Shown here piece by piece: positions 1 to 64,000 of a stretch of 64,000 bases of DNA. The translations under genes were made by a program, and so were the position numbers. Below the pieces are notes generated by a model. It did no database searches. It had not been told where the DNA came from and saw nothing but the letters and a program-made list of their open reading frames with translations. This DNA comes from an uncultured Candidatus Saccharibacteria bacterium. Lineage in GTDB: Bacteria; Patescibacteriota; Minisyncoccia; Phycocordibacterales; Zambryskibacteraceae. Within the stretch, counting starts at the first letter, position 1; each line of letters starts with the position of its first letter. The stretch lies in NCBI GenBank assembly GCA_964349945.1, contig CAYGIH010000001.1, positions 105,306 through 169,305 on the forward strand, read 5' to 3'.

Positions 1-53
1 GCATTCCCCTGAAGAGGGAAGGGTCCCCAGTTCGAACCTGGGTCTTGGCACCA
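1..53 (+). tRNA. 5'-truncated tRNA, 3' portion only, with long variable arm and encoded CCA
   Basis: T-arm CCCAG-TTCGAAC-CTGGG is followed by acceptor 3' strand, a discriminator and CCA at 49-53. The 5' part lies outside the window. Confidence 0.4.
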
Positions 54-56
54 ACT

Positions 57-80
57 AAAAACCGCCTGAGGCGGTTTTTG
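57..80. terminator. bidirectional rho-independent terminator
   Basis: Hairpin ACCGCC-tga-GGCGGT flanked by an A-run and a T-run. Sits between the tRNA 3' end and the end of the Hsp20 gene. Confidence 0.6.
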
Positions 81-82
81 TA

Positions 83-532
83 TTATTGACCTTTAACTTT
101 CAGTCTAGTCTGACGATTTTTATCAAGTTTAGGTAAGTGGAGAATAAGGAGTCCATACTTCTCAACTGCTTCTGCTTCGTCTACATCTATTTCTTCTGGG
201 AGAACAACAGTACGAACAAACGAGCCCCAATATAACTCTCTATGATAGTAATCATCAGCAGAAACAGTGCGTTCTTCTTCTCGTTTACCACGAATAGTGA
301 CTGAATCTCTGGTGATGGCAACATCAAGATCTTCCGGCTTTACCCCGGCGACCATGGTCTTGATAACTATTTCTGATGGAGTTTGATAAACATCAACCGT
401 GAGCTGGCCTTCTTCCTCTTCGTCATAAAGACTGGCTTTGTTTTTAGGTGTTTCTTCAATATCCTCTGGGTTTTCATCATCCAATTTGACAGCACCAGTT
501 AATCTTTCAAAAAACGATCTTTTGTTCTGCAT
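83..532 (-). CDS. Hsp20/alpha-crystallin family small heat-shock protein
   Basis: 149 aa. Pattern resembles the alpha-crystallin domain (…TVDVYQT…IRGKREEE…YWGSFVRTVVLP…GLLILHLPK). Confidence 0.8.
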   Translation of the reverse strand: MQNKRSFFERLTGAVKLDDENPEDIEETPKNKASLYDEEEEGQLTVDVYQTPSEIVIKTMVAGVKPEDLDVAITRDSVTIRGKREEERTVSADDYYHRELYWGSFVRTVVLPEEIDVDEAEAVEKYGLLILHLPKLDKNRQTRLKVKGQ

Positions 533-585
533 ATTTTTATTGTTTGTAAGTATTATATCAGTGATTAATTGTGTATAAAAGTTTT

Positions 586-1302
586 TTAGTGGATATCAGG
601 TGGAGAGCTTAGAGGTGGTTTAATGTCTTTAACTTTTTCAAACAATAACAACAATGCTATGATGCTAACCCAAACTGCTCCAAAGGTAATAAAAGTACCC
701 AAATCATTCTGATTAACTATGAATAAATTAAATACTGTATGGAAGCTTACAGCAAGGATAAAAGCTAAAATTCCCCAAATAATTTTATCTAATAATGGTT
801 TGTAGAAGTGAAGAGAAATGGATAGACCGATAGTAGCCGAAGAAACCACATGCAGAAGTGAGGCACCTATAAACCTCATGTTACCCATGATAACTCCATT
901 CAAAATATCTTTTTGTATTAATGGATTAAGTATAAACAAGGCATTTTCTAGAGCCACAAATCCGAGAGCCACAGTAATCATATAAATCATTGGATCGATT
1001 GCCTCATCATCATCAGCTTTAGTTCGGATTGCGATAAAATATGCCGCCAGGAATTTAAAGGCTTCTTCAAGTATTGCCCAAAGAGTAAAGGCCGCAACAC
1101 CCATACCAGGGAAAAAGTCTGCGATTACTTTTTGAAATGGTATAACCAGTATCACTACAGCTGATCCAGCCAAGAAAGTTTTTAAAATTAAAAAGTTTGA
1201 CTCTGGGTTCTTTGCATCCTCTCTAAGCCAAAACAATAGCCACAAAATGGCTGGAAGAAAACCACCTACTAATGCCCAAAATATTGTTGGAAAATCAATC
1301 AT
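586..1302 (-). CDS. PrsW-family intramembrane metalloprotease (putative)
   Basis: Polytopic membrane protein with an EEAFK (EExxK) motif, plus FxxxH-like and H…N motifs (SFHTVFNLF) that are characteristic of PrsW/CPBP-type proteases. Confidence 0.55.
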   Translation of the reverse strand: MIDFPTIFWALVGGFLPAILWLLFWLREDAKNPESNFLILKTFLAGSAVVILVIPFQKVIADFFPGMGVAAFTLWAILEEAFKFLAAYFIAIRTKADDDEAIDPMIYMITVALGFVALENALFILNPLIQKDILNGVIMGNMRFIGASLLHVVSSATIGLSISLHFYKPLLDKIIWGILAFILAVSFHTVFNLFIVNQNDLGTFITFGAVWVSIIALLLLFEKVKDIKPPLSSPPDIH

Positions 1303-1308
1303 GAGTTT

Positions 1309-3420
1309 TTAAATTTTTTCTGGCCATGTTTCTACCATAAGAAATGTTTTCGTATTGTTGTTTGGTCTACTTTGCCATATTTCCTCTGTCACAAACGGCA
1401 TAAATGGATGTAGGAGTTTAAGTGAATTTTCTAATATAAAGTACAATGTTGCTCCATATTCTGGTTTACCTTTACTTTCTTCGATTATCTCATCAGCAAA
1501 GCGGTGCCAGATGTATGCATAAATTTTCTCTGCGGCTAAATAAAACCGATAATTTTCCATATCAAGAGTGATATCTTTAGCTAAAGTTTTAAATTCATCA
1601 ACTAAAGCTTTATTCAAATCACCTCTATTCTCTTGAGAGAAAACAAAGCGGGCAATGTTCCATATTTTATTAGAAAACTTCCCATAAGCTCTTACTTTTT
1701 GAATATCAAATTTACTGTCTGCTCCTGGTCCTATACCGACTATCATAGACATACGGAGTGCATCTGCGCCATACTCGTTAATTATTTCCAATGGGTCTAC
1801 ACCATTATCGAGTGATTTGCTGAATTTCTGTCCCTTCTGATCTCTAAGCATTCCGTGTAGATAAACAGTTTTGAAAGGTATCTCACCAATGAGATATTGA
1901 GACATAAGGATCATACGAGCCACCCAGAAGAAAAGGATTTCATATCCAGGGTTTATCACACTCGTTGGGTGAAATCTTTTTAAATCAGGAGCCGTTTCAT
2001 TGGGCCAACCAAGTGTAGAAAATGTCCAAAGCCCAGATGAAAACCAAGTATCCAAAGTATCTTCATCCTGAACCCAACCGGGTTCCTCGGGGGCTTCTAG
2101 ACCACAAAAAACTTTATTATCTTTGTACCAAACAGGAATTCTGTGCCCATACCAAATTTGCCTTGAGATACACCAATCACGTAAGTTTTCTATCCAATTA
2201 AAATAAACTTTTTCAAAATGTTCTGGGAGGATTTTAATTACTCCACTTCTTACTGGTTCGAGCATCAATTCTTTTAGAGATTTGTTTCCTCTGGAAGGAA
2301 TTTTTTTATTTACATCTATAAACCACTGGAGCATGATTTGTGGTTCAATAGTACCTCCGGATCTTTGGGCTGTGGCTACTCGATTTGTATAGTCTTCATC
2401 AACAGAGACGAGCAAACCCTTATCCTTTAACTTCTCTACAATCTTTTCTCTTGCTTCAGTAATTTTCATTCCTGCAAATTCTCCGGCGACAGGTAAGAGT
2501 CGTCCAAATTGATCAATGATTTGTTCTTTGTCTAATTTATATTTTTCAGCCAATGCGAAGTCTTCATGAGAGTGCCATGGAGTTATGGTCATCACTCCAG
2601 TGCCGAATTCCATATCTATAATCTCGTCTTTGATAATAGTTGCTTCGATTGGTCCATTAATCCACTCAAGATTTATTTTCTGCATATGTTGCCAATCTTT
2701 GTAGCGGGTATCATCTGGATGCATGACTACATATTTATCTCCAAATTTTGTTTCTGGTCTCGCGGTGCCTATTTCAAATGGTCCGTATTTAAATGTGTAA
2801 AACTTTCCCTTACGCTCTTCATAAACCAATTCATCATCTGAGACTACTGTTTGACCCTTGGTGTCCCAGTTAACAATTCTTGAACCTCTGTAGATAAGTC
2901 CGTCATCATACATTCTTTTAAAGGCGGTTTTTACTGCCACGTTGCGTTCATAGTCCAAAGTGAAAGCCTCACGTGACCAATCAAGAGAAGCTCCCATCTT
3001 TCGGAGTTGGTTTACAATTGTTTTTCTACTTTCTGATACGAAGTTGTCCACATGTTCTAGAAATTTCTCTCTGCCTATGTCTCTTTTCTTTACACCTTCT
3101 TTCTCAAGGAGTTTTGTAATCTTTGCATCAGTGGCTATGGCCGCGTGGTCAGTGCCTGGGAGCCACAAAGTTTGTTTGCCTTGCATCCTGTTGTAGCGAA
3201 TCAATGTATCCTGCATTGAATCCTCGAGGGTGTGGCCCAAATGAAGCACTCCTGTGGCATTCGGTGGGGGAAGAATAATAGAGAAAGTTTCTGCATCTGG
3301 TTTGGTTATCCCCAGTTCTATAAGCTTGTCTGGATTAAAAAGACCACTCTCCTCCCAAAGAGTGTAGATTTTAGGCTCTGTATCGCGAGGGTTATAAGGC
3401 GTAAGAAACTTGTCGTTCAT
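1309..3420 (-). CDS. valS: valyl-tRNA synthetase (short form lacking the C-terminal coiled coil)
   Basis: PPPNATGVLHLGH (HIGH motif), KFSKS (KMSKS motif), and a ValRS-like editing/connective region. 703 aa. Confidence 0.85.
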   Translation of the reverse strand: MNDKFLTPYNPRDTEPKIYTLWEESGLFNPDKLIELGITKPDAETFSIILPPPNATGVLHLGHTLEDSMQDTLIRYNRMQGKQTLWLPGTDHAAIATDAKITKLLEKEGVKKRDIGREKFLEHVDNFVSESRKTIVNQLRKMGASLDWSREAFTLDYERNVAVKTAFKRMYDDGLIYRGSRIVNWDTKGQTVVSDDELVYEERKGKFYTFKYGPFEIGTARPETKFGDKYVVMHPDDTRYKDWQHMQKINLEWINGPIEATIIKDEIIDMEFGTGVMTITPWHSHEDFALAEKYKLDKEQIIDQFGRLLPVAGEFAGMKITEAREKIVEKLKDKGLLVSVDEDYTNRVATAQRSGGTIEPQIMLQWFIDVNKKIPSRGNKSLKELMLEPVRSGVIKILPEHFEKVYFNWIENLRDWCISRQIWYGHRIPVWYKDNKVFCGLEAPEEPGWVQDEDTLDTWFSSGLWTFSTLGWPNETAPDLKRFHPTSVINPGYEILFFWVARMILMSQYLIGEIPFKTVYLHGMLRDQKGQKFSKSLDNGVDPLEIINEYGADALRMSMIVGIGPGADSKFDIQKVRAYGKFSNKIWNIARFVFSQENRGDLNKALVDEFKTLAKDITLDMENYRFYLAAEKIYAYIWHRFADEIIEESKGKPEYGATLYFILENSLKLLHPFMPFVTEEIWQSRPNNNTKTFLMVETWPEKI

Positions 3421-3695
3421 ACGTCTTTCATATTAGCACGTGTTCTCTATTAGAATATAGTAAATATAAAGGACAAAATTAAACACAAAAATTAGATAAT
3501 TTCAAATATCTTCAGTATTATTTTAAATGTGTTTACATATAGGTCTTTTATGAAAAGTTTATATTCCATATAAAGGACATTTGGTATATAAAGGACATAT
3601 CTATAAAATATGTTGAAAAATAAGGATATATTCAAAATTTGATTATTTCTCACCATATTGACAAGTTCATAAATAAACGTAATGTAAGAAAATCG

Positions 3696-6182
3696 ATGAA
3701 GAAATTAATTTCCAGCTTGAAATTTAAGAAAATACTCACTACATACCTCGTAGGTGTTTTGCTTGTGCTTAACTTTCCATTTCAGGCTTATGCTGCCTTA
3801 GTAACTGTGGATGTGCAGGCTAATGGCTTAAACGCCTTAACTTTGGCAACATCAACAGATTCATTTGATATTTTAGTGTTTTCTACAGATGCAGCCAGTT
3901 GTCAGATGACTTCACCAACAACCTCTGGGATCTCTCCTTCAGCTAGCATGCATGTAAACCCAGGTGATGCTTTTTACCCTAGTATTGGTGGAAGTGTCAC
4001 TTTTTCTGTGACTTGTGATGATGGAACTGGAGTGACTGCATCAGACAGTGTGGTTGTCTCTCTACCAGCAGTTTCTGTCCCTCCAACACCTCCAACCGTA
4101 AACATCACAGCTAATGGCTCAGATGGCCCGGTGACTCTCACTTCTCCAGCTACATACACCTACACATGGACTTCAACAAATGCCACCAGTTGTATACTCA
4201 CATCTCCAGTAACTTCTGGTATATCAACAGCCGGTACAAGCTCAGCAGTTGCTCCAGGTAGCGCTTTCTATCCTGCAGTTGGTGCTCCAGTAACTATTAC
4301 TATCGAATGTACTGATGGGACAACAACAGTTTCTGACTCGGTGGTGGTGAGCCTTAACTCTGGAGGAGGTGGTACATGTACACTTCCAACTATAAACAGT
4401 TCTCTTACTGCTTCAGGTACTGTGAATACTCCATTTTCATACACAACAACTACAACCAGTACTTCTACTCCCTCATATTCAATTGGAGCTTCAGTCCTTC
4501 CAACAGGCTTGTCCTTTAGCACTACTACAGGAGTAATTTCTGGTACACCAACCCAAAGTGGAACATTTAATATTGCTATCACTCCAACAAATCCTTGTGG
4601 TACAGACACACAAACTTTAGTTATAACCATAAATCCAGCCGGTGGAGGGGGAGGGGCGGTCACAGTAAGTTTAATCCCAAATCCAACAACCTTATTAGCA
4701 AATGCTACCAGCACTCTGACTTGGTCTTCAACCAATGCCACATCATGTTCAGCTCCTTGGACAGTTTCTACAGCCACATCAGGTAACCAAGTTGTCATTG
4801 TGGCAACTACAACAACTTATACAATTACCTGTACAAATGGAGTTACTCCTGTTTCTGCTAGTGCAATAGTAACTGTTATAACTCCAGGTTCCTGCACCCT
4901 CCCAATAGTTTCAAGTGCACTTACTGCTTCAGGTACTGTGAATACACCATTTTCATACACAACCACCACAACCAGTACTTCTACTCCCTCATATTCAATT
5001 GGAGCTTCAGTTCTTCCAACAGGCTTGTCCTTTAGCACTACTACAGGAGTAATTTCTGGTACACCAACCCAAAGTGGAACATTTAATATTGCTATCACTC
5101 CAACAAATCCTTGTGGTACAGACACACAAACTTTAGTTCTAACCATAAATCCAGCTGGTGGAGGCGGTGGAGGAGTTACCCCGCCCGTTTCAACGGGTGG
5201 TGGAGGTGGAGGAGGTGGTCGTAGACATCCAGTTGTTACCACAACTACTTCAACTGGCCTTGAATGTTTCTACCTCAGAGATTATATGAGGAGAGATTTC
5301 AATAATGACCCTATGGAGGTTATTAAACTTCAAGCTTTCCTTAAGAGTTTTGAAGGATATGATTATGTGACTATTAATGGCACATTTGATCAAGCCACTT
5401 TTGATGCTGTTTCAGCATTTCAAATGAAATACGAAGCTGATATTCTCACTCCATGGGGACATACTGCTCCAACAGGATATGTATACATTTTGACCTTGAA
5501 GAAAGTAAATGAAATCTACTGTCAGAGAATATACCCAGTATCTGAACAGCAACAGCTCGAAATCAACGCTCACAGAGCCCTACTTGAGCGCCTAAATGCT
5601 ACAGGAGGCACTATCCCAAGCACAGAAGTGGGTATAAATTCAACAACTACACCAACAATACCGATAATTGGTGAAGCTTCTCCACCTAAAGGACAAAATA
5701 TCTCAAATATAGCCACAGCCTTGTTTGCATTCCCGACCACAATGCAAGGGTTTCTGCAATGTCTGTATGAATGGTTGCTCATACTAATTGTCCTTTATTT
5801 CTTAGGAGATGTCCTTAAAGATGTCCTTTATAAAGATGAAAAGGAAAATGTCCTTAAGAAATTCATAGCCAAGTGGACAATTATCATAGTTGGATTATTG
5901 GCAGCAATAATTATCGCTTTCATACTCTATGAGTGGTGTTTAATCTTCCCACTCCTTGTAGCACTCATACTTTCAATTATCTGGGTTTCGATTTATCCCA
6001 AACATGAGTCTATTAATACCGACATCAAATCTTGGTACATAGTCCTTAGAGCACGAGGAAAGTCTATGTGGATAAAATTTAAGAATAAGAATAATCAATT
6101 ACCTCCGGTGGTTAGTACTATTTCTATTGATAAAACTCTCATGAAGGTTGATGAAAAGATAGAGAATAAAAAGACTAATTAA
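3696..6182 (+). CDS. large cell-surface protein with a signal peptide, tandem putative Ig (He_PIG-like) repeats, Gly/Thr-rich linkers, a peptidoglycan-binding-like domain and a C-terminal membrane anchor
   Basis: Likely start is the MKKLIS… signal peptide; the ORF track starts at 3639. Duplicated segments match the putative Ig domain signature (…LPTGLSFSTTTGVISGTPTQSGTFNIAIT…). IKLQAFLKSFEGYDYVTINGTFDQATFDAVSAFQ resembles a PG_binding_1 domain. Hydrophobic C-terminal segments. Confidence 0.7.
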   Translation: MKKLISSLKFKKILTTYLVGVLLVLNFPFQAYAALVTVDVQANGLNALTLATSTDSFDILVFSTDAASCQMTSPTTSGISPSASMHVNPGDAFYPSIGGSVTFSVTCDDGTGVTASDSVVVSLPAVSVPPTPPTVNITANGSDGPVTLTSPATYTYTWTSTNATSCILTSPVTSGISTAGTSSAVAPGSAFYPAVGAPVTITIECTDGTTTVSDSVVVSLNSGGGGTCTLPTINSSLTASGTVNTPFSYTTTTTSTSTPSYSIGASVLPTGLSFSTTTGVISGTPTQSGTFNIAITPTNPCGTDTQTLVITINPAGGGGGAVTVSLIPNPTTLLANATSTLTWSSTNATSCSAPWTVSTATSGNQVVIVATTTTYTITCTNGVTPVSASAIVTVITPGSCTLPIVSSALTASGTVNTPFSYTTTTTSTSTPSYSIGASVLPTGLSFSTTTGVISGTPTQSGTFNIAITPTNPCGTDTQTLVLTINPAGGGGGGVTPPVSTGGGGGGGGRRHPVVTTTTSTGLECFYLRDYMRRDFNNDPMEVIKLQAFLKSFEGYDYVTINGTFDQATFDAVSAFQMKYEADILTPWGHTAPTGYVYILTLKKVNEIYCQRIYPVSEQQQLEINAHRALLERLNATGGTIPSTEVGINSTTTPTIPIIGEASPPKGQNISNIATALFAFPTTMQGFLQCLYEWLLILIVLYFLGDVLKDVLYKDEKENVLKKFIAKWTIIIVGLLAAIIIAFILYEWCLIFPLLVALILSIIWVSIYPKHESINTDIKSWYIVLRARGKSMWIKFKNKNNQLPPVVSTISIDKTLMKVDEKIENKKTN
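4404..4650 (+). repeat. intragenic direct repeat, copy 1 (about 250 bp, >95% identical to copy 2)
   Basis: The nucleotide stretch cttactgcttcaggtactgtgaata…ccataaatccagc recurs 516 bp downstream. Confidence 0.85.
4920..5166 (+). repeat. intragenic direct repeat, copy 2
   Basis: Near-identical to 4404-4650. Accounts for the spurious antisense ORFs at 4268-4798 and 4817-5242. Confidence 0.85.
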
Positions 6183-7227
6183 GAGAGAGGTTTCCTCGAG
6201 CTTTTATAGAATGTGTTTCAATAGCTAAATTTGGATTTTTGAGCAAGTTTATATAGGCAGTTATTCCTATCATTACCGCATTGTCTGTAGTCAGAGAGTT
6301 TTCAGGGAGAAGTAGGTTCAAACCAGTATTTTTGACTTTTATCTTCTCTAACTCACTTCTCAAGTATTTGTTTGCAGACACACCACCGGCCACAATAAGG
6401 GTGTTTACTCCATACTGTAGGAGAGCTTTTTCTGTTTTGGTTATAAGTACTTCTATGGCTGAATCCTCGAAGGCTCTCGCCATCTCCTCTTTAACTTCCT
6501 CGGTAATAATTTGATCTTTTAATCTATATAAAACAGATGTTTTTAGTCCAGAAAATGAGAAGTCAAAATCATCGGAGTTAATCATGGGTCGAGGAAGTTC
6601 AAAGCTCGGTGTTTTAGCTTCCTTTCTGTGCTTTTCTGCCAGTTTGGATATTTTGGGGCCACCTGGATATTCAAGACCGAGTAATCTAGCCACCTTATCA
6701 AAAGCTTCACCAACAGCATCATCTCTGGTTTGGCCAATCATTTTGTACTCTCCGTAATTCTTTATATATATTAGTTCTGTGTGTCCTCCGGAGATTAAAA
6801 GTGCGACTGCAGGGAGAATTAGTTTTTCTTTTATCCCAAAAAGAGTTGAATAAATATGACCTTCCATATGATTTATAGGCAAAACTTTGATGCCCCATTT
6901 CTCACCAATTTCTTGTGCGAAAACTATGCCTGCCCAAAGTGCAGGTTCAAGTCCTGGTCCGGCGGTCACGGCGATATAGTCTATGTTTGGTTTATCCAAA
7001 CTTTCCTGAGCCTCTTTGAGTACCTTTTCTACTAAAATTGGCAAATTCTTCTCATGTTCTCGTTTGGCAAGCATGGGGACAACTCCACCGAACTCTTTAT
7101 GCATATCTATCTGGGAAACAATGGCATTCGAAAGGATTTTAAATTGTGGGGCATCAATTTCACCACTACATTCGAGTAGAGCGACTGCAGTCTCATCACA
7201 ACTGGTTTCTATGGCTAAGATTTTCAT
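6175..7227 (-). CDS. tsaD: tRNA N6-adenosine threonylcarbamoyltransferase TsaD (Kae1/YgjD family)
   Basis: MKILAIETSCDETAVAL…, HMEGHI motif, about 350 aa. Confidence 0.9.
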   Translation of the reverse strand: MKILAIETSCDETAVALLECSGEIDAPQFKILSNAIVSQIDMHKEFGGVVPMLAKREHEKNLPILVEKVLKEAQESLDKPNIDYIAVTAGPGLEPALWAGIVFAQEIGEKWGIKVLPINHMEGHIYSTLFGIKEKLILPAVALLISGGHTELIYIKNYGEYKMIGQTRDDAVGEAFDKVARLLGLEYPGGPKISKLAEKHRKEAKTPSFELPRPMINSDDFDFSFSGLKTSVLYRLKDQIITEEVKEEMARAFEDSAIEVLITKTEKALLQYGVNTLIVAGGVSANKYLRSELEKIKVKNTGLNLLLPENSLTTDNAVMIGITAYINLLKNPNLAIETHSIKARGNLSLN

Positions 7228-7265
7228 TAAAACAGTAATTATTAGTATATAGGACTATAAACTAA

Positions 7266-9608
7266 GTGTATAATAAGGCAATGATTAAGGATTATGTACG
7301 GGCCGCCAATTATTTGAGCGCCATTCAGATTTATTTGTGGGACAATTTTTTATTAGAAAAACCTCTTAGTAGTGATGATATAAAGTCGAGGCTCCTGGGT
7401 CACTGGGGGACTTGTCCGGGGATTAACTTTGTTTATGCGCATTTGAATGACGTCATCATCAGGCACAAACAAGATATGATGTTTATATTGGGCCCAGGTC
7501 ACGGCTTCCCAGCACTTCAAGCCAATTTGTTTTTAGAAAAAACACTCGGGCAGTTTTATCCAGAAGCAACGCAAGATGAGAGTGGAATAAAATATTTGGC
7601 CAAAAATTTTAGCTGGCCGTACGGATTCCCAAGTCACTCAAATCCTGGTGCACCCGGAGTAATCCTTGAAGGTGGAGAACTTGGTTATTCGCTCTCTACT
7701 GCGTGGGGAACAGTTCTAGATAATCCTAAACTAATTACAGTTTGTCTTGTGGGTGATGGTGAAGCGGAGACAGGCGCACTCGCCACTTCGTGGCACCTTA
7801 GCAAATTTGTGGATCCAAAGACAAACGGAGCGGTTCTCCCAATTCTCCACTTGAATGGTTACAAGATCTCTGGACCAACAGTTTTTGGTCGAATGAATAA
7901 TGAAGAATTAAAGGAACTTTTCCATGGATACGGATACGAACCAATTATAGTCGATGGTGGAGATGATGAACTTTATGAAAGGATGCCTGTGGCACTTGAA
8001 ACTTGTTTAGAAAAAATAAAAAAACTTCAAACAGAAGGTAAGGCAGAAGAAGATTCTTATCCTAGGTTCCCTATGATTATTCTTCGAACCAAAAAAGGTT
8101 GGACAGGAGTGAAGGAATCCAGAGGCAGAAAGATTGAGGATAATGCCTTGGCCCATCAAGTGGTTTGTTCTCATGTGAAGAGTGACCCTGAAGAACTCAA
8201 ATCTGTTGAAGCTTGGCTTCGTTCATATAATTTCTCAGAATTGTTTGGTAAAGAAAATGGTTTTACTAAAAGCATCATAGATCTCATCCCACCACCGGAG
8301 CTTGCGATGGGGAACAACAAACACACTTTTGGTTTGAAATACACTGGTCAACCTCTCGACCTTCCAGATGCAGAAAGTTTAATGGAGGATGCGAGTGTCC
8401 CCGGGACTATGGGTTCAAGCAGTATGATCCGTATGTCTCTATATCTAAAGGAAGTTTTCAACAGAAACAAAGAGAGTAAAAATTTTCGCCTCATGTCTCC
8501 GGATGAAACTTATTCAAACAAACTCCAGGCGGTTTTCCCTGAGACCTCTCGAGCCTTTGCTGGACCGATAGAACCTTGGGACATCGACCTCTCACCAGAT
8601 GGACGAGTGATGGAAATGCTTTCTGAGCACTCGCTCCAAGGTTTAGCCCAAGGTTATATATTGACCGGACGACACGCAGTCTTCGCTTCTTATGAAGCCT
8701 TCGTCCAAGTGGTGTCTAGTATGGCAGATCAATATGCGAAGTTCCTCCACGTCGCCAGAGAGATACCTTGGAGAGGAGATATTCCTTCCCTCAATTATAT
8801 TTTGACCTCTAGTGGTTGGAGACAAGAGCACAATGGTTTCTCTCACCAGAATCCAGGCTTCATTGATGCAATGCTCCAAAAGCAAGGATGTTTTGTGAAG
8901 GTTTTCTTCCCACCAGACGGAAACACCGCACTTGCAGTACTTGAACAATGTCTAAAGTCTAAAAATGAAATCAACTTAATTGTGGCTGGTAAGACTGTTG
9001 AACCAAGGTGGCTCGATGAGAAGTTAGTGAAGCAGGAACTCCAGTCGGGGTTAATGACTTGGGACTTCGCCAGTGATGAAAATCCTGATTTGATTTTCTC
9101 TGCTGCTGGAGAGTATCTGACCAAAGAAGCTCTCGCTGCCATGATGATAATTCGAGAGAAATTACCCGAAGTTAAACTACGCTATGTGAACATTTTGGAG
9201 ATCTCAGCTATAGGTATAGGCAACTCAATGTGTAAGGTGCCCATGCAGTCATTCAATGATTATTATATGGAGGACAAGCCTGTTATCTTTAATTTCCACG
9301 GTTATCCAGAGACACTCAAGCAGGTTTTGTTTGATCACCAAGATGGTAAGAACAGATTTTATGTTCATGGTTATACAGAAAATGGTTCGACCACCACACC
9401 ATTTGATCTTCACCTTAGGAATAAAACCAGTCGCTATGATTTGGCCATTGAAGCCTTTAGAATCTTGGCCGAAAGGAATCTTATCTCTACTGCAGAAGCA
9501 GAACAGTTGATCGAAGAATTCACTCGCAAGATATCTGCTCATCATGAATATATTGTGAAGAATGGAGTGGACCCAGAAGAAATTAATAATTGGAAGTGGC
9601 AAAGATAA
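7266..9608 (+). CDS. xfp: xylulose-5-phosphate/fructose-6-phosphate phosphoketolase
   Basis: 780 aa. Signature motifs GHWGTCPG…GPGHG…EGGELGYSLS, with a TPP-binding fold. Confidence 0.85.
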   Translation: MYNKAMIKDYVRAANYLSAIQIYLWDNFLLEKPLSSDDIKSRLLGHWGTCPGINFVYAHLNDVIIRHKQDMMFILGPGHGFPALQANLFLEKTLGQFYPEATQDESGIKYLAKNFSWPYGFPSHSNPGAPGVILEGGELGYSLSTAWGTVLDNPKLITVCLVGDGEAETGALATSWHLSKFVDPKTNGAVLPILHLNGYKISGPTVFGRMNNEELKELFHGYGYEPIIVDGGDDELYERMPVALETCLEKIKKLQTEGKAEEDSYPRFPMIILRTKKGWTGVKESRGRKIEDNALAHQVVCSHVKSDPEELKSVEAWLRSYNFSELFGKENGFTKSIIDLIPPPELAMGNNKHTFGLKYTGQPLDLPDAESLMEDASVPGTMGSSSMIRMSLYLKEVFNRNKESKNFRLMSPDETYSNKLQAVFPETSRAFAGPIEPWDIDLSPDGRVMEMLSEHSLQGLAQGYILTGRHAVFASYEAFVQVVSSMADQYAKFLHVAREIPWRGDIPSLNYILTSSGWRQEHNGFSHQNPGFIDAMLQKQGCFVKVFFPPDGNTALAVLEQCLKSKNEINLIVAGKTVEPRWLDEKLVKQELQSGLMTWDFASDENPDLIFSAAGEYLTKEALAAMMIIREKLPEVKLRYVNILEISAIGIGNSMCKVPMQSFNDYYMEDKPVIFNFHGYPETLKQVLFDHQDGKNRFYVHGYTENGSTTTPFDLHLRNKTSRYDLAIEAFRILAERNLISTAEAEQLIEEFTRKISAHHEYIVKNGVDPEEINNWKWQR

Positions 9609-9612
9609 ATCT

Positions 9613-10596
9613 ATGAAAATTTTAACTGTCAATGTAGGAAGTGAATCAAAGAAGTACACATTGTTTGTAGATGACAAAGAGATTTGGAATGTTCACATAG
9701 AGGAGCGTGATGGACAAATCGGAGAGGATAAATTAAATGAACAGTTTGATTGTATTGCCTTTCGAGTAGTGGCTCCGGGGACATATTTTAGGGAACACAG
9801 ACTAATAGGTGAGGAATTCTTTAGACAACTTACGGTGGCCAGGGAAAAGGCCCCCCTCCACATAGACAGAACTTTTATTGAGATACAGTTTTTCAAGAGT
9901 CGATTCCCTAATACTAAGATGGTGGCTATTTCTGATTCAGCCTTTCACTCGACCCTTCCTGACTATGCACGACTTTATGCCTTACCACTCGATGATGCTA
10001 AGAAGTTTGATATAGAACATTTTGGATACCACGGCATCTCACTCTCATCTATTGTTGAAAAATTGAAAGCAGAAAATAATTTGAAGGACAGAATTATTGT
10101 TTGTCACCTCGGCGGAGGTTCAAGCATTACAGCGATAAAGGAAGGTAAAAGTATTGATACCTCTATGGGCTTCACTCCACTTTCTGGTTTAACTATGGCG
10201 ACGAGGGTAGGGGAAATTGATGCTGGGGCACTTGTTTATCTCTCGGAAGTGAAAAATCTACACGGAGAAAGATTTGAAGAATATCTTGGTAATCAATGTG
10301 GCTTCCTAGGCTTCGCTGGGACTCCAAGTATGAAGCAACTACTTGATGAAGAAAAGACAAATGAAAGGGCAGAGCAAGTTATAAGGATGTTTGTCTATCA
10401 AGTGCAGAAATATATTGGGGCTTATGCTGTGGCACTTGGTGGTTTGGATTTATTGGTTTTCTCCGGAGGCATCGGTGAACCATCTGAGCCTATCCGCTCA
10501 AAAATTCTTGCTGGTATTGGTGCTCTAAAGGAAAATGTTTTAGTTGTGCCTACGGACGAAGCAGGGGAGATGAATAGAATTGCAAAGGGGATATAA
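9613..10596 (+). CDS. ackA: acetate kinase (short form)
   Basis: MKILTVNVGSESKKY… resembles the ILVLNCGSSS N-terminus. HLGGGSSITAIKEGKSIDTSMGFTPLSGLTMATRVGEIDAG is the acetate/propionate kinase signature. Immediately downstream of xfp. Confidence 0.8.
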   Translation: MKILTVNVGSESKKYTLFVDDKEIWNVHIEERDGQIGEDKLNEQFDCIAFRVVAPGTYFREHRLIGEEFFRQLTVAREKAPLHIDRTFIEIQFFKSRFPNTKMVAISDSAFHSTLPDYARLYALPLDDAKKFDIEHFGYHGISLSSIVEKLKAENNLKDRIIVCHLGGGSSITAIKEGKSIDTSMGFTPLSGLTMATRVGEIDAGALVYLSEVKNLHGERFEEYLGNQCGFLGFAGTPSMKQLLDEEKTNERAEQVIRMFVYQVQKYIGAYAVALGGLDLLVFSGGIGEPSEPIRSKILAGIGALKENVLVVPTDEAGEMNRIAKGI

Positions 10597-10629
10597 ACAT
10601 TCCAACATTCTTGAGAATGTAGGAATGTT
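10596..10629. other. long near-perfect hairpin (15-bp arms) at the ackA stop
   Basis: aacattccaacattc-ttga-gaatgtaggaatgtt. Confidence 0.5.
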
Positions 10630-10640
10630 TGATATGAAAA

Positions 10641-10667
10641 AAGACCCATATTATACTCGTGGGTCTT
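10641..10667 (-). terminator. rho-independent terminator for the minus-strand gene ending at 10685
   Basis: aagaccca…tgggtctt hairpin, with a T-run on the minus strand. Confidence 0.5.
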
Positions 10668-10684
10668 CTACGAGGGTGATTTGT

Positions 10685-10927
10685 TCAGATGTGAGCGGGG
10701 CGGAGCTCGCATTCACGCACACCGAAGCCAAATTTCCTTTCGAGGAATTCGATCACATATTCTGGTTCTCCTTGTGACCATTCCCCGGGTGATTTGAGCC
10801 GAGTGATTCGGCAACGTTTGTTGTCATTGATTCTGACACCAGACGTGCCTCGGTTTATGAATATGCAAACCTGACCAACATGATATCTGTGCCGAACTGG
10901 TTCATCAGCTGTCATGCTGATCTCCAT
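10685..10927 (-). CDS. hypothetical protein (elevated-GC gene)
   Basis: 80-aa ORF. Overlaps the upstream gene by 23 nt. GC is clearly above background. Confidence 0.4.
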   Translation of the reverse strand: MEISMTADEPVRHRYHVGQVCIFINRGTSGVRINDNKRCRITRLKSPGEWSQGEPEYVIEFLERKFGFGVRECELRPAHI

Positions 10928-11276
10928 CGTAAGGCGCGATTTTCAGCTCACGCTTGAGTCGCCTCTCTCGCTCTTCGAGGTGGTAGAGCTGGACTCGATC
11001 GCTGTCAATTGCAGCAGAACGCTTGGCTCGACGGGCATTCCAGGCATCTGTGCTGTAGTCTTCGGCTCTGTCCATACTTCGGACATCAGCGGTCATCTGG
11101 ATGATGCTCGTACTAAACTCGAGAATTCGCTTCTGAACATCTGCGAGTTCGGTCTGCTTCTTTTCAACCTTGCGCTTCTTGTACTCTCGCACCGCGTCCT
11201 TGATGACACCAGAGCTGAGAAGTAGAATTGCAAGGACAAACAGCAGAACAAAGATGTCGATCACGTAGCGCATCAT
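10905..11276 (-). CDS. hypothetical membrane-anchored coiled-coil protein (elevated-GC gene)
   Basis: N-terminal transmembrane segment (VIDIFVLLFVLAILLL) followed by a charged coiled-coil region. 123 aa. Confidence 0.45.
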   Translation of the reverse strand: MMRYVIDIFVLLFVLAILLLSSGVIKDAVREYKKRKVEKKQTELADVQKRILEFSTSIIQMTADVRSMDRAEDYSTDAWNARRAKRSAAIDSDRVQLYHLEERERRLKRELKIAPYDGDQHDS

Positions 11277-11424
11277 GTTGCCTCTGGCCGAAGCCGTAGG
11301 GGAATGAACGAAAAGAACTTTGTTGTAATTTTAGCATAAATTTCTTCAAAGTCAAGTTTGATTTATATATAAAAAAGTCCATGCTTAGAGGAAGTAAATT
11401 CGCTTATAAATAACAATAAAAACA

Positions 11425-11688
11425 ATGATAGACCCAACCAAACTAGACTTGAATCAATTACCAAAGAAATTCTGCGATGGAGCCATTGGGGCGTATGGGA
11501 AGGACCTTTTCTCTTTCGTCCTCACTTCTGGGAACAACCTCGACTCCTTCGCCACCACTCCGCAAGTGATGAAAAGCATAGCCGTTTGGATGAATGGCCA
11601 AATCCAAGATTATGAAAAGAAATTTGGAGTCATAGACATGACCCCTCCTTCAATCCAAAGCCCGATTCAAATTGCGGATTTGAAATAA
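11425..11688 (+). CDS. DUF3467-like small protein
   Basis: …PQVMKSIAVWMNGQIQDYEKKFGVI… resembles the conserved C-terminal block of DUF3467 proteins. Confidence 0.5.
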   Translation: MIDPTKLDLNQLPKKFCDGAIGAYGKDLFSFVLTSGNNLDSFATTPQVMKSIAVWMNGQIQDYEKKFGVIDMTPPSIQSPIQIADLK

Positions 11689-11726
11689 ACTGATGCAAGG
11701 ACAGTCCTTGCTTAATGTTCATGTTG

Positions 11727-11762
11727 ACAACATTGTTTTAAGTGCTACTATAAAAATGTGAA
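11727..11762 (+). promoter_or_regulatory. sigma70-like promoter (TTGACA … TATAAA)
   Basis: ttgaca-N17/19-(c)tataaa. Lies upstream of the leader ORF and the MFS gene. Confidence 0.4.
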
Positions 11763-11778
11763 AGCAATAATAAACATT

Positions 11779-11889
11779 ATGAATAAGCGTCTTATGAACC
11801 TAGAAGCCTTCTGGGGTTATAAGCCTGTATCTGTCACTCATGACAATACACTTACGCTCAGTCGTGATGTTTCTCATTTGCAAAGTTAA
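11779..11889 (+). other. putative 36-codon leader peptide ORF (MNKRLMNLEAFWGYKPVSVTHDNTLTLSRDVSHLQS)
   Basis: ATG…TAA ORF between the promoter and the attenuator hairpins. Not in the ORF track because it is under 60 aa. Confidence 0.35.
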
Positions 11890-11918
11890 AATCTCCTATT
11901 AATTAGCACCTAGAAATC

Positions 11919-11963
11919 TCCCGACTGGACGAAAGTCGGGATTTTTCGTCCCAATTTGTCCAG
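11919..11963 (+). promoter_or_regulatory. attenuator-like alternative hairpins (terminator/antiterminator) in the 5' leader of the MFS transporter gene
   Basis: cccgac…gtcggg followed by aTTTTTcg. Overlapping alternative pairings ggacgaaa/tttcgtcc and ctggac/gtccag. RBS aggag lies just upstream of the ATG at 12005. Confidence 0.45.
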
Positions 11964-12004
11964 TAATTGTTCTTTTACTAGCTAACCACACACAGGAGCG
12001 AACA

Positions 12005-13195
12005 ATGTTAAAGAAATTGATTCGGCAGTACTATCTCTTGTCGTTCCTGTTCTCAGCAGGCGGCATGGCGATCATCAGTGCGACGTACGTCACTTTCCTC
12101 ATTCACAACGGTTTGAATTTGTTCGAAGTGAATTTGGTCAATGCGATTTTCTTTTTCACCCTCTTTATCTGCGAGATTCCAACCGGAGCCTTCGCAGATA
12201 TTTTCGGGAGGAAGCAATCGTTCGTGATGGCTTGTGCCATCACATCTCTCTCGATGTTTGTGTACGGTTTGTCCCATACATTTTGGGGCTTTGCTCTTGC
12301 AGAAAGTTTGGCCGCAGTTGGCAACACTTTCAGGAGCGGTGCCTTTCAAGCATGGTTCGTGGACAGCCTGAAGCATCATGGTTATGAAGGTTCTTATACC
12401 AAGCTTTTTGGGAGGGAGAGTCTTTATAATCGAGTCGGTGGCGGTCTCGGTTCTATCACTGGAGCTTATATCGCCGTTGTGAATCCCGCGTATCCATGGT
12501 TTTTGGGCGGGAGCATTATGTTCGTGATGACACTCATTGCCCTCAAGGTGATGAAGGAAGAATATTTTGTCCGACAGAGTTTCTCTTGGAAGAATGGTTT
12601 GAACAAGATGCTCGAGGTGGCGAAGACCAGTGTTCACTATGGAGCCACCCACAAGCCAGTGAGGTTTATCCTCATCGTCACCTTCATCGAGATCTATGCT
12701 GTGCAGGCCATCAACATGTACTGGCAACCGTTCTTTAGGCAGAGTGGAGTGAATGAACAACATCTTGGATTTCTTTTCTCTGGGATGATGCTCATGGTTG
12801 CACTCGGTGCCTACCTCGTCTCTCGGATGAACACAGAGGGCAAGGAACGAGTGATGATACTCTGGTCCATGATGTTCGTCGGGGTGATGATTTGGATAGC
12901 TTCTTTGTCACCTTGGCTCTCTGGAGCTATCCTTGCTTTCCTTCTCCACGAAGGAGGTAGGGGATTTTGGAATCCGATGAGCGACAGCTATCTCCAACAG
13001 AGGATTCCCTCCGAGGAGCGGGCAACCATCTCTTCATTCTGTTCGACGGCTCCGCACATCGGTGGGGCAGTCGGGCTCCTCGTGAGCGGTGGTATTGCCC
13101 AGATGTTTGGGATAACTGCTTCGTGGATGGTGGGTGGTGCGGTGCTCGTAGTCGGAGCATTTCTCGTTCGTAAAAACGGTTATGATTCGACCTAG
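12005..13195 (+). CDS. MFS transporter, drug:H+ antiporter-like (elevated-GC gene)
   Basis: 12-TM protein of 396 aa with MFS motif A (GAFADIFGRKQSF). GC about 50% against a background of about 35%. Confidence 0.75.
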   Translation: MLKKLIRQYYLLSFLFSAGGMAIISATYVTFLIHNGLNLFEVNLVNAIFFFTLFICEIPTGAFADIFGRKQSFVMACAITSLSMFVYGLSHTFWGFALAESLAAVGNTFRSGAFQAWFVDSLKHHGYEGSYTKLFGRESLYNRVGGGLGSITGAYIAVVNPAYPWFLGGSIMFVMTLIALKVMKEEYFVRQSFSWKNGLNKMLEVAKTSVHYGATHKPVRFILIVTFIEIYAVQAINMYWQPFFRQSGVNEQHLGFLFSGMMLMVALGAYLVSRMNTEGKERVMILWSMMFVGVMIWIASLSPWLSGAILAFLLHEGGRGFWNPMSDSYLQQRIPSEERATISSFCSTAPHIGGAVGLLVSGGIAQMFGITASWMVGGAVLVVGAFLVRKNGYDST

Positions 13196-13201
13196 AAACT
13201 C

Positions 13202-13233
13202 AAACGGTTTGTCCAACGACAAACCGTTTTTTA
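13202..13233 (+). terminator. rho-independent terminator
   Basis: aaacggtttgtc-caac-gacaaaccgttt followed by tttt. Confidence 0.7.
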
Positions 13234-13343
13234 TTACAATTTTATGGCTTAACAGAGGGATATTTATGCTTGACTTTTATAATTAAATATGTTTATATAC
13301 TCGTAGAGTAATTGCACGCCAACCACCATCAGAGGGCTCGAAA

Positions 13344-13634
13344 ATGGGAGAAAAGAAACGGCTACTGCTCCTCGTCGAAGAACTTCCTTCCCAGATGAGA
13401 TCGGTTATCAAGGCATTTCATCCGACCGCGGGAGGGTTCATCGTCGAGGAAGCCAGTTCCGAACATGATGTTGAACAGGTGGGTGGGCAAACCAAACAAG
13501 ACGGGATGCTCATCACTAGCTATCAGCAACGCAAGACTGGTGAACTGTTTTTCCGTGTTGTTGACACGCGGGATAACTGGAGCACCAAGTGGTACAGGGC
13601 GCTCGCCCTCACACAACAAACTCAAATCGCCTAG
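13344..13634 (+). CDS. hypothetical protein (elevated-GC gene)
   Basis: 96-aa ORF followed directly by a terminator. The overlapping antisense ORF 13362-13625 is considered spurious. Confidence 0.4.
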   Translation: MGEKKRLLLLVEELPSQMRSVIKAFHPTAGGFIVEEASSEHDVEQVGGQTKQDGMLITSYQQRKTGELFFRVVDTRDNWSTKWYRALALTQQTQIA

Positions 13635-13654
13635 ATAATTAGGCGATTTTTTTT
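13627..13654. terminator. bidirectional terminator
   Basis: tcgcct-agataatt-aggcga followed by T8. Confidence 0.6.
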
Positions 13655-14711
13655 ATGCAGTTTTGGGGATAGGGAATTCTTGGGTTTCTTGTGTAGGAGC
13701 GATTTTTTGAAATTCTTTTATCATATCTATTTTGCTCAAATAATTTCTGTATACATCCACATAATTTCCATTTTGTATTTCATAGCTAGCATAATTTCTA
13801 GATTGCTTACCTTTGTATTCATATGCAGGTGTAGTGAGACTGTGTGATTTGAAATAAGAATCATGAATACCCAAAGAGTTTCCAGCATCTATTGGTTCAA
13901 CACATGCTACCCAGCTTCTTCCCATCATGTCTGTTCCAAAGGTATATAAAACTGTTTTATCATTTGAATAAAAACTTGAAAGTATTATGTTTCCATATAA
14001 AAAGTTTTCTTGAGTCCAAGTATCAAAAGGATGTTCAAAATCTGGTGCGTGGCTATCTGAAACCTTGACATCTTCTGGTGCCAATCTGGGTTCAGTTTCT
14101 TTTGTTTCGTTAATTACTAGTTCTATTGGTTTACTTGGAATTCTTCTTCTGTAAGTTGTGTTTTCTAATCTTTCTTCGACTAAATTTTTTGATGTTGAAT
14201 AAAATATTTTCATAGAGTCTTCTTGGGTTTCAACAGGGTCAGTATTTTGAGCAAGATAAGATAAAACTCTTTGGATTGAATGTGTGACAGAGACATTTTG
14301 TTCATCATGTCCCTTATCAAATAATTGCAATGCGGGTATGTTTATATAACTGGGCAAGTATTTAAAAACTCCATGAGAATTACTCAAATAATAACTACGA
14401 GCAGTGTAAGTATTGTTTCCTTCTTTTGTATAACCTATAAATGCAATCCTGTTGTCATCAATAATAAATGGACGAGAAAAAGCGAAAATCCTCTCATAAC
14501 CTTCAAACATTATCGCATAAGGCTCCACCCCATTTCTTTTATACATTTCTGGATCTTTAGGATCTTTTTCTCCGGCATGAATTTGGGTTTTGGACAAAAT
14601 CATTTCAGCCATTTCATCTGAAAGAAGCTCAAGCTTTACTTTGGTGCCGGTAGTGCTCTCAAATCTTAAATCTGTTTTTGAACCTTCGTTATTTTCTGGA
14701 AGTTTCTCCAT
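13653..14711 (-). CDS. hypothetical protein (352 aa, soluble, no recognisable motifs)
   Basis: Long ORF with AT-rich codon usage, no transmembrane segment or signal peptide. Adjacent to a tRNA cluster. Confidence 0.55.
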   Translation of the reverse strand: MEKLPENNEGSKTDLRFESTTGTKVKLELLSDEMAEMILSKTQIHAGEKDPKDPEMYKRNGVEPYAIMFEGYERIFAFSRPFIIDDNRIAFIGYTKEGNNTYTARSYYLSNSHGVFKYLPSYINIPALQLFDKGHDEQNVSVTHSIQRVLSYLAQNTDPVETQEDSMKIFYSTSKNLVEERLENTTYRRRIPSKPIELVINETKETEPRLAPEDVKVSDSHAPDFEHPFDTWTQENFLYGNIILSSFYSNDKTVLYTFGTDMMGRSWVACVEPIDAGNSLGIHDSYFKSHSLTTPAYEYKGKQSRNYASYEIQNGNYVDVYRNYLSKIDMIKEFQKIAPTQETQEFPIPKTA

Positions 14712-14718
14712 AAATTTG

Positions 14719-14790
14719 TGACCCTACAGAGAGTCGAACTCTGCTTCCATCCTTGAAAAGGATGTGTCCTAACCGATAGACGATAGGGCC
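14719..14790 (-). tRNA. tRNA-Glu (anticodon TTC)
   Basis: The reverse complement folds as a cloverleaf. Anticodon loop TTTTCAA, T-loop GTTCGACTC. No CCA encoded. Confidence 0.8.
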
Positions 14791-14853
14791 TTAATAACCG
14801 AAATATAGTAACATTTTTGGTCAAAAAGGCAATAAATGCTAATGTAGGAGCAC

Positions 14854-14940
14854 GGAAGAGTGGCTGAGTGGTTGAAGGCACCGGTTTCGAAAACCGGCAT
14901 GGGGGAAACCCCATCGAGAGTTCAAATCTCTCCTCTTCCG
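14854..14940 (+). tRNA. tRNA-Ser (anticodon CGA)
   Basis: Acceptor GGAAGAG/CTCTTCC, anticodon arm CCGGT-TTCGAAA-ACCGG, long variable arm, T-loop TTCAAAT. Confidence 0.85.
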
Positions 14941-14973
14941 CAGATTTGGATTTTGGTATAGAGTAGCCATATT

Positions 14974-15046
14974 GCGCGGTTAGCTCAGTTGGTAGAGCGC
15001 GTCATTGACGTTGACGATGTCAGAGGTTCGAGTCCTCTACCGCGCA
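14974..15046 (+). tRNA. tRNA-Val (anticodon GAC)
   Basis: GCGCGGT…TAGCTCAGTTGGTAGAGC…CGTCA-TTGACGT-TGACG…GGTTCGAGTCC…ACCGCGC-A. Confidence 0.85.
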
Positions 15047-15149
15047 CAGTAAATAGTTTTACTGTGCTTGAGGACTCGAAAAGGTTCTCCTATATTTTTG
15101 AAAAACTCTGTTTTGAAAAAATAGGAAACCTGTACTGAAGCAGTAGGCT

Positions 15150-15173
15150 TCGAGTCCTCTACCGCGCACTCGT
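15150..15173 (+). repeat. direct repeat of the tRNA-Val 3' end (att-like remnant)
   Basis: TTCGAGTCCTCTACCGCGCAC recurs about 105 bp downstream of the tRNA-Val 3' end. An inverted partial copy (GAGGACTCGAA) lies at about 15091. Confidence 0.6.
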
Positions 15174-15186
15174 ATATAATAGGTAG

Positions 15187-16131
15187 ATGAGTTTTGTGAG
15201 GAAATATTTTTTGTGGGTCATATTATTTGCATCATTTGGATATGCATATTTTGGACATATCCCTCAACCTTGTGACAAGCCGATAGAATACAAACTTGGA
15301 GTTTTTGATGAACGTTTTAAGGTATCGAAGACAGACTTCTTAGCTTCTATAAAAAGTGCCGAGAATCATTGGGAGAAGGCGACAGGGAAGAATTTGTTTG
15401 AATACAGTGAGCAAGGTGAACTCGTAGTTAATCTTGTCTATGATGATAGACAAGCCACTACTCAAAAAAATCAAATTCTTGAATTAAACGCGAACCAGAA
15501 CAAAGAATCCGCAGACTCCATCAAGGTAGAGCTTGATAAATTAGAAAATCAATATGAAATAAACAAGAATAGTTACCTTAGTTTCCTAGAGACCTTTAAG
15601 GCTCGAGAATCCAAGTATTCTACAGAGGTCAGTTATTATAATGCTCGAGGTGGTGCACCTAAATCGGAGTACAACAGACTAATACAAGAGAAGCAAAGTT
15701 TGGATGAACAGGGTGTAATTCTGGAATCAAAAAGAATCGCTTTGAATAATTTGAGTAATGAGATAAATGATTTGGTTAAAAAGCATAATGTCTTTGTGGC
15801 AGACGCGAATGAGAATATTAATACTTTAAACCAAACTGCGGGTAAGGAATTTAACGAAGGGGAATATATTATGGATAGAAATGGGGAAAGAATAAATATT
15901 TATGAATTCACTTCAAAAACAAAGTTGGTGAGAATCCTCGAACACGAGCTCGGCCACGCCCTTGGACTCGAGCATGGGCAAGATTCAAATGCCATAATGT
16001 ATTACCTTAATCAAGGCGAGAATTTGATTCCAACCACAGAAGATAAAATGGCAGTAGAGAAGGCTTGTGCAGTCAGCAAAACCTATTTACAAAAAGCGTT
16101 TGATATGATACAATCTATACAGATTAGGTGA
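15187..16131 (+). CDS. membrane-anchored zinc metalloprotease, matrixin/metzincin-like (HExxHxxGxxH)
   Basis: N-terminal transmembrane segment, central coiled coil, and a C-terminal ILEHELGHALGLEHGQDSNAIMYY zinc-binding motif with a Met-turn-like residue. Confidence 0.65.
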   Translation: MSFVRKYFLWVILFASFGYAYFGHIPQPCDKPIEYKLGVFDERFKVSKTDFLASIKSAENHWEKATGKNLFEYSEQGELVVNLVYDDRQATTQKNQILELNANQNKESADSIKVELDKLENQYEINKNSYLSFLETFKARESKYSTEVSYYNARGGAPKSEYNRLIQEKQSLDEQGVILESKRIALNNLSNEINDLVKKHNVFVADANENINTLNQTAGKEFNEGEYIMDRNGERINIYEFTSKTKLVRILEHELGHALGLEHGQDSNAIMYYLNQGENLIPTTEDKMAVEKACAVSKTYLQKAFDMIQSIQIR

Positions 16132-16169
16132 ACCAAGAAGTTCCACCACGTACATTGTGAGGTAACACC

Positions 16170-16934
16170 ATGAGGACGAGAATCGTGTTTCTGGGCCTGC
16201 TTTTGGCCCTTGTAGCACCACTCGGGGCGCAGACGGGCAAGCCGTTTGTGAAGTTCCCGCAGACGAAGGAAAGCCTCGCTCGAGCCATCGAGTACGGCCA
16301 GGACGGCGACATGAAGGTTCTCAACATCACCGCGACGGACTTCGTCAAGGAGATGAATGAGATCTACAATCTCAAGTTGGAAAATCGCGAAGACCTCGCG
16401 AATCACTTGAGAAGCTTGACTGAGATGAGGTTGCCTCAGGGCATCTCGATTCACTTCGGTCGTTTGATCGGTTCCAAGCCTGACGACAAGGGTTGGGAGA
16501 GACCCGCGCATGAGAATGAGTATGGGCTCTTAAACAAGGTGACCCAGCGCATTGAATTGTCGTTGTGGTGTGGCAACCCGACGCCCGGACTTTTGTTCGA
16601 ACCGAAAGTACCCGAGCGATTGGTGATGACTCAGGTCGAGTCACCTGAACCGGCACCTGTGTCTTCGGCACCAACGACGACGAACGCTCAAGTGGGTATC
16701 ACCACACCGACCAAGGTCGAAGTGGTGGTCTCAGGAGAAGTCAAACTCACTCCGAACACTTCGAGACGTGAGACTCATCGCAGAGTTGAGCGGAGCCACT
16801 GGTCCCGCAACTGGGGCTGGTACGTTGGGAGCTTGATCACTGGCGTCGTAGGCTACTACGCCATCGACAACAACCCTCAATGGTTCAGAAGGAGTAGGGA
16901 TGTCATTGACATTGACATCAAACTGCACCGATGA
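16170..16934 (+). CDS. secreted hypothetical protein (elevated-GC gene)
   Basis: Signal peptide MRTRIVFLGLLLALVAPLGAQ. GC about 58%. No known motifs. Confidence 0.5.
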   Translation: MRTRIVFLGLLLALVAPLGAQTGKPFVKFPQTKESLARAIEYGQDGDMKVLNITATDFVKEMNEIYNLKLENREDLANHLRSLTEMRLPQGISIHFGRLIGSKPDDKGWERPAHENEYGLLNKVTQRIELSLWCGNPTPGLLFEPKVPERLVMTQVESPEPAPVSSAPTTTNAQVGITTPTKVEVVVSGEVKLTPNTSRRETHRRVERSHWSRNWGWYVGSLITGVVGYYAIDNNPQWFRRSRDVIDIDIKLHR

Positions 16935-16940
16935 CAACAC

Positions 16941-16966
16941 AGAGCGACCTCGGTCGCTCTTTTTCT
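16941..16966. terminator. bidirectional terminator
   Basis: agagcgac-ctcg-gtcgctct followed by ttttt. Confidence 0.65.
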
Positions 16967-17893
16967 TTAGTTAGTTTTGTGAACGTATAAATAAATATCT
17001 TCTAAGGCCTTCACAGCGTCCCCTGCAGCAATATTGTTTTGATGATAGAGACCATCGGTGCAATCTCCAGCGGCCCAGAGTCCATCTACCACAGAGCGTT
17101 GATTTTTTGGATCTACTGGGATTTGTTTGTTTGTATTTAGTTCAACTAATCCTAGGACGAGTTGTGTAGTAGGGACGAGACCTATTTCTACAAATATTCC
17201 AGTGACATTTAATTCCTTATCTTCTCCAGTGGTTAAATCTGTATAAACAAGAGAGGTGACGAATTGTTCTCCTTTAATCTCTTTAGGCACTGCATTTTTT
17301 ATTAAAGTGAATTTTGGATTTTTTAAAACTGCTTCGATTGTTGATTCATCGGCCCTTAACACATCACTACGGACTAGCATGGTGACAGACTTCGCATAAG
17401 CGAGGAGTTGAGCTGCTGATTCAAAGCCTGCATTACCTGCACCGATGACAACTACGTCTTGGTCAGAGAACATTGGGCCATCACAAGAAGCACAATAAGT
17501 GATACCTTTGTTCTCAAATTCTTTGGCTCCGGGTACATCTAGTTTTCTGCGAGTAGAACCGGTAGTAATGAGAACAGTTTTGGCTTCAAGTGTTTCCTTG
17601 TTTGTTTCAACTTTAAAAATATTATCTGTTTTTGAAATTCTAGTGACTCTTTCACCAAGTTTAATATCTACATAATTTTCTGCATAAGCACGGAGATGTT
17701 GTTCAAGTTGCTTGCCCAAATCTATACCAGAGATTTTCACCGTGCCTATCCAGTTTTCTACTCCGACTGATTCAGTAGACTGACCCCCAATTGATTCGGC
17801 TATGAGAACTGTTTTGAGTCTTTTCCTCGCTGCATAAACACCTGCAGAAACTCCTGCTGGACCACCACCAACAATTATTAAATCGTATACCAT
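16967..17893 (-). CDS. trxB: thioredoxin-disulfide reductase
   Basis: FAD-binding GGGPAG, redox-active CASCDG, NAD(P)-binding GAGNAGFE. 308 aa. Confidence 0.85.
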   Translation of the reverse strand: MVYDLIIVGGGPAGVSAGVYAARKRLKTVLIAESIGGQSTESVGVENWIGTVKISGIDLGKQLEQHLRAYAENYVDIKLGERVTRISKTDNIFKVETNKETLEAKTVLITTGSTRRKLDVPGAKEFENKGITYCASCDGPMFSDQDVVVIGAGNAGFESAAQLLAYAKSVTMLVRSDVLRADESTIEAVLKNPKFTLIKNAVPKEIKGEQFVTSLVYTDLTTGEDKELNVTGIFVEIGLVPTTQLVLGLVELNTNKQIPVDPKNQRSVVDGLWAAGDCTDGLYHQNNIAAGDAVKALEDIYLYVHKTN

Positions 17894-17961
17894 AGTTCGT
17901 CTAGAATAACAGAAAAATTTTTAAATGAAAAATCCGCTCCTATGTACTAGGAGCGGATTAT

Positions 17962-18417
17962 CTAACGCATCAAATCCTTGAGTGCTACTTGCTTGGCTCG
18001 CCACTCGCGAAAGCGTGGATTGACGAAGAGGAAAATCCCTCCGACTGCCACCGCAGATACGAACGTCTTGGGGAAAAGGACGAATAGCTCAGCCAACCAC
18101 AATCCTAGGAAAGCTCCACAGAAGAGCCAAATACCTTCTGCGTAGTCGCCCCCCAAGAGTGACGTGATGAGGGCAAAGCAGGCGAGCAGGGTGGTGATGG
18201 TGACAGCGAAGCTGTGCTCATTCATATAGGTGAACAAGAGACCAGAGAAGAAGCAGATGCTCGGGATGACTAGCACCAGTCCGTTCTTCTTCTTCACTTG
18301 TTTACGGAACCAATGAATAAGGCCCACAAAAAGTGCAGTCATGGAACCTCCAGAGGGTGGGGAAGCGGAAAGTGTCTTCCAATATAATAACACAAATTGC
18401 AAATTTTGCAATATCAC
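17962..18417 (-). CDS. hypothetical integral membrane protein (elevated-GC gene)
   Basis: Four or more hydrophobic helices. GC well above neighbours. Start codon uncertain; an internal Met (MTALF…) is also possible. Confidence 0.45.
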   Translation of the reverse strand: MILQNLQFVLLYWKTLSASPPSGGSMTALFVGLIHWFRKQVKKKNGLVLVIPSICFFSGLLFTYMNEHSFAVTITTLLACFALITSLLGGDYAEGIWLFCGAFLGLWLAELFVLFPKTFVSAVAVGGIFLFVNPRFREWRAKQVALKDLMR

Positions 18418-18442
18418 TTGAGTAACATCCGATGTTGCTCAA
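18418..18442. repeat. palindromic motif TTGAGyAACATCCGATGTTGCTCAA, copy A
   Basis: 25-bp near-perfect inverted repeat next to a terminator hairpin. The same motif recurs at 23959-23983. Confidence 0.6.
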
Positions 18443-18468
18443 AAAACCACCCTTGCGGGTGGTTTTTT
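18441..18468. terminator. bidirectional rho-independent terminator downstream of ftsZ
   Basis: A6-accaccc-ttgc-gggtggt-T6. Confidence 0.75.
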
Positions 18469-18480
18469 GCTTGTTCTTAA

Positions 18481-19665
18481 TTATTTTAGTTTTGAACGGC
18501 GGAGGAAGGCAGGCACGGCACCCCAGTCATCATCATTATCATCTTTGACCGAAGGGGCAATGACTTCTGTATTTTTCTTTTCCTCTGTCAGAGGTTTCTC
18601 TATAACCTTTTCTACTGGCTTGGAGAAGATGGGCATACTGTTAAATATTTTATCTTTACCATCCTCAACTGGAGTGTTCTGGAAAAGGGAAGTAGCCTTG
18701 CGTTGAACATTATCAGGGAAACTTGCAGCGATGACGGTGATCTTGACTTCACCCTTCTTGAGTTTGTCATCCTTGACTGTCCCAAAGATAATCTTCGCAT
18801 TAGAATCCACTGATTCGGTGATAACCTTGGCTGCATCTTGAATTTCAAACATAGTGAGGTCGTCACCTCCAGCGATAGAGAAGAGTACACCTTTTGCCCC
18901 AATGATAGAAACTTCAAGGAGAGGGCTTGAGATGGCTAGACGAGCTGCTTCTTCTGCACGCTTTTCACCTGTGGCGTGTCCTATACCCATGAGAGCTGCA
19001 CCAGCGTTTTCCATAATTGAACGAATATCAGCGAAGTCTATATTGATGATTCCTGGAGTAGTGATGAGATCAGAGATACCTTCTACGGCTTGTTTGAGGA
19101 TATTGTCGCATGAAGCGAAGGCGTTTTTGGCTGTAGTATCTTTGTCTATAGTGGCGAGTAAGCGGTCGTTAGGAATGAGAATAAGGGCATCTACTGACTG
19201 CTTTAATTCTTCTATACCAGCCTCAGCAATTTTCATTCTTTGAACCCCTTCGAAGAAGAAAGGTTTTGTCACCACAGCCACAGTGAGGCAACCAGATTCC
19301 TTGGCAGTCCTTGCGATAACAGGAGCGGCACCAGAACCAGTTCCACCACCCATACCACAAGCGATGAAGACCATGTCTGCTCCTTTGATTGCTTCTTGAA
19401 TTTCTTCTTTTGTTTCTTCGACTGCACGTTTACCGAGTTCAGGATTCATCCCTGTGCCCAAACCTCTGGTTAGGTTCTTTCCTATGTGGATTTTTTTCTT
19501 AGCTAAGGCGTGATGTAAATCCTGTGCATCTGTGTTTACTGAAATGAAATCAACACCCTTCACTTTGGAGTTAATCATGTGATTAACTGCATTTTTCCCT
19601 GAACCTCCAACACCGATGACTTTGATCCTTGCGAATGCTTCAACTTCTGGTTTAATTTGTGGCAT
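18481..19665 (-). CDS. ftsZ: cell division protein FtsZ
   Basis: [13 protein letters not shown]…[12 protein letters not shown] tubulin/FtsZ signature. 394 aa. Confidence 0.95.
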
Positions 19666-19782
19666 GTTTGTCTGATAAATTCTCGTCTTTTAATGTGCCC
19701 ATAGTACAGAAAGCTCATGCAAAAGAAAACCCATTGACATTTTCCTTATAAGTTTTCTTTTTTAGCCCTAAGAATAACGGTT

Positions 19783-20985
19783 TTATGGGAGAAGTCCTTT
19801 GAACCACTCGACAGTCTTTTTTATTCCATCTTGTCCTGAAGAGACAACTCTATCCAATCCTCTTGTCCCAATACTCATCCTTTCGTTCTCTGCATTGAAG
19901 CCAAATATAGCTAAACCGTAAGCCACAGACCATGTTGAGTCTTTTGTTTTAACTTTATCTTCACTACCAAAATGTATGTCACCAATATTGGATGGAAGTT
20001 TTAGAGAATGTTCTGCAAATTCTTTTATAGTAGAAATAGCGGCACTCCCACCAGTGAGGATAATACCTGCGGGTAAGAGAGCGTTGCGTCCGATTTTCTT
20101 TAGATGAACTTCGATGAGTTCAAACATATCAGACAATCTCGCGTTCACAATTTCTTCTAATTTCTTTCTTGAATGATTTGATTTGGTTAGAGAACCAAGC
20201 TTGATTGACTCAGCTTCCTCTAAGGGCACTTTTAATCCTAGGGCTATATCATTGGTTATATCTGTCCCACCGATAGGGAAGACTTCTATAGAAATCGGGG
20301 TATTGTTCTCATAAACGACTATTGATAGGGTTTCCGCTCCAATGTTTGCGAGCAAACATCCAGCCTTTTTTTGTTTCTTAGAAAGTGTGACGAATGATGC
20401 AGCGATAGGAGAGGCTACAACATCAATGACTTCTATATCTGCATCTTCTACTGATTTAATTAAATCTTGGAGGTGATGTTCAAGGCACATTATAAAAAGT
20501 ATTTTGGCTTCCAGTTTTTGAGCCTTGAGTCCTTGGGCTCGTCCCCAAACTACCTTGCTGTCAATTTTAAATTCAACGGGGATAGTATTAATAATTTTCT
20601 TATTTAAGGCGATGGAGTGGGGAATAGCTGATTCGGCGGATTCTTCAACTTTGGTTATATCAAGATCGGTGATTTCTAAATCAGCTCTTGAAATAATTGT
20701 CGAACCACTAGCTGTCACCCCAGATAGACCAATACCACCCACAGAAACGAAAGCTCTCTTTACCTTTACTCCAGCCATTTTTTCTGCCTGAGCTACTGCT
20801 TGTTCAATGTTTTGAGTAACCTCACGGCCACTGGTGATATAGCCGTGGTGAAGACCTTTGGATTCAGAGAAACCGGTACCAATTATTTTGGGGACGATAT
20901 TATTTCCTTCTTCTACTTGTTCAGCAATAACCACACGTACGTGGAAAGTGCCTATATCAATGCCGGTAGCAATGTGGCGAGCCAT
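19783..20985 (-). CDS. ftsA: cell division protein FtsA
   Basis: Actin-like ATPase pattern (IATGIDIGT…) located upstream of ftsZ. 400 aa. Confidence 0.85.
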   Translation of the reverse strand: MARHIATGIDIGTFHVRVVIAEQVEEGNNIVPKIIGTGFSESKGLHHGYITSGREVTQNIEQAVAQAEKMAGVKVKRAFVSVGGIGLSGVTASGSTIISRADLEITDLDITKVEESAESAIPHSIALNKKIINTIPVEFKIDSKVVWGRAQGLKAQKLEAKILFIMCLEHHLQDLIKSVEDADIEVIDVVASPIAASFVTLSKKQKKAGCLLANIGAETLSIVVYENNTPISIEVFPIGGTDITNDIALGLKVPLEEAESIKLGSLTKSNHSRKKLEEIVNARLSDMFELIEVHLKKIGRNALLPAGIILTGGSAAISTIKEFAEHSLKLPSNIGDIHFGSEDKVKTKDSTWSVAYGLAIFGFNAENERMSIGTRGLDRVVSSGQDGIKKTVEWFKGLLP

Positions 20986-21344
20986 TAAATTTTAAATTTT
21001 TTTCGCAAAATTCTTTCTGCTCGCTCCATTGTATCTCCATGATCGAATCCTTTCAAATGCATGAGGCCGTGGATAAAGAGATTTCCAACACTAAAACCAT
21101 TCAAATGAGATAAATTTATAAAAATTTCTCCAGAAGTTTTAGAAAGTGGGAACGACAAAACGTTTGTTTGTTTGTCTTTGTCCCTATAAGTCTTGTTCAA
21201 CTTCCTAGAAAGTTTACTGCCACAAAAAACAAGCGAAAGTTCATAACTTTTCCCTAAAGCCTCATTTTTTATTGACTCAAAAGGCAAGGATTTTACCTTG
21301 CCCTTGGTAGTATTTCTTATACTAAATGTATCCATAATAGACAC
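20985..21344 (-). CDS. ybeY: rRNA maturation endoribonuclease YbeY
   Basis: HGLMHLKGFDHGD (H3xH5xH zinc motif). 119 aa. Confidence 0.8.
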   Translation of the reverse strand: MSIMDTFSIRNTTKGKVKSLPFESIKNEALGKSYELSLVFCGSKLSRKLNKTYRDKDKQTNVLSFPLSKTSGEIFINLSHLNGFSVGNLFIHGLMHLKGFDHGDTMERAERILRKKFKI

Positions 21345-21348
21345 CGGA

Positions 21349-21603
21349 TTATCTCTTACGCTTCTGGAATTTTGAAACCTCTTGAATCTTGCCGAGTTTA
21401 ACTAGTTCTGCAGTGACATCTTTTTTCTTTAGAAAAGCGAGAGTCTTGGCACGCTTCACGTTTTCTGATTTTACTCTTTCGTTGTATCTCTTGCTTCGAA
21501 CTCGAGGAAGGACACCAGCTCCTTGGACACGCTTTTGAAACCTTCGGAGAACCGAGAGGTTGTTTTCATTTGGACCCTTTATTACTTCTATGTTTACAGC
21601 CAT
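21349..21603 (-). CDS. rpsU: 30S ribosomal protein S21
   Basis: …LRRFQKRVQGAGVLPRVRSKRYNERVK… matches the S21 core. Start chosen at the internal Met MAVNIEV. Confidence 0.7.
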   Translation of the reverse strand: MAVNIEVIKGPNENNLSVLRRFQKRVQGAGVLPRVRSKRYNERVKSENVKRAKTLAFLKKKDVTAELVKLGKIQEVSKFQKRKR

Positions 21604-21631
21604 ATAGGGGGTCACTTTAACATATAGCCTC

Positions 21632-22810
21632 TTATAAGGCAATATGTTTGAGGTATTCAACTAATTGGGGTGCAGCTATTGTTTCTTGGGCACGGGTTGA
21701 GATGTTCCTAATAGTAACTGTATTATCTAAAGCTTCTTTTTGACCTAAGATTAAGAGATACGGGACTCTGCAACTTTCTGCACTACTGAGCTGGGCAGTA
21801 AGTTTGTCTCTGCCCAGGAAATGGTGAACCGGTATGTGATTAGAACGAAGAAGTTCTATAAGAGGCAAGGCTTTGAGTTTGGCTTCACATCCAAGCTGGA
21901 TGAGATAAAACTTGGGTTTAGGGAGGTCATTATAAACCTTTTTCATACTCTCTTTTTCTTGTCTCTTTTTGTTGTCAAAAACTGTGATGGAAACAGCTGG
22001 CAACTCCTTCTTAAAACCAACTTTTTTTGTGAGGCGAGAATATCTTGAACCAGAAGCGAGCAAGCTCTCGTCTTCGAGGTCTCGTATGGCGAAGATGGTG
22101 TGGGAATTATATTTCGGATTTCCTATGAGGGTATGCGCAAGTCTAAACTCTACATTTAAATGCTCGAGGCATTCGAGCATCTCTTTAAAATGAGCTCTAG
22201 AGGAGGCAGTGAGAGAGGCAATAGATGGGGGAATGTGAGTGTATGTGTTTTCAGGTAAATTTATTTTTAACAATTCAAACACATTGTCTTTTAATCTTTT
22301 CTTATGTTCTGCATCAAGATCACAAGCAATCTTCTTCGTATAGTTTGAAAGCTCTCGTTCGTAAGAAGCGATAGAATCCTTGTCTCCGATAGTATTAATT
22401 TCTACAACTAATTTTTTGTATCCAATTTCCTCGAGTATTGAAAGGGCGGTACGGATGAGGATGGCTTCGGCTATAGCCTGAGGGAAGCCAAGGATATGCA
22501 AACAATAATCATGGGTGCGTTTGCCCGGCTCAGATCTCCTATAAGCTATGGACAGAGGGTGAGGGAGAGAGGTGAAATTTTTTTCTGTATAGGTTCTCAA
22601 AAGAGCAGCTTTCTCTGCAGCATCGTGCCAAACTTTTTCTTCTCCAAAAGTTTTCAATTCTTCTGTTTGTTTAAGGTCTGCATCAGTAACTTTTGGGCCT
22701 TCTGTGGGGATAAAACCAAAATGAGAAGCAATATAAAGAGGCTTATCGAATTCTTTGAGCAAATATGATGGTCTGTCTTTAGTTTGTTTGGACATTTGTG
22801 GTAGTGGCAC
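21632..22810 (-). CDS. histidyl-tRNA synthetase-like class II aaRS paralog (HisRS/HisZ family, motifs partly degenerate)
   Basis: Motif-2-like AYRRSEPGKRTHDY, motif-3-like SGSRYSRLTKKVGFKKELPAVSI, and a C-terminal anticodon-binding-domain-like region (…ILGQKEALDNTVTIRNISTRAQE…). Confidence 0.5.
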   Translation of the reverse strand: MPLPQMSKQTKDRPSYLLKEFDKPLYIASHFGFIPTEGPKVTDADLKQTEELKTFGEEKVWHDAAEKAALLRTYTEKNFTSLPHPLSIAYRRSEPGKRTHDYCLHILGFPQAIAEAILIRTALSILEEIGYKKLVVEINTIGDKDSIASYERELSNYTKKIACDLDAEHKKRLKDNVFELLKINLPENTYTHIPPSIASLTASSRAHFKEMLECLEHLNVEFRLAHTLIGNPKYNSHTIFAIRDLEDESLLASGSRYSRLTKKVGFKKELPAVSITVFDNKKRQEKESMKKVYNDLPKPKFYLIQLGCEAKLKALPLIELLRSNHIPVHHFLGRDKLTAQLSSAESCRVPYLLILGQKEALDNTVTIRNISTRAQETIAAPQLVEYLKHIAL

Positions 22811-23414
22811 TTTCTGTTTTTATTTCACTGCCTGGCCAAATGTTGAAAGGCCAGAGTCGCACGATTGGTCTACCTATGAAATTCTCTCGAGGCACTGGTC
22901 CCCAAATTCTTGAATCAGCACTACCAGCGCGATTGTCTCCCATGACCCAATATTCACTCGCACTCAAGGTATAAGAAGAATTGTCTATCTTGGGAAGTTT
23001 TATATAAGGCTCGTTTAGGGTGAAGCCTTTTGGATTGTCATTGTTCACAATAGTGACTTTGCCATCTTTCACATTAACAGTTTCTCCAGGGAGACCAATG
23101 ATTCTTTTTATAAAGTATTTAGATGGATCTTTTGGGTACTTGAATATGAGGACAGAACCACGTTCAGGTAGATTGAAGCGATAACTAATCTCATCCACTA
23201 TTAAGTATTGGCCGTCTTTAAACGTTGGATCCATTGAGGCCCCATCTACTATGAAAGGTTGAGCGATATAGAGTCTAAAGGGTATGACAATAAAGACAGC
23301 AATCAGAGCAAGTTTCAACCATTCGTTCCAGTCTCCCAAAAATGATTCTTTCTTCTCTGTTTTTGTTTGCTGAAGTTCATCCATAATTTGTAGCATTGTA
23401 TTATTTAACTTCAT
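22779..23414 (-). CDS. lepB: signal peptidase I
   Basis: GASMDPTF (catalytic Ser box), GDNRAGSADSR (box E), N-terminal transmembrane segment. Start chosen at MKLNN…. Confidence 0.85.
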   Translation of the reverse strand: MKLNNTMLQIMDELQQTKTEKKESFLGDWNEWLKLALIAVFIVIPFRLYIAQPFIVDGASMDPTFKDGQYLIVDEISYRFNLPERGSVLIFKYPKDPSKYFIKRIIGLPGETVNVKDGKVTIVNNDNPKGFTLNEPYIKLPKIDNSSYTLSASEYWVMGDNRAGSADSRIWGPVPRENFIGRPIVRLWPFNIWPGSEIKTESATTTNVQTN

Positions 23415-23430
23415 TTGACACAATAGACAC

Positions 23431-23958
23431 ATGTATATCGTTGTTGGATTAGGAAATCCTGGAGAGGAATATGTGAACACCAGACACAATGCTGGGCGTT
23501 TGGCAATTGCTTATTTAGAAAAAAAAGAACCCAAGGGGGTGAAGTTTGTGCATCTTGATACTTTTATGAATAAATCAGGAAGCGGGGTAGCAAAAGTTAT
23601 TAAGTCAAAGAAAGCTGCAGAAAAACTTGTAGTTATTTATGATGATTTGGATTTGGCTCTAGGAACAATGAAGGTTTCTTATAACCGAGGCTCTGGTGGA
23701 CACAAGGGGATTGAGTCAATTGTAAGGGCATTAAAAACAGAAGCGTTTATTCGTATTCGTATAGGTACTTCCCCAAGTACTCCAAGCGGAAAGTTGAAGA
23801 AACCTCAAGGTGAGAAGGCTGTAGAGAAACATATTTTGACTGATTTCAAAAAACCAGAAATAGATACCTTAAAGAAAGTTTTCAAAAAACTCGAACCAAC
23901 CCTCGAAGCCCTCGTTGAATCTGGCCTCCAAAAAGCTATGACTGTTGGCAACAGCTAA
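23431..23958 (+). CDS. pth: peptidyl-tRNA hydrolase
   Basis: MYIVVGLGNPGEEYVNTRHNAG… 175 aa. Confidence 0.9.
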   Translation: MYIVVGLGNPGEEYVNTRHNAGRLAIAYLEKKEPKGVKFVHLDTFMNKSGSGVAKVIKSKKAAEKLVVIYDDLDLALGTMKVSYNRGSGGHKGIESIVRALKTEAFIRIRIGTSPSTPSGKLKKPQGEKAVEKHILTDFKKPEIDTLKKVFKKLEPTLEALVESGLQKAMTVGNS

Positions 23959-23983
23959 TTGAGCAACATCCGATGTTGCTCAA
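23959..23983. repeat. palindromic motif TTGAGCAACATCCGATGTTGCTCAA, copy B
   Basis: Perfect 12-bp arms around a single centre base. Followed by a terminator hairpin. Confidence 0.6.
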
Positions 23984-23985
23984 AT

Positions 23986-24020
23986 AAAAACCCCACGACT
24001 ATTTCATCGTAGGGGTTTAT
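23986..24020. terminator. rho-independent terminator (imperfect stem)
   Basis: aaaaaccccacgac…tcgtagggg followed by tttat. Confidence 0.5.
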
Positions 24021-24343
24021 TCTCCAAGACCTTCTCCCAGTCCGCCATCATCGGCAATGCTTATACCTATGCCGAGGATGAAAAAGCAGATACCGAAGAA
24101 ACAGGCTGTTCCTGGGTTGTGTTGCCCGCCCCACAATAGTGCCATCTTGCTGTTGTAAAGCATTAAAGCTAGTAATCCAAAACAGACAAACATCCAAAAT
24201 GTTCTGGCCCCAGAACCGATCCATTCATCCTCTTCTTCTCTCAAATCTTCTTGGGTGACCATTTGGAACGCTCCAGTAATGGAGGGTGATATACATAAGT
24301 CTAATTTTACCCTACTCTTTTCACTCCAAAAAATCAAAGCCAT
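24017..24343 (-). CDS. small hypothetical membrane protein
   Basis: Two hydrophobic helices and a Gly-rich C-terminus. 108 aa or shorter, depending on start. Confidence 0.4.
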   Translation of the reverse strand: MALIFWSEKSRVKLDLCISPSITGAFQMVTQEDLREEEDEWIGSGARTFWMFVCFGLLALMLYNSKMALLWGGQHNPGTACFFGICFFILGIGISIADDGGLGEGLGE

Positions 24344-24354
24344 ATAATGTTGTA

Positions 24355-24383
24355 CAAAAAATCCCCACTCGGGGATTTTTTGA
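24355..24383. terminator. bidirectional terminator downstream of rpsA
   Basis: A6-atcccc-actc-ggggat-T6. Confidence 0.75.
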
Positions 24384-24404
24384 TTGATTCTTTTGAATCT
24401 GATT

Positions 24405-25529
24405 TTATTTTACTTCCTTAGCGTCTTTGTCTAAGTAGGTGAGAGCCATTTTTTGTTCCTTGGCATCAAAGAGAGTAATCTTGAACGGATAAGTTTTACC
24501 CATTTCTAGTTTCTCCTTGAGTTTGTCTTCACCTCCGAATTCACTAACATGCACGAGTCCAGCTACTCCTTCTTCTATAGAAGCAAGCGCACCATGCTTG
24601 TTGTATTTGATGATTACTCCTTCTACCTGCATATCCTTCTTGTATTTCTTCTCTGCTTCCTTCCAAGGGTTTTCTTTCAAAGCCTTGATAGAGAGGGAAA
24701 TCTTTTCATCTTTGATTTCTATAATCTTGACCTTCACTTTCTCTCCTATCCTATACATAGCCTTTGGATTCTCGACTAGACCCCAATCGATTTCAGAAAT
24801 ATGTACGAGTCCTTCCAAACCTTCTTCTAATTTCACAAAGATTCCAAAGTCTACCAATCCAGTCACTTCACCAGTGAGTTCATCGCCCAAGGCATAGTGA
24901 GAGATAATTGATTCTTTGTTCTTTGTTTCTGGAGACTTCTCAGAGAAAATAAGTTTACCTTCTTTTGGATTGGCACCAATGATAGTAACCAAAAGTTTTG
25001 TGCCTACGAGTTTCTTTAATTCAGCGAGGATGCTGTCCTTGTCTCCGTCTGTCACACGTGGATAGTGCTCAGGCTTAAGTTGTGAGGCAGGAAGGAAACC
25101 CGAGATACCTTGCCAGTTGATAATGAGCCCACCCTTGTTGGCTTCGGTGATAGGGAGTTCGAAAACTCTCTTTTCATTGATAGCCGTATCTGCTTCACTC
25201 CAAATAAGAGCTTGTCTAGCTTCCTTGAGTGAGATTTCTATATAACCCTCTTTGCCTCCGATGCCTACAACCTTACCAGCGACAATGTCACCAATGTTTA
25301 TTTTCTTGATGATGTCTCTGGCATTTAGAAACTCTCGTCCATAGATAATACCGGTGCCGAAAGGAGCGAGGTTTATATAAACCGCACCCTTATCAACGCT
25401 TATCACTGGACCCTCAACTACATCATCAATTGATGGTGGAGTGGTGGTGTTTAAAACAATCTGACCCATGAGGCTCGTGTCTTCTACGACAGGAGCCTTT
25501 TCCTTCTTAACTTTTTCTTTTTTAATCAA
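24405..25529 (-). CDS. rpsA: 30S ribosomal protein S1 (four S1 domains)
   Basis: Repeated S1 RNA-binding domain patterns (GxV…G.FV.L…GL.H.SE). 374 aa. Confidence 0.75.
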   Translation of the reverse strand: MIKKEKVKKEKAPVVEDTSLMGQIVLNTTTPPSIDDVVEGPVISVDKGAVYINLAPFGTGIIYGREFLNARDIIKKINIGDIVAGKVVGIGGKEGYIEISLKEARQALIWSEADTAINEKRVFELPITEANKGGLIINWQGISGFLPASQLKPEHYPRVTDGDKDSILAELKKLVGTKLLVTIIGANPKEGKLIFSEKSPETKNKESIISHYALGDELTGEVTGLVDFGIFVKLEEGLEGLVHISEIDWGLVENPKAMYRIGEKVKVKIIEIKDEKISLSIKALKENPWKEAEKKYKKDMQVEGVIIKYNKHGALASIEEGVAGLVHVSEFGGEDKLKEKLEMGKTYPFKITLFDAKEQKMALTYLDKDAKEVK

Positions 25530-25639
25530 AATATAATGGCCACTTCCGGCCCTTTGCCTCAGAGTGTTTGCCTAGGCAGAAGGGGGTAACGGTTGTGGGA
25601 ACTAATAAACTGCAAGGCAGTTGGGTTATAAAGTAACAG

Positions 25640-26330
25640 AAAAATGAAAATTTGTAAACAGAAAACGCGTCCCGTTCGGGTACGCGTTGCTTTTAACTTG
25701 ATGTTTCAGGGTGCTGCCCCGTGGTCGCCGTCGAATGTTGTTGTCGTCCGGCGACCACGGGCACTACGCGCCGTTTCCTACGTGGCCTGTGGCCCAGTGG
25801 TCCTGATGAAGTATTGTGACGAGCCCGTTGGTTTCATCCAGTAAAGGATTACTACCAGGTTGGGTTAAGCTTCTGGCAGAAGCTCCGTTGCTCTTCACCT
25901 CCTAGTTTCCAGGAGCGGTCCTGGTGGCGACGTTGATGGCCGAAGTGCGGGGTTGACGACCCCAGCGACGTCGAGGCACCGTAAGCCTCTTTGGAGTCGC
26001 ACGCTCGCGTGCGGGCGGCATCGAAGCCGGCCGGCGAGCGGGCGCACTCACAGTGCGAACGGTGGTTGACCCACGTTAGCGTACCTACGTCATTGTTCTG
26101 CCTCCTGGCAGTCGGCGTTTGGCGTCAACTGTGGCGCTTAATGCCACACGAAGCGAATGAGGGACTTCCGGGTGCCCTCGACCCAAGCCGCGCGGTCCGC
26201 CTGTTGAAATCACAGAGCGGGCCACGCAAACCCCGCGACACGGCAGTGCGATGGCCAGATGGCTCCGCTACCGCCCATGAACTTTCGAACGCGGGGCAAG
26301 AAACATCAAGTTGTAAAGATCACTACTATT
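25640..26330. ncRNA. candidate structured non-coding RNA(s), identity unresolved (high-GC, ORF-free, hairpin-dense)
   Basis: GC roughly 60-65% over about 700 bp in a roughly 35% GC genome. Only junk-like ORFs. Many strong hairpins (for example gtggtcgccg…cggcgaccac and acgcgtcccgttcgggtacgcgt with a T-run). Strand not determined. Confidence 0.4.
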
Positions 26331-26457
26331 TCATCCTAGCATACTATATTGATATTGTCAAGCAATTAAATAATAAAATTGTCAATAGAGGCTAAACAGA
26401 GCCATATTTATAAAAATATGATTGGTATTTATAGACTGAATATGATAGAATATTCAT

Positions 26458-27093
26458 ATGATAATCACTTTCCAGGGTTTGGAGTCATTTCGAGTTTCTC
26501 AAGGAGACACCACTATTGCTCTTAATCCAGTTTCCAAGGATTCTAAATTCAAATCCTCTAAATCAGGAGCAGACATAACCCTCATAACCACGAATCATCC
26601 TGACCTTGCAGGCAAGGATTCTACCAGCCGTGGAGACAAAGAATCTTTTATTATTAACGGTCCTGGAGAATATGAAGTAAAGGATGTTGGGGTAAAAGGC
26701 TTTCTTTCTGAAAGTATGTATGGAGGTGAAAAACGAATTAATACTATTTACCAGATTTCCTTTGAAGGTATGAACCTCTGTTTCCTTGGTGCTCTTTCGA
26801 ATCCTTCGCTTTCTCCAGAGACGATTGAAGCCATTGAAGATGTGGATATTCTCTTTGTCCCTATTGGTGGTGAAGGAGTGCTTGATCCAGAAGCGGCTTA
26901 TAAGCTTGCAGTTTCACTTGAGCCAAAGATAATTATTCCTATGCATTATGGACAGATTGGGGATAAGAACGCTCTTAAACAATTCATAAAGGAAGGTGGC
27001 GAAGAAGATGTGGAGTCAGTAGACAAATTAGTGGTGAAGAAGAAAGACCTCGAAGGACGTGAGGGTGATGTTATTATCCTTAAGGAAGAATAG
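26458..27093 (+). CDS. MBL-fold (Lactamase_B_3-like) protein, metal-binding motif degenerate
   Basis: MIITFQGLESFRV…IALNP… and …ILFVPIGG…PMHYG pattern. The canonical HxHxDH motif is replaced by TNHPDLA. Confidence 0.45.
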   Translation: MIITFQGLESFRVSQGDTTIALNPVSKDSKFKSSKSGADITLITTNHPDLAGKDSTSRGDKESFIINGPGEYEVKDVGVKGFLSESMYGGEKRINTIYQISFEGMNLCFLGALSNPSLSPETIEAIEDVDILFVPIGGEGVLDPEAAYKLAVSLEPKIIIPMHYGQIGDKNALKQFIKEGGEEDVESVDKLVVKKKDLEGREGDVIILKEE

Positions 27094-27094
27094 T

Positions 27095-27421
27095 ATGAAA
27101 AAATATATTTCAGAGATTCATACCAAATCTCCAGAGCACAAAAAAAAGTTTGCACTTCTGGTTTCAGCGGGTATCACTCTTGTTATTTTTGGAGTTTGGG
27201 CTTTTGTGAAATTTAACGACCTTGCAAACAAGCCGGTAGTAGCAGAAAATAAACAACCAATAATAGAGGAAATAACTCCGATTTCAAATATTACTGATGG
27301 TATAGCTAACTCACTTGAAGCGATAAAAACTACTGCAGTTGATTTAAAAAGTAGTTTTGAAGAAGTAAATTTACAAAATCAAAATGGTAAGATAGATACA
27401 AGGAACACTAATGGCCAGTAA
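27095..27421 (+). CDS. hypothetical membrane-anchored protein
   Basis: Single N-terminal transmembrane segment ([19 protein letters not shown]). Overlaps the gyrA start by 11 nt. Confidence 0.4.
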
Positions 27422-29882
27422 AGATATTAAAAAAGAAGACAATGTGACTCCGCCAACTCGAGAGAGTGCGGTTATTTCTCGTTCTATAGTCACAGAGATG
27501 AAAGAATCGTTTATTGACTATGCGATGTCCGTGATTACTGATCGTGCCCTTCCTGATGTTCGAGATGGATTAAAGCCTGTGCACCGTCGCATTTTGTTCT
27601 CCATGAATGAGAAAGGTTTGACCGCGAGTGCCAAGAGTCGCAAGTCAGCCACAGTAGTCGGAGATGTGCTTGGTTCGTATCACCCACACGGCGACGCTTC
27701 TGTTTATGATGCGATGGTTAAGCTTGCTCAAGATTTCTCTACTCGTTACCCACTCATCATTGGTCAAGGTAACTTCGGTTCTATAGATGGAGACGGTGCA
27801 GCTGCATATAGGTACACCGAGGCTAAAATGAGCAAACTTTCGAGTGAGCTGTTGGCTGATATAGAAAAGAACACAGTCGATTTCAAGGCCAACTACGATG
27901 GCACAAAAAAGGAACCAACTGTCTTACCTTCAGCACTTCCTAACTTACTTTTGAACGGTACTCTTGGAATTGCAGTCGGAATGGCCACGAATATTCCTCC
28001 ACACAACCTCACCGAAGTAATTGATGCGACGGTCAAACTTATAGATGAGCCAAGTTCAACAACAGAAGATTTACTTGAATCAGTTAAAGGTCCAGATTTT
28101 CCAACTGGCGGTATTATTTTTAACCAAAAAGAAATTCATCATGCTTATGCGACTGGTCGAGGAGGTATAGTCACTCGTGGAGTTGCAGATATCCAAGAAA
28201 ACAAAGCAGGCAATTTTCAAATTATCATTACGGAGATTCCTTATAGAGTAAACAAAGCCACTCTCATAGAGAAAATTGCTGATTTAATTCGAGAGAAAAA
28301 GATTGAAGGTATCAAGGGTCTCAGAGATGAATCAACTAAGGATATTCGTATAGCCATTGATCTTAAAACTGGCTCTCAACCCCAAAAGATTCTTAATTCA
28401 CTCTACAAATACACTCAACTCGAAGATACTTTCCATGTGAACATGGTCGCTCTGGTGGATGGGGTCCCTCAAACGTTGTCTTTGAAGACAATGCTCCAAG
28501 AATTTATTAAACATAGGCAGGTGGTGGTAAAGCGCCGAGCCGAATTTGATTTGGAAAAAGCACTTGCGCGTGAACACATCCTTCTTGGACTTTCTAAGGC
28601 ACTCGACCATATAGAGGAAGTCATCAAAATTATTCGTGCTTCAAAGTCAGTTGAAGATGCGAAGGCTAACCTCATGAAGAGATTTAAATTCTCTGACCTT
28701 CAGGCGAATGCTATCCTTGAAATGCGTCTTCAGAAATTGGCTGGTTTGGAGAGAAAGAAAGTTGAAGATGAACTCAAGGAAGTACAAGCGCTCATAGAAG
28801 AACTCAAGACTCTTTTGGCCTCTGCGAAGAAAATGCTTGCTGTGGTTAAAACAGAATTAATCGCTGCCAGGGAAAAATATGGAGACGATAGACGCACAAA
28901 AGTGATAAAGGGAGGGGCAAAAATACTTTCTGTAGAAGATATGATTGCAGATGAAGAAAACGCACTCGTTCTAACTTCTGGTGGATATATCAAACGAACT
29001 AATCCAGATGAATACAAGAAACAAAAACGCGGAGGAGTTGGAGTGGTAGATTTGGACACTAAAGAAGAAGATTTCGTCACTCATTTCCTCACCGCTTCAA
29101 CTCATTCTGATTTACTCTTCTTCACAGATAAAGGTAAGGCCTACCAAATCAAGATGTATGACATCCCAGAAGGCAAACGAGCCACAAAAGGTAAATCTAT
29201 AATGAATTTCATATCTCTTTCTGATGATGAGAAGATTACTTCTATTTTGCCTATGTCTAAGGAAGCAAAGAATATTGAAGGAGCACTCCTAATGGTCACT
29301 GAACAGGGTACAGCCAAAAAAGTTGATGCCAAGTCATTCCATGATGTCCGTTCATCAGGAATTATAGCCATCAAATTAGCCACAGGAGATAAACTTGTTT
29401 CTGTGTCTTTGGTTATCAAGGGAGATGATGCCACTATTGTGACCAAGGACGGTCAATCTATAAGGTTTAAGGAATCTGATATAAGGGAAATGGGACGTGG
29501 TGCCGCTGGAGTTCGAGGGATTAAACTTTCTAAAGGAGACAAAGTAGTGGGTGCTCATGAGATAAAGAAAGAGTGGAAGGATGCACACCTCCTTGTAATT
29601 TCTGCCAACGGTTATGGTAAACGTACAGAACTTTCTGAATATAAGGTTCAAGGCAGAGGCGGCTCAGGTATTTTGACTTCAAAGGTGACGAGCAAAACAG
29701 GCAATGTGATGGCCTCACAAATTGTGACTGAGGAAAGTGAAGAGGTGGTGGCAATTTCAAAGAAATCTCAAGTAGTTCGGGTGGATATAAAAGAAATTCC
29801 AGTTCTCGGTCGTCAGACTCAAGGAGTTCGCATCATGAAGCTCCGTGATGGTGATACCCTCGCATCAGTTATTTGTTTGTAG
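27411..29882 (+). CDS. gyrA: DNA gyrase subunit A
   Basis: [25 protein letters not shown] (includes the active-site Tyr region), C-terminal beta-pinwheel repeats. 823 aa. Confidence 0.95.
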
Positions 29883-29897
29883 TGGTACAATTAACAT

Positions 29898-30434
29898 ATG
29901 TTTTCTGATCCAGAAGAGAATGTTCATGAATTTGGATTCCTTGCAGGACAAGCTGTGGCGGATTTTGGTTCTGGGGCAGGGCACTATACCTTCGCACTAT
30001 CTAGAGTTCTTGGCCCAAATGGTCGGGTCTTTGCGGTGGATATCCAAGAGGAAATGCTCACACATTTATCCATTGAACTCAAAAAAAATAATATTGAAAA
30101 TGTGCGGGTAGTACTAGGAGATGTAGAAAAGATAGAAGGAACACATTTGAAGGATGATTATGTAGATGGAGTGGTTTTCTCAAATATCCTTTTTCAACTT
30201 AGAGATAAAGAAAGCGCAGTAAATGAGGCTTTTAGAATTCTAAAATCTGGAGGACGAGTCTGTATTGTTGAATGGCACGACCTTTCATTTTTGGCTGGGG
30301 TCAAAAGTGCTGGCAAAAAAGTAGTGGTCACAGAAGCAGAGGCTAGAAATTTATTTCAAGGAGTTGGCTTTAAATTCGAAAGGGTTTTCGAAGCCGGAGA
30401 TCATCACTACGGTCTCATTTTTAAAAAACCCTAG
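29898..30434 (+). CDS. class I SAM-dependent methyltransferase (small)
   Basis: VADFGSGAGHYT…VFAVDIQEEML…GGRVCIVEW resemble methyltransferase motifs I, II and post-I. Confidence 0.65.
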   Translation: MFSDPEENVHEFGFLAGQAVADFGSGAGHYTFALSRVLGPNGRVFAVDIQEEMLTHLSIELKKNNIENVRVVLGDVEKIEGTHLKDDYVDGVVFSNILFQLRDKESAVNEAFRILKSGGRVCIVEWHDLSFLAGVKSAGKKVVVTEAEARNLFQGVGFKFERVFEAGDHHYGLIFKKP

Positions 30435-30466
30435 TCATACGACCAAGTAGTGGTAGAATAATATAA

Positions 30467-31750
30467 ATGTCCAAGTTTCAATTAATCCTTCTTTCAATCT
30501 TCGGAGCCTTTATTGTGATAGGAGTTATCGCGTTTTCAATGTCCAAAGGCGGAGGCGTATCTTCAACTACTACTGTCATCTGGGGAGACATCGCAGGAGA
30601 TGCCTTTAATAGGACGATTACTGGTCTTGGAGGAGGAGATACTGGTTTGCCTCGTATTCAATATGTTTATAAACCAGCGGACACCTTTTCTGCTGATTTG
30701 ACTGAAGCCATAGCTACAGGCAGTGGACCAGATTTGGTTATTATGAGCATCTCTGGTATAGAAAAAAACAAAAATAAAATATTAGTTATCCCTGAATCAA
30801 GTTTGAGTCAAGGTGATTTTAAGAACACCTTTATCCAAGAAGGAGAACTACTTGTGACCGCTGGTGGTGTTTATGGATTGCCTCTTGTGGTTGATCCAAT
30901 GGTGCTTTATTGGAATAGAGATTTGTTTGATAAGGCTGCCCTTGTCGCACCCATCGAGTATTGGGACAAGATATATGATGATGCGGTAAAACTTACAGAA
31001 AAGGATACAGCCGGCAATATTAAAAAGAGCGCCATCGCAATGGGGGAAACAAAAAATATCCTCAATAGCAAAAGCATCATGACTCTTCTCCTTCTTCAGG
31101 CCGGTTCCCCTATTACTCTTTTCCAAAACGATAGACATTATGCAGTTTTGACTGAGAGATTTAACCTACCACTGTTACCCGCAGCAGCAGCTATAGATTT
31201 TTATACCCAATTTGCCAACCCAACAAAACGCTTTTATACGTGGAACTCTTCTCTCTTACCAGCTCAAACCTCTTTCACCTCAGGTAATTCCGCGATGTAT
31301 TTAGGTTTTGCCAGTGAGTTAGGGATATTAAAAGCCAAGAATCCGACTTTGAATTTAGGAGTGGCATTGGTTCCTCAATCTCGTGTATCAGATAAGAAGA
31401 TTACTTTTGGGAAGCTTGAAGCGGTGGCCGTGCTCAAGAGTAGCAAGAATATTACAGGTGCCTTTAGTTCGGCGATGAATATTGTGTCCAAAGACAATGC
31501 TTCAACTCTTACAAATACAATTTCACTTCCTCCTGCAAGGAGAGATTTACTCGCAGTACCTCCAAACAATTATTTCCAATCAATATTTTATACAGCTGCT
31601 ATTCAATCCAGAGGTTGGCTTGATCCAGATGAGAAGAAGACAACAACTATCTTTGCAGATATGATTGATGGAGTGACTTCTGGTCGAGCTAATACCCAAG
31701 AGGCTATCAATGTAGCTAATACAGCTATTGATTCACTTATAAACCCATAA
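30467..31750 (+). CDS. membrane-anchored extracellular solute-binding protein (ABC-type, family 1-like)
   Basis: N-terminal transmembrane anchor and an SBP-like core (…GLPLVVDPMVLYWNRDLFDKAAL…). No adjacent permease genes. Confidence 0.5.
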   Translation: MSKFQLILLSIFGAFIVIGVIAFSMSKGGGVSSTTTVIWGDIAGDAFNRTITGLGGGDTGLPRIQYVYKPADTFSADLTEAIATGSGPDLVIMSISGIEKNKNKILVIPESSLSQGDFKNTFIQEGELLVTAGGVYGLPLVVDPMVLYWNRDLFDKAALVAPIEYWDKIYDDAVKLTEKDTAGNIKKSAIAMGETKNILNSKSIMTLLLLQAGSPITLFQNDRHYAVLTERFNLPLLPAAAAIDFYTQFANPTKRFYTWNSSLLPAQTSFTSGNSAMYLGFASELGILKAKNPTLNLGVALVPQSRVSDKKITFGKLEAVAVLKSSKNITGAFSSAMNIVSKDNASTLTNTISLPPARRDLLAVPPNNYFQSIFYTAAIQSRGWLDPDEKKTTTIFADMIDGVTSGRANTQEAINVANTAIDSLINP

Positions 31751-32151
31751 TGAAAAGAATATATCCACAAATAATTGCGACTTTAATACTAACTGTGGTT
31801 GTTTTGATTCCATATACAGTCTCAGCTCAGTTTGGAAATTTTATAAAATGTGGGGATGACCCAGTCGCAAATCCTTGCGAGTTCAATGATTTAGTTACTT
31901 TGGTCACTGATGTAATCAATGGTCTCATTAAACTAGCCACTCTCATCACCACTGGAGTTTTGGCATACGCAGGATTTAAAATGATTTTCTCTGGTGGAGA
32001 TGAGGGTGCGTATAAAGATGCGAAGGAGATGGCCCTGAAGACGGTTAAGGGTTATTTGTGGATACTGGTGGCCTGGACTCTGGTTTATACTATAACCAAT
32101 GTGCTGCTTGATCCAAATAATTACACTAATTTATTAGGTAGCCCAAATTAA
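31750..32151 (+). CDS. small secreted two-TM protein, pilin-like (TrbC/VirB2/T4SS-pilin-like), paralog 1
   Basis: Sec signal peptide (…YTVSA|QFG), a Cys pair in the N-terminal region, and two hydrophobic helices separated by a charged loop. Confidence 0.5.
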   Translation: MKRIYPQIIATLILTVVVLIPYTVSAQFGNFIKCGDDPVANPCEFNDLVTLVTDVINGLIKLATLITTGVLAYAGFKMIFSGGDEGAYKDAKEMALKTVKGYLWILVAWTLVYTITNVLLDPNNYTNLLGSPN

Positions 32152-32519
32152 TGAAAAAATTTATTCCTTCAGTGCTTGCGTTTGTTTTCTTGGCTGGTAT
32201 ATCTGTGACACTTTTGAATGTTCATGCAGCAGTTGATGCTGGGGCAAAGTTAGATAATCCATTCAGGACAGGGGGAAACCTTGAGGAGCTCTTTGTGATG
32301 ATTCTAAACAACGTAGTCGTACCTATTGGAGCAGTGGCTGTGGTTGTTGGTTTTATTTATACAGGATTTCTATTTGTGCAGGCACAAGGCAGTGAAAAGG
32401 AATTACCTAAAGCCAGAGAAGCATTAAAAAATACCGTTATTGGGGCCATCATCCTATTAGGAGCAGGAGTAATAGCTAGCGTTATAGGTAATACTATTAA
32501 TCAGCTTAGAACACCATGA
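32151..32519 (+). CDS. small secreted two-TM pilin-like protein, paralog 2
   Basis: Signal peptide (…LLNVHA|AV), NPFRTGGNLEELF, and two transmembrane helices with a GSEKELPKAREALK loop. Confidence 0.5.
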   Translation: MKKFIPSVLAFVFLAGISVTLLNVHAAVDAGAKLDNPFRTGGNLEELFVMILNNVVVPIGAVAVVVGFIYTGFLFVQAQGSEKELPKAREALKNTVIGAIILLGAGVIASVIGNTINQLRTP

Positions 32520-32818
32520 CCACCGACCCAAGGAATTTCACACAAATAGTTGGTTCAATACTTGATTTGATTTCTTTGGCTGTGCCGGTGCTTGCTGGGG
32601 CGGCTTTGTTAGTGTTCTTTTGGGGGTTGGTGAAGTTTATTTGGAAATCAGGGGATGAAGCCAGTCATGAAGAAGGCAAAAATTTGATGAAATGGGGGAT
32701 TATCGCTTTATTTATAATGGTTTCTTATGTAAGCATAGTGCAATTTCTATACATAGGTTTTGGCTTCGGTGATGGTAATAGTTTTGGTATACCCCAACTA
32801 CCCACTAACAATAGGTAA
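32516..32818 (+). CDS. small two-TM pilin-like protein, paralog 3 (no signal peptide)
   Basis: Shares FFWGLVKFIWKSGDE…KNLMKWGIIALFIMVS with paralogs 4 and 5. Confidence 0.5.
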   Translation: MTTDPRNFTQIVGSILDLISLAVPVLAGAALLVFFWGLVKFIWKSGDEASHEEGKNLMKWGIIALFIMVSYVSIVQFLYIGFGFGDGNSFGIPQLPTNNR

Positions 32819-32819
32819 T

Positions 32820-33203
32820 ATGAAAAAGTATTTTAGTTCAATTGTTTTACTTACATTAAGTAGTGTTCCTGTTCAAGTTTTTGGGGCGACCAGAGGATTT
32901 AGAGAAGTTTTACTTGAAGCGCAAGGGATTATAGATAAGTCAGTCATTATTGTTGTTGGGTTGGCTATTTTAGCTTTGTTTTGGGGTTTAGCAAAGTTTA
33001 TATGGAAATCTGGAGAAAGTGACTATGTAGAAGGGTTAAATATTATCAAATACAGTATTTTGGCAATTTTTATTATGGTTTCTATTTGGAGCATTGTTGG
33101 ATTTTTACAAACAGGCTTTGGTTTGGAGCCTACGACTACTATCGGAGAAAGTGCTCCGTGTTATGACCCATTTGGTCGTCCTACCGGTAATCCCGGTTGC
33201 TAG
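32820..33203 (+). CDS. small secreted two-TM pilin-like protein, paralog 4
   Basis: Start at MKKYF (signal peptide). LFWGLAKFIWKSGESDYVEGLNIIKYSILAIFIMVS. C-terminal Cys pair. Confidence 0.5.
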   Translation: MKKYFSSIVLLTLSSVPVQVFGATRGFREVLLEAQGIIDKSVIIVVGLAILALFWGLAKFIWKSGESDYVEGLNIIKYSILAIFIMVSIWSIVGFLQTGFGLEPTTTIGESAPCYDPFGRPTGNPGC

Positions 33204-33308
33204 TTGGTTATTCCTCCACAGCTGTTGTTAGTGCTTGTTTATATTTGGGGTATAATATAGTACATACCATTTATAGGTATATTAAAATTAATTTCAATAT
33301 TCTACACA

Positions 33309-33655
33309 TGAAAAGATTCTTAGTTATTGGTCTCGCAGCAGTTCCAGCTATTGCGTTTGGTGCGTCAACCAGCGGGTTTGACTCGTTCTTGAATTCAGTA
33401 AAGGGAACAGTAGACAAACTCATTCCTTTCCTAGTTGGTCTTGCTCTTTTAGGATTTTTCTGGGGTTTGGTAAAATTTATCTTCCAAGGTAACAAGGATG
33501 AAGATAGTAGAACAGAGGCAAAGAACATGATGATTTATGCCATCATTGCTCTATTCGTTATGACAGCAGTTTGGGGGCTCGTAGGATTCCTAGGCACTGC
33601 AATAGGTATTGATCAAGGAGGATCAGTTAACCTTCCAAGAACTCCATCTCTATAA
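33309..33655 (+). CDS. small secreted two-TM pilin-like protein, paralog 5
   Basis: Start at MKRFLVIG (signal peptide …AFG|AS). FFWGLVKFIFQGNKDEDSRTEAKNMMIYAIIALFVMT. Confidence 0.5.
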
Positions 33656-33660
33656 TCTAA

Positions 33661-33939
33661 ATGGCAGCAGCAGAGATTACCATTGTGCCTTTCCTGCATA
33701 AGGTTAATGCTGTGATTCTAAATCCAGTCATTAAACTTGCGTTCGCTATAGCCATTTTGATTTTCTTTTATGGCATCTTCGAGTTTATACAAAAAGAAAC
33801 AGGAGATAAAGATAGAGAGAAAGGTAAGGATAAGATAAAATGGGGGCTCGTAGGGATGCTTATAATGTTTAGTGCTTATGGCATCATAAATCTCATATTA
33901 GGGACGTTCAATTTCCCGAAGCCGGATATCCTCCCTTAG
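33661..33939 (+). CDS. small two-TM pilin-like protein, paralog 6
   Basis: FFYGIFEFIQKETGDKDREKGKDKIKWGLVGMLIMFS has the same architecture as the others. Confidence 0.45.
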   Translation: MAAAEITIVPFLHKVNAVILNPVIKLAFAIAILIFFYGIFEFIQKETGDKDREKGKDKIKWGLVGMLIMFSAYGIINLILGTFNFPKPDILP

Positions 33940-34006
33940 GATTACAAAATAACTCCCAAACGGGAGTTTTTTGTAATAGAGGAAGTATAAGTGCTAAGAT
34001 AAATAT

Positions 34007-35845
34007 ATGAAATTCAATGTACAGGAGGACAACTACACCCTTCAGGGGTTTTTAAATTTCTCAAAATTATTAAAAACTCTAAAAAAATCAATTGATTTTG
34101 TTTCTAGATATGAAAGCAAAAATCTTCTTATATTGATTCTATTAGCCACAATTTCTGCTGTTGTTCCATATCTTCAGAATGGACTTTTTGGCAAGCTTAT
34201 AGACGCAACCATTGAATACAAGAACACTGGTTTGGGTTTAAGAGGGATTTTAATCACAGTAGCTTTTTTGATTGGTGTGACCATCCTTCCAAATATTATA
34301 GGTTTAATAAAAAGTTTTGTTAGTTCAAATTTTAGATTTAATACCTTAAGGAATTTAAATTTATATTTTCTCAAAAAAATAAGTACTTTTGATATAGCTA
34401 CGATTGAGAACACTGAATATCAAGAATTAACTCAAAAGGCTGGCGAGAGAGGTCATGGCAGCATTTATGATTTTATCAGATTTTCTATTGATAATTATTC
34501 AAATTTTATTGGTGTTTTAGTGTCGTTTATTATTTTGGGTTTTATAGATAGGACCTTATTAATTTATGCTTTTGTTGGTTCTCTTCCTGCTCTTTATGTT
34601 CAGCTTAGATATGGCAAGGATATTTTTTGGATATGGGATTTAAACTCCAGCAATAGAAGAAAATTCTTTAAAAGAAGAGGCTATTTTACTGGTGTGGTGT
34701 CACTCACAGAGATGAAATTGTATCAATTGGCCAAGAGATTTTTGTCAGAAATTACTAAATTACATGATTGTTTTGATGATGAACTAAAACAAGCAGAAAA
34801 AAGCAAACTCGGATGGGAATTGTTTGCCCTGACTGTATTCGGACTATTTCTAGGACTTGGAGTGTGGAGGATTGTTCATCTGACCCTTATAGGCCAACTT
34901 TTAATCGGACAAATGCTCTTCGCATATACTACCTATAGAGGTTTCAAGGGCACTCTATCAGAATTTTTTAGACAAATTGGTTGGATGACTGAGTTTGGAA
35001 ATTATGCCAGATATTGGTTTCAAATTGATGATATTAAACCTAAAATACAAAATATTCGCAACGCAGAAAAAGTTGATTTTAGAAAAGATCCTCCAAGGAT
35101 AGAATTCAAAAACGTATCATTTAAGTATGATGAAAAAGGGGAAAAATTAGCGCTGGATGATTTATCTTTCATTATTGAACCAGGAGAGAAATTGGCTATT
35201 GTTGGTTTAAGTGGAGCGGGGAAGACTACTTTAATTAAATTGCTTTGTCGTATATATGATCCAAATCAAGGGCAAATATTGATTAACGGGAGGGATTTGA
35301 AAGAGATTGATTTGGAATCATGGCACAGACAACTCGGTGTATTGTTCCAAGATTTCGTAGATTATGAATTTAAGGTAAAAGAGGTGATTGCGTTCGGTAA
35401 TTCTGAGATTACCCCAACTGACAAAAATATCGAGAAGGCTGCCAAAATGGCCAAGGCAAATGTCTTCATTGAAAGATTACCTAAAAAATACGATCAGCTT
35501 TTATGGAAGGGTTTTGAGGATGGAGTTAGTTTGTCCAAAGGAGAGAAACAACGTATGGCCTTGGCCAGAGTGCTTTATAGAGAGTCTCCAATCACTATTT
35601 TAGATGAACCAACTGCCTCTGTGGATGCCCTTTCTGAACAAGAAATTTTTGATACTTTAGAGAATCTTCCAAAGAATAAAACAGTTATTCTCATTTCTCA
35701 TAGATTCAGCACAGTAAAAAATACAGATAAAATTTTGGTAATTGAATATGGCAAGCTTATTGAACAAGGAAACCATACTAAATTAATGAAAGAAAAAGGT
35801 CGATATTCTGAGCTGTATAAAATTCAAGCTGAAAGCTATAAATAA
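34007..35845 (+). CDS. ABC exporter, fused transmembrane-domain plus ATPase half-transporter (MsbA/type I exporter-like)
   Basis: Six N-terminal transmembrane helices, Walker A GLSGAGKTT, signature LSKGEKQR, Walker B ILDEPTASVD. No peptidase C39 domain. Confidence 0.8.
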   Translation: MKFNVQEDNYTLQGFLNFSKLLKTLKKSIDFVSRYESKNLLILILLATISAVVPYLQNGLFGKLIDATIEYKNTGLGLRGILITVAFLIGVTILPNIIGLIKSFVSSNFRFNTLRNLNLYFLKKISTFDIATIENTEYQELTQKAGERGHGSIYDFIRFSIDNYSNFIGVLVSFIILGFIDRTLLIYAFVGSLPALYVQLRYGKDIFWIWDLNSSNRRKFFKRRGYFTGVVSLTEMKLYQLAKRFLSEITKLHDCFDDELKQAEKSKLGWELFALTVFGLFLGLGVWRIVHLTLIGQLLIGQMLFAYTTYRGFKGTLSEFFRQIGWMTEFGNYARYWFQIDDIKPKIQNIRNAEKVDFRKDPPRIEFKNVSFKYDEKGEKLALDDLSFIIEPGEKLAIVGLSGAGKTTLIKLLCRIYDPNQGQILINGRDLKEIDLESWHRQLGVLFQDFVDYEFKVKEVIAFGNSEITPTDKNIEKAAKMAKANVFIERLPKKYDQLLWKGFEDGVSLSKGEKQRMALARVLYRESPITILDEPTASVDALSEQEIFDTLENLPKNKTVILISHRFSTVKNTDKILVIEYGKLIEQGNHTKLMKEKGRYSELYKIQAESYK

Positions 35846-35849
35846 TTAT

Positions 35850-35933
35850 TGGTGCCGGGGAGAGGACTTGAACCTCCATGAGTTGCCTCGCTAGTTCCTA
35901 AAACTAGTGCGTCTACCATTTCGCCACCCCGGC
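35850..35933 (-). tRNA. tRNA-Leu (anticodon TAG), CCA encoded
   Basis: The reverse complement reads GCCGGGGTGGCGAAATGGTAGAC…CTAGT-TTTAGGA-ACTAG, a long variable arm, …GGTTCAAGTCC…CCCCGGCACCA. Confidence 0.8.
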
Positions 35934-35938
35934 AGTGA

Positions 35939-35990
35939 ACTTGTGCGCCCGAACTACGTCCTGGGCGACTTCGCTCGGAGATATCCAAAA
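35939..35990 (-). repeat. partial duplicate of the tRNA-Lys 3' end / tRNA-like fragment
   Basis: cttgtgcgccc at 35939-35949 repeats 36014-36024. The fragment gcgcccgaactacgtcctgggcga forms a T-arm-like hairpin. Confidence 0.4.
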
Positions 35991-36018
35991 GTAAACTTTT
36001 GTCTACCTCACTCGCTTG

Positions 36019-36091
36019 TGCGCCCAGTAGGAGTCGAACCTACGACCATCTCCTTAAGAGGGAGCTGCTCTACCAGCTGAGCTATGGGCGC
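36019..36091 (-). tRNA. tRNA-Lys (anticodon CTT)
   Basis: The reverse complement reads GCGCCCATAGCTCAGCTGGTAGAGC…CTCTTAA…GGTTCGACTCC…TGGGCGC-A. Confidence 0.65.
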
Positions 36092-36158
36092 TCGAATGTA
36101 GAGTATCGCAAATTTCTGACGATTTTTCAATCGTTTTATGATAATGTAGATTCTGTTC

Positions 36159-36229
36159 GGCCTAGTAGCCAAGTGGTAAGGCACGGCTCTGCAAAAGCTT
36201 CATCGGCGGTTCGATTCCGCCCTAGGCCT
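36159..36229 (+). tRNA. tRNA-Cys (anticodon GCA)
   Basis: GGCCTAG…GCCAAGTGGTAAGGC…CTGCAAA…GGCGG-TTCGATT-CCGCC-CTAGGCC-T. Confidence 0.7.
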
Positions 36230-36265
36230 CCCGAACAGTTTGTGTTTATAATAACTGTGAGGCAC

Positions 36266-36351
36266 GCCCAGGTGGTGGAATGGTATACACGGAGGACTTA
36301 AAATCCTCTGGTCGCAAGACCTTGTGGGTTCGAGTCCCACCCTGGGCACCA
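36266..36351 (+). tRNA. tRNA-Leu (anticodon TAA), CCA encoded
   Basis: GCCCAGG…GAGGA-CTTAAAA-TCCTC, long variable arm, GTGGGTTCGAGTCCCAC-CCTGGGC-ACCA. Confidence 0.85.
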
Positions 36352-36353
36352 GC

Positions 36354-36424
36354 GCGAGGTTAGTTTAGTGGTAGAACTGGTGCTTCCCAAGCATCGGGCG
36401 CGAGTTCGATTCTCGCACCTCGCA
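36354..36424 (+). tRNA. tRNA-Gly (anticodon CCC)
   Basis: GCGAGGT…GGTGC-TTCCCAA-GCATC…GCGAG-TTCGATT-CTCGC-ACCTCGC-A. Confidence 0.8.
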
Positions 36425-36428
36425 CCGA

Positions 36429-36758
36429 TTAATTAGCTTCGTTTGTAATCTCGTCCAATCTTTGTCTATTCCTTTCACCATAGTCAATTCTCCAAGTGAA
36501 GTGGGGAACAATACCTATTTTGGATTTATTCCTTATATATTCATTAAGTTCTCCACCTTTACGAACTAAAAATTTAAGAACGGTATCTTCTTGATTTTCA
36601 GGGATAGTAGTGAAGAAAAAGTTAGCAGATTTTCCTGACTCATTTAGTTCTACTCGAGTAACAGTGATAAGAGAAGAAGGTGTAGATTCTCTAAGGACAA
36701 AATCAGCAGCCAGTTTGTGGAGAATTTCTGCAGTTCTTTCTTTTTTTATAGGTTTCAT
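36429..36758 (-). CDS. rbfA: ribosome-binding factor A
   Basis: 109 aa. KH-like RbfA pattern (…LITVTRVELNESGKSANFFFT…). Directly downstream of infB, the canonical arrangement. Confidence 0.75.
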   Translation of the reverse strand: MKPIKKERTAEILHKLAADFVLRESTPSSLITVTRVELNESGKSANFFFTTIPENQEDTVLKFLVRKGGELNEYIRNKSKIGIVPHFTWRIDYGERNRQRLDEITNEAN

Positions 36759-38263
36759 TATTTTGTCACTTTAATTATTGATTCAAGAATATCTCCTGGG
36801 GCTATTTCAATTTTTGATTCTATGAGTGTTCCAAATTCAATTCCTTCATTTACTCTTTCTGCATCTACTTTTGACTGTTGGAGTTCTTTAATTTTCCCTC
36901 GGCCGATTTCTGATTCTCTTCTAATGATTCTTACTTGTGACCCAACATCAATGACTCCAGTTTGAACTCTGGCCCCTAAAACCTGTTTGTCTTTGTTCAT
37001 ACTAAATATTCTGAGTACCTTGGCTTGGCCAGAAATCTCTTCAACCTCTATATGGGGTTCTTTTTCTTCGAGTAATTCAGCGATACGTTCAGTTAGTTTA
37101 TAAATAATATCAAAGCTCTCTATTTTTACATCCGATCTCTCAGCGAGTGGTCCTGCTTGTGGATCAATCTTAGTATTAAATGAAAGTATTAGAGTTCCAG
37201 GAGTGGTCAAGGCGCTCTTTACGTCATTTTCACTTACTGTGCCTATCCCACAGAGAATTATTTGTGGTTGAATCCTTTCTCTTCTAAGTTTTCCTATTTC
37301 ATAATTTAAGGCTTCGAGGCTCCCAGCAGTATCAGCCTTAACTATGAGTGGTAATACTTTCATATCTTCTGGGATTATTATATTGTTTTTTTTACTACAA
37401 CATTTAGTTCTTTCACTATCAGCATAAAATTGGGCTTGTTTCTTATCCTCAAATAATTCAAAAATTGCTCCAATGGGAGGGGGATTATCCCAACCAACAA
37501 TTTGGATTGGACTAGAGAAGCTTGCTTCGTCTATCTGTTTGTCATGAAGGTCTAGAATATATCGAAGTGGGGCGACACATCCAGTTGATGCCACATACAT
37601 ACCCTTTTTCACTGTACCGTCTTTTACAATACCCACAGCACTCACTCCTTTCTGAGGATCAAGTTTTGATTCGATTATTACTCCGGTGCCCCATTTACTT
37701 TTGTCTCCATTAAATCCCTCTAACTCAGAAATCAAGAAAATCATTTCAAGTAAATCATTTATCCCTACGCCAGTTTTAGAAGATATTTCAGCCACAGGAA
37801 CATTACCTCCGTAACCCTCAACAAAAATATCATTCTCTGCAAGGCTTTGTTTAGCTCGTTCGATATTCGCGCTAGGCTTATCTATTTTGGTTATGGCTAC
37901 TATAAATTGAAGGGAGGCATCTTTAATCATTTTATAAGATTCAATTGTTTGAGGTTTAACTCCATCTTCTGCAGAAACAATAAGGATGGCAATGTCCGCC
38001 ACAGAGGCTCCACGGTTTCTGATACCCTGAAAGGCCTCATGACCTGGGGTGTCTAAAAAAGTGATTTTCCCAATCGTGCCGTCGGCTTTGGTGTGCTCTA
38101 TTTCATATGCACTAACATGTTGAGTGATACCACCAGCTTCACCTTCTACAATATTTGATTTTCTAATGTAGTCCAAAAGTGTCGATTTGCCATGATCGAT
38201 GTGGCCCATGACCGCGACTACCGGAGGGCGAGGTTCTTTGGTTTTAATGTCTAGAAGTCCCAT
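36758..38263 (-). CDS. infB: translation initiation factor IF-2 (short form)
   Basis: G-domain motifs GHIDHGKST, DTPGHEAF and NKID. C-terminal IF2 beta-barrel domains. 501 aa. Confidence 0.9.
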   Translation of the reverse strand: MGLLDIKTKEPRPPVVAVMGHIDHGKSTLLDYIRKSNIVEGEAGGITQHVSAYEIEHTKADGTIGKITFLDTPGHEAFQGIRNRGASVADIAILIVSAEDGVKPQTIESYKMIKDASLQFIVAITKIDKPSANIERAKQSLAENDIFVEGYGGNVPVAEISSKTGVGINDLLEMIFLISELEGFNGDKSKWGTGVIIESKLDPQKGVSAVGIVKDGTVKKGMYVASTGCVAPLRYILDLHDKQIDEASFSSPIQIVGWDNPPPIGAIFELFEDKKQAQFYADSERTKCCSKKNNIIIPEDMKVLPLIVKADTAGSLEALNYEIGKLRRERIQPQIILCGIGTVSENDVKSALTTPGTLILSFNTKIDPQAGPLAERSDVKIESFDIIYKLTERIAELLEEKEPHIEVEEISGQAKVLRIFSMNKDKQVLGARVQTGVIDVGSQVRIIRRESEIGRGKIKELQQSKVDAERVNEGIEFGTLIESKIEIAPGDILESIIKVTK

Positions 38264-38322
38264 AAGAGCCTTAGATTATCATATTGTTGTCCTAAAAACA
38301 CGGACTGTATTAGAATGACAAG

Positions 38323-39495
38323 ATGAATTTGTTTAAGCCACGAAGAACGTATTTGGATTATGCTTCGACGACACCCGTCCTTCCAGAGGTAAAAAAAGTC
38401 ATGGATAAATACTTATCCAGAGATTTTTATAACCCTTCAGCAATTTATACAGAGGCTGTGCAAGTCAAAAATGAACTTGAAGAAATGCGTACAAGGGTGG
38501 CGAGAATCATTGGGGTGAAGAGCAAGGATATTTATTTCACTGGAAGCGGGACAGAGTCTGTGAATCTCGCCTTACTTGGAGTTTTTGAGAAAGCCAAAGA
38601 AAAAATTGAAAGACCTCATATAATTATTTCAGCTATAGAGCATCCTGCGGTTAAGGAATCTGCCAAGGAGATAGTAAGAAGAGGTGGAGAAGTGACAATA
38701 GTATTCGCTGATGAATTCGGAAAAGTTTCTCCACAAGAAGTATCGAATTCAATAAAACCAAGCACAATTCTCATTTCTGTAATGTTGGCTAACAATGAGG
38801 TTGGTACAGTGCAGCCCATAAGTAAAATTAGTAGATTGGTGGCCGAATACAAAAAGAAAAATAATACTGTTTACCCCTTCGTTCATACAGATGCTAGTCA
38901 AGCCACAAATTATATAAAGATTTATGCCCCATCACTTGGGGCGGACATGATTACCTTGGATGGCTCTAAAATATATGGTCCTAAAGGTGTTGGGGTTTTA
39001 GTGGTGAAATCGAATGTTAAAATTTTGCCAATTATATTTGGTGGAGGACAAGAGAATGGTCTTCGTTCAGCAACAGAAAATGTAGCTCAGATTGCAGGTT
39101 TTACCAAAGCTTTTGAACTTGCTGATAGAGACAGAGAGAAAGAGACAGAAAGATTGGAAATTATTAAAAACAAATTTATAGAAAGCTTAAAAATGAATTT
39201 GCCAGAGATTATTATAAATACTCCAGAAGTTGATAGTTTGCCTAATATTGTAAGTGTCTCTATGAAGGGAATGCTCGCTGAATTTGTAGCCATAAAAATG
39301 GATTTAAGGGGTTTTATGGTGTCTACAGGTAGTGCTTGTGGTTCAAACAGAGGTGCGTCTGGCACAGAAACTTTGGTTGGTATGGGGAAAGAAGAACTAA
39401 AGGAGTCAACCATAAGATTTTCATTTGGTAGACATACAAAAATGAGTGATATGGACAGAGTATTAAAAGCATTTGTTCAAATAATGCAGGGATAA
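38323..39495 (+). CDS. cysteine desulfurase / class V aminotransferase (IscS/NifS-like)
   Basis: PLP-fold pattern (…ISAIEHPAV…SQATNYIKI…DMITLDGSKIYGPKGVG…). Cys-loop SACGS. Confidence 0.75.
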   Translation: MNLFKPRRTYLDYASTTPVLPEVKKVMDKYLSRDFYNPSAIYTEAVQVKNELEEMRTRVARIIGVKSKDIYFTGSGTESVNLALLGVFEKAKEKIERPHIIISAIEHPAVKESAKEIVRRGGEVTIVFADEFGKVSPQEVSNSIKPSTILISVMLANNEVGTVQPISKISRLVAEYKKKNNTVYPFVHTDASQATNYIKIYAPSLGADMITLDGSKIYGPKGVGVLVVKSNVKILPIIFGGGQENGLRSATENVAQIAGFTKAFELADRDREKETERLEIIKNKFIESLKMNLPEIIINTPEVDSLPNIVSVSMKGMLAEFVAIKMDLRGFMVSTGSACGSNRGASGTETLVGMGKEELKESTIRFSFGRHTKMSDMDRVLKAFVQIMQG

Positions 39496-39513
39496 TTTCA
39501 CTATGTTATAATC

Positions 39514-40350
39514 GTGCTCATGACAACAATGGAAGATTTGACCAAGACACAGATCATCCTTTTAACCCTCTTAGTGAGCTTTGTGACTTCTATTGCCACA
39601 GGAATAATTACAGTTTCCTTATTGGCCGAGGCTCCACAGAGTGTTACTCAAACAATAAATCGTGTAGTTGAAAGGACAATTGAGAAAGTTACTCCAGCAG
39701 GTTCAACAAATTCAGGCACAAAAGAAGTGACAGTAGTGAAGGAAGAAGATTTGATAATGAGCTCTATAAATTCTTCGATTCAGTCAATTGTGAGAATCAA
39801 AGAACCGTTTACAGTTGATGGGACACAAGCTTTTTATGCACTTGGAGCTATTGTTTCTAAAACAGGTCTAGTCGTCTCTGATAAACGGGGAGTTATTCTA
39901 GGAGGTACTTATAGTGTTATTTTACCAGACGGTTCAACTTTACCAGCCATAGTGGCTTATGTGAGTGAAACAGAAAGATTGGCTGTATTTAAAATAGTTT
40001 TGGATACAGCTCATCAAAATGGACTAACTCCAATCAATTTTTCTTCTAAAGAATTAAAACTCGGACAAAGTGTTATCGCTATGCAGGGTAGGGAAAAGAA
40101 TACAGTTGGGATCGGACGAGTAGTATCCTTAAATACTAGAGCAGAAAAGAATTCTAAGGGTGTAGAAATCCAAATACCTTATTCTGTTGAAACAGACATT
40201 GATTCAACAAACGAAATTCAGGGTAGTTTATTGTTGAATTTATCAGGGGAATTGGTGGGCATAAAAACATCTAATGATGATTTGATTGTTCCAGCCCATG
40301 TATATACAACAATTGCTCCTATCAGGCAGGCATTGGAAAAGACTAAATAA
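39514..40350 (+). CDS. membrane-anchored trypsin-like (HtrA/S1C-like) domain protein with all three catalytic-triad residues replaced
   Basis: HtrA-like blocks are present (GAIVSKTGLVVS, YSVILPDGSTLPAIVAYVSETERLAVFKI, GSLLLNLSGELVGIK). The positions equivalent to His, Asp and Ser are occupied by other residues. Confidence 0.45.
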   Translation: MLMTTMEDLTKTQIILLTLLVSFVTSIATGIITVSLLAEAPQSVTQTINRVVERTIEKVTPAGSTNSGTKEVTVVKEEDLIMSSINSSIQSIVRIKEPFTVDGTQAFYALGAIVSKTGLVVSDKRGVILGGTYSVILPDGSTLPAIVAYVSETERLAVFKIVLDTAHQNGLTPINFSSKELKLGQSVIAMQGREKNTVGIGRVVSLNTRAEKNSKGVEIQIPYSVETDIDSTNEIQGSLLLNLSGELVGIKTSNDDLIVPAHVYTTIAPIRQALEKTK

Positions 40351-40374
40351 TTTTGTTAGTTTAATAGGAAAAAT

Positions 40375-43056
40375 ATGCCTCCATCATTCAATCATTTTAC
40401 GACCAAAGCAAAGGAAGCCATTCGTAAGGCTCATGAGATAGCTATTGAACGTGGTCAAAATCATGTGAACCCAATGCATCTATTAGCTGCTCTTGTTGTT
40501 CAAGATGAAAGTATGGTTATTTCTATTTTGGATAAAATGCAAGTAGACACGATTCTACTTACTGATTCAGTTCTAGAAGCTATTGAGAGTCCTGAAGCGG
40601 TACAAATGCTTTCTCCTTCATATCAAATATATTTAACTCCAGAATTGGCTCATACAATAGAATCAAGTGCTAAGGTCGCTGAATCTCTAGGAGATGAATT
40701 TATTTCTACAGAACATTTGTTTCTTTCGGTGCTTGATGTACCTGGGGATGCTCGAGAACTATTACAGAAATTCAAAATTGATCATGAGAAGGTGGTGAAG
40801 GTAATTGATGAAATTAAAAAGTCTAATATAAGTGAACCAAAACCAGATAGGAAATTTAAATCTTTAATAAAATATACTCGCTCTCTCACTAAATTAGCCA
40901 AAGAAAACAAACTTGATCCAGTCATTGGACGAGACGATGAGATATCCAGGATGATTCAAATCCTTTCTCGACGTACTAAAAATAATCCAATCCTTATTGG
41001 AGAAGCAGGAGTGGGGAAAACAGCTATTGCAGAAGGTTTAGCTATACGTATGGCTAATGGTAATGTGCCTGAATCTCTTAGAGACAAGGAATTAGTCTCG
41101 CTTGATCTTGGTTTGCTTATTGCTGGGACAAAATACAGAGGAGAATTTGAAGAAAGATTGAAAAATATTATAAAGGAGATAGAGAAATCAGAGGGGAAAA
41201 TAATTCTCTTCATTGATGAGATTCATACTATCGTAGGCGCGGGAGCATCAGAAGGAGCAATGGACGCTTCAAATATGTTGAAACCTCCTTTGGCCAGAGG
41301 TGATCTTCGAGCGATTGGTGCAACTACTCTTCGTGAATATCAAAAGCATATTGAGAAGGACCCAGCCCTTACTCGTAGGTTTCAACCTGTTCACGTGAAT
41401 GAGCCAAGTGTAGAAGATACAATGACAATTCTACGAGGGCTCAAGGAGCGCTATGAGCTTTATCATGGTGTCAGAATCACTGATGATGCGATTCGTGCTG
41501 CAGTGAACCTTTCAGCGCGTTATATCACTGATAGATTTCTCCCTGACAAAGCCGTGGATCTCATTGATGAGGCTTCTTCATATTTAAAGATTTCCTTGGA
41601 GAATATGCCTCCAGTTCTACAAGACGCTCATTCAAAAATAATGAAACTTGAGATAGAGAAGGAGGCTTTAAAGAAAGAATCAAAAAATCCAAAATCAAAG
41701 GCGCGTATAAAAGAAATTGATAAAGACATAGCGGATTATAAAGAAAAAACTTCAGAACTCGAACTCAAATGGAAGAATGAGAAAGAAACAGTGGCAGATA
41801 TTAAAGACATAAAGAAAAATTTAGAAACATTCAGATTGGAAGCCGAAGCTGCTGAAGCACGTTCAGATCTATCTAGGGCAGCTGAACTTAGATATGGCAA
41901 GATTCCTTCACTTGAACGTGATTTGGATACAAAATCTAAGAGGCTAAAGAAACTTCAGAGTTCAAGGAGAATATTAAAAGAGGAGATTACTGAATCAGAT
42001 ATTGCTGATATCGTTTCAAAGTGGACTGGGGTACCTGTATCTAGGATGCTTGAAGCTGAAGCAGAGAAACTTGTTCGAATGGAAGATTTTCTAAAAGCAA
42101 GAATTGTTGGTCAAGAAGAAGCGGTTAAAAAAATTGCAGATACTATAAAGCGAAGTCGAGCGGGTATTTCAGATCCAAATAAACCGATTGGTTCGTTTAT
42201 GTTCATGGGGCCAACCGGAGTAGGGAAAACAGAACTTACCAAGGCGCTTGCAGAATTTATGTTTGATGATGAGAAAGCCCTAATTAGGGTGGATATGAGC
42301 GAGTTTATGGAGAAGCATTCGGTTTCCAAACTTATTGGTGCTCCTCCAGGATATGTTGGATACGATGAAGGCACACCATTTACTGAAACTGTTCGACATC
42401 GACCATATTCAGTTATTCTCTTTGACGAGATAGAAAAGGCACATCCAGAAGTTTTCAATATTCTTCTCCAAGTGTTAGACAATGGACGACTCACAGATAC
42501 TAAGGGTAGACTTGTGAACTTCAAAAATACTGTCATCATTCTTACTTCAAATGTGGGTGCCGAATTCATAGACAAGATGCAAACCATTGGATTCTCTAAA
42601 GGGGAAGCAGGGGAAGATTATACAAATGTGAAGGAGAAATTAATGGAGGCTCTAAAAAAGCAGTTTAGACCAGAATTCTTGAATAGGTTGGATGACATCA
42701 TCGTATTTGACGTGCTTTCAAAAGAAACAATTAAATCTATTGTAGGTATACAGATTGAGATGATAAAGAAACGTCTTGCAGAAAAAGAAATTGAATTGGT
42801 GATCGCTGATCCAGTTTATACTCTTCTTGCAGATGAAGGTTATAACCCAGAATATGGTGCAAGGCCACTAAAGAGGCTTATTCAAAATAAGATTTTGAAC
42901 CCAGTAGCTACGATGATGATAGGAAATAAGGTTTTGACTGGAGGTACAGTGATGGTGACTAGGAATGGAGCGGAGCTGGAATTTGAAGTGATAAAAGGAA
43001 AGAGGTCAGGGAGCGTGAGCACTGTCACAGGTAAACACACAAGAAGAGAGAAGTAA
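40375..43056 (+). CDS. clpB: ATP-dependent chaperone ClpB
   Basis: Clp N-domain, two AAA+ modules ([15 protein letters not shown] and [15 protein letters not shown]), a long middle coiled-coil domain. 893 aa. Confidence 0.9.
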
Positions 43057-43117
43057 AGTTGAAGTTAAGGAGTTCCTTTGTTAGAAATAGTAAGGAAGCG
43101 TTCTACAGGAGGAATGA

Positions 43118-43372
43118 ATGTCGAGAATTTGTGTTTTTGGACCAACGGTGGTCCTCGATGAGATTGTGGACAATCAGAGCATTATTACTAGAGCTGAAAC
43201 TTGGGAGATCTTCCGTAAGGGTATCCCAACTAAAGGGCCTTGCAAACTTTTTGTTGGACACCCTTTGTCCAACGGTGACGGCAAGCGCATCAATGGTAAG
43301 CACCTCAAGGAATATTCGTTCGTCGAAGTGTGCAAACGTGTAGAGCGAGAGCTCGCTCCAAGGACTGGGTAG
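43118..43372 (+). CDS. hypothetical small protein
   Basis: 84-aa ORF. No motif recognised. Confidence 0.35.
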   Translation: MSRICVFGPTVVLDEIVDNQSIITRAETWEIFRKGIPTKGPCKLFVGHPLSNGDGKRINGKHLKEYSFVEVCKRVERELAPRTG

Positions 43373-43384
43373 AACCCCAGTTTT

Positions 43385-43654
43385 TTATTTATAAACTTTC
43401 TTCGCGTAGAGTAGATAGATAACTAAAATAATATTGAATGAATAGTTTAGATAAATAGGGTAGTGGGTGGTTTGTGTCAGATAATCATCTATTAAGATAT
43501 AAAACATTGAGAGTAATTCTCCCCCTAACCAAAATAATATGAACAATAAGGATAAGTCACTGGCTTTCTTTGATTGCCAGGTTTTCATCACTTGTGGGAC
43601 AGCGCAAATAGCAAATAAAAAAGCCCCCATCCATCCAACTAAGTTGTGATACAA
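43385..43654 (-). CDS. SemiSWEET / PQ-loop sugar transporter
   Basis: …GWMGAFLFAICAVPQVMKTWQSKKASDLSLLFILFWLGGELLSMFYIL… matches the bacterial SemiSWEET PQ motif and three-TM pattern. The ORF-track N-terminus overlaps tRNA-Tyr and was trimmed. Confidence 0.7.
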   Translation of the reverse strand: MYHNLVGWMGAFLFAICAVPQVMKTWQSKKASDLSLLFILFWLGGELLSMFYILIDDYLTQTTHYPIYLNYSFNIILVIYLLYAKKVYK

Positions 43655-43658
43655 CATA

Positions 43659-43744
43659 TGGTGCGCCGGGAAGGATTCGAACCTTCGAAGCCCGAAGGCG
43701 CCAGATTTACAGTCTAGTGCGATTGACCACTCCGCCACCGACGC
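43659..43744 (-). tRNA. tRNA-Tyr (anticodon GTA), CCA encoded
   Basis: The reverse complement reads GCGTCGGTGGCGGAGTGGTCAATCGCA-CTAGA-CTGTAAA-TCTGG, long variable arm, AGGTTCGAATCCT…CCGGCGC-ACCA. Confidence 0.8.
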
Positions 43745-43812
43745 ATACGGGCTATAATAAAGCATTTTCAAGGGACTTGCAAAATCTATAAAATCCGGTA
43801 ATCTATAACCCT

Positions 43813-43986
43813 ATGTCACAAGACCATCTAATAAAGCTCGTCTCTGTAGGAGATAAACAAGGAGTAGGTAAAGGCCATACTTATTATTCGACTAGAAACA
43901 GAAAGTCAGTTGAAAGAAAAATCGAAGTCAAGAAATATAATCCGATTGCCAAAAAGCACACAGTTTATAAAGAAAAGAAAGCCTAA
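43813..43986 (+). CDS. rpmG: 50S ribosomal protein L33 (Cys-less C- form)
   Basis: 57-aa ORF, not in the ORF track because it is under 60 aa. MSQDHLIKLVSVGDKQGVGKGHTYYSTRNRKSVERKIEVKKYNPIAKKHTVYKEKKA aligns with the L33 core (…YTTTKNKRNTPERLELKKYxPVxRKHTLHKE…). Confidence 0.65.
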   Translation: MSQDHLIKLVSVGDKQGVGKGHTYYSTRNRKSVERKIEVKKYNPIAKKHTVYKEKKA

Positions 43987-43989
43987 TAA

Positions 43990-44016
43990 AGATTCGCCGA
44001 GAGGCGGATTTTTTGT
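43990..44016 (+). terminator. rho-independent terminator after rpmG
   Basis: cgcc-gaga-ggcg followed by attttttg. Confidence 0.5.
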
Positions 44017-44022
44017 TAGGAT

Positions 44023-44092
44023 TGTTTATCTAGGGCGATTAGTTTAGTGGTAGAACAACGGTCTCCAAAACCGTTGGCGAGGGTTCGATTCC
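44023..44092 (+). tRNA. tRNA-Trp (anticodon CCA)
   Basis: GGGCGAT…ACGGT-CTCCAAA-ACCGT…GAGGG-TTCGATT-CCTTC-ATCGCCC-G. Confidence 0.75.
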
Positions 44093-44105
44093 TTCATCGC
44101 CCGCA

Positions 44106-44705
44106 ATGATAAACCCTTTTAATATTCCTGAAGTTTTAGCTCTGTACGGATACATAGGTGTGTTTGTGATTGTTTTTTTAGAATCAGGGATATTTTTCCC
44201 ACTACCTGGAGATAGTCTTCTCTTTACAGCAGGGATTTTGGCATCAGGGCTTGGTTTAAACATTGGGTTTCTAATACCTCTTATTTTTATAGCTACATTA
44301 TTAGGTGGTATCGCGGGATATTATTTGGGTACTCAAATTGAAAAATTACACAATTATTCTTTTTTTAGAAAAATTCTAAGCCAAGAGCATATAAATACAG
44401 CTCACAATTTCTTTGAGAAATATGGCAGATTTGCAGTAGTTTTTTCTCGCTTTGTACCATTGGTTAGAACATTTATTCCTATTGTGGCTGGAATCGCCCG
44501 CATGGATTACAAAAAGTTTTTGAAATACAGTCTTATTAGCTCATTGCTTTGGTCCACAACCATAACTTTGGCTGGCTTTTTCTTAGGACGTTCTTTCCCT
44601 TTGATAAAGGATTATCTTCACTATTTTATTTTTCTTATAATCCTCCTTTCAATCCTTCCAGGTATCTTTGAATGGATGCGAACTCGGCAGAAGAAAACCA
44701 CTTAA
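44106..44705 (+). CDS. DedA/SNARE-associated family membrane protein
   Basis: …FLESGIFFPLPGDSLLFTAG… DedA signature. 199 aa. Confidence 0.85.
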   Translation: MINPFNIPEVLALYGYIGVFVIVFLESGIFFPLPGDSLLFTAGILASGLGLNIGFLIPLIFIATLLGGIAGYYLGTQIEKLHNYSFFRKILSQEHINTAHNFFEKYGRFAVVFSRFVPLVRTFIPIVAGIARMDYKKFLKYSLISSLLWSTTITLAGFFLGRSFPLIKDYLHYFIFLIILLSILPGIFEWMRTRQKKTT

Positions 44706-45531
44706 TCTTTTTGTTCCTTCTGAACCAAGTCATCTGGCGTTTGGAATAGTGCTTAATTTCTTTATATAACTCTTCTAAAAATGCTTTTTTAGTAAGTTTG
44801 TTTTGAAGTAGGCGAGCGAGATATCTATATTCAAGCCCAAGTTCTTCCATGCGTCTATAAGACAGTTTATTAGCTTTTAGTCTTTTAGCTTCTCTTATCA
44901 TCCCCGGTATTCGAGCGAGCAGTCTTTTATAAATCAATTTTTCTAATATTTCTTTTTTTGGATTTACTCCTACATAAATATATTCATATATGTTAGACCC
45001 CCGGGGTTTAACATTTGGGACTTGGCCTAGAGATTCTATGATTTCTAAGGCACGGATAAGTCGTACTTTATTTTTTTTATCAATAGTTTTGGCTCTTTTA
45101 GAATCTTTCTTCTTTAGGAAATTAAAAAGCTCTTCGACAGTTTTACTCTCTAAATATTTTCGTAGTTTAGGATTAGGTGGCACTTCAGGTAAAACCATTT
45201 TGCCAGTTAGAGTATCAATATAAAATCCTGTGCCCCCAACAATAATTGGCAGTTTATTTTTCTTTATTATTTGTTGAATAGCTTTGTCTCCAAGTTTTTT
45301 ATAGTCTGATGCAGAGAATCTTTTTTTTGGATTAGCTACATCTAAGAGATGGTGGGTGATACCAGACATTTCTTTTTTGGTCACTTTACCTGAACCAACA
45401 TTTAGACCTTTATAAACCTGTCTTGAATCAGCAGAAATAATCTCCCCATTAAACTTCTTGGCGAGCCTTACCCCTAAACTGCTTTTACCTGAGGCTGTTG
45501 GTCCTACTATTATCAAAACCTTCTTTTTCAT
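44635..45531 (-). CDS. miaA: tRNA dimethylallyltransferase
   Basis: MKKKVLIIVGPTASGKSSL (P-loop) …DSRQVYKGLNVGSGK… The ORF-track N-terminal extension overlaps tRNA-Leu and was trimmed to MKKKV. Confidence 0.85.
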   Translation of the reverse strand: MKKKVLIIVGPTASGKSSLGVRLAKKFNGEIISADSRQVYKGLNVGSGKVTKKEMSGITHHLLDVANPKKRFSASDYKKLGDKAIQQIIKKNKLPIIVGGTGFYIDTLTGKMVLPEVPPNPKLRKYLESKTVEELFNFLKKKDSKRAKTIDKKNKVRLIRALEIIESLGQVPNVKPRGSNIYEYIYVGVNPKKEILEKLIYKRLLARIPGMIREAKRLKANKLSYRRMEELGLEYRYLARLLQNKLTKKAFLEELYKEIKHYSKRQMTWFRRNKKIKWFSSAEFASIQRYLEGLKGGL

Positions 45532-45533
45532 TG

Positions 45534-45614
45534 TGCCGGGAAGAGGACTCGAACCTCCACCCCTTGCGAGACACGATTTTGAGTCGTGCGCGTCTACCAT
45601 TCCGCCATCCCGGC
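45534..45614 (-). tRNA. tRNA-Leu (anticodon CAA)
   Basis: The reverse complement reads GCCGGGATGGCGGAATGGTAGAC…CACGA-CTCAAAA-TCGTG, long variable arm, GGAGGTTCGAGTCCTCT-TCCCGGC-A. Confidence 0.8.
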
Positions 45615-45661
45615 ATAACTTACCCATACAACTTACAATAAACTCGTGCTAAAATCTACTT

Positions 45662-46660
45662 ATGTCACAGTTTTATAACGACTCAATCTTTTGGATTGAG
45701 GTGGAGAAGATTCACCCAAACCCATTTCAACCCCGAAGAGAATTCGATGAAGCCCAACTAAACAGCCTTGCAGATTCAATGCGTCAGTACGGAGTACTCC
45801 AAGCATTGGTAGTGACTCGGACTGAAGTAGAGAAGCCAGAAGGCGGTTTAGCAGTCGAATATGAACTCATCGCTGGAGAGCGTCGTCTCCGTGCAGCCAA
45901 GCTCGCTGGACTTAAACAGGTACCAGTTCTAATACGTACCGGTGCAGAAAATGATCTTACAAAACTTGAACTTGCGATTATTGAGAACATTCAGCGTGAA
46001 GATTTGAATCCAGTAGATAGAGCAAGAGCGTTTGATAAGCTTGCTCGTGAGTTTGGGTTTAAGCACGCGGAGATAGGTAAGAAAGTAGGCAAGAGTCGAG
46101 AGTATGTCTCAAACACCCTTCGACTACTTATGCTTCCAGAGCATATCCTCCAAGCACTTTCGGATGGGAAGATAAGTGAAGGACATTCTAGACCTCTCAT
46201 GATGCTTGTAGACAAACCAGAGGAACAAGAAACTTTGTTTAAAGAAATTTTATTTAAAAAATTAAATGTTCGTGATGCAGAAGGCATCGCTCGACGTATT
46301 GCTTTTGAAAAGGCTCGCAAGCAAATGGACCCAGAGTTGGTGGATATGGAAGAGAAGCTCAAAGAATCACTAGGCACACGCGTAAGAGTAGAAAGAAAAG
46401 AAGAGGGAGGTAAAATTACTATAGATTTCTTTTCTAAAGATGATCTAGAACACTTATATACAATGCTTACTGCGCATAATGCAGAAAAAGCGGGGAATGT
46501 GATGTTGAATAATTATATTGCCAATGTAGAAGCATCGGGCCAAACTGTTGAAAACATTCCTCCAATGACCGAAGAGGAAAAGGAGATTAATAAAGAAGAG
46601 AGTGATAAGGCGATGGAAGAACCAGAGGACTTGTATTCCGTCACTAATTTTACTGTCTAA
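45662..46660 (+). CDS. parB: ParB/Spo0J-family partition protein (no adjacent parA)
   Basis: ParB N-domain (…LIAGERRLRAAKLAGLKQVPVLI…), HTH region, and an acidic/Lys-rich C-terminus. Confidence 0.8.
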   Translation: MSQFYNDSIFWIEVEKIHPNPFQPRREFDEAQLNSLADSMRQYGVLQALVVTRTEVEKPEGGLAVEYELIAGERRLRAAKLAGLKQVPVLIRTGAENDLTKLELAIIENIQREDLNPVDRARAFDKLAREFGFKHAEIGKKVGKSREYVSNTLRLLMLPEHILQALSDGKISEGHSRPLMMLVDKPEEQETLFKEILFKKLNVRDAEGIARRIAFEKARKQMDPELVDMEEKLKESLGTRVRVERKEEGGKITIDFFSKDDLEHLYTMLTAHNAEKAGNVMLNNYIANVEASGQTVENIPPMTEEEKEINKEESDKAMEEPEDLYSVTNFTV

Positions 46661-48169
46661 CTATTTTTTAGAGATTTTAGAAAGTTCGTTCTTTATATGA
46701 CGTTTGGTCATAGGCATTTTGCACATTTCAACCCATTTCAAATTTGGCTTAGCTGACTGTTTTGTCATGATTTCTACAATGTCTCCATTTTGGAGTTTAG
46801 TATCCAAGGAGACGAGTTTGCCACCAACTTTTGCTCCTATCATATGGCTGCCTATATCTGAGTGGATGGAATAAGCAAAGTCTATAGGGGTTGAATCTAT
46901 AGGCAGGTCAACCACATCACCCTTTGGAGAAAAGGCAAAAATGCGATTACTAAAAAAGTCGTTCTTTAAGTTTTCTTGGAAAGTTTCTTTATCTGTAGAA
47001 TGCTCTTGGTAGGCTACTAGTTCTTTAATCCAATGGGGGATATCTTTTGTAGTTTCCAAAACAGATTTATGCAACTCCTTCATTTGAGTTTTGGGTAGAA
47101 GTGATTTTACCCATCCGAAAGTTTCCTCATCTTTTCCAGTTTTTCCACTCTTGTAAGTGATGTGAGATGCAACCCCATATTCAGAAAATTGGTGCATTTC
47201 ATGGGTTTTAATTTGTATTTCTACAATACTTCCGTCACCAGTGAAGATGGTGGTGTGGATACCTTGGTAACCATTTGGTTTGGGAAAAGCAATATAATCC
47301 TTGATTCTCCCAGGCAGAGGTTTCCATGAACCGTGGATAACACCTAAAACTCTATAACAATCAGCAGATGTGTCTACGATGATACGAACAGCATTGATGT
47401 CAAAAATCTTTTCTATATCCTTTTTCTCTTGGAGTTTTTTATACAAGCTGTATAAACCTTTTATTCTATAGTCAGTTTTTATATTCACTAAACCTTCTTT
47501 GGCCAAAGCCTTTTTGACTTGATTTATGAATTTCTCAAGTGACTCTAATCTTTCTCGTTCACTCTCTTTCATTGCCTTTTTAAGGTTTTCAAATTCTTTG
47601 GGATAAACATAAGGAAAGGCGAGATCCTCAAGTTCTCGATTAAGCTTTCTAATTCCTAGACGATAGGCGATAGGGGCATAGATTTCCAAAGTTTCTGTGG
47701 CTATACGTTTCTGCTTCTCTTGTGGTACATGAGAAAGGGTTCTCATATTATGAAGTCGGTCTGAGAGTTTAATCATAAGGACTCTGATGTCTTCAGACAT
47801 AGCCACAAAGAGTTTGCGGAGACTTTCATTATGTCTATCTGCACCGTTGTAGCGGATACTACCCAGTTTGGTTACGCCATCAACCAAAAACGCCACTTCT
47901 TTTCCAAATTCTTTTTCTATAGTTTCAAGTTCAATCTCACAATCCTCAACAGTGTCGTGTAAAAGTCCAGCGACCACTGTGGTGACACCCATCCCAAGTT
48001 CAGCTAAAATCTTGGCTGTTTCTACTACGTGTATAAAATATTCTTCTCCTGAATGTCTCGTTTGACCTTCGTGGGCCTGTTTTGCGAATTCATAAGCTCT
48101 GTCGATGAGTATCACATCATCATTCGTCTTCTCATCTATGAGTCGTATGATGTCTGTGGCGCTCGTCAT
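46661..48169 (-). CDS. RelA/SpoT homolog, (p)ppGpp hydrolase plus synthetase domains (short, no TGS/ACT)
   Basis: HD domain (HDTVED) and RelA/SpoT synthetase domain (…GRIKDYIAFPKPNGYQGIHTT…). 502 aa. Confidence 0.85.
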   Translation of the reverse strand: MTSATDIIRLIDEKTNDDVILIDRAYEFAKQAHEGQTRHSGEEYFIHVVETAKILAELGMGVTTVVAGLLHDTVEDCEIELETIEKEFGKEVAFLVDGVTKLGSIRYNGADRHNESLRKLFVAMSEDIRVLMIKLSDRLHNMRTLSHVPQEKQKRIATETLEIYAPIAYRLGIRKLNRELEDLAFPYVYPKEFENLKKAMKESERERLESLEKFINQVKKALAKEGLVNIKTDYRIKGLYSLYKKLQEKKDIEKIFDINAVRIIVDTSADCYRVLGVIHGSWKPLPGRIKDYIAFPKPNGYQGIHTTIFTGDGSIVEIQIKTHEMHQFSEYGVASHITYKSGKTGKDEETFGWVKSLLPKTQMKELHKSVLETTKDIPHWIKELVAYQEHSTDKETFQENLKNDFFSNRIFAFSPKGDVVDLPIDSTPIDFAYSIHSDIGSHMIGAKVGGKLVSLDTKLQNGDIVEIMTKQSAKPNLKWVEMCKMPMTKRHIKNELSKISKK

Positions 48170-48172
48170 AGA

Positions 48173-50344
48173 TTATTCTGGTTTATTGAGTTTATGTGGG
48201 TTGTGGTTAGGGCAGGATTTGTCTGAACATCTCTCTGGGATAGTTTTGGTCCCTTCCATCATAAGCGATCCGCAAATTTTGCATAGGTTACCTGTTGGTT
48301 TGGCTTTAATCGCATACTTACAATCAGGATAGTTCTGACAAGAATAGAATACACCAAATCTGCCTCGTCTTTCGGCCATGTAGCCAGTCTTACAAATAGG
48401 ACAGAGAACACCGGTTGAATTGGCCTTCTCTTGTTCTGCATCTTTCTTTATAAACTTACATTTAGGGAAACGGGAGCAGGCGGTGAACATACCGAATTTA
48501 CCTTCACGAGTGACTAGATTTCCCTTACCACACTTTGGACAAAGCTCACCTGTGTCTTTTGGGCCTTCTAATGCTTTCCCATCAATTGTCCTTGCACCAT
48601 TGCAGTCTGGATATTTCTCACAAGAAAGGAATTTACCTGCTTTTCCTAGTTTAATTATCATTGGTCCTCCACAGACAGGGCAGAGAATATCTTTGGGTGC
48701 ATCACCCATGTTTGTGACCTTGGCTATTTTGTCTTTCGCCTTAACATCTTTTATAAAAGGAGTGTAGAAATCTTTGAGTGTTTTTAAATAAGTTCTTTTG
48801 CCATTGGCTATATCATCCAATTCATCTTCCATCTCCGCAGTAAAGCTGTCGCTAATGTATTTACCAAAATTAGCTTCGAGGAAACTAGAAACTACATCTC
48901 CTGTGTCAGTTGGGTGAAGTGCCTTTTGGATTTTCTCCACATAGCCACGGTCATCCAAGGTTTTTATAATAGATGCATAAGTAGAAGGGCGACCTATTCC
49001 TCGCTTTTCAAGTTCTTTAATGAGTCCAGCTTCAGAATATCTAGCTGGTGGTTCTGTTTGTTTCTGTTCAGGTAAAATGTCTACGAGTTTTAATTCATCA
49101 TTTACTGTGAGTTTAGGTAGGATGACATCTTCACCTTGTGCATCGTTGTCAGCCCGAGTCCAACCATCAAATATAATTCGAGAACCGTTTAACCAAAAGT
49201 CAGGGATTTTATTCTTTTCTATGTTGGCTGTTATTTTGGTACGCATTATCTCGGCAGCACTCATTTGTGAAGCAACGGTACGTGCCCAAATTAGTCTATA
49301 AAGCTTTTTTTGTTCATCATTGACTCCAGTAATTTCAGAGCTCATATGAGTTGGGCGGATGGCTTCGTGTGCTTCCTGAGCATTTTTGGATTTTTTTGTA
49401 TATGAATGAGCTTCAAAATAATTCTTGCCATACTTACTTTCAATAACCTTCTTTATGTCTGCTTTAGCCTGAACACTGAGGTTAGTAGAATCTGTACGCA
49501 TATAAGTAATATGTCCAGCTTCATATAATTTTTGGGCCACTTGCATAGTGCGTGATGGGGCGAAGCCTAAGCGAGATGATGCAGTTTGTTGAAGGGTCGA
49601 AGTAATGAATGGTGCTCGAGGTGCGCGAGAAACCTTGGTCTCTTTTATATCAATGACTTTCCATGAGCCGTTCTTTCCTAGCTCAATAATTCTATCTACT
49701 TCCTTTTTTTCTTTTGGTTCTTCTGAACATTCGAAAGATAATTCATTCTTTTGTTTATCTTTAAGTATGGCAGTCAGGGTCCAGAAAGTGACAGGCTTAA
49801 AAGCTCGAATCTCACGCTCACGCTCCATGATGATGCGTAGTGCGGGGGATTGCACACGACCAGCGGAGAGCCCGTAGCGAACCTTCTTCCATATGAGACC
49901 ACTCAAATCATAGCCCACAAGCCTATCAAGGACTCTACGAGCCTCTTGAGCTTCTTTGAGGTCTATATCTATAGTACGAGGGTGGTTTAAAGCTTCCTCG
50001 ACTGCTTCTTTGGTAATCTCATGAAAGACAATTCTTTTTGGATTCTTAAGCCCTACCGCTTCTGCAATATGCCAAGCAATTGCTTCTCCCTCGCGGTCGG
50101 GGTCTGTGGCCAGAATTACTTCGTCAGCTTTTTTAGTGAGAGTTTTAATATCTTTAATAACATGAACTTTTTCTTTGGAGATTTCGTAGTGGGGAATAAA
50201 TCCACCTTCGATGTCTATGGCTGCTTTATTTGATTTTGGTAAATCACGTACATGTCCAACAGATGCGACCACGCGAAAATCTTTCCCGAGATATTTCTCG
50301 ATTGTTTTTGCTTTCGATGGTGATTCAACAATTAATAACTTCAT
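48173..50344 (-). CDS. topA: DNA topoisomerase I
   Basis: TOPRIM and Topo IA core (…YITYMRTDS…), plus C-terminal Cys4 zinc-ribbon repeats. 723 aa. Confidence 0.9.
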   Translation of the reverse strand: MKLLIVESPSKAKTIEKYLGKDFRVVASVGHVRDLPKSNKAAIDIEGGFIPHYEISKEKVHVIKDIKTLTKKADEVILATDPDREGEAIAWHIAEAVGLKNPKRIVFHEITKEAVEEALNHPRTIDIDLKEAQEARRVLDRLVGYDLSGLIWKKVRYGLSAGRVQSPALRIIMEREREIRAFKPVTFWTLTAILKDKQKNELSFECSEEPKEKKEVDRIIELGKNGSWKVIDIKETKVSRAPRAPFITSTLQQTASSRLGFAPSRTMQVAQKLYEAGHITYMRTDSTNLSVQAKADIKKVIESKYGKNYFEAHSYTKKSKNAQEAHEAIRPTHMSSEITGVNDEQKKLYRLIWARTVASQMSAAEIMRTKITANIEKNKIPDFWLNGSRIIFDGWTRADNDAQGEDVILPKLTVNDELKLVDILPEQKQTEPPARYSEAGLIKELEKRGIGRPSTYASIIKTLDDRGYVEKIQKALHPTDTGDVVSSFLEANFGKYISDSFTAEMEDELDDIANGKRTYLKTLKDFYTPFIKDVKAKDKIAKVTNMGDAPKDILCPVCGGPMIIKLGKAGKFLSCEKYPDCNGARTIDGKALEGPKDTGELCPKCGKGNLVTREGKFGMFTACSRFPKCKFIKKDAEQEKANSTGVLCPICKTGYMAERRGRFGVFYSCQNYPDCKYAIKAKPTGNLCKICGSLMMEGTKTIPERCSDKSCPNHNPHKLNKPE

Positions 50345-50424
50345 AAGCTTGTATGTAACAAATACTACAGATATCTCTTTTGTGCAAATTCAACAAAGAA
50401 AAAACGCCAGCAACGGTGGGCGTA

Positions 50425-50679
50425 TTAGTTAGTGAACACGATATCTAAATCCTGAAGATGCAGATATTCATAGAGGGTGTCGTCTACACGAGTAGAGTTT
50501 ATTATTGCCATACCAACAACCCTAATTTCTATGCATTTCCTGTATCTTGCCCAAAACGGGTTTGCGTCTCCAATTACAATTGGGAGCCAGAATTCTTGTC
50601 CTACATCTAAGTCCTTAAAAAGCACAAGCTTCAGAGATGGCTTTCTCATATGAGCTCTCGGAAAAAGGTCTAAAAACAA
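50425..50679 (-). CDS. hypothetical small protein
   Basis: 84-aa ORF between topA and dprA on the same strand. Confidence 0.3.
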   Translation of the reverse strand: MFLDLFPRAHMRKPSLKLVLFKDLDVGQEFWLPIVIGDANPFWARYRKCIEIRVVGMAIINSTRVDDTLYEYLHLQDLDIVFTN

Positions 50680-50721
50680 TCTACTCTTTAATTAAAAATG
50701 TGCAACATCGAATGTTCTATA

Positions 50722-51585
50722 CTAAAAAGTTTTGCGGACTTCGCCGAGTTCTTCGGTGATGAGGCCTTTGATTTCAAGGAGTGAGAGGACAGCGCTCGCT
50801 TTACCTGTTTCAAATTTGCTGTTTCTTATAAGTTCGTCGCGTGTTAGTGGTGTTTCAAGAAGTTCTATAAAAATCTTTTCTTCGTCTGTCAGGTCACTTG
50901 CATCAAAAAGAGTTTGATCTTCGTCCTTTCTCTTGAGATGGAGCATCTCCAGCACATCATTAGAATCTCTTATTAATGTTGCTCCAAGTCTTATAAGCAT
51001 GTGTGGACCTTCGGAAGTTGGAGAAGTGATTGGTCCGGGGATTGCGCCTACATCTCTATTGTATTCAGTCGCGAGTCGAGAGGTGATGAGGGTGCCGGAT
51101 TTGAGTTGGGCTTCTATGACTATAGTGGCGTCACACATGCCGGCCATGATTCTGTTTCTTTGAGGGAAGCTCCAGAGAGTGGCTTTGAAATCATCTTTAT
51201 ATTCAGAAATAATTCCTCCGCCAGATTCAATTATTTCTTCTGCAAGGTTCACATTCGATCTGGGGTGGATAACATTACTTGAGACTCCAGAACCAGGGAT
51301 ACCTATTGTTTGTAGTCCTGCTCGGAGCGCAGCACGATGTACTATAGTATCCATACCTATGGCTAGGCCGGAGATAATAGTGATGGGGTAGCCAGAGAGC
51401 CCTGCGATAATTGATTCGCACATCTCCTGGCCATACGAACTATATTTTCTGGTCCCTACAATTGCCACCAGTTTGTTTCCTTCTATTGGGAGTTCTCCAC
51501 GAATGCGGAGAGATTTGGGTGGATCATTAATTTCCTTCAATAATTCTGGAAATTGGTCAAATGAAAGATCACGTATTTCATTCAT
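50722..51585 (-). CDS. dprA: DNA processing protein DprA (Smf)
   Basis: Rossmann-like DprA core (…AIVGTRKYSSYG…GLAIGMDTIVHRAAL…SGTLITSRLA…). 287 aa. Confidence 0.85.
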   Translation of the reverse strand: MNEIRDLSFDQFPELLKEINDPPKSLRIRGELPIEGNKLVAIVGTRKYSSYGQEMCESIIAGLSGYPITIISGLAIGMDTIVHRAALRAGLQTIGIPGSGVSSNVIHPRSNVNLAEEIIESGGGIISEYKDDFKATLWSFPQRNRIMAGMCDATIVIEAQLKSGTLITSRLATEYNRDVGAIPGPITSPTSEGPHMLIRLGATLIRDSNDVLEMLHLKRKDEDQTLFDASDLTDEEKIFIELLETPLTRDELIRNSKFETGKASAVLSLLEIKGLITEELGEVRKTF

Positions 51586-51697
51586 TTAAATATTTTAACA
51601 TCTTTGTTATGATTGTTTGTAGTAACAGAAAACCAAAGTCTTTACCCGACCCGGTCGGGCTTCGACAACTTTGATTTTCTTATTACTCCCAAACAAT

Positions 51698-52963
51698 ATG
51701 TTAGATATTAAATTTATACGAGAAAACAAAGACCTTATAACCCTTGCGGCCAAGAAGAAGCACGTTGAGTTTGATGTTGATGAGCTACTGTCCATAGATG
51801 ATGAGCGTAGAGCGCTTATGACTCGACTCGAAGAAAAGCGAGCCGAACAGAATGCTGCTTCACTTGAGATAGTGCGTGCAGTTGGTCCAGAGAAATCTCA
51901 AATATTGGAGAAGATGAAATTCCTGAAAGAGAGTATGGGTGCAGAAGAAGAGAAACTCAAAGAAGTAATGCAGAAATGGCAGTTGATGATGCTCTATGTA
52001 CCAAATATTCCAGATATTTCTGTGCCGGATGGAAACAGTGACGGAGACAATCAAGAAATAAAGAAATGGGGGAAACTTCCTAAATTCGATTTTGAACCCA
52101 AAGACCATATTGAAATAATGGAAAATCTTGGAATATTGGATTTGGAACGCGGGGCAAAAGTTTCAGGGTTTAGAGGTTATTTTTTAAAGGGGGATGGAGC
52201 ACTACTTTCGTTTGCAATTTGGAATTATGCGATGGATTTCTTTGGTAAAAAGGGGTTTACACCTATGCTTACACCAGCCATTGTTCGCAAAGCGGCCTTT
52301 ATTGGCACAGCCATGATTCCTCAGGCAGAGGAGGACTTGTATAAAACTCAAGATGGAGATTATTTGGCTGGGACAGCTGAGGTACCAACAATGGGTTATT
52401 ATCAAGATGAAATAATTGATAAGAAGGATTTACCTATAAAATATCTTTCTTTCTCTCCATGTTTCCGTAGAGAGGCAGGAAGTCATTCTAAAGATGTGAA
52501 GGGTCTTATTCGAGTCCATGAATTTTTCAAAGTTGAACAAGTAGTGCTTTGTGAAGCTAGCCACGAAGAATCTGTTAATAATCATGAGTTTATTACTCGC
52601 AACAGCGAAGAGTTTATGGAGTCACTCGGTATACCTTATAGAACTGTAGTGAACTGTGGTGCTGACCTTGGACTTGGACAAGTGAAGAAATACGATATAG
52701 AAGCATGGGTGCCACTTGAGAACAAATATAGGGAAACACACTCTGCATCTTATTTTCATGATTTTCAAACACGTAGATTAAACATTCGATACAAAGATAC
52801 AGATGGGAAGACAAAATATGTTCACTCACTTAACAACACCGCCACCGCTTCTCCTCGTATTCTAGTGTCTCTTGTAGAAAACTTCCAACAAGCAGATGGT
52901 TCAGTAAGGATTCCAGAAGTGCTCGTACCTTATATGGGAGGGAAGACGGCGATAAAGAAGTAG
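51698..52963 (+). CDS. serS: seryl-tRNA synthetase
   Basis: N-terminal coiled coil (MLDIKFIRENKDL…) and a class II core (…FSPCFRREAGSH…, …GLGQ…RETHS…). The ORF-track start at 51671 was trimmed. Confidence 0.9.
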   Translation: MLDIKFIRENKDLITLAAKKKHVEFDVDELLSIDDERRALMTRLEEKRAEQNAASLEIVRAVGPEKSQILEKMKFLKESMGAEEEKLKEVMQKWQLMMLYVPNIPDISVPDGNSDGDNQEIKKWGKLPKFDFEPKDHIEIMENLGILDLERGAKVSGFRGYFLKGDGALLSFAIWNYAMDFFGKKGFTPMLTPAIVRKAAFIGTAMIPQAEEDLYKTQDGDYLAGTAEVPTMGYYQDEIIDKKDLPIKYLSFSPCFRREAGSHSKDVKGLIRVHEFFKVEQVVLCEASHEESVNNHEFITRNSEEFMESLGIPYRTVVNCGADLGLGQVKKYDIEAWVPLENKYRETHSASYFHDFQTRRLNIRYKDTDGKTKYVHSLNNTATASPRILVSLVENFQQADGSVRIPEVLVPYMGGKTAIKK

Positions 52964-53041
52964 ATTTATTTGACAAAAGACTGTTTTGGGTTATCATTAT
53001 ACTATAGTTCTTAAACCAATCATTTCAACTAGGAGTGGCCA

Positions 53042-53326
53042 TTGGAAACTCGAGAGGTCGAGTTATCTCTGCTCGAACAGTATCTTTTGGGTGTGGGTTT
53101 GGTTAGCAAACTTCCTCACACAAATGAAATCATTAGTGAGTGGGTAGATGAACCTGAGAAGTTTCTCAGGATGACTGGAGGGCAGATGTTTTTTGTGCTC
53201 GAATCTGCCAAGCTTGGTGATGATGGTGTTTGGGAGGTCGGCTACTATATCTACTATCACCATTCGGTCGCATTCTATCGATACCGAGTTTGTGATCGAA
53301 TGATAGAACGTCGTTTGGCTTCTTGA
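53042..53326 (+). CDS. hypothetical small protein
   Basis: 94-aa ORF followed by a terminator-like hairpin at about 53333-53362. Confidence 0.35.
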   Translation: METREVELSLLEQYLLGVGLVSKLPHTNEIISEWVDEPEKFLRMTGGQMFFVLESAKLGDDGVWEVGYYIYYHHSVAFYRYRVCDRMIERRLAS

Positions 53327-53414
53327 GAACTTTGACTCTTATTGCCACGCAACAAGAGTCTTTTTATTTAAACTTTATTCATAGAAGCTTGAAGAAGTAA
53401 GATATAATGTTTTT

Positions 53415-54245
53415 ATGAAAATCATTGGCAACAAAAATGCCCTTCATACACCTGAATTTCATAAGAAGAAATTAATGGAGAAGCGTATTCGCGTTGCAAT
53501 CATTACTATAATTATTTTGATTGTTACTATTGTCCCTGTTCTCATTCTTAGACATAAGAATTTTCAGATTACTAACATCGAAATTGTGGGCAATGTGGTG
53601 ACAAAGAATGAGGAAATTCAAGCAATTATTTCAAAAAATTTATCTGGCAACTATCTTTGGATTATTCCGCGTACTAATACTCTCCTTTATCCTAAAAATA
53701 AAATTATTAAAGATTTGATGGAACTTGAACCTAGACTTTCTAAAATAGAAGTTAATACCCCGTCTGTCCAATCAGTAATTTTCAATGTTTCAGAAAGATC
53801 CCCAAGAGCAATGTACTGTAATGATGTTTCAAACACTTCTACTCCAGCAGATTGTTATTTTATTGACTCAAATGGTTTTATTTTTTCTGAAGCCCCAGCG
53901 TTTTCTGGGGGAGTATATATGGTCTATACTAGTGACCCGAAGCTAGATTCTCCACTAAGAACAAACTATTTTGAAAAGGAAAAATTTTTATTAATAGATA
54001 ATTTTGTGACAAGTTTGCCAAATATTGATTTGTATCCAAAGATTTTTGAGTCAAAGCGAGATGAATATAGTCTTATACTCTCAAATAACGCCATAATCCG
54101 ATGGAATATTAAGCAGGATTTAACCACAATATATTCAAATCTCGATACATTAATTCATAGTGAATCTTTTAAAAAAGATGGTGGTTTTAATAACATTCTT
54201 TATTTAGAAATAATAGGTGGTAAGATGACGTTTAAGTATAAATAA
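53415..54245 (+). CDS. FtsQ/DivIB-like cell-division protein (putative)
   Basis: N-terminal transmembrane segment, then a POTRA-like module (…FQITNIEIVGNVVTKNEEIQAII…) and a beta-rich C-terminus. Confidence 0.5.
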   Translation: MKIIGNKNALHTPEFHKKKLMEKRIRVAIITIIILIVTIVPVLILRHKNFQITNIEIVGNVVTKNEEIQAIISKNLSGNYLWIIPRTNTLLYPKNKIIKDLMELEPRLSKIEVNTPSVQSVIFNVSERSPRAMYCNDVSNTSTPADCYFIDSNGFIFSEAPAFSGGVYMVYTSDPKLDSPLRTNYFEKEKFLLIDNFVTSLPNIDLYPKIFESKRDEYSLILSNNAIIRWNIKQDLTTIYSNLDTLIHSESFKKDGGFNNILYLEIIGGKMTFKYK

Positions 54246-55234
54246 TGAATAATTTTTGGAACAAGTTGGATAGGCCTTTTTTTTGTTTGGCACCTATGTC
54301 GGATGTGACTGATGTGGCATTTCGTTTTATGTTGGCAAAATATGGAAAAAATTTTGAGAACAAGAATCAAGTAGTATTTTGGACAGAATTTGTGGCTGCA
54401 GATGGTTTAGCTAATAAGTTGGCTAAAAAGAGATTAGCTCACATGCTTAAGTTTGCTGAGCGAGAAAGACCGATTGTGGCTCAAGTTTTTGGTGCTCATC
54501 CAGAAAATATGAAAAAGGCTTGTCAATATGTTGCAAGTCTTGGTTTCGATGGAATAGATATAAACATGGGATGTCCAGACAAATCAGTGGTAAGCCAAGG
54601 GGCAGGAGCGGGCCTTATTAAAACTCCAGAACTTGCAAGGCAAATTATTCAAGCGGCCCATGCAGGGATTGAAGCTGCGGGCTCGCACATTCCAGTATCA
54701 GTTAAAACAAGAATTGGGTTTAATAAAGAAGAAATAGACATTTGGATTCCTGAATTATTAAAGGAAGATATTTCTGCGCTTACAATTCACTTACGTACTG
54801 CCAAGGAATTGTCACTTGTGCCAGCTAATTGGGAACATCTAAAAAAGATAAAAAATTTAATTAAAAAAAGCGGTAAGGAGGTGCTTCTTATTGGTAATGG
54901 AGATGTTGAGAGTATAGAGGATGCTAAGGAGAGAGCATACAAATACGACTGTGATGGAGTGATGATCGGTCGTGGGATCTTTGGTAATCCTTGGTTTTTT
55001 TCTGAACACATTCCAACTCATATAGAAAAGTTAAACGCCCTAGTGGAACACACAAAGCTTTTTGAAGAGCTTTTAGGTAAACACAGTAATTTTGCAGTGA
55101 TGAAAAAACATTTTAAAGCTTATGTGAATGGTTTCGATGGTGCGGTTGAATTGAGGACTAAACTTATGAATACAAATTCGGCAAAGGAAATAGAAAAAAT
55201 TATTAAAAACTACTTATCCACAGGTCGCGTATAA
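54245..55234 (+). CDS. dus: tRNA-dihydrouridine synthase
   Basis: …FCLAPMSDVTDVAFRFM…FDGIDINMGCP… TIM-barrel Dus signature with catalytic Cys. 329 aa. Confidence 0.85.
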   Translation: MNNFWNKLDRPFFCLAPMSDVTDVAFRFMLAKYGKNFENKNQVVFWTEFVAADGLANKLAKKRLAHMLKFAERERPIVAQVFGAHPENMKKACQYVASLGFDGIDINMGCPDKSVVSQGAGAGLIKTPELARQIIQAAHAGIEAAGSHIPVSVKTRIGFNKEEIDIWIPELLKEDISALTIHLRTAKELSLVPANWEHLKKIKNLIKKSGKEVLLIGNGDVESIEDAKERAYKYDCDGVMIGRGIFGNPWFFSEHIPTHIEKLNALVEHTKLFEELLGKHSNFAVMKKHFKAYVNGFDGAVELRTKLMNTNSAKEIEKIIKNYLSTGRV

Positions 55235-55249
55235 ACACTTGCAAAGTTT

Positions 55250-55775
55250 TTTGGGTGGGTATATATTAATCCTTACCCTCAATCGGTATTCTCCGGTTGG
55301 TGGGAAACGACCACCCCTTACCAGGGCCAGTCGATGGTGAATCGTTTGGGCTCCGGGCTGTTCAACAGTTTCCGGAGTGACCTTCCGCCGTAGCTTCGGC
55401 CACGACCGTAAGGTCAGCGACACACCGATCACTTGGTAGATCTTCCTTGCTACCGCGCTTGACGCTTCGTCGAGCACTGTGATCCATTCCACGAATCCTG
55501 TGGAAGAACCCCTCAGTGTCTCCAGGGTTAAGAGAGATGCAACAAGTGCTCGTCAACGTAACGAGCAGGCGGCAGGAAGGCCGCAACCCTAGGTCGCTTC
55601 GTCGACCGGCTGCTGATACCAGACCACAACTATCCGCGTTCCGCGCGTCACAGCGGATCGGACTCTCCTGGGTCAGGCGTACAAATCGTTACGCCAAGCC
55701 TGGCCCAGTGAGAGGCTCCGATGCTCTACGAGCAACACACACCGCGACCGCAAGGCACGCGGTTTATTTTTTTTA
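55250..55775 (+). ncRNA. candidate structured non-coding RNA, identity unresolved (high-GC, ORF-free, ends in a strong intrinsic terminator)
   Basis: GC about 60% over about 500 bp. Only short overlapping junk ORFs on both strands. Numerous GC-rich helices. Some weak resemblance to RNase P RNA blocks (CCACGACC…, …CAGUGAG…) that I could not confirm. Terminator accgcg…cgcggt-T10 at 55741-55775. Confidence 0.4.
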
Positions 55776-55862
55776 TTCATTTTCCCTTTGACAAATTTAA
55801 TTTTTTATGATAATAAGGGTATAGAGCAGTTGTCCTTTTAGGCTACTTTCCAGGGGGTTTCA

Positions 55863-56729
55863 ATGCGTGCATTTCGATGGTTGTTGGGAGCAATACTGCT
55901 TATCACAGCGTGTCAGCATGACCGCTTGATCAGCATCAAGATTGACGATGGCTCAGGTCATCCAGCGGGCCCGTCTGGACCTTCTGCTCCGGCTGTTTGC
56001 CCGAGTGGTTTCAGTACGTGCACTGGGGCGCGGTGGAGCGATCTGGGGATGGCCCCACTCGACACCACGTACACCTTCAGCCACAAGCGTCACGTGCGAG
56101 GTCTCGCTTACATCCCGAGTGGTGCAAGCATCGAGATCCTCGTGCGCTCGACGCTTGGCTGTGAGGCTGTGGCCAGCACTCCGCAAGTGATTGCGACGAC
56201 GGTGTCGAATGTCTACACGGTGGATGTGGAAATGCAGGCAATCAACATTTGCTCTGACAGTACGGTCTTCAAGTTGAAGGCCGACTCGACTCAGCGCAAA
56301 GCTGTCCGTGTGACAGTAGTGTCAGCACCGGTGGTGGCGGGTTCAATCAGATTGAACCAGCCGACGACGCTTGGTGGTGTGGGTGCTACTGGGAGATACA
56401 CCTGCACAGTGACCGGCTTGTCTGATTTGAGATGCTGGTACTACAGCACCAATCCGCTTGTGGTGTCCATCGTTCAGAAGGACACGACTTACACCGTGGC
56501 CACATTCCCGTGGCCAGCCGGTGCGAATGTCGGTGGTACGTACAAGAACCTCGGTTCTGGTTCTGCGGGCATTTGTGGATTCAGCCCAAGCAATCCGGCC
56601 ATCGCGGATTGCAAGAACCACAACGTGTCTGCTGCCTCTTCTCTGATGTCCAGTTCGAACCTCATGGCTCCTGCTGAACTCCGTGAATGGGCAGTACCTG
56701 AGGTTCTCAAGAACCTTACGAAACCCTAA
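55863..56729 (+). CDS. putative lipoprotein, Cys-rich, secreted (elevated-GC gene)
   Basis: Lipobox LLITAC after a signal peptide. About 58% GC. 288 aa, no known domain. Confidence 0.5.
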   Translation: MRAFRWLLGAILLITACQHDRLISIKIDDGSGHPAGPSGPSAPAVCPSGFSTCTGARWSDLGMAPLDTTYTFSHKRHVRGLAYIPSGASIEILVRSTLGCEAVASTPQVIATTVSNVYTVDVEMQAINICSDSTVFKLKADSTQRKAVRVTVVSAPVVAGSIRLNQPTTLGGVGATGRYTCTVTGLSDLRCWYYSTNPLVVSIVQKDTTYTVATFPWPAGANVGGTYKNLGSGSAGICGFSPSNPAIADCKNHNVSAASSLMSSSNLMAPAELREWAVPEVLKNLTKP

Positions 56730-56740
56730 CGGGTACAATG

Positions 56741-56775
56741 GCCAGTCTATCTTCGGATAGCTGGCCTTTTTCTTT
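56741..56775 (+). terminator. strong rho-independent terminator
   Basis: ggccagtctatc-ttcg-gatagctggcc followed by T5. Confidence 0.8.
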
Positions 56776-56798
56776 ATCTAGAATGCTATATTTAAAGA

Positions 56799-57056
56799 AT
56801 GAAGATTATGGTGAGAGCCAGAGCAGGAGCAAAATTTGAAAAGATAGAGCGAGTAGATCAACCAAGCTTAAATTTTGATAATGAGAAGTTAAGTATGCCA
56901 ATCTATAAAGTGTGGGTACGAGAACCGGCTGTAGATGGGAAAGCTAATAAAGCTATTATAAATGTTCTCTCAGATCATTTCGGAGTTGCTCCATCACTAG
57001 TGATACTTGTCTCTGGACAAATTGCCAAACAAAAAATTTTTGAAGTAGATTTATAG
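56799..57056 (+). CDS. DUF167 (YggU-family) protein
   Basis: …VWVREPAVDGKANKAIINVLSDHFGVAPSLVILVSGQIAKQKIFEV… matches the YggU pattern. Confidence 0.65.
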   Translation: MKIMVRARAGAKFEKIERVDQPSLNFDNEKLSMPIYKVWVREPAVDGKANKAIINVLSDHFGVAPSLVILVSGQIAKQKIFEVDL

Positions 57057-57070
57057 TGTAGAATAACTTT

Positions 57071-57778
57071 ATGGAACTTATATTTATTGATACAGAAACA
57101 ACTGGAATAGATGTGGCTACGGATAGATTGGTGCAAGTTTGCTATAGAGATGCAAATGGTATTCATACAGAATATTTCAAACCACCAATTCCTATGACGG
57201 TGAAGTCTATGAGTATTACTCACATCACAGATGCGATGCTTGTAGACAAGCCGACATTTGCAGATAGTCAGATGAAAAAGGATTTAACTTTTCTTTTGTC
57301 TTCAGGAATTTTTGTGGCCCATAATGCCAAGTTTGATATGGCGATTCTTGAGAAAGAGGGAGTAAAGACGGGCCAATATATTTGTACACTACGAGTGGCC
57401 AAGAATTTGGATAAGGAAGGGGAGATACCAGAATATAATTTGCAATATTTGCGCTATCACTTTGGATTAAATGTCGAAGGGAATCCTCATGATGCAGAAG
57501 GAGATGTGAATGTTTTGGTTGCTTTATTTAATAAACAGCTAGAAGAAGTGATGAAGACTATCCCAAATAGGGAAGAGGCTATTAAAAAAATGATTGAAAT
57601 ATCTAGTACGCCCTCACTTTATAAAATATTCAATTTTGGGAAGCATAAAGAGGAAAAAATCGCTGATGTGGCTGTATCCGATAGAGGCTACCTCGAATGG
57701 CTTTTAAATCAAAAGCTTATTTCTGGAGAGGAAGACGAAGATTGGATATATACTCTCAAATATTATCTGGGTAAATAA
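57071..57778 (+). CDS. DEDD-family 3'-5' exonuclease (DnaQ/epsilon-like)
   Basis: Exo I FIDTETTG, Exo II VAHNAKFDMAIL, Exo III-like HDAEGD. 235 aa. Confidence 0.8.
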   Translation: MELIFIDTETTGIDVATDRLVQVCYRDANGIHTEYFKPPIPMTVKSMSITHITDAMLVDKPTFADSQMKKDLTFLLSSGIFVAHNAKFDMAILEKEGVKTGQYICTLRVAKNLDKEGEIPEYNLQYLRYHFGLNVEGNPHDAEGDVNVLVALFNKQLEEVMKTIPNREEAIKKMIEISSTPSLYKIFNFGKHKEEKIADVAVSDRGYLEWLLNQKLISGEEDEDWIYTLKYYLGK

Positions 57779-57904
57779 AGGCTAATTATAGCCATGTAAC
57801 ATACTTGACTTTATGTCTAGTATATGCTAGTCTAAGGGATAGAAGTAACGAGGCTAGAAAACCTCGGCTAGCCAAGTAATTGGTTTAGTGCGGTCTTTCA
57901 CATC

Positions 57905-58156
57905 ATGGAGGGAAAGATGATTTGGAGAATCTTGCTGGAAGTTGCCGTCTTTGTCTTCGTACCACTTTTTGTGGTGACGCAGATGATTGCTCCGGCTTGG
58001 AGGGGTCGACCGATGTTTCCGCTTTTCAGGAAGAAGCCGGTCGTTCTCGACAGACTCGATGCTGCCAAGAGCAGTATTGCGGACGCTGAGCTTGATCTCA
58101 GAGTTCGTGCGGTTGAGCGAGAGGCTGAGAAAATTCGCAAAAAGGCAAGCAGCTAA
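57905..58156 (+). CDS. small membrane protein (elevated-GC gene), possibly NfeD-like partner of the downstream SPFH protein
   Basis: Transmembrane segment plus coiled-coil tail. Same strand as the SPFH gene and directly upstream. High GC. Confidence 0.35.
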   Translation: MEGKMIWRILLEVAVFVFVPLFVVTQMIAPAWRGRPMFPLFRKKPVVLDRLDAAKSSIADAELDLRVRAVEREAEKIRKKASS

Positions 58157-58224
58157 CACCCGCAATGCAGTAATGTTGACTCACGAATCAAAAAATCCAC
58201 GCAATAACCTAGGGGAGGTACCAC

Positions 58225-59499
58225 ATGGATCGTTACGAAGATATTCGCTCCGGAATTGGCTCTGATTGGAGCGTTCGCAAAATCATCATCACGGTGGTGT
58301 CGGTTTTCGGCGCTATCGTTTTGATGGTTTTCGGCAGCAAGATGTTCGAGAACAATGGTGGCAGTGAGATCATGGTTGTGCAAGCGCCGTTTTCCGGCAA
58401 GTTCACCGTCTACAAGACAGCCGGCATGAAGTGGCAAGGGGGTGGAAGTGTTACGACCTACAAACTGCGTGAGCAGTTTTGGTTCTCTTCCGACCCCAAG
58501 CATGGAAGTGAAAAGGACGAGTCGATTGCGATTCGTTTCAATGACAACGGCACCGGACGGCTTTCTGGCTCAATCGCTTGGGAGATGCCTCTGTCGGACA
58601 GCCTTATCGTCCAGCTTCACAGGAAGTATCATGGTGAAGAGGCCATTCAGCGTCAGCTCATCAGTACTGTGGTTGGCAAGTCAGTCTTTTTGACCGGCCC
58701 GCTGATGTCTTCAACGGAGTCCAACTCCACGAAGCGCAACGATCTGCTGTCGCTGGTTAGCGATCAGGTCAATCACGGGGTCTACAAGACCGAAAGTCGA
58801 GATGAACACGTCAAGGATCCGATGACCGGCATCGATAAGACGGTGCGTGTCGTGAATCTGATTCCGAGCACGAAGGTGTCTGATCACGGGTTCGCTCGAC
58901 AGGAGAATTCTCCACTCGACGAATTCGGCATCCGTGCCTTCAATCTCTCTATCGACCAGATCCACTACGATCCGGACGTGGAGAAGCAGATCAAGGCTCA
59001 GCAGGAAGCGATCATGCAGGTTCAGACAGCCGTTGCACAGGCAAAGACTGCTGAACAGGCAGCGATCACGGCCGAGAAGAATGGTCAGGCTGAAGCAGCC
59101 AAGGCCAAGTGGGCCCAGGAAGTCATCAAGGCCAAGGAGGTCACGACTGCCGAACAGCGGAAGGAGGTAGCAAGGCTTGATGCTGATGCTGCCGAGTTCC
59201 GCAAGCTCGCGAACATTCGCGATGGTGAAGGTGAAGGACGAAAGCGGCAACTCATCATGGGTGCCGACGGCGCACTTGGCCAAAAGCTCGAGGCATGGGT
59301 GAAGGTGCAGGAGAAGTGGGCCGATGCGGTTAAGGGATACCAGGGTAACTGGGTTCCGTCTGTCGTGATGGGTAACGCTGGCAACGGCGTTGCCGGTTCT
59401 GGCGCCAATGGTCTCATCGACATGTTGATGGCTAAGACCGCCAAGGATCTTGCTCTTGACTTCCGTGCTGGTCTTAACGGACCGGTACGCGAAAAGTAA
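58225..59499 (+). CDS. SPFH/band-7 (prohibitin/HflKC-like) domain membrane protein (elevated-GC gene)
   Basis: N-terminal transmembrane segment, SPFH-like core, and a long Ala/Glu/Lys-rich coiled coil (…AQAKTAEQAAITAEKNGQAEAAKAKWAQE…). 424 aa. Confidence 0.6.
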   Translation: MDRYEDIRSGIGSDWSVRKIIITVVSVFGAIVLMVFGSKMFENNGGSEIMVVQAPFSGKFTVYKTAGMKWQGGGSVTTYKLREQFWFSSDPKHGSEKDESIAIRFNDNGTGRLSGSIAWEMPLSDSLIVQLHRKYHGEEAIQRQLISTVVGKSVFLTGPLMSSTESNSTKRNDLLSLVSDQVNHGVYKTESRDEHVKDPMTGIDKTVRVVNLIPSTKVSDHGFARQENSPLDEFGIRAFNLSIDQIHYDPDVEKQIKAQQEAIMQVQTAVAQAKTAEQAAITAEKNGQAEAAKAKWAQEVIKAKEVTTAEQRKEVARLDADAAEFRKLANIRDGEGEGRKRQLIMGADGALGQKLEAWVKVQEKWADAVKGYQGNWVPSVVMGNAGNGVAGSGANGLIDMLMAKTAKDLALDFRAGLNGPVREK

Positions 59500-59522
59500 G
59501 TCTTCTTCATGATGTAATACAA

Positions 59523-59559
59523 GGGCTCAGGTCTATACGACTTGAGCCCGTTTTTTTTA
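59523..59559 (+). terminator. rho-independent terminator
   Basis: gggctca…tgagccc followed by gT8. Confidence 0.8.
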
Positions 59560-59608
59560 TATAAATATTGACAATTTGGGGCTAAATTGCTATAGTAATA
59601 CTAAGATT

Positions 59609-60814
59609 ATGTATCAAAAGAGATCTTTCGGGCGCCCTAGTAGCTCTCGTTCATACAGCCCTCGACCAGTGCATCGTGGCCGACCTCAAAGCAGAGGACG
59701 AGCTCCACAAGGCCAACATCTCGATATCCGAAGCTTCATAAACAAAGCAGTGATCGTCGAAGAAGTCGATCATTTTATACCTGAACACGAATTCAGTGAT
59801 TTTCTCATAGATGAAAAGTTAAAAAAGAATATTGCTACAAAAGGCTATGTTGCTCCTACTTCTATCCAAGACAGAACTATTCCTCATATACTCAAAGGCC
59901 AAGACGTGGTGGGTATAGCGAACACAGGTACAGGTAAAACAGCTGCCTTTCTCATACCTCTTATAAATAAAATGATGAAGGACCCCACACAATCAGTTTT
60001 GATTTTGGTGCCAACTAGGGAATTGGCTACCCAAATTAATGATGAATTAAAAGGTTTTGCACCAGGCACAGGACTTTTCTCTGTTGTTTGTGTAGGTGGT
60101 ACTCAAATGGGTCCTCAACTCCGTGAACTTAAATATAAAAATCATTTCATCATCGGTACTCCAGGGAGACTTAAAGATTTAATAGAGAGACGAGCTTTGG
60201 ACTTATCCAAAACTACTTCAGTAGTTTTAGATGAAGCAGACAGAATGCTTGATATGGGATTCATGCCTGATATGAAATTTATTATGGGTCAGATGCCCAC
60301 AGAGAGACATACCTTATTCTTCTCTGCCACTATGTCCAAAGAGATAGAGAAACTAATACATGAATTCTGTAGAGAACCGGTTTCAATTTCAGTAAAGACC
60401 CAAGACACCTCAAAGAATGTTGATCAAGATATTGTGCGTATGAAAGCGGGGGAGGATAAACTTGTTGCCCTTGAAAATATTCTCAAACACGAGGGTTCAA
60501 ATAAAGTTTTGATTTTTGGACGAACAAAACATGGAGTAGAGAGATTGGCTAAAACTCTTGTGACTCGTGGTTTTCATGCAGACTCTATTCATGGAGATAA
60601 GAGCCAAGGTCAAAGACAACGAGCTTTGGATTCTTTTAAAACAAATAAAATAAAGATTTTAGTGGCGACAGATGTGGCTGCTAGGGGTCTCGACATCCCT
60701 AAAGTTTCTCACGTCATTAACTATGACCTCCCAGCAACATATGAGGATTATATCCATAGGATAGGCCGTACAGGACGTGCAGGGGAGATTGGCAAAGCTC
60801 TAACTTTTGTTTAA
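59609..60814 (+). CDS. DEAD-box ATP-dependent RNA helicase
   Basis: Motifs Q, I (ANTGTGKT), II (DEAD), III (SAT), VI (HRIGRTGRAG). Arg/Ser-rich N-terminus. Confidence 0.85.
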   Translation: MYQKRSFGRPSSSRSYSPRPVHRGRPQSRGRAPQGQHLDIRSFINKAVIVEEVDHFIPEHEFSDFLIDEKLKKNIATKGYVAPTSIQDRTIPHILKGQDVVGIANTGTGKTAAFLIPLINKMMKDPTQSVLILVPTRELATQINDELKGFAPGTGLFSVVCVGGTQMGPQLRELKYKNHFIIGTPGRLKDLIERRALDLSKTTSVVLDEADRMLDMGFMPDMKFIMGQMPTERHTLFFSATMSKEIEKLIHEFCREPVSISVKTQDTSKNVDQDIVRMKAGEDKLVALENILKHEGSNKVLIFGRTKHGVERLAKTLVTRGFHADSIHGDKSQGQRQRALDSFKTNKIKILVATDVAARGLDIPKVSHVINYDLPATYEDYIHRIGRTGRAGEIGKALTFV

Positions 60815-61524
60815 TTAGCTTTTATTGGTTTTGTGTCGTTGGAGAATTGAAGGCTGTTTCGAACCGGGACAGTTTTTATTATTTCCAAAATTTCATCATG
60901 ATTGTCTGTAATGGTGAATAAGTCGATGTCCTCACGTTCAACAGTACCTCGGCTAAGAAGTTCATTTCTGATAAACTTTTCCATACTTAACCAATAATCA
61001 CTACCAACACAAATTATAGGCACTCCTTCAATTTTTCTTGTTTGAATAAGAGTTAATATTTCAAAAAATTCATCTAGTGTTCCAAATCCACCGGGGTAGA
61101 AAATAAATGCTTCAGCGGAGAAAGAGAGCAATACTTTCCTTACAAAGAAATAATAACAATCAAATTCTTTGGTTAGGTATTTATTAATGATTTGTTCGTG
61201 TGGAAGCTTTATCGTGATACCAAGAGATGTCCCACCAGATTCAAAAGCACCTCGACTGGCTGCTTCCATTATCCCTGGACCTCCACCGGTGACTACGGAA
61301 TAATCCAGTTCCTTACTAATACGACCAGCTAGTGTTTGAGCACTTTTATAATATTCGTTTTGTTCAGAAAATTGATTGGAGCCAAAAAAAGTAACGGATT
61401 TTGGATATTTCTCAAGAAACTCAAATCCCCAAATAAATTCTTTGTTGATTTCTGATACTCGTTCTCTTGCTACCTTATGAATTTCTGTTTTGCTTAATGT
61501 GTATACATTTGTGTCTTTGTTCAT
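60811..61524 (-). CDS. LOG-family (TIGR00730) Rossmann-fold nucleotide-binding protein
   Basis: …VVTGGGPGIMEAASRGA…PGGFGTLDEFFEILTLIQ… LOG/YvdD signature. Confidence 0.8.
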   Translation of the reverse strand: MNKDTNVYTLSKTEIHKVARERVSEINKEFIWGFEFLEKYPKSVTFFGSNQFSEQNEYYKSAQTLAGRISKELDYSVVTGGGPGIMEAASRGAFESGGTSLGITIKLPHEQIINKYLTKEFDCYYFFVRKVLLSFSAEAFIFYPGGFGTLDEFFEILTLIQTRKIEGVPIICVGSDYWLSMEKFIRNELLSRGTVEREDIDLFTITDNHDEILEIIKTVPVRNSLQFSNDTKPIKAN

Positions 61525-61589
61525 AGGATTATCTTACCATAGTGGATTGGCCACTTTCCCATAGGGGGTGAGAGATGTATACTTGTTGT

Positions 61590-62045
61590 ATGAAAAAAAT
61601 GAATAGAAATGAGTGGATCGCAGTAGCTGTATCCCTCGCGTTTATTACGTATATGTTTGCAGGAGGATTAATTATGAATTTATTTAACCCACAAACAACC
61701 GTGAATACTCAAACAGGAGTCAAGATTCAAGATTTAGTAATGGGGCAGGGAGCCACAGCCGAAGCTGGAGATAATGTGACTGTGCATTATGTAGGCACAT
61801 TAGAAAGCGGTAAAGTTTTTGACAGCTCTATAGATAGGGGCGCACCATTTACCTTCACACTCGGGGTTGGACAAGTTATTAAAGGTTGGGATGTTGGAGT
61901 GGATGGAATGCAAGTTGGAGGCAAGAGAAAACTTACGATTTCTCCATCGTTTGGTTATGGTGCTCAAACCGTCGGTCCAATTCCTGCGAATTCGACACTC
62001 ATTTTTGAAGTTCAACTTCTTGATGTGAAGAAAGCAGTAAGATAA
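61590..62045 (+). CDS. FKBP-type peptidyl-prolyl cis-trans isomerase (membrane-anchored)
   Basis: …[16 protein letters not shown]…[16 protein letters not shown]…[14 protein letters not shown] signature. N-terminal transmembrane segment. Confidence 0.9.
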
Positions 62046-62054
62046 CTTAAAGAT

Positions 62055-62693
62055 ATGGAGATAAATATAGACAATCTCCACCACGCATATTTATTCGAAG
62101 GTGACACAGAGACAGGTGTCGCCTTTGTGTTTGAATTGCTTGAAAGGTTAAATATACCAACTGCACAAAACCCAGATCTCCATACATATGGAAATGATTC
62201 GTTTACTATAGAGGAGGCTCGTTCCCTCGCAGATAAGGCCCAAGGCAAGGCATTTGGTCCAAAGAAAATATTCATCATTTCTTCACCAAAATTCTCTCTT
62301 CAAGCTCAAAATGCGTTGCTTAAAACATTTGAAGAGCCATTTGAAAATACTCATTTTTTCATAGTGCTTAGTAGTAGGGAACTGCTCATCCCCACACTCC
62401 TTTCTCGTTTAGAAATTAGAAGATTGAATGAAGAAGTGTTAAACACCGAGTGTTTAACACTTGCGGAAAAATTTTTGGATATGAGTATCAAAGAACGGAT
62501 GAACCTTATAAAGAAATTTGTTGATAATGAAAAACCTCTCTCGCCGTTTCTTGACTCTCTTTTGCTTGAATTAAGAAAGGATAAAAACAGAAGTGACGAA
62601 TTAGAAAAAGTTTTTAATGTTCGCAAGTATTCCGACGATCCAAGTGCCATGAGTCGATTAATTTTGGAGCATTTAGCTCTTGTGCTAAAATAG
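62055..62693 (+). CDS. DNA polymerase III delta' subunit-like (HolB-like, degenerate P-loop)
   Basis: …HAYLFEGDTETG…AQNALLKTFEEPFENTHFFIVLSSRELLIPTLLSRL… (the delta' sensor and Arg-finger region). Confidence 0.6.
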   Translation: MEINIDNLHHAYLFEGDTETGVAFVFELLERLNIPTAQNPDLHTYGNDSFTIEEARSLADKAQGKAFGPKKIFIISSPKFSLQAQNALLKTFEEPFENTHFFIVLSSRELLIPTLLSRLEIRRLNEEVLNTECLTLAEKFLDMSIKERMNLIKKFVDNEKPLSPFLDSLLLELRKDKNRSDELEKVFNVRKYSDDPSAMSRLILEHLALVLK

Positions 62694-62697
62694 TAAT

Positions 62698-63237
62698 ATG
62701 GCTTATAACTTTACGAATTTTAAGACCGCTAGTGAAGCGACTTTGGAGTGGTTAAAAAAGGAATACACCGGTCTTCGTACTGGTCGTTCAACTCCCACAA
62801 TTCTCGACGTTGTTTCCGTAGATGCTTATGGTTCAAAGATGGCTATTAACCAAGTGGCCAACATTACAGTTGAAGATGCGAGGACTCTTAGGATCACTCC
62901 GTGGGATAAGACTGTGACTCAAGCAATAGATTCTGCAATACGAGAATCAAATTTGGGTTTGTCAGTATCTGTGGATGATCAAGGTCTCCGTGTGGCTTTC
63001 CCAGCATTAACAGCAGAACGACGAACAGAGATAATTAAGGTTTCTAAACAAAAGCTAGAAGAATCACGTATTCGTGTTCGAGCAGAGAGACAGAAAGTTT
63101 TGAGTGATTTGGATAAAGGTGAAATGCCAGAAGATGATCAAAATAGAACCAAAACAGAATTACAAAAACTTGTGGATGAGGTAAATAACAAACTAGATGA
63201 ATTAGCAGCTAAGAAAGAAAAGGAAATTAGAGAATAA
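62698..63237 (+). CDS. frr: ribosome recycling factor
   Basis: …LRTGRSTPTILDVVSVDAYGS…LRITPWDKT…ERRTEIIKVSKQKLEESRIRVRAERQ… 179 aa. Confidence 0.9.
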   Translation: MAYNFTNFKTASEATLEWLKKEYTGLRTGRSTPTILDVVSVDAYGSKMAINQVANITVEDARTLRITPWDKTVTQAIDSAIRESNLGLSVSVDDQGLRVAFPALTAERRTEIIKVSKQKLEESRIRVRAERQKVLSDLDKGEMPEDDQNRTKTELQKLVDEVNNKLDELAAKKEKEIRE

Positions 63238-64000
63238 TGACAATTATCTACTTTCTGATTATTTTGAGTGTCCTAGTTTTTGTACATGAACTCGGGCATT
63301 TTCTGGTGGCCAAATATTTCGATATTCGAGTGGATGAATTTGGTTTAGGATATCCTCCTAGAGCCAGAAAATTATTTAGTTGGAGAGGAACTGATTTCAC
63401 TCTAAACTGGTTGCCTTTTGGTGGCTTTGTCAAAATATTTGGAGAAAATCCAAACGAGGAGATAGAAGAGAAAGATGAAAGAGCTTTTTCTTCAAAAAAT
63501 AGAGGTGCCCAAGCGAGTGTATTATTCGCAGGGGTATTTTTTAACTTTCTATTTGCTTGGATTTTGATTTCGATTGGTTTTATGAATGGCATGCCCGCTC
63601 CAGCAGGGATGAATTTACCCATTACTAATCCAAAGACTGTCATCACTGAAATTGTGCCTAATTCTCCTGCAGAAAATGCTGGTTTAAAGTCAGGAGATAT
63701 TATTATTGGGGCCAGCAGAGGAGGGGTTAATGGAGATATTGATCCTTTGAAGCTTTCAGTATTTATTAGTTCTTCAAATGAACCTATAGAAGTTCTTATT
63801 AAAAGAGGAAAAGAAGAATTTTCTAAAACCATAAACACAAGTGAGGCAATAGTATCTGGGAAGCCTGCTATAGGTGTGGCCATGGAAACAGTAGGCAATG
63901 TCTATTTGAGGCTAGACAGAGCTATTTTTGAGGGGTTGAAAGTAACTACAGATTTGACTTGGCTAACTGCAGAGTCCCTAGGATTATTTATTGGTCAAAT
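63237..64000 (+). CDS. rseP: RIP metalloprotease RseP (site-2 protease, M50 family), 3'-partial at the window edge
   Basis: Not in the ORF track because there is no stop before the window end. The translation starts MTIIYFLIILSVLVFVHELGHFLVAKYF… (HExxH). The PDZ segment …ITEIVPNSPAENAGLKSGDIIIGA… is in frame. Overlaps the frr stop (TAATG). Confidence 0.85.
   Translation, partial: MTIIYFLIILSVLVFVHELGHFLVAKYFDIRVDEFGLGYPPRARKLFSWRGTDFTLNWLPFGGFVKIFGENPNEEIEEKDERAFSSKNRGAQASVLFAGVFFNFLFAWILISIGFMNGMPAPAGMNLPITNPKTVITEIVPNSPAENAGLKSGDIIIGASRGGVNGDIDPLKLSVFISSSNEPIEVLIKRGKEEFSKTINTSEAIVSGKPAIGVAMETVGNVYLRLDRAIFEGLKVTTDLTWLTAESLGLFIGQ

Follow-up and report, generated by a model that had tools for sequence, protein, structure and literature searches.

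Genomic setting and coding potential

The region described here lies in the window, by which we mean the whole 64-kb stretch of DNA that was analysed, between an rpsA-like gene encoding an S1-domain protein and a divergently oriented gene for an MBL-fold (metallo-beta-lactamase-fold) hydrolase (Table 1). The S1-domain protein has a 99% identical counterpart on one contig of a 'Minisyncoccia bacterium' MAG (metagenome-assembled genome); the relatives that follow carry the labels Parcubacteria, Paceibacterota or Zambryskibacteria, which places the window in a CPR bacterium. The interval between the two genes holds the GC maximum of the 64 kb (25651-26326), with a peak of 0.69 in 150-nt windows against a mean of 0.405 and a standard deviation of 0.068; 200-nt windows at 25900-26299 reach 0.645-0.66. 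No stretch of the window, whose overall GC content is 40.5%, is richer in GC than this block (25655-26326). We refer to the unit that it contains, from ~26326 to ~25656 on the minus strand, which also carries rpsA, as W1. A second GC-rich block in the window, W2, showed no similarity to W1.

A first-pass annotation had described an ORF-free, hairpin-dense, high-GC block whose two listed ORFs were junk, and the peak in GC content, the presence of genuine hairpins and the lack of any Pfam match bore this description out. The only ORFs of at least 60 aa, both on the plus strand and both rich in Arg, Ala and Pro, are found at 25644-25844 (66 aa) and 25991-26395 (134 aa), and the eight stop-to-stop pieces of the block (50-136 aa) gave zero Pfam matches at E<=1. 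The annotation had allowed that a conserved protein might be encoded here; none was found. Comparison of the block with all fetched loci by tblastx gave no frame-specific signal, and the matches were of the nucleotide-level kind, in several frames and on both strands. In the 3' domain, 5-6 indels with lengths that are not multiples of three separate any two of the species, so that any reading frame is broken, and the mismatches between W1 and its two closest relatives from other species (L001 and L089), compared in pairs, lack three-base or codon periodicity. A small ORF in the 3' domain, beginning MKPTGS, was considered and rejected, as it has no start codon in L001, spans 19 versus 47 codons between members and is not preceded by a ribosome-binding site. 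The block is non-coding, without a credible ORF or protein signal.

The first-pass annotation had taken high GC content and hairpins together as the mark of an RNA gene. Both properties are present, but they proved to be weaker evidence than supposed. Compared with dinucleotide shuffles, the folding of the block gave z values of -6.1 on the plus strand and -4.8 on the minus strand, and of -5.3 and -6.9 in a second run. However, some protein genes of the same genome are also GC-rich (GC3 0.58-0.69, compared with mostly 0.25-0.4 in the ordinary genes of the window), and 500-nt pieces of the GC-rich coding genes of the window gave z values of -1.6 to -4.3. Because coding sequence here can reach z -4.3, the folding z-score is not decisive for an RNA gene.

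Table 1. Features of the locus, in order of position in the window; all positions refer to the full 64-kb stretch.
Feature	Position	Strand	Remark
S1-domain gene, rpsA-like, 374 aa	24405-25529	-	Flanks the block
Promoter of rpsA (TTTACA ... TACTTT)	25624-25658	-	Abuts the W1 U-tract; outside the RNA unit
Intrinsic terminator: bulged 9-10 bp GC hairpin (25665-25687), then UUUUCUGUUU	25656-25687	-	Hairpin search, fold
P1, 3' strand, GAAACAUCAAGUU	25695-25707	-	Pairs with 26312-26300
CACCCU, 3' domain	25707-25714	-	Alignment
Conserved 3' domain	25708-25975	-	Alignments with relatives
3' hairpin, CCCGUGGUCGCCG ... CGGCGACCACGGG, 15 bp	25718-25761	-	Covariation
Conserved CUUCAUCAGGACCACUGGGCCACAGGCC, 3' domain	25784-25811	-	Alignment
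Conserved CCAACGGGCUCGU, 3' domain	25819-25831	-	Alignment
SD-like (Shine-Dalgarno-like) motif AGGAGGUGAAGA, 3' domain	25892-25903	-	Alignment
Hairpin CCAGGA/UCCUGG, 3' domain	25909-25924	-	Alignment and fold coordinates
Hairpin GGGGU/ACCCC, 3' domain	25949-25963	-	Alignment and fold coordinates
Variable 5' domain, ~320 nt	25976-26299	-	GC ~0.65; long irregular arm predicted in single-sequence fold
P1, 5' strand, AACUUGAUGUUUC	26300-26312	-	13 nt, 100% complementary to 25695-25707
5' junction motif UUUAC|AA	26311-26317	-	Directly before P1; read from sequences
W1 promoter: TTGACA, 17-nt spacer, TG-n-TAGGAT (extended -10)	26333-26361	-	10/12 hexamer matches
MBL-fold hydrolase gene	26458-27093	+	Flanks the block; divergent from the S1-domain gene

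Transcription signals and architecture of the unit

Read on the minus strand, the block is preceded by a near-consensus promoter with an extended -10 element, one of only five sites in the 64 kb that match the pattern TTGAC[AT]-16..18-TAnn[AT]T, and transcription is predicted to start near 26326. A promoter of the form TTGACA...TGnTAnnAT stands ahead of the unit in 11 relatives as well (L001, L089, L093, L002, L012, L099, L005, L006, L097, L100 and L104). About 14 nt past the predicted start, W1 carries the junction motif UUUAC|AA, which occurs as UUUACAA in W1, L089 and L093, as AUACAA in L002, L006 and L012, as AUACA in L099, as AUCACAA in L005 and as CUUCCAA in L001. A regular expression combining the promoter and the junction motif recovered five distinct members.

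The segment after the junction forms one strand of a helix, P1, whose arms are 592 nt apart and which is present in the minimum-energy folds. A short linker separates its 3' strand from the hairpin of an intrinsic terminator. The terminator-like hairpin noted in the first-pass annotation is real, but it lies at 25665-25687 rather than at 25672-25705, and the plus-strand reading that had been implied was not supported; the U-rich tail matches the minus strand (ACGCGUACCCGAACGGGACGCGU UUUCUGUUU). A simple terminator scan of both strands did not list it, possibly owing to the bulge in its stem. The same hairpin is also found in L001, and other combinations of a hairpin and a U-tract occupy the terminator position in L089, L002, L012, L099, L005, L006 and L104. 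The annotation had suggested that the length of the block might reflect two RNAs. With one promoter, one terminator and a 13-bp helix that joins the ends, the block is a single unit.

The orientation of the promoter and terminator points to the minus strand, as do the G.U pairs of the conserved hairpin. As the consensus folding energy differs little between the two strands and barely favours the sense strand, the strand call rests mainly on the promoter and terminator.

Downstream, the U-tract of W1 runs into the TTTACA that serves as the -35 element of the rpsA promoter, which is kept in relatives including L092, a locus without the RNA unit. This promoter is followed by an rpsA leader of ~95-120 nt with two nested helices, in which 11 of the 14 predicted pairs show compensatory changes across eight relatives. 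Since rpsA has its own promoter and a covarying leader, the RNA unit is an element separate from that leader. Prediction of a duplex between the RNA and the rpsA leader was uninformative, as long GC-rich sequences always give large energies.

Distribution and synteny

We fetched 80 loci around rpsA homologues, together with contigs encoding close homologues of the MBL-fold protein. One contig (L088, from ERR3094292) matches the window without a difference over the unit and the flanking sequence. In two further species there are sequence-level homologues, represented by L001 (GCA_049304015.1; the same as L094-L096), with a unit of 440 nt, and by L089 (ERZ27248239; the same as L090 and L091), with a unit of 406 nt, and a sequence-level 3' fragment stands at a contig end in L003. 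Across everything searched, only three full sequence-level homologues and one fragment were found. W1, L001 and L089 have in common the promoter, the junction, P1, a ~250-nt 3' domain and the terminator. The 5' two-thirds of W1 could not be aligned with the closest relatives, and only the 3' part aligns to L001; the 5' domain is much shorter in L001 and L089 than in W1 (~130 nt in L089 compared with ~320 nt in W1).

The interval between the MBL-fold gene and rpsA holds a unit of 370 to ~940 nt, a variation of about 2.5-fold, in nine loci (W1, L001, L089, L002, L005, L006, L012, L099 and L104), and in L003, L093, L097 and L100 the copy is partial and stands at the end of a contig. The distant units (L002, L005, L006, L012, L099 and L104, of 406 to ~940 nt, and the partial L093, L097 and L100) are GC-rich and ORF-free, and occupy the same slot in the same orientation, with the same type of promoter, an (A/U)UAC|A(A) junction and a terminator. 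In these units, too, the segment after the junction pairs near the 3' end, and a GC hairpin lies shortly upstream of the 3' segment. Their sequences are otherwise unrelated to W1. The distant members thus share architecture and end motifs with W1, not sequence, and on these architectural grounds they are putative homologues. An nhmmer profile of the 3' domain, run against all related loci, found only the W1, L001 and L089 types, and beyond these close members a covariance model of the 3' domain (R1) picked up only the isolated 3' hairpin, in L003 at E 9e-4 and with weak matches in L002 and L104.

The GC-rich block is absent at this position from most of the 80 rpsA loci. In L092, where the MBL-fold protein is 90% identical, the promoter is retained and only ~30 nt are present where the RNA would be, and L007 and L004 also have no unit at the locus, indicating that the RNA is dispensable in some lineages. 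The same slot often houses small GC-rich genes whose products are secreted or membrane proteins and which have promoters and terminators of their own; such ORFs are present in L004, L005, L006, L093, L097-L100 and L104. The small gene of L005 and L006, complete with promoter and terminator, stands between the RNA and rpsA.

Sequence constraint and covariation

Over 197-208 aligned nt, the 3' domains of W1, L001 and L089 are 71-77% identical in pairwise comparisons. At four-fold sites, the window is 48-56% identical to L001 or L089 in the MBL-fold gene and gyrA, and 66-72% identical in rpsA; the MBL-fold and gyrA synonymous sites are near saturation, the comparison being one between species and not strains. 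The identity of the rpsA leader to those of L001 and L089 (60-66%) is below that of the RNA 3' domain. All members of the unit have a GC content of 56-62%. The identity of the 3' domain above that of four-fold sites, the frame-breaking indels and the steady GC content together argue for selection on non-coding sequence and on a high GC content throughout the unit. If the cassette passed laterally between these species in recent times, some of this apparent constraint could have arisen in that way.

The first-pass annotation had proposed covariation analysis as a check, and this succeeded for two helices, but not for the predicted fold of the 3' domain as a whole. In the 15-pair 3' hairpin, 96.7% of the cells in four sequences are paired and four pairs have changed on both sides, values that were reached by only 4 of 500 shuffles, and the G.U cells are on the minus strand. 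P1 was evaluated by comparing the 14 nt after the junction with their best partner in the last 170-30 nt, relative to 1000 dinucleotide shuffles. Such a partner was commoner than in shuffles among the three close members (Fisher p 1e-4) and among five distant ones (p 7e-4). The P1 sequences vary by lineage (CUUGAUGUUU, GCUGUUGCU, GAAGAAGUU, GAUGAUGUC and UGUUGUC) with complementarity kept and with G.U pairs on the minus strand. Duplex prediction of one long end against the other was set aside in favour of this short-segment comparison, as it always gives large energies and is uninformative. For the whole predicted 3' domain, which is highly conserved and available in few sequences, three of 49 pairs are compensated, a value not above that of the shuffles (205/500). 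Covariation therefore supports one 15-bp hairpin and a group-wide helix joining the ends, and the remaining fold is a prediction. In the RNAalifold consensus, the SD-like AGGAGGUGA at 25892-25903 is predicted to pair, in the close members, with CACCCU, CACCUC or CAUCUCC near the 3' end.

Searches for known RNA families

The first-pass annotation had listed RNase P RNA, tmRNA and SRP RNA as candidates, and had named 6S, ROOL, GOLLD and HEARO as further families to be checked with cmscan. We ran this search, and no family could be assigned to the block. With all 4227 Rfam 15 families at gathering thresholds, the 64-kb window yielded only 11 tRNAs, and with relaxed filters at E<=10 the region 25400-26600 yielded only two chance matches (E 5-8). 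Fourteen related loci searched at the gathering score, and eight searched at E<=5, gave no match in the corresponding blocks. There was no covariance-model match to RNase P, tmRNA, SRP, 6S, ROOL, GOLLD, HEARO, OLE or raiA in the window or its relatives, and ARAGORN reported the 11 tRNAs of the window and no tmRNA. RNase P RNA was further rejected because no match to its model (P4, CR-I to CR-V) was obtained; an end-joining helix is present but is common to many other RNAs and not diagnostic, and on visual inspection GGAAGUCC occurs only in a local hairpin and not in a P4-like long-range pair.

No match to the unit was found by blastn in phage and plasmid collections. When metagenomes were scanned for the 20-mer that is best conserved, seven chance matches were returned, on unrelated GC-rich contigs, and scans of viral contigs with two motifs returned none or chance matches only. 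When 5.8 billion predicted proteins were compared with the spurious antisense ORFs of three members, only L089's own sequence was recovered. The window holds no second copy of W1, and no description of such an RNA was found in the literature searched.

Alternative explanations

The non-coding character, promoter, terminator and conservation of the block support the general idea, put forward in the first-pass annotation, of a structured RNA gene upstream of rpsA. Position and strand would also suit a cis-acting leader or upstream regulator of rpsA, in which transcripts would read through past the hairpin and S1 synthesis would be tuned by attenuation, processing or S1 binding. The unit directly adjoins rpsA on the same strand, its U-tract abuts the rpsA -35 element, and rpsA is the constant neighbour in all members. 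In L092, moreover, ~27 nt separate the upstream promoter from the rpsA -35 and contain no convincing hairpin, an arrangement like that of tandem promoters. Nevertheless, we consider a leader unlikely: a GC hairpin with a U-tract closes the unit in every member, rpsA retains a promoter and a strongly covarying leader of its own, and in L005 and L006 a whole gene intervenes. Pairing between the 5' and 3' ends is also better suited to a discrete RNA.

A second possibility is that the block is non-functional GC-rich DNA, such as an accessory gene that has decayed in an insertion hot spot and whose hairpins are a by-product of composition. The small secreted or membrane protein ORFs that fill the slot in several relatives are consistent with this idea, as are the folding of the window's GC-rich coding genes, which also exceeds that of shuffles, the 5' two-thirds of W1 that cannot be aligned with the closest relatives, and the absence of the unit from L092. 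Decay appears improbable to us, however, given a 3' domain conserved well above the four-fold sites of the MBL-fold gene and gyrA, and a GC content of ~60% that has been held across species in which the synonymous sites of these genes are near saturation. Promoter and terminator are intact in all members, end complementarity is kept across lineages, one hairpin contains compensated pairs, and none of the neighbouring ORFs resembles the block at the protein level.

The perfect 13-bp inverted repeats that we interpret as P1 could also be the termini of a small non-autonomous mobile element, a relic of the MITE or IS200/IS605 type that lodged behind a strong promoter. The left flank (TTAC) and right end (TCAA) of W1 may resemble the cleavage sites of IS608; TTTACAA is present on both sides, the right copy 40 nt beyond the right repeat; and presence or absence varies among relatives. 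Such a relic is very unlikely, since the unit is single-copy in the window and was absent from the phage, plasmid, metagenome, viral and protein searches, and it resides at the same locus in species with near-saturated synonymous sites. Inspection of ORFs and called genes in the surroundings of the unit turned up no gene for a transposase, TnpB or IscB, the 3' inverted repeat is followed by a further ~40 nt in which the terminator lies, and L092 is not a clean or precise empty site.

Finally, a highly divergent RNase P RNA, tmRNA or SRP RNA beyond the reach of standard models would fit the size, the GC-rich island, the P1-like closing helix and the strong promoter, and none of the three was found elsewhere in the 64-kb window, but a universal RNA is extremely improbable in view of the lack of Rfam matches at E<=10 in the window and in eight relatives, the negative ARAGORN result, the lack of the unit at this locus in L092, in L007 and in the majority of the 80 rpsA loci, and a length and sequence that change far faster than expected.

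A candidate large RNA and its possible role

We consider it moderately likely that the segment from ~26326 to ~25656 on the minus strand is one independently transcribed non-coding RNA gene of ~670 nt, representing an undescribed family in one lineage of Parcubacteria (Minisyncoccia). Such a transcript would be structured, stable and probably abundant, with its ends locked in a helix. There is about an even chance, in our estimation, that the family constitutes a new class of large RNA (370 to ~940 nt), with a conserved 3' core, a helix joining the ends, a very strong promoter, a 5' arm that expands freely and a constant place beside rpsA; through SD-like and anti-SD-like elements it might influence the ribosome or S1.

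Such an RNA would fold into a closed body of multiple helices. Sequestration of its ends in P1 could protect it from exonucleases or, alternatively, define processing sites at UAC|AA. The conserved 3' core may be the working module, and the GC-rich 5' arm an appendage that is free to expand, as the ~130 nt of L089 and the ~320 nt of W1 suggest. We favour a role in trans for the RNA, either as a stable scaffold or as a component of a ribonucleoprotein, over that of an rpsA leader. Any connection with translation is speculative, prompted by the steady neighbourhood of the S1 gene and by the conserved 9-nt SD-like AGGAGGUGA, which is able to pair with CACCYC near the 3' end. The pointers to function diverge, as they include the constant position beside the S1 gene, the SD-like pairing and the loss of the unit in some relatives.

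CPR bacteria have very small genomes and a symbiotic way of life. A strongly promoted RNA of 0.4-0.9 kb that is kept under constraint in such tiny genomes would be costly, and should have a function. Few bacterial RNA classes longer than ~400 nt are known, to our knowledge, and several long classes (OLE, ROOL and GOLLD) form unusual assemblies. If our reading is correct, a new 'ornate' RNA is present in some of the smallest bacterial genomes, and an uncultured phylum extends this short list. The same locus also includes an rpsA leader with covariation and a hot spot at which genes for small secreted proteins are placed like cassettes, and both may bear on translation control and on interaction with the host.

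Comparison with known systems

The RNAs associated with IS200/IS605 elements (HEARO or omega RNA, and right-end RNA) are, like W1, structured and GC-rich with hairpins near both ends. W1 differs from them in having no HEARO match and no TnpA, TnpB or IscB gene noticed nearby, and in being a single-copy, syntenic unit; we know of no end-to-end pairing as a feature of this family. Ribosomal-protein leaders resemble W1 in that they immediately precede a ribosomal protein gene and share its strand, whereas W1 is cut off from rpsA by a terminator and the rpsA promoter, and is 4-9 times the typical length of a leader. RNase P RNA is similar in the pairing of its 5' and 3' ends, in size (370-940 nt) and in standing out as a GC-rich island in an AT-rich genome, in contrast to which the W1 unit is missing from the locus in close relatives and has no match to the RNase P models.

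In kind, W1 also resembles the large 'ornate' bacterial non-coding RNAs ROOL, GOLLD, OLE and raiA. The W1 locus, a slot between an MBL-fold gene and rpsA, showed no association with a tRNA cluster or a prophage, and the family varies ~2.5-fold in length, with covariation in two helices and no match to the models of these classes. Like them, however, W1 is several hundred nt long and both GC-rich and hairpin-dense relative to its host genome, and it would likewise stand alone as an intergenic gene with a promoter and terminator to itself, limited to a lineage and with a function that is not evident from its sequence.

A cassette hot spot between the MBL gene and rpsA

The intergenic slot between the gene for the metallo-beta-lactamase-fold (MBL) protein and rpsA is a cassette hot spot, occupied by small GC-rich genes encoding secreted or membrane proteins. 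Every small gene in the slot has a promoter close to the consensus as well as a terminator of its own, and the number and content of the cassettes differ among close relatives. The first cassette position of L098, one of the related loci, is taken by a shorter GC-rich unit, likewise with a promoter and a terminator and lacking the UACAA junction. This unit may represent a small RNA; alternatively, it may be a cut-down form of the large RNA.

Features of the window and of related loci
Feature	Location	Strand
GC-rich unit without ORF	window 55239-55778	+
GC-rich unit, ~190 nt	L098, reverse complement of 1-1240, first ~300 nt	
Slot cassettes	L004, L005, L006, L093, L097, L098, L099, L100, L104	
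Slot cassettes, opposite strand	L018, L019, L063, L079	
GC3-rich protein genes	window 10905-11276, 12005-13195, 13344-13634, 16170-16934, 17962-18417, 55863-56729, 57854-58165, 58225-59499	
rpsA 5' leader	window 25530-25623	-
Hairpin GGCU-n6-AGCC	window ~26385-26400	
TTTACAA, W1 5' junction	window 26311-26317	
TTTACAA, rpsA -35	window 25652-25658	

Other GC-rich units and genes

The window holds a second GC-rich unit without an ORF (~500 nt, GC 0.58), flanked by a Dus gene and a lipoprotein-like gene, with a promoter (TTGCAA-17-TATATT) and a terminator consisting of a hairpin and a T-run. Its folding energy gave z values of -4.0 to -5.4; it had no match in an Rfam search and no similarity to the block of W1, the probable structured RNA unit upstream of rpsA. 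Several protein genes of the window, among them those for an MFS transporter, an SPFH protein and a lipoprotein-like protein, have a third-position GC content (GC3) of 0.58-0.69, compared with mostly 0.25-0.4 in ordinary genes of the same genome, and they, too, fold better than shuffles. These genes appear to form an accessory pool set apart by its base composition.

Conserved elements beside W1

The rpsA 5' leader, also seen in L001, L089, L092, L002, L004, L005 and L006, comprises two nested helices enclosing a conserved GGCAAACACUC loop, and compensatory changes were found at 11 of its 14 predicted pairs across eight relatives. No Rfam family matched the leader, which is a candidate S1 autoregulatory leader. 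Immediately upstream of the W1 promoter, within ATATGGCTCTGTTTAGCC, lies a small conserved hairpin, found at the equivalent position in L001, L089, L092, L005, L006, L097, L100, L101 and L104, that may serve as an operator or be what is left of a terminator.

The motif TTTACAA occurs twice, at the W1 5' junction and, directly after the W1 terminator, as the -35 element of rpsA. TTAC flanks the left side of W1 and its right end is TCAA, ends that we take to resemble IS608 cleavage sites; because W1 is single copy in the window and syntenic, we regard both the repeated motif and this resemblance to IS608 as coincidence.

Follow-up and report, generated by a model that had tools for sequence, protein, structure and literature searches.

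The six small membrane proteins encoded in tandem in the 64,000-nucleotide stretch of DNA analysed here (hereafter the window) probably represent the VirB2-like 'T4SS_pilin' array in the form that it takes in Paceibacteria (class Minisyncoccia, CPR), accompanied by an unrelated ABC exporter. They most likely function as subunits of a T4SS-associated pilus whose genes lie elsewhere. The features on which the following analysis is based are all located on the + strand:

29898..30434, +: class I SAM-dependent methyltransferase, 178 aa (Methyltransf_31/11/25 matches)
30432..30459, +: promoter-like site TAGTCA-16 nt-TG-TAGAAT, 8 nt 5' of the SBP start codon (consensus scan only)
30467..31750, +: membrane-anchored MalE-like (CUT1-type) solute-binding protein (SBP), 427 aa, first gene of the predicted operon
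31750..32151, +: pilin type 1, 133 aa; signal peptide, Cys pair C34/C43, two TM helices
32151..32519, +: pilin type 2, 122 aa; signal peptide, two TM helices
32516..32818, +: pilin type 3, 100 aa; no signal peptide, two TM helices, FFWGL motif
32820..33203, +: pilin type 4, 127 aa from ATG; signal peptide, two TM helices
33251..33279, +: intergenic element before pilin 5; -10-like TATAAT, then inverted repeat ATACC-N7-GGTA
33308..33655, +: pilin type 5, 115 aa from ATG; signal peptide, two TM helices, FFWGL motif
33661..33939, +: pilin type 6, 92 aa; no signal peptide, two TM helices
33951..33974, +: intrinsic-terminator-like hairpin AACTCCCAAACGGGAGTT with T run, closing the predicted pilin operon
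34007..35845, +: fused ABC exporter, 612 aa, between terminator hairpin and tRNA-Leu

Architecture and family assignment of the pilins

The first-pass annotation had described six co-directional + strand genes at 31750-33939 with products of 92-152 aa. All six ORFs were recovered at these coordinates and the lower size limit of 92 aa was borne out, but the 147-aa and 152-aa versions originate from upstream TTG starts. As orthologs and gene packing favour ATG at 32820 and 33308, the range was corrected to 92-133 aa; orthologs of pilin 4 start 1-2 nt past the pilin 3 stop. Topology prediction agreed with the annotated architecture, assigning two hydrophobic helices to each of the six proteins and an N-terminal signal-peptide-like segment to pilins 1, 2, 4 and 5, matching the proposed number of four Sec signal peptides, with none in pilins 3 and 6. 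The division extends to the orthologs: a third hydrophobic segment is missing in 95/101 type 6 orthologs and present in 72/78 type 2 orthologs. The conserved block (FFWGL...K/W G...ALF[IV]M), previously attributed to 'three or four' members, was located in pilins 3-6, and the Cys pairs noted in two members correspond to C34/C43 of pilin 1, at least two Cys being found in 60/61 type 1 orthologs, and C114/C127 in the variable C-terminal tail of pilin 4. Pairwise identity among the six paralogs is 22-45%.

Profile searches against Pfam supported the proposed pilin-like nature of the array, as all six proteins exceeded the gathering cut-off of PF18895 (T4SS_pilin, 26.6 bits) with scores of 27.4, 28.2, 36.7, 28.0, 39.1 and 31.1 bits for pilins 1-6. 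The assignment to the canonical TrbC/VirB2 model, which the annotation had suggested alongside PF18895, did not reach the threshold (21.2 bits for pilin 1 and 20.3 bits for pilin 2; E 3e-4 to 7e-4). Pilin 6 matched NF045849, the Mbov_0395 pilin-like conjugal transfer protein, with E 1.7e-9 and 37.2 bits at a cut-off of 40, and the pKM101 pilin TraM (PDB 8cw4) was the sole PDB sequence match. For pilin 5, 119 homologs were found, all belonging to PF18895 and some carrying the NCBI name 'pilin'; its AF2 model is a helical hairpin (helices 21-60 and 65-98, pLDDT 74.5), for which Foldseek returned no significant structural match (best E 0.39).

Four pilin classes under purifying selection

Between species, dN/dS values amount to 0.03-0.16 in five of the pilin genes (pilin 1, 0.09-0.16; pilin 2, 0.08-0.13; pilin 3, 0.03-0.06) and to 0.38-0.40 in pilin 4. 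These values identify all six as real coding genes under purifying selection rather than the unrelated, low-complexity hydrophobic chance ORFs that the annotation had named as the counter-case. Pilin 4 is the fast-evolving member and diverges much faster than the other five, reaching only 52-56% identity in relatives where its neighbours attain 74-91%; pilin 3 retains 86-91% identity in the two nearest relatives.

The six pilins comprise four old classes, namely type 1, type 2, types 3/4/5 in variable number, and type 6, each of which can be matched to a separate ortholog in distant relatives and evolves under purifying selection. Related loci keep type 1 first and type 2 second, followed by several copies of types 3-5 and then by type 6, and orthology is position-specific: pilin 1 has orthologs in loci L002, L007 and L015, pilin 2 orthologs occupy array position 2, and type 6 is the final gene in most arrays typed.

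Comparison with described pilin systems

As VirB2-like pilin arrays have been published for Patescibacteria, with 441 arrays of 2-11 genes and a mean identity among array genes of 25% (maximum 54%) (Quinonero-Coronel et al. 2025, PMC12102498), the six-gene array is of an already described kind. It shares with these arrays the PF18895 family, protein size, two-helix architecture, same-strand tandem arrangement and low paralog identity, as well as a chromosomal position without relaxase context. The number of genes is also that of Southlakia epibionticum ML1, whose six PF18895 genes SEML1_0014-0019 were all scored essential (PMC10633639). The Southlakia array, however, adjoins virB4/virB6/prgI and has no adjacent SBP, whereas here the surrounding 27-30 kb contain no T4SS gene, and the array is preceded, downstream of gyrA, by the MalE-like SBP and usually a methyltransferase. 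In the published array descriptions consulted, no account was found of a fixed class order, a fast-evolving member or an internal conserved element.

The proteins resemble TrbC/VirB2 pilins (PF04956; pKM101 TraM) in their small size, leader and hairpin of two hydrophobic helices with a short polar loop, but fall below the PF04956 threshold, lack a leader in two of six cases and occur as six divergent copies instead of one major pilin. Unlike the TrbC/VirB2 systems of Gram-negatives, they belong to a single-membrane host and have no VirB5, VirB1 or processing enzyme encoded nearby. Mbov_0395 and MMCAP2_0565 of Mycoplasma ICEs are likewise two-helix T4SS proteins (about 80 aa) of a single-membrane bacterium, and the match of pilin 6 to NF045849 covers nearly the whole model; the Mycoplasma protein is, however, encoded by a single gene in a mobile element, in contrast to an array in a housekeeping region.

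The solute-binding protein and its link to the array

The transmembrane-anchored solute-binding protein annotated upstream of the array was recognised by SBP_bac_1 (57.5 bits) and SBP_bac_8 (51.6 bits) and carries a single N-terminal TM helix (residues 1-29). Its AF2 model (pLDDT 88.2, pTM 0.84) aligned best with the cyclo/maltodextrin-binding protein 2zyo (Foldseek E 4e-23, TM 0.74/0.82); further oligosaccharide binders ranked next. It shares fold and Pfam families with the SBPs of CUT1 importers (MalE with MalFGK2), and all of its best structural matches bind oligosaccharides; in contrast to such importers, neither the window nor the related loci with Pfam annotation (L031-L036) yielded a permease or ATPase partner, and the N-terminal anchor helix is unusually conserved, the N-terminal tail and TM start being preserved as much as the ectodomain core. 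PrgZ and TraC of enterococcal conjugative plasmids, pheromone binders, set a precedent for a membrane-anchored SBP that is encoded with a Gram-positive-type T4SS and works without permease genes of its own; PrgZ is a plasmid-borne OppA-type peptide binder (SBP_bac_5) that serves conjugation regulation. The SBP described here is likewise anchored, but differs in being a chromosomal, MalE-like oligosaccharide binder.

An SBP gene was located directly 5' of the pilin array in 72/72 related loci: 3-7 pilin ORFs follow the SBP in 32/32 SBP-selected loci, and an SBP precedes the array in 40/40 pilin-selected loci. One could argue that this adjacency is merely inherited gene order and that the SBP belongs to a conventional sugar importer and is functionally unconnected with the pilins, as its fold is that of a standard MalE-like oligosaccharide binder and the whole gyrA to ClpB neighbourhood is conserved in many loci. 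Part of the adjacency may indeed reflect the generally high synteny of small genomes, and the SBP might just work with an ABC importer whose genes lie elsewhere. Against this, the linkage spans SBP identities from 86% down to 22-27%, stop and start codons often overlap (-4 or -1 nt), and the SBP-pilin unit, mostly together with the methyltransferase, is kept where both flanks differ (L024, L028, L030). Thus, we consider an explanation by inherited order alone unlikely.

T4SS genes and genomic setting

The window belongs to a housekeeping region of a Minisyncoccia/Paceibacteria (CPR) chromosome. The gyrA ... rbfA-infB-ClpB neighbourhood was found to be syntenic in many related loci. In line with the first-pass annotation, no VirB4, VirD4 or VirB6 was revealed when about 50 of the 66 ORFs with 120 aa or more were scanned against Pfam; TrsD and PrgI were likewise not found in the 64-kb window, nor was any of these five among the large-ORF clusters tested within 10 kb of the arrays in related loci. 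With no T4SS gene recovered by these searches, the link to a T4SS rests on homology and literature and not on the genome itself.

The failure to find VirB4 among the large ORFs tested within 10 kb of the arrays, an SBP without permease or ATPase partner in the window or in L031-L036 that is invariably in an operon with the pilins, and the conservation of its N-terminal tail and TM start would also be consistent with pilin-like proteins that operate without a T4SS and form a separate membrane complex with the orphan SBP, e.g. an unconventional glycan-capture or uptake device. We regard this as improbable, because homology indicates conjugative pilins, the operon encodes no energy source, and the six-gene array of Saccharimonadia lies within a T4SS cluster and is essential like it. 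Moreover, pilins apart from virB4 are common in VirB4-bearing genomes, the two being near each other in only 1135/1948 assemblies (PMC12102498).

The ABC exporter as an unrelated neighbour

The downstream 612-aa fused exporter was confirmed as such (ABC_tran, 113.8 bits), and no C39 domain was found, as originally annotated. It is MsbA-like, albeit below threshold, has a GC content of 0.33 compared with 0.37-0.41 in its neighbours, and shows a dS of 1.3 and dN/dS of 0.025 against its counterpart in L035. The annotation had read SBP, pilins and exporter as a three-part module, of which only the SBP-pilin link is retained across the related loci. Co-directional orientation and close spacing of all eight genes, and recurrence of the arrangement in one close relative seen twice (L035/L036, among the loci compared the only ones with the exporter at the array), would fit a single export-coupled surface-filament or adhesin cassette. 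However, the conserved terminator hairpin separates pilin 6 from the exporter; in the closest relative, L002, this hairpin runs straight into tRNA-Leu(tag) without an exporter; no exporter homolog adjoins the array in 31 further SBP-selected and 40 pilin-selected loci; and in another genome a 69%-identical ortholog sits between aminoacyl-tRNA synthetase genes with no pilins nearby. Such a cassette is therefore very unlikely, and the exporter is an unrelated, clade-specific neighbour outside the pilin module. The further suggestion of diversified secreted-peptide or bacteriocin-like precursors exported by this transporter, prompted by small size, tandem paralogs, two members with Cys pairs and the neighbouring exporter itself, is contradicted by two full-length TM helices and a PF18895 match in each protein, the missing C39 peptidase domain, stable orthologs of each paralog under purifying selection over wide distances and the non-conserved adjacency, leaving it with hardly any likelihood.

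Transcription unit and regulatory elements

The transcription unit most likely extends from the SBP gene (30467) through pilins 1-4, the intergenic element and pilins 5-6 to the hairpin at 33951, as judged from gene spacing and sequence signals. The genes are tightly packed, with TAATG junctions at SBP/pilin 1 and pilin 1/2, ATGA at pilin 2/3 and a 1-nt spacer at pilin 3/4. The methyltransferase, which gave only sub-threshold ArsM/UbiE-like matches in NCBIfam, adjoins the 5' side of the SBP in most SBP-selected loci, yet this association is frequent and not universal, being missing in L007, L009-L012 and many metagenome loci; a terminator-like stem (30397-30416) lies within its 3' end. The promoter-like site 5' of the SBP constitutes weak evidence, as such sites are no commoner here than in shuffled sequence.

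The element at 33251..33279 is a candidate internal promoter or 5' element. It is kept in relatives whose SBP identity is as low as about 46%, its pattern occurring once on the + strand in 40 loci compared with 5 matches on the - strand (1.36 Mb), and among the matches listed (n = 5) it is positioned about 30-80 nt 5' of a pil5-type gene. No Rfam family matched the element, and its folding was not significant (z = +1.16).

Proposed role of the SBP-pilin operon

In enrichment cultures of Patescibacteria, T4SS pilins ranked with the most strongly expressed of the genes that have no known function (PMC10936435). For none of the Patescibacterial T4SSs has a pilus been observed so far. For the preferred reading as a VirB2-like array, we propose that the pilins insert into the cytoplasmic membrane, the leader-bearing ones via Sec and signal peptidase, and would act as non-redundant major and minor subunits of a pilus or channel sheath. 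The builder would be a Patescibacterial VirB4-type T4SS whose genes lie in another part of the genome, in this class usually close to dnaA, and the exposed, variable tail of pilin 4 may represent its host-facing part. The co-translated MalE-like SBP would then be an accessory of the pilin apparatus, which may recognise a host-surface oligosaccharide or capture glycan.

Six tandem VirB2-like pilin genes

The six co-directional small genes at the centre of this analysis, pilins 1-6, had been read in the first-pass annotation as pilin-like proteins with two transmembrane helices, four of them bearing a leader.

Features of the array and its surroundings (window positions)
22779-23489: signal peptidase
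27411-29882 (+): gyrA, co-directional with the array
29898-30434 (+): small SAM-dependent methyltransferase, co-directional with the array
30467-31750 (+): solute-binding protein (SBP), 427 aa, co-directional with the array
31750-33939 (+): six small pilin ORFs, co-directional
33251-33279: conserved spacer before the type-5 gene, with a -10-like TATAAT and an inverted repeat ATACC-N3-8-GGTA(T)
33951-33974: hairpin and T run, 3' of pilin 6
34007-35845 (+): fused ABC exporter, 612 aa, co-directional with the array
35850-36426: divergent cluster of five tRNA genes, Leu-tag and Lys-ctt (-), Cys, Leu-taa and Gly-ccc (+)

That reading was borne out by a Pfam scan, in which all six proteins passed the gathering threshold of T4SS_pilin (PF18895, 26.6 bits), the family of VirB2-like pilins of Patescibacteria, with 27.4, 28.2, 36.7, 28.0, 39.1 and 31.1 bits for pilins 1-6, the margin being just 1-2 bits for three of them. 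Scores against canonical TrbC/VirB2 (PF04956) did not reach the threshold of 27.9 bits, the best pilin values being 21.2, 20.3 and 14.8 bits. Pilin 6 scored 37.2 bits (E 1.7e-9) against NF045849, a Mycoplasma ICE pilin-like conjugal transfer protein with a cut-off of 40, while the other five remained at 19-21 bits, and a profile built from the six pilins found pKM101 TraM as its sole, weak match among PDB sequences (E 0.32). These sub-threshold TrbC/VirB2, near-threshold NF045849 and PDB TraM matches are weaker signals that also favour pilin identity.

Hydropathy analysis revealed two hydrophobic helices in each protein and an additional N-terminal signal-like segment in pilins 1, 2, 4 and 5, absent from pilins 3 and 6, in agreement with the earlier topology; the two Cys pairs were likewise found at the positions previously described. 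The AlphaFold2 (AF2) model of pilin 5 is a helical hairpin (helices 21-60 and 65-98), for which Foldseek retrieved non-specific helical hairpins alone from the PDB (best E 0.39), and as such hairpins are too generic in fold, this outcome speaks neither for nor against VirB2 membership. Two of the gene sizes required correction: the lengths of 147 and 152 aa depended on upstream TTG starts, while orthologs and gene packing place the starts of pilins 4 and 5 at 32820 and 33308.

Pairwise identity among the six adjacent pilins is 22-45%. Compared with two relatives at about 95% GyrA identity, dN/dS amounted to 0.03-0.16 for five pilins and 0.38-0.40 for pilin 4, which indicates that the six ORFs are real, constrained genes, all under purifying selection.

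At E <= 1e-3, a library of 1.84 billion entries yielded 36,527 cluster representatives that match the six-pilin profile. In the top matches (P0360, P0366 and P0387), between 2 and 16 pilin domains are fused in a single polypeptide: proteins of 335, 820 and 1,775 aa contain 3, 8 and about 13-16 of them, respectively. The tandem array therefore seems to have been fused into 'polypilins' in some lineages. Three Moranbacteria-like loci (L024, 11223-15387; L025; L028, 11327-15494) carry 250-350 aa Cys-rich extensions with repeated C..G..C modules on their first and last pilin-domain proteins, and their second gene encodes two pilin domains within one protein.

An invariable solute-binding partner

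Related loci were gathered via the SBP (29 genome loci), via pilin alignment (80 metagenome loci) and by exact-protein look-up (several more), and their six-frame ORFs were scored with purpose-built pilin, SBP and methyltransferase profiles. All 32 SBP-selected loci with downstream sequence showed the SBP gene followed directly by 3-7 same-strand pilin ORFs; conversely, the SBP gene lay directly upstream of the array in 40 of the 40 pilin-selected loci with at least 1.5 kb before the first pilin. The link persists from 86% down to 22-27% SBP identity and is kept despite different flanks in two of the Moranbacteria-like loci (L024 and L028) and in L030, with hsp20-hrcA-grpE-dnaK after the array. 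Relatives of the SBP all belong to Patescibacteria of the Parcubacteria/Paceibacteria group (NCBI class Minisyncoccia), the nearest, at 86% identity, being encoded in a Minisyncoccia MAG.

The SBP passed the thresholds of PF01547 (57.5 bits) and PF13416 (51.6 bits). Its AF2 model (pLDDT 88.2, pTM 0.84) features a two-lobed alpha/beta body, an N-terminal helix (3-27) and a disordered linker (24-32). Foldseek aligned this model to 2zyo with E 4e-23 and TM 0.74/0.82, the best structural matches being cyclo/maltodextrin-, sucrose/maltotriose-, manno-oligosaccharide- and sophoro-oligosaccharide-binding proteins and MalE, and PDB sequence matches agreed with the structural ones. Based on both kinds of match, the modelled protein is assigned as a MalE-like oligosaccharide binder. 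No importer permease or ATPase was found among the scanned window ORFs or in the Pfam-annotated loci L031-L036. The first 15 residues of the SBP are conserved as strongly as the ectodomain motif DFYTQFAN, which hints at a specific membrane partner. At 30467-30540, the cytoplasmic tail and anchor start (MSKFQ..LL..FG.F) match the ectodomain core in conservation, which is unusual for a mere tether.

Ordered subunit classes and a fast-evolving member

Pilin ORFs of the related loci were assigned to types 1-6 by comparing each with the six window pilins. Arrays in relatives comprise 3-8 tandem pilin genes in a recurring order: types 1 and 2 come first, then two to five genes of the related types 3/4/5, and type 6 last; the commonest class strings are 123556, 123356 and 123456. 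Pilins 1, 2, 3, 5 and 6 each found their best match at the corresponding array position in relatives whose SBP is as little as 36% identical. As shown by this locus comparison, the SBP-pilin link and the class order are both deeply conserved. At least two Cys residues are present in 60 of 61 type-1 orthologs, and the Cys pair of the window's pilin 1 precedes its first helix. Across orthologs, types 2, 4 and 5 have a leader, and types 3 and 6 are without one.

Pilin 4 (32820-33203) shows only 52-56% identity where its neighbours reach 74-91%. A comparison by eye with its ortholog in the closest relative (L002) put most changes in the leader, the loop between the helices and the C-terminal tail with its Cys residues. 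The divergence of pilin 4 is three to four times faster than that of its five neighbours.

Two readings of the paralogs were weighed. The four classes keep a stable order, and in the comparable array of Southlakia epibionticum each of the six genes is essential individually; taken together, this favours specialised subunits over antigenic variants that could replace one another. The behaviour of a variable family is displayed by the middle class alone.

An operon-like unit with a candidate internal promoter

Genes within the array are tightly packed: the SBP gene overlaps pilin 1, and pilin 1 overlaps pilin 2, at TAATG, pilin 2 overlaps pilin 3 at ATGA, and pilin 4 starts 1 nt past the end of pilin 3. 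In relatives, the first pilin typically starts -4 to about +30 nt from the SBP stop. From the SBP gene to the putative terminator formed by the hairpin and T run, the gene arrangement shows an operon-like unit.

In 40 loci the coding strand carries the TATAAT and inverted-repeat pattern of this spacer a single time, against five reverse-strand matches in the 1.36 Mb scanned; for the five matches listed, the type-5 gene follows about 30-80 nt downstream. Rfam searches returned no match and no significant fold was obtained, for which reason the element is taken to be promoter-like and not a structured RNA; it may represent a candidate internal promoter, possibly an operator.

The ABC exporter as an independent neighbour

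The first-pass annotation had joined the SBP, the pilins and the ABC exporter into a three-part module, of which the SBP-pilin part held in all loci and the exporter part did not. In the closest relative, the hairpin of the pilin operon is conserved and followed directly by tRNA-Leu(tag), with the exporter gene absent. No exporter homolog was found beside the array in the other SBP- or pilin-selected loci (about 70), the exception being one close relative represented in two samples (L035/L036). An ortholog of 69% identity in another Paceibacterota genome is situated between tRNA-synthetase genes without pilins nearby. The tRNA cluster is kept in L002 and marks the site of exporter presence or absence. 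The locus comparison thus shows the exporter to be a neighbour of the array and independent of it.

Compared with its L035 counterpart, the exporter gene exhibits a dS of 1.3 and a dN/dS of 0.025, by which it is judged an old, constrained gene of a small clade and not a recent arrival; its GC content (0.33) is below that of its neighbours. Recent horizontal transfer between the window genome and L035 was rejected, as the dS of 1.3 resembles that of neighbouring genes. A peptide or bacteriocin ABC export cassette was likewise discarded: Pfam and NCBIfam scans of the exporter gave no match to a C39 peptidase domain, linkage to the putative precursors is missing in L002 and about 70 other loci, and the ortholog resides elsewhere. 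The exporter also lacks a significant match to ABC_membrane (PF00664), though six hydrophobic segments are predicted. Its homologs show 59-72% identity in Paceibacterota, 50% in two cases, and about 40% in a mixture of Paceibacteria and Bacteroidota.

T4SS genes and the remainder of the window

The window covers 64 kb of a contig of about 381 kb. Among its scanned ORFs (about 50 of the 66 with at least 120 aa), no VirB4, VirD4 or VirB6 was detected, nor did the large-ORF clusters that were tested in related loci, up to 10 kb from the array, include VirB4. A search for VirB4 beyond the window ends matched the left-edge Hsp20 gene on short contigs alone and returned no record for the right-edge protein. 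Upstream of yceG and gyrA, L033 (1-1167) and L034 (154-1536) encode a protein annotated as DUF8128 (PF26449); in L033, the complete Campbellbacteria genome CP064977.1, its gene is a few kb from the record start. Suspected of being a T4SS part, it gave no Pfam or NCBIfam match.

The rest of the window is occupied by housekeeping genes, including those for IleRS, TsaD, phosphoketolase, acetate kinase, FtsZ, FtsA, signal peptidase, S1, IF2 and ClpB as well as ParB, RelA, TopA, DprA, SerRS and others. An 847-aa protein (3639-6182) combines He_PIG Ig-like repeats with a peptidoglycan-binding domain and may act at the cell surface or in host contact. Phosphoketolase (XFP) followed by acetate kinase (7266-10596, ORFs overlapping by about 45 nt) forms a compact fermentative module typical of CPR genomes.

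Relation to published arrays

Tandem VirB2-like arrays have been described before. From a PF18895 and PF04956 screen of 3,035 Patescibacteria genomes, Quinonero-Coronel et al. (2025) reported VirB2-like pilins in 1,948 VirB4-bearing assemblies, near virB4 in 1,135, and 441 arrays of 2-11 pilin genes whose identity averages 25% (PMC12102498). The present array, with six genes at 22-45% identity, fits these ranges. A location within about 20 genes of virB4 is typical of published arrays, not defining (1135/1948); no virB4 was seen here among the window ORFs scanned. The searched supplements of PMC12102498 contain no SBP or methyltransferase Pfam names near T4SS genes.

Wang et al. (2023) found a predicted pilin series inside the Southlakia epibionticum T4SS cluster to be essential, and their tables list six PF18895 genes (SEML1_0014-0019), every one scored essential (PMC10633639). 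In contrast to the array studied here, that of Southlakia adjoins VirB4-, PrgI- and VirB6-like genes and has no binding protein beside it. T4SS pilins also rank among the top-expressed genes of unknown function in Patescibacteria enrichment cultures (PMC10936435). Given the published arrays, the Southlakia essentiality, the expression and the 36,527 library clusters, the tandem VirB2-like array is a well-established, published class. No description of the constant SBP partner, of the fixed order of classes or of the internal element in Paceibacteria was found in the literature searched; we regard these three features as useful details and not as a new kind of system.

Proposed assembly and biological meaning

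Following published work on VirB2 and Patescibacterial T4SSs, the pilins would enter the membrane, the leader-bearing ones via Sec and the window's signal peptidase (22779-23489). Their assembly would then fall to a VirB4-type machine whose genes would lie elsewhere, as earlier studies of such systems suggest; in Paceibacteria, such a machine has been reported near dnaA. The product may be a heteromeric pilus or sheath, with the pilin 4 tail and the glycan-binding protein presumably facing the host. We infer a role of the SBP in the apparatus. A more far-reaching proposal, which we consider rather unlikely, holds that the Paceibacteria array, detached from T4SS genes, is obligately coupled to a MalE-like glycan-binding protein as a working part of the pilus apparatus, either as the missing host-recognition adhesin of Gram-positive-type T4SSs or as a receptor passing host oligosaccharides to the pilus/T4SS conduit, with the four classes forming an ordered heteromeric filament whose fast-evolving member sets the host range.

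Among machineries of this kind, the T4SS with its pilin array alone has been shown to be indispensable to a cultivated Patescibacterium in its epibiotic life. To the existence of such arrays the window adds nothing new, and the ABC exporter is dropped as a misleading lead. For Paceibacteria, the largest and least studied class, the comparison yields three testable handles: a glycan-binding protein that always accompanies the pilins, a fixed four-class subunit order, and a single fast-evolving subunit as a candidate determinant of host specificity.

What the first reader, a model, noticed from the sequence alone, without database searches (positions are those of the whole stretch)
55250..55775. 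Second high-GC structured-RNA candidate, with a strong intrinsic terminator, between dus and a lipoprotein gene
The block is about 500 bp, about 60% GC, and ORF-free apart from short overlapping junk ORFs on both strands. It starts right after the dus stop and ends with a canonical terminator (accgcg-accgcaaggca-cgcggt followed by T10) on the + strand. Some blocks loosely resemble RNase P RNA conserved regions (…CCACGACCGU…CAGCGACACACCGAUC…; …GCCCAGUGAGAGG…), but I cannot confirm the P4 pseudoknot by eye. Together with 25640-26330, one of the two may be rnpB and the other ssrA or another RNA.
Basis: partly seen in the sequence, partly recalled or inferred. Interest (0 to 1): 0.6.

Follow-up and report, generated by a model that had tools for sequence, protein, structure and literature searches.

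The report
Lineage-specific structured RNA gene, not RNase P
The GC-rich block after dus is most likely a separately transcribed, highly folded non-coding RNA of about 500 nt, found so far in only three closely related Minisyncoccia (CPR) genomes; it matches no known RNA family and its function is unknown.

Summary
Window 55235-55862 is an intergenic region with a 56-59% GC core in a 40.5% GC window. A promoter-like site (TTGCAA-17-TATATT, 55239-55267) and an intrinsic terminator (55741-55775) bound it on the + strand.

The same element sits between dus and the lipoprotein gene in two other Minisyncoccia lineages. Promoter, terminator and long blocks are invariant, although four-fold degenerate sites in flanking genes are only about 50% identical.

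Frame-breaking indels exclude coding. The one shared 19-codon ORF has a non-coding substitution pattern. About 12 hairpins are shared: 90% of pair cells are paired, and 7 pairs changed on both sides (2.6 in shuffles).

The rnpB/ssrA/SRP reading is not supported. Rfam gives no match even at E<=10, ARAGORN finds no tmRNA, and the RNase P CR-I and CR-V motifs are absent.

Genome, metagenome, viral, phage and plasmid searches found no further relatives. More distant relatives carry unrelated GC-rich elements, or nothing, at this site.

Best reading: a new, narrowly distributed, stand-alone structured ncRNA of unknown function. Only three variants exist and there is no expression data.

The parts
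55239..55267 (+). Promoter-like site of the RNA gene: -35 TTGCAA (55239-55244), 17-nt spacer, -10 TATATT (55262-55267). Predicted start near 55274.
   Evidence: Consensus scan. The scan alone is not significant (6 sites found, 3.3 expected). However, ACTTGCAAAGTTTTTT is invariant over 16 nt and the -10 is kept (TATATT or TAGATT) in all three lineages.
55274..55772 (+). Predicted RNA, about 500 nt in the window and about 435-455 nt in the two orthologues. Both ends are inferred, not measured.
   Evidence: Bounded by the conserved promoter and terminator. MFE z=-4.75. No conserved long ORF. Frame-breaking indels lie inside conserved blocks.
55273..55333 (+). 5' domain: hairpin H1 (55273-55307) and H2 (CGAC/GUCG 55308-55333, enclosing CCCU/AGGG).
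   Evidence: H1 has 3 pairs changed on both sides among the three variants. H2 is invariant.
55334..55393 (+). The only ORF shared by all three variants: 19 codons, MV..FR(S/G)DLPP-stop. It overlaps hairpin H3 (55351-55378) and the invariant block GACCUUCCGCCGUAGC (55379-55394).
   Evidence: Same start and stop columns in all three. Differences fall at codon position 1 more than 3 more than 2, with 5-9 non-synonymous against 1-2 synonymous codon changes per pair. It is most likely not translated.
55379..55415 (+). Hairpin H4: GACCUU/AAGGUC closing an inner UUCG-capped stem.
   Evidence: Outer stem invariant, inner part variable but still foldable.
55427..55484 (+). H5: stem GAUCAC/GUGAUC (GGCCAC/GUGGUC in L002). 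Its apical hairpin H5a (55435-55454) has a loop carrying CUUCCU (55442-55447). The window has an extra side hairpin here.
   Evidence: The CUUCC loop has unpaired probability 0.93-1.0 in all three variants.
55485..55564 (+). Variable central region with lineage-specific hairpins. The central region as a whole is about 50-70 nt longer in the window than in L004 and L002.
   Evidence: Not alignable between variants.
55568..55584 (+). Hairpin H7 with apical loop AGGAAG (55574-55579), complementary to the H5a loop. This is a candidate kissing-loop contact.
   Evidence: Stems differ between variants (GCGGC/GCCGC, GUGGG/CCCGC, GCGGG/CUCGC) while the loop stays GGAAG(G). Six complementary bases in each variant. 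Inferred, not tested.
55592..55741 (+). 3' domain, the best conserved part: H8 (55592-55607), H9 (55609-55639), H10 (55640-55657), long hairpin H11 (55658-55721), H12 UGCUC-UAC-GAGCA (55722-55734) and the CA-rich tail ACACACA.
   Evidence: 83-87% identity to the orthologues over about 210 nt, a stretch that also includes the downstream promoter. Both-side changes in H9, H10 and H11. CM R1 scores 178-201 bits on the three copies only.
55741..55775 (+). Intrinsic terminator: ACCGCG / CGCGGT stem, inner GCAA-capped stem, then UUUAU8.
   Evidence: Conserved in all three variants.
55788..55814 (+). Context, not part of the RNA: separate promoter of the lipoprotein gene (TTGACA-17-TGATAAT), followed by a conserved 5' UTR.
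   Evidence: Conserved in the three variants. Also present in L007, L009 and L010, including L010, which has no RNA element.

Best explanation
This is a stand-alone gene for a highly structured non-coding RNA of about 450-500 nt.

Shown by sequence comparison: a near-consensus sigma-70-type promoter begins 4 nt after the dus stop codon, and an intrinsic terminator ends the unit about 13 nt before the separate promoter of the lipoprotein gene. The RNA has a conserved 5' domain (H1-H4), a fast-evolving central region, and a strongly conserved 3' domain (H7-H12).

Inferred: two apical loops, CUUCC(U) and (A)GGAAG, can pair as a kissing contact that would compact the molecule. The RNA most likely acts in trans as a folded RNA or protein-binding scaffold, not as a leader of the neighbouring gene. 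Its molecular function is unknown.

It belongs to no described RNA family and is restricted, as far as the data reach, to one small Minisyncoccia (Patescibacteria/CPR) clade.
For: Conserved position: the element sits between dus and the lipoprotein gene in three lineages. These are the window (=L001), L002/L003/L012, and L004/L005/L006/L013.

Purifying selection: four-fold degenerate sites in flanking genes are 52% (L002) and 49.5% (L004) identical. Aligned RNA columns are 69-76% identical, with invariant runs of 16-17 nt, and the 3' domain is 83-87% identical.

Not coding: no long ORF is shared. Indels of 1 and 2 nt lie inside conserved blocks. The single shared 19-codon ORF has a non-coding substitution pattern. 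There is no tblastn similarity to the neighbouring lipoproteins.

Structure: of 114 proposed pairs, 90% of cells are paired, against 34-44% when partners are slid by 1-3 columns. Seven pairs changed on both sides, against 2.6 +/- 1.4 in shuffles (2 of 500 shuffles reach 7) and 0-1 in slid controls. All three orthologues have MFE z of -4.4 to -4.75.

Strand: several conserved G-U pairs would be A-C mismatches on the - strand. The promoter and terminator are both on the + strand.

Independence from the lipoprotein gene: that gene keeps its own conserved promoter, and in L010 it has that promoter with no RNA element upstream.
Against: - Only three variants exist, so covariation has little statistical power. 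The structure was derived from these same sequences.
- There is no transcript evidence. The promoter match alone is no better than chance.
- The adjacent GC-rich CDS also folds well (z=-3.64), so the MFE z-score does not discriminate.
- dus has no terminator of its own, so the RNA could also be made as a dus 3' UTR.
- A 19-codon ORF ending in DLPP-stop is kept in all three variants.
- No associated protein or target was found, so the trans-acting scaffold role is inference only.
Confidence: 0.7

Rival explanations
1. It is a cis-acting leader or attenuator. A 19-codon leader peptide ending in Pro-Pro-stop (55334-55393) would stall ribosomes and set the fold of the downstream RNA, and so control read-through of the terminator into the lipoprotein gene.
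For: The ORF has the same start and stop columns in all three variants, and only its C-terminus (F-R-x-D-L-P-P) is conserved. AGGG lies 7-8 nt upstream of the AUG. From general knowledge, C-terminal prolines slow translation termination. The element is co-oriented with the lipoprotein gene and directly upstream of it.
Against: - The substitution pattern is not coding-like (position 1 > 3 > 2; 5-9 non-synonymous against 1-2 synonymous codon changes).
- The four four-fold sites in the conserved C-terminal codons never vary, although neutral sites are about 50% identical. That points to an RNA-level constraint.
- The stop codon lies about 350 nt upstream of the terminator.
- A conserved, near-consensus promoter sits between the terminator and the gene. 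L010 has the gene and that promoter without this element.
Confidence: 0.08
2. It is a 3' UTR of dus, or an RNA processed from one, rather than a primary transcript from its own promoter.
For: There is no terminator between the dus stop (55234) and the element. The first terminator downstream of dus is the one at 55741-55775.
Against: The 16-nt block containing the -35 and the -10 hexamer are conserved, while the last dus codons and adjacent bases vary. Relatives carry unrelated elements at the same place, each with its own promoter-like site. L002 has a very different dus (61% aa identity) but the same RNA.
Confidence: 0.1
3. It is non-functional DNA: a decaying remnant of a GC-rich acquired segment or pseudogene that came in with the GC-rich lipoprotein gene.
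For: The whole stretch from about 55275 to 56760 is GC-rich. The element exists only in a small clade. The site carries different GC-rich inserts in relatives, and none in L010, L172 and L173.
Against: Conservation is far above the neutral level, with invariant blocks. Helices keep pairing through compensatory changes. Promoter and terminator are conserved. No protein similarity in any frame.
Confidence: 0.07
4. It is a highly diverged RNase P RNA, or tmRNA or SRP RNA, of a CPR bacterium that Rfam models miss.
For: CPR RNase P RNAs can score below Rfam thresholds (PMC8172020). The size, GC content and a possible long-range pairing GACCUUCC/GGAAGGC are loosely reminiscent.
Against: - No RNase P, tmRNA or SRP match even at E<=10.
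- No CR-I or CR-V motif within 3 mismatches.
- No P1 pairing of the two ends.
- In the possible long-range helix the purine-rich strand is the 3' one, the reverse of P4 (knowledge of the E. coli RNA).
- ARAGORN is negative.
- No recognisable homologue in relatives with 81-83% identical TopA.
Confidence: 0.03

Closest known systems
Orphan large structured bacterial ncRNAs found as GC-rich intergenic regions in AT-rich genomes (OLE, ROOL, GOLLD, raiA, HEARO)
   Same: About 0.45-0.5 kb, many hairpins, far more GC-rich than the genome, own promoter and terminator, non-coding, sequence and structure conserved.
   Different: No match to any of their Rfam models. Known from only three closely related genomes, not from many genera. 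No recurrent partner genes. Only three variants, so the structure is much less well supported.
Bacterial RNase P RNA, including the diverged CPR forms described in PMC8172020
   Same: Similar size, GC-rich, multi-domain fold.
   Different: No covariance-model match, no CR-I/CR-V (P4) motifs, no P1, and not conserved in related genomes.
tmRNA (ssrA)
   Same: Length and GC-richness. A short ORF lies inside a structured RNA.
   Different: ARAGORN and Rfam are negative. The ORF starts with AUG and ends in DLPP, and has no tag-like ending.
Multi-hairpin protein-sponge RNAs (CsrB/RsmZ type)
   Same: Stand-alone transcript built of many hairpins, one of them with a GGA-containing apical loop.
   Different: Only one GGAAG loop rather than many repeated GGA loops, and no Rfam match. 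This resemblance is recalled from general knowledge and was not tested further.
Leader-peptide attenuators
   Same: A short upstream ORF with a conserved C-terminus ending in Pro-Pro-stop, followed by structured RNA and a terminator.
   Different: Non-coding substitution pattern. The terminator is 350 nt away. An independent promoter drives the downstream gene.

Membership tests
RNase P RNA (Rfam RF00010, RF00011 and related) | Covariance-model match | tested here: not met
   No match at gathering thresholds in the window and none at E<=10 on 55100-55950. Caveat: E-values are scaled by 4227 families, so scores near 5-10 bits, as used in PMC8172020, would not be listed.
RNase P RNA (Rfam RF00010, RF00011 and related) | Conserved CR-I (GAGGAAAGUCCGGGC) and CR-V (ACAGAAnCCGGCUUA) forming helix P4 | tested here: not met
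   With up to 3 mismatches there is no match inside 55235-55862 or 25600-26400. Matches elsewhere are at chance level.
RNase P RNA (Rfam RF00010, RF00011 and related) | P1 helix pairing the 5' and 3' ends | tested here: not met
   The 5' end is in local hairpin H1. The 3' end is a CA-rich tail plus the terminator.
RNase P RNA (Rfam RF00010, RF00011 and related) | Universal gene, recognisable across related genomes | tested here: inconclusive
   No homologue at the syntenic site or within the fetched 7-11 kb of L007, L009, L010 and L171-L173. Those genomes were not searched whole.
tmRNA | tRNA-like domain and tag reading frame (ARAGORN, Rfam tmRNA models) | tested here: not met
   ARAGORN finds no tmRNA in 55000-56000 or in the whole window. 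No Rfam match.
SRP RNA and 6S RNA | Covariance-model match | tested here: not met
   No match at E<=10.
Riboswitch or cis-regulatory 5' leader | Lies within the 5' UTR of the regulated gene, with no promoter in between | tested here: not met
   A conserved TTGACA-17-TGATAAT promoter lies between the terminator and the lipoprotein gene. L010 has the promoter and gene without the element.
Stand-alone structured ncRNA (generic kind) | Own promoter and terminator, conserved in orthologues | tested here: met
   These are consensus matches plus conservation; no transcript mapping.
Stand-alone structured ncRNA (generic kind) | Non-coding and under purifying selection | tested here: met
Stand-alone structured ncRNA (generic kind) | Covariation supporting a conserved secondary structure | tested here: inconclusive
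   Seven pairs changed on both sides against 2.6 +/- 1.4 in shuffles and 0-1 in slid controls; 90% of cells paired. Only 3 sequences, and the structure was derived from them.
Stand-alone structured ncRNA (generic kind) | Expressed as a discrete RNA | not testable with these tools
   No transcriptome data available.

The most novel reading that the evidence does not exclude
In Minisyncoccia, the site just downstream of dus and upstream of a GC-rich surface-lipoprotein gene may be a hot-spot. Different lineages there carry different, fast-turning-over, promoter- and terminator-bounded GC-rich RNA genes: this roughly 500-nt RNA, the L007/L009 type, and the L171 type.

These could be one very rapidly evolving RNA kept by position and function, or repeated inventions of large ncRNAs. 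They may belong to a GC-rich set of independently transcribed envelope genes whose base composition is actively maintained in an AT-rich CPR genome.
Probability: 0.15. Interest if true: 0.7.

Novelty: new member of a known kind. Interest (0 to 1): 0.42.

Why it matters
Large structured non-coding RNAs beyond the universal ones are rare, and each new class has tended to reveal unexpected biology. Almost none are described for the CPR/Patescibacteria, whose small genomes leave little room for non-essential DNA.

A conserved 0.5-kb RNA gene kept under selection in such a genome is therefore likely to do something useful. Its value is limited for now by a very narrow distribution, an alignment of only three sequences, and the lack of any functional clue or expression data.

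Tried and rejected
- **Known RNA families:** Rfam at gathering thresholds and at E<=10 on both GC-rich blocks, ARAGORN, and RNase P CR-I/CR-V motif scans were all negative.
- **Similarity between the two GC-rich blocks in the window:** none.
- **More homologues:**
  - An exact-pattern scan of GTDB species genomes with GACCTTCCGCCGTAGC..AAGGTC gave only the L002 lineage plus one chance hit.
  - A JGI metagenome scan with GATGCTCTACGAGCA..ACACAC gave only the L004 contig plus 11 chance hits.
  - Two IMG/VR scans gave only chance 15-mers.
  - blastn against phages and plasmids gave nothing.
- **Synteny walk:** Dus and FtsQ-like homologues led to relatives with unrelated elements or none. nhmmer and covariance model R1 found no distant copy.
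- **Pseudogene of the lipoprotein or another protein:** no Pfam or tblastn signal.
- **Base-pairing with the lipoprotein 5' UTR:** unrestricted duplex energies were no better than shuffled controls, so this was dropped.
- **Structural aligner:** mafft-qinsi was not installed, so helices hidden by MAFFT misregistration (H5, H7, the H11 tip) were checked by hand only.
- **Literature:** searches found no description of such an RNA in CPR.

Full report
**What is there**

The window is AT-rich (40.5% GC). Its genes are those of a Minisyncoccia (Patescibacteria/CPR) bacterium; sources name the homologues as Minisyncoccia.

- dus (54245-55234, Pfam Dus E=5e-58) is followed by a 628-nt gap.
- Next comes a 288-aa ORF (55863-56729) with a signal peptide and lipobox (LLITAC, read directly from the sequence). 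Its relatives carry a weak Big_2 Ig-like match.
- The gap has a 56-59% GC core.
- A sigma-70-like promoter (TTGCAA-17-TATATT, 55239-55267) starts 4 nt after the dus stop.
- A stem-loop followed by UUUAU8 lies at 55741-55775.
- The ORFs inside the gap (92, 74 and 91 aa) have no Pfam match.

**Is it more than chance?**

The + strand folds with z=-4.75 and the - strand with z=-4.23. That alone is weak, because the GC-rich lipoprotein CDS next door gives z=-3.64. Two other CDS give -1.72 and -0.01.

The decisive evidence is comparative. The lipoprotein has only two other homologue clusters among 5.8 billion proteins. Their contigs carry the same dus-gap-lipoprotein arrangement, which gives three distinct versions of the gap:
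- the window (=L001);
- L002/L003/L012;
- L004/L005/L006/L013.

In the alignment, the promoter is kept (16 invariant nt around the -35, and the -10 preserved). The terminator is also kept, along with several invariant blocks:
- GUCGAUGGUG
- GACCUUCCGCCGUAGC
- GGAAGGC
- GGAUCGGA
- CCGAUGCUCUACGAGCA
- ACACACA

The central part is not alignable; the window's RNA is about 50-70 nt longer overall.

Four-fold degenerate sites of flanking genes are only 52% (L002) and 49.5% (L004) identical. Aligned RNA columns are 69-76% identical, and the 3' domain is 83-87% identical. The element is therefore under purifying selection.

**Coding or not**

- No ORF of 25 aa or more is shared.
- Indels of 1 and 2 nt lie inside conserved blocks.
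- No frame resembles the neighbouring lipoproteins.
- One 19-codon ORF (55334-55393, MV..FR(S/G)DLPP-stop) is kept in all three versions.
  - Its differences fall at codon position 1 more than 3 more than 2.
  - It has 5-9 non-synonymous against 1-2 synonymous codon changes per pair.
  - The four-fold sites of its conserved C-terminal codons never vary.
  - This pattern points to constraint on the RNA (hairpin H3 and the invariant block), not on a peptide. I keep it as a low-probability rival.

**Structure**

Folding the alignment domain by domain gives about 12 shared hairpins plus the terminator.
- Of 114 pairs, 90% of cells are paired, against 34-44% when partners are slid by 1-3 columns.
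- Seven pairs changed on both sides, against 2.6 +/- 1.4 in shuffles (2 of 500 reach 7) and 0-1 in the slid controls.
- MAFFT misregistration hides further compensatory changes, which can be read directly:
  - H5: GAUCAC/GUGAUC against GGCCAC/GUGGUC.
  - H7: GCGGC/GCCGC, GUGGG/CCCGC and GCGGG/CUCGC.
  - Tip of H11: GCGUA/UACGC against UCAGU/ACUGA.
- Conserved G-U pairs, the promoter and the terminator all point to the + strand.
- In all three versions the apical loop of H5a carries CUUCC and the apical loop of H7 carries GGAAG, six complementary bases, while both stems differ. This is a candidate kissing-loop contact. It is inferred, not tested.

With three sequences, and a structure derived from them, this support is suggestive rather than statistically firm.

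**What it is not**

- Rfam 15 finds only 11 tRNAs in the window at gathering thresholds.
- At E<=10 there is nothing but chance snoRNA/sRNA matches on 55100-55950 and on 25500-26450.
- ARAGORN finds no tmRNA.
- Lui et al. (PMC8172020) showed that diverged CPR RNase P RNAs can fall below Rfam thresholds. I therefore searched for the P4-forming CR-I and CR-V motifs with up to 3 mismatches, and neither GC-rich block has them.
- The ends do not pair as a P1 helix.
- The two GC-rich blocks of the window are unrelated to each other.

The rnpB/ssrA/SRP reading is not supported.

**Distribution**

- Pattern scans of GTDB species genomes and JGI metagenomes with invariant blocks returned only the known lineages plus chance hits.
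- IMG/VR, phage and plasmid searches were negative.
- Walking outward by synteny gave relatives with 81-83% identical TopA that do not have this RNA:
  - L007 and L009 carry a different GC-rich element at the same site, with its own promoter and terminator. The two are related to each other (local alignment z=13) but not to ours.
  - L171 carries a third kind.
  - L010 has none.
  - In L172 and L173, dus is followed directly by a DNA polymerase III delta'-like (holB-like) gene.
  - Sources.
- nhmmer and a covariance model of the 3' domain find no distant copy.

**How it most likely works**

Shown:
- an independent, conserved transcription unit by sequence criteria;
- a non-coding sequence under purifying selection;
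- a conserved multi-hairpin fold;
- independence from the lipoprotein gene, which keeps its own conserved promoter, including in L010 where there is no RNA element.

Inferred:
- the RNA is abundant;
- it is compacted by a loop-loop contact;
- it acts in trans as a folded RNA or RNP scaffold.

I put about 0.7 on 'functional, separately transcribed structured ncRNA'. Any specific role deserves much less.

Rivals:
- dus 3' UTR-derived RNA, 0.1
- leader-peptide attenuator, 0.08
- non-functional GC-rich remnant, 0.07
- diverged RNase P, tmRNA or SRP RNA, 0.03

**Novelty and score**

It is a new RNA family candidate of a familiar kind: an orphan structured ncRNA revealed by a GC-rich gap in an AT-rich genome. 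A 0.5-kb conserved RNA gene in a reduced CPR genome is worth a specialist's look. However, only three closely related carriers are known, there is no expression evidence, and there is no functional lead. Interest is 0.42.

Noticed in passing
window 10905-11276(-), 12005-13195(+), 16170-16934(+), 17962-18417(-), 55863-56729(+), 58225-59499(+): Codon GC3 is bimodal. These 6 of 54 ORFs have GC3 of 0.59-0.69, against 0.23-0.41 for the rest. Those that can be classified are membrane or secreted proteins: an MFS transporter, the lipoprotein, an SPFH protein and small transmembrane proteins. Lipoprotein orthologues in five other lineages are all GC3 0.60-0.69, although four-fold sites are near saturation. 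The GC-richness therefore appears to be maintained, not just recently imported.
   Followed up: partly
L007 6060-6425 and 6440-6610; L009 6100-6330; L171 6905-7310: In relatives, the same gap between dus and the downstream gene holds other GC-rich elements, each with its own promoter-like site and terminator. The L007 and L009 elements are related to each other (z=13) but not to the window RNA. L010, L172 and L173 have none. This may be a hot-spot for lineage-specific RNA genes.
   Followed up: partly
L007 about 6146-6280 (= L008 4414-4548): The L007 element contains a called 44-aa ORF, MHRIAFHRSDQGYTDGNVITMLTLDFAGARNIVDPGGCGGGCGC, with a Gly/Cys-rich C-terminus. It is not evident in the related L009 element.
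   Followed up: no
window 25655-26320 (- strand): This is the other GC-rich block (60% GC), with a terminator on the - strand near 25660-25700. It has no Rfam match even at E<=10, no tmRNA, no CR-I/CR-V motifs, and no similarity to the 55-kb RNA. It may be a second orphan ncRNA.
   Followed up: partly
L002 6450-7427 compared with window 54245-55234: The dus gene of L002 is only 61% identical in protein to the window's. Flanking topA and dprA are 93-95% identical, and the RNA and lipoprotein are about 70-80% identical. This suggests that dus was replaced by recombination in one lineage.
   Followed up: no
window 55863-56729 compared with P0002 and P0003: The window's lipoprotein (288 aa) lacks the roughly 85-aa N-terminal Ig-like (Big_2) segment present in the 377-aa and 370-aa orthologues.
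   Followed up: no
window 55776-55862: The lipoprotein promoter (TTGACA-17-TGATAAT) and much of its 5' UTR (CAGAGC..UUGUCCUUUNAGGCUACUUU) are highly conserved across the three lineages. The lipoprotein CDS itself folds unusually well (z=-3.64).
   Followed up: no
window 55463-55473 and 55595-55605: An 11-nt direct repeat, CGCTTCGTCGA, occurs twice inside the RNA. The first copy lies in a window-specific side hairpin and the second in conserved hairpin H8. This may reflect a local duplication.
   Followed up: no
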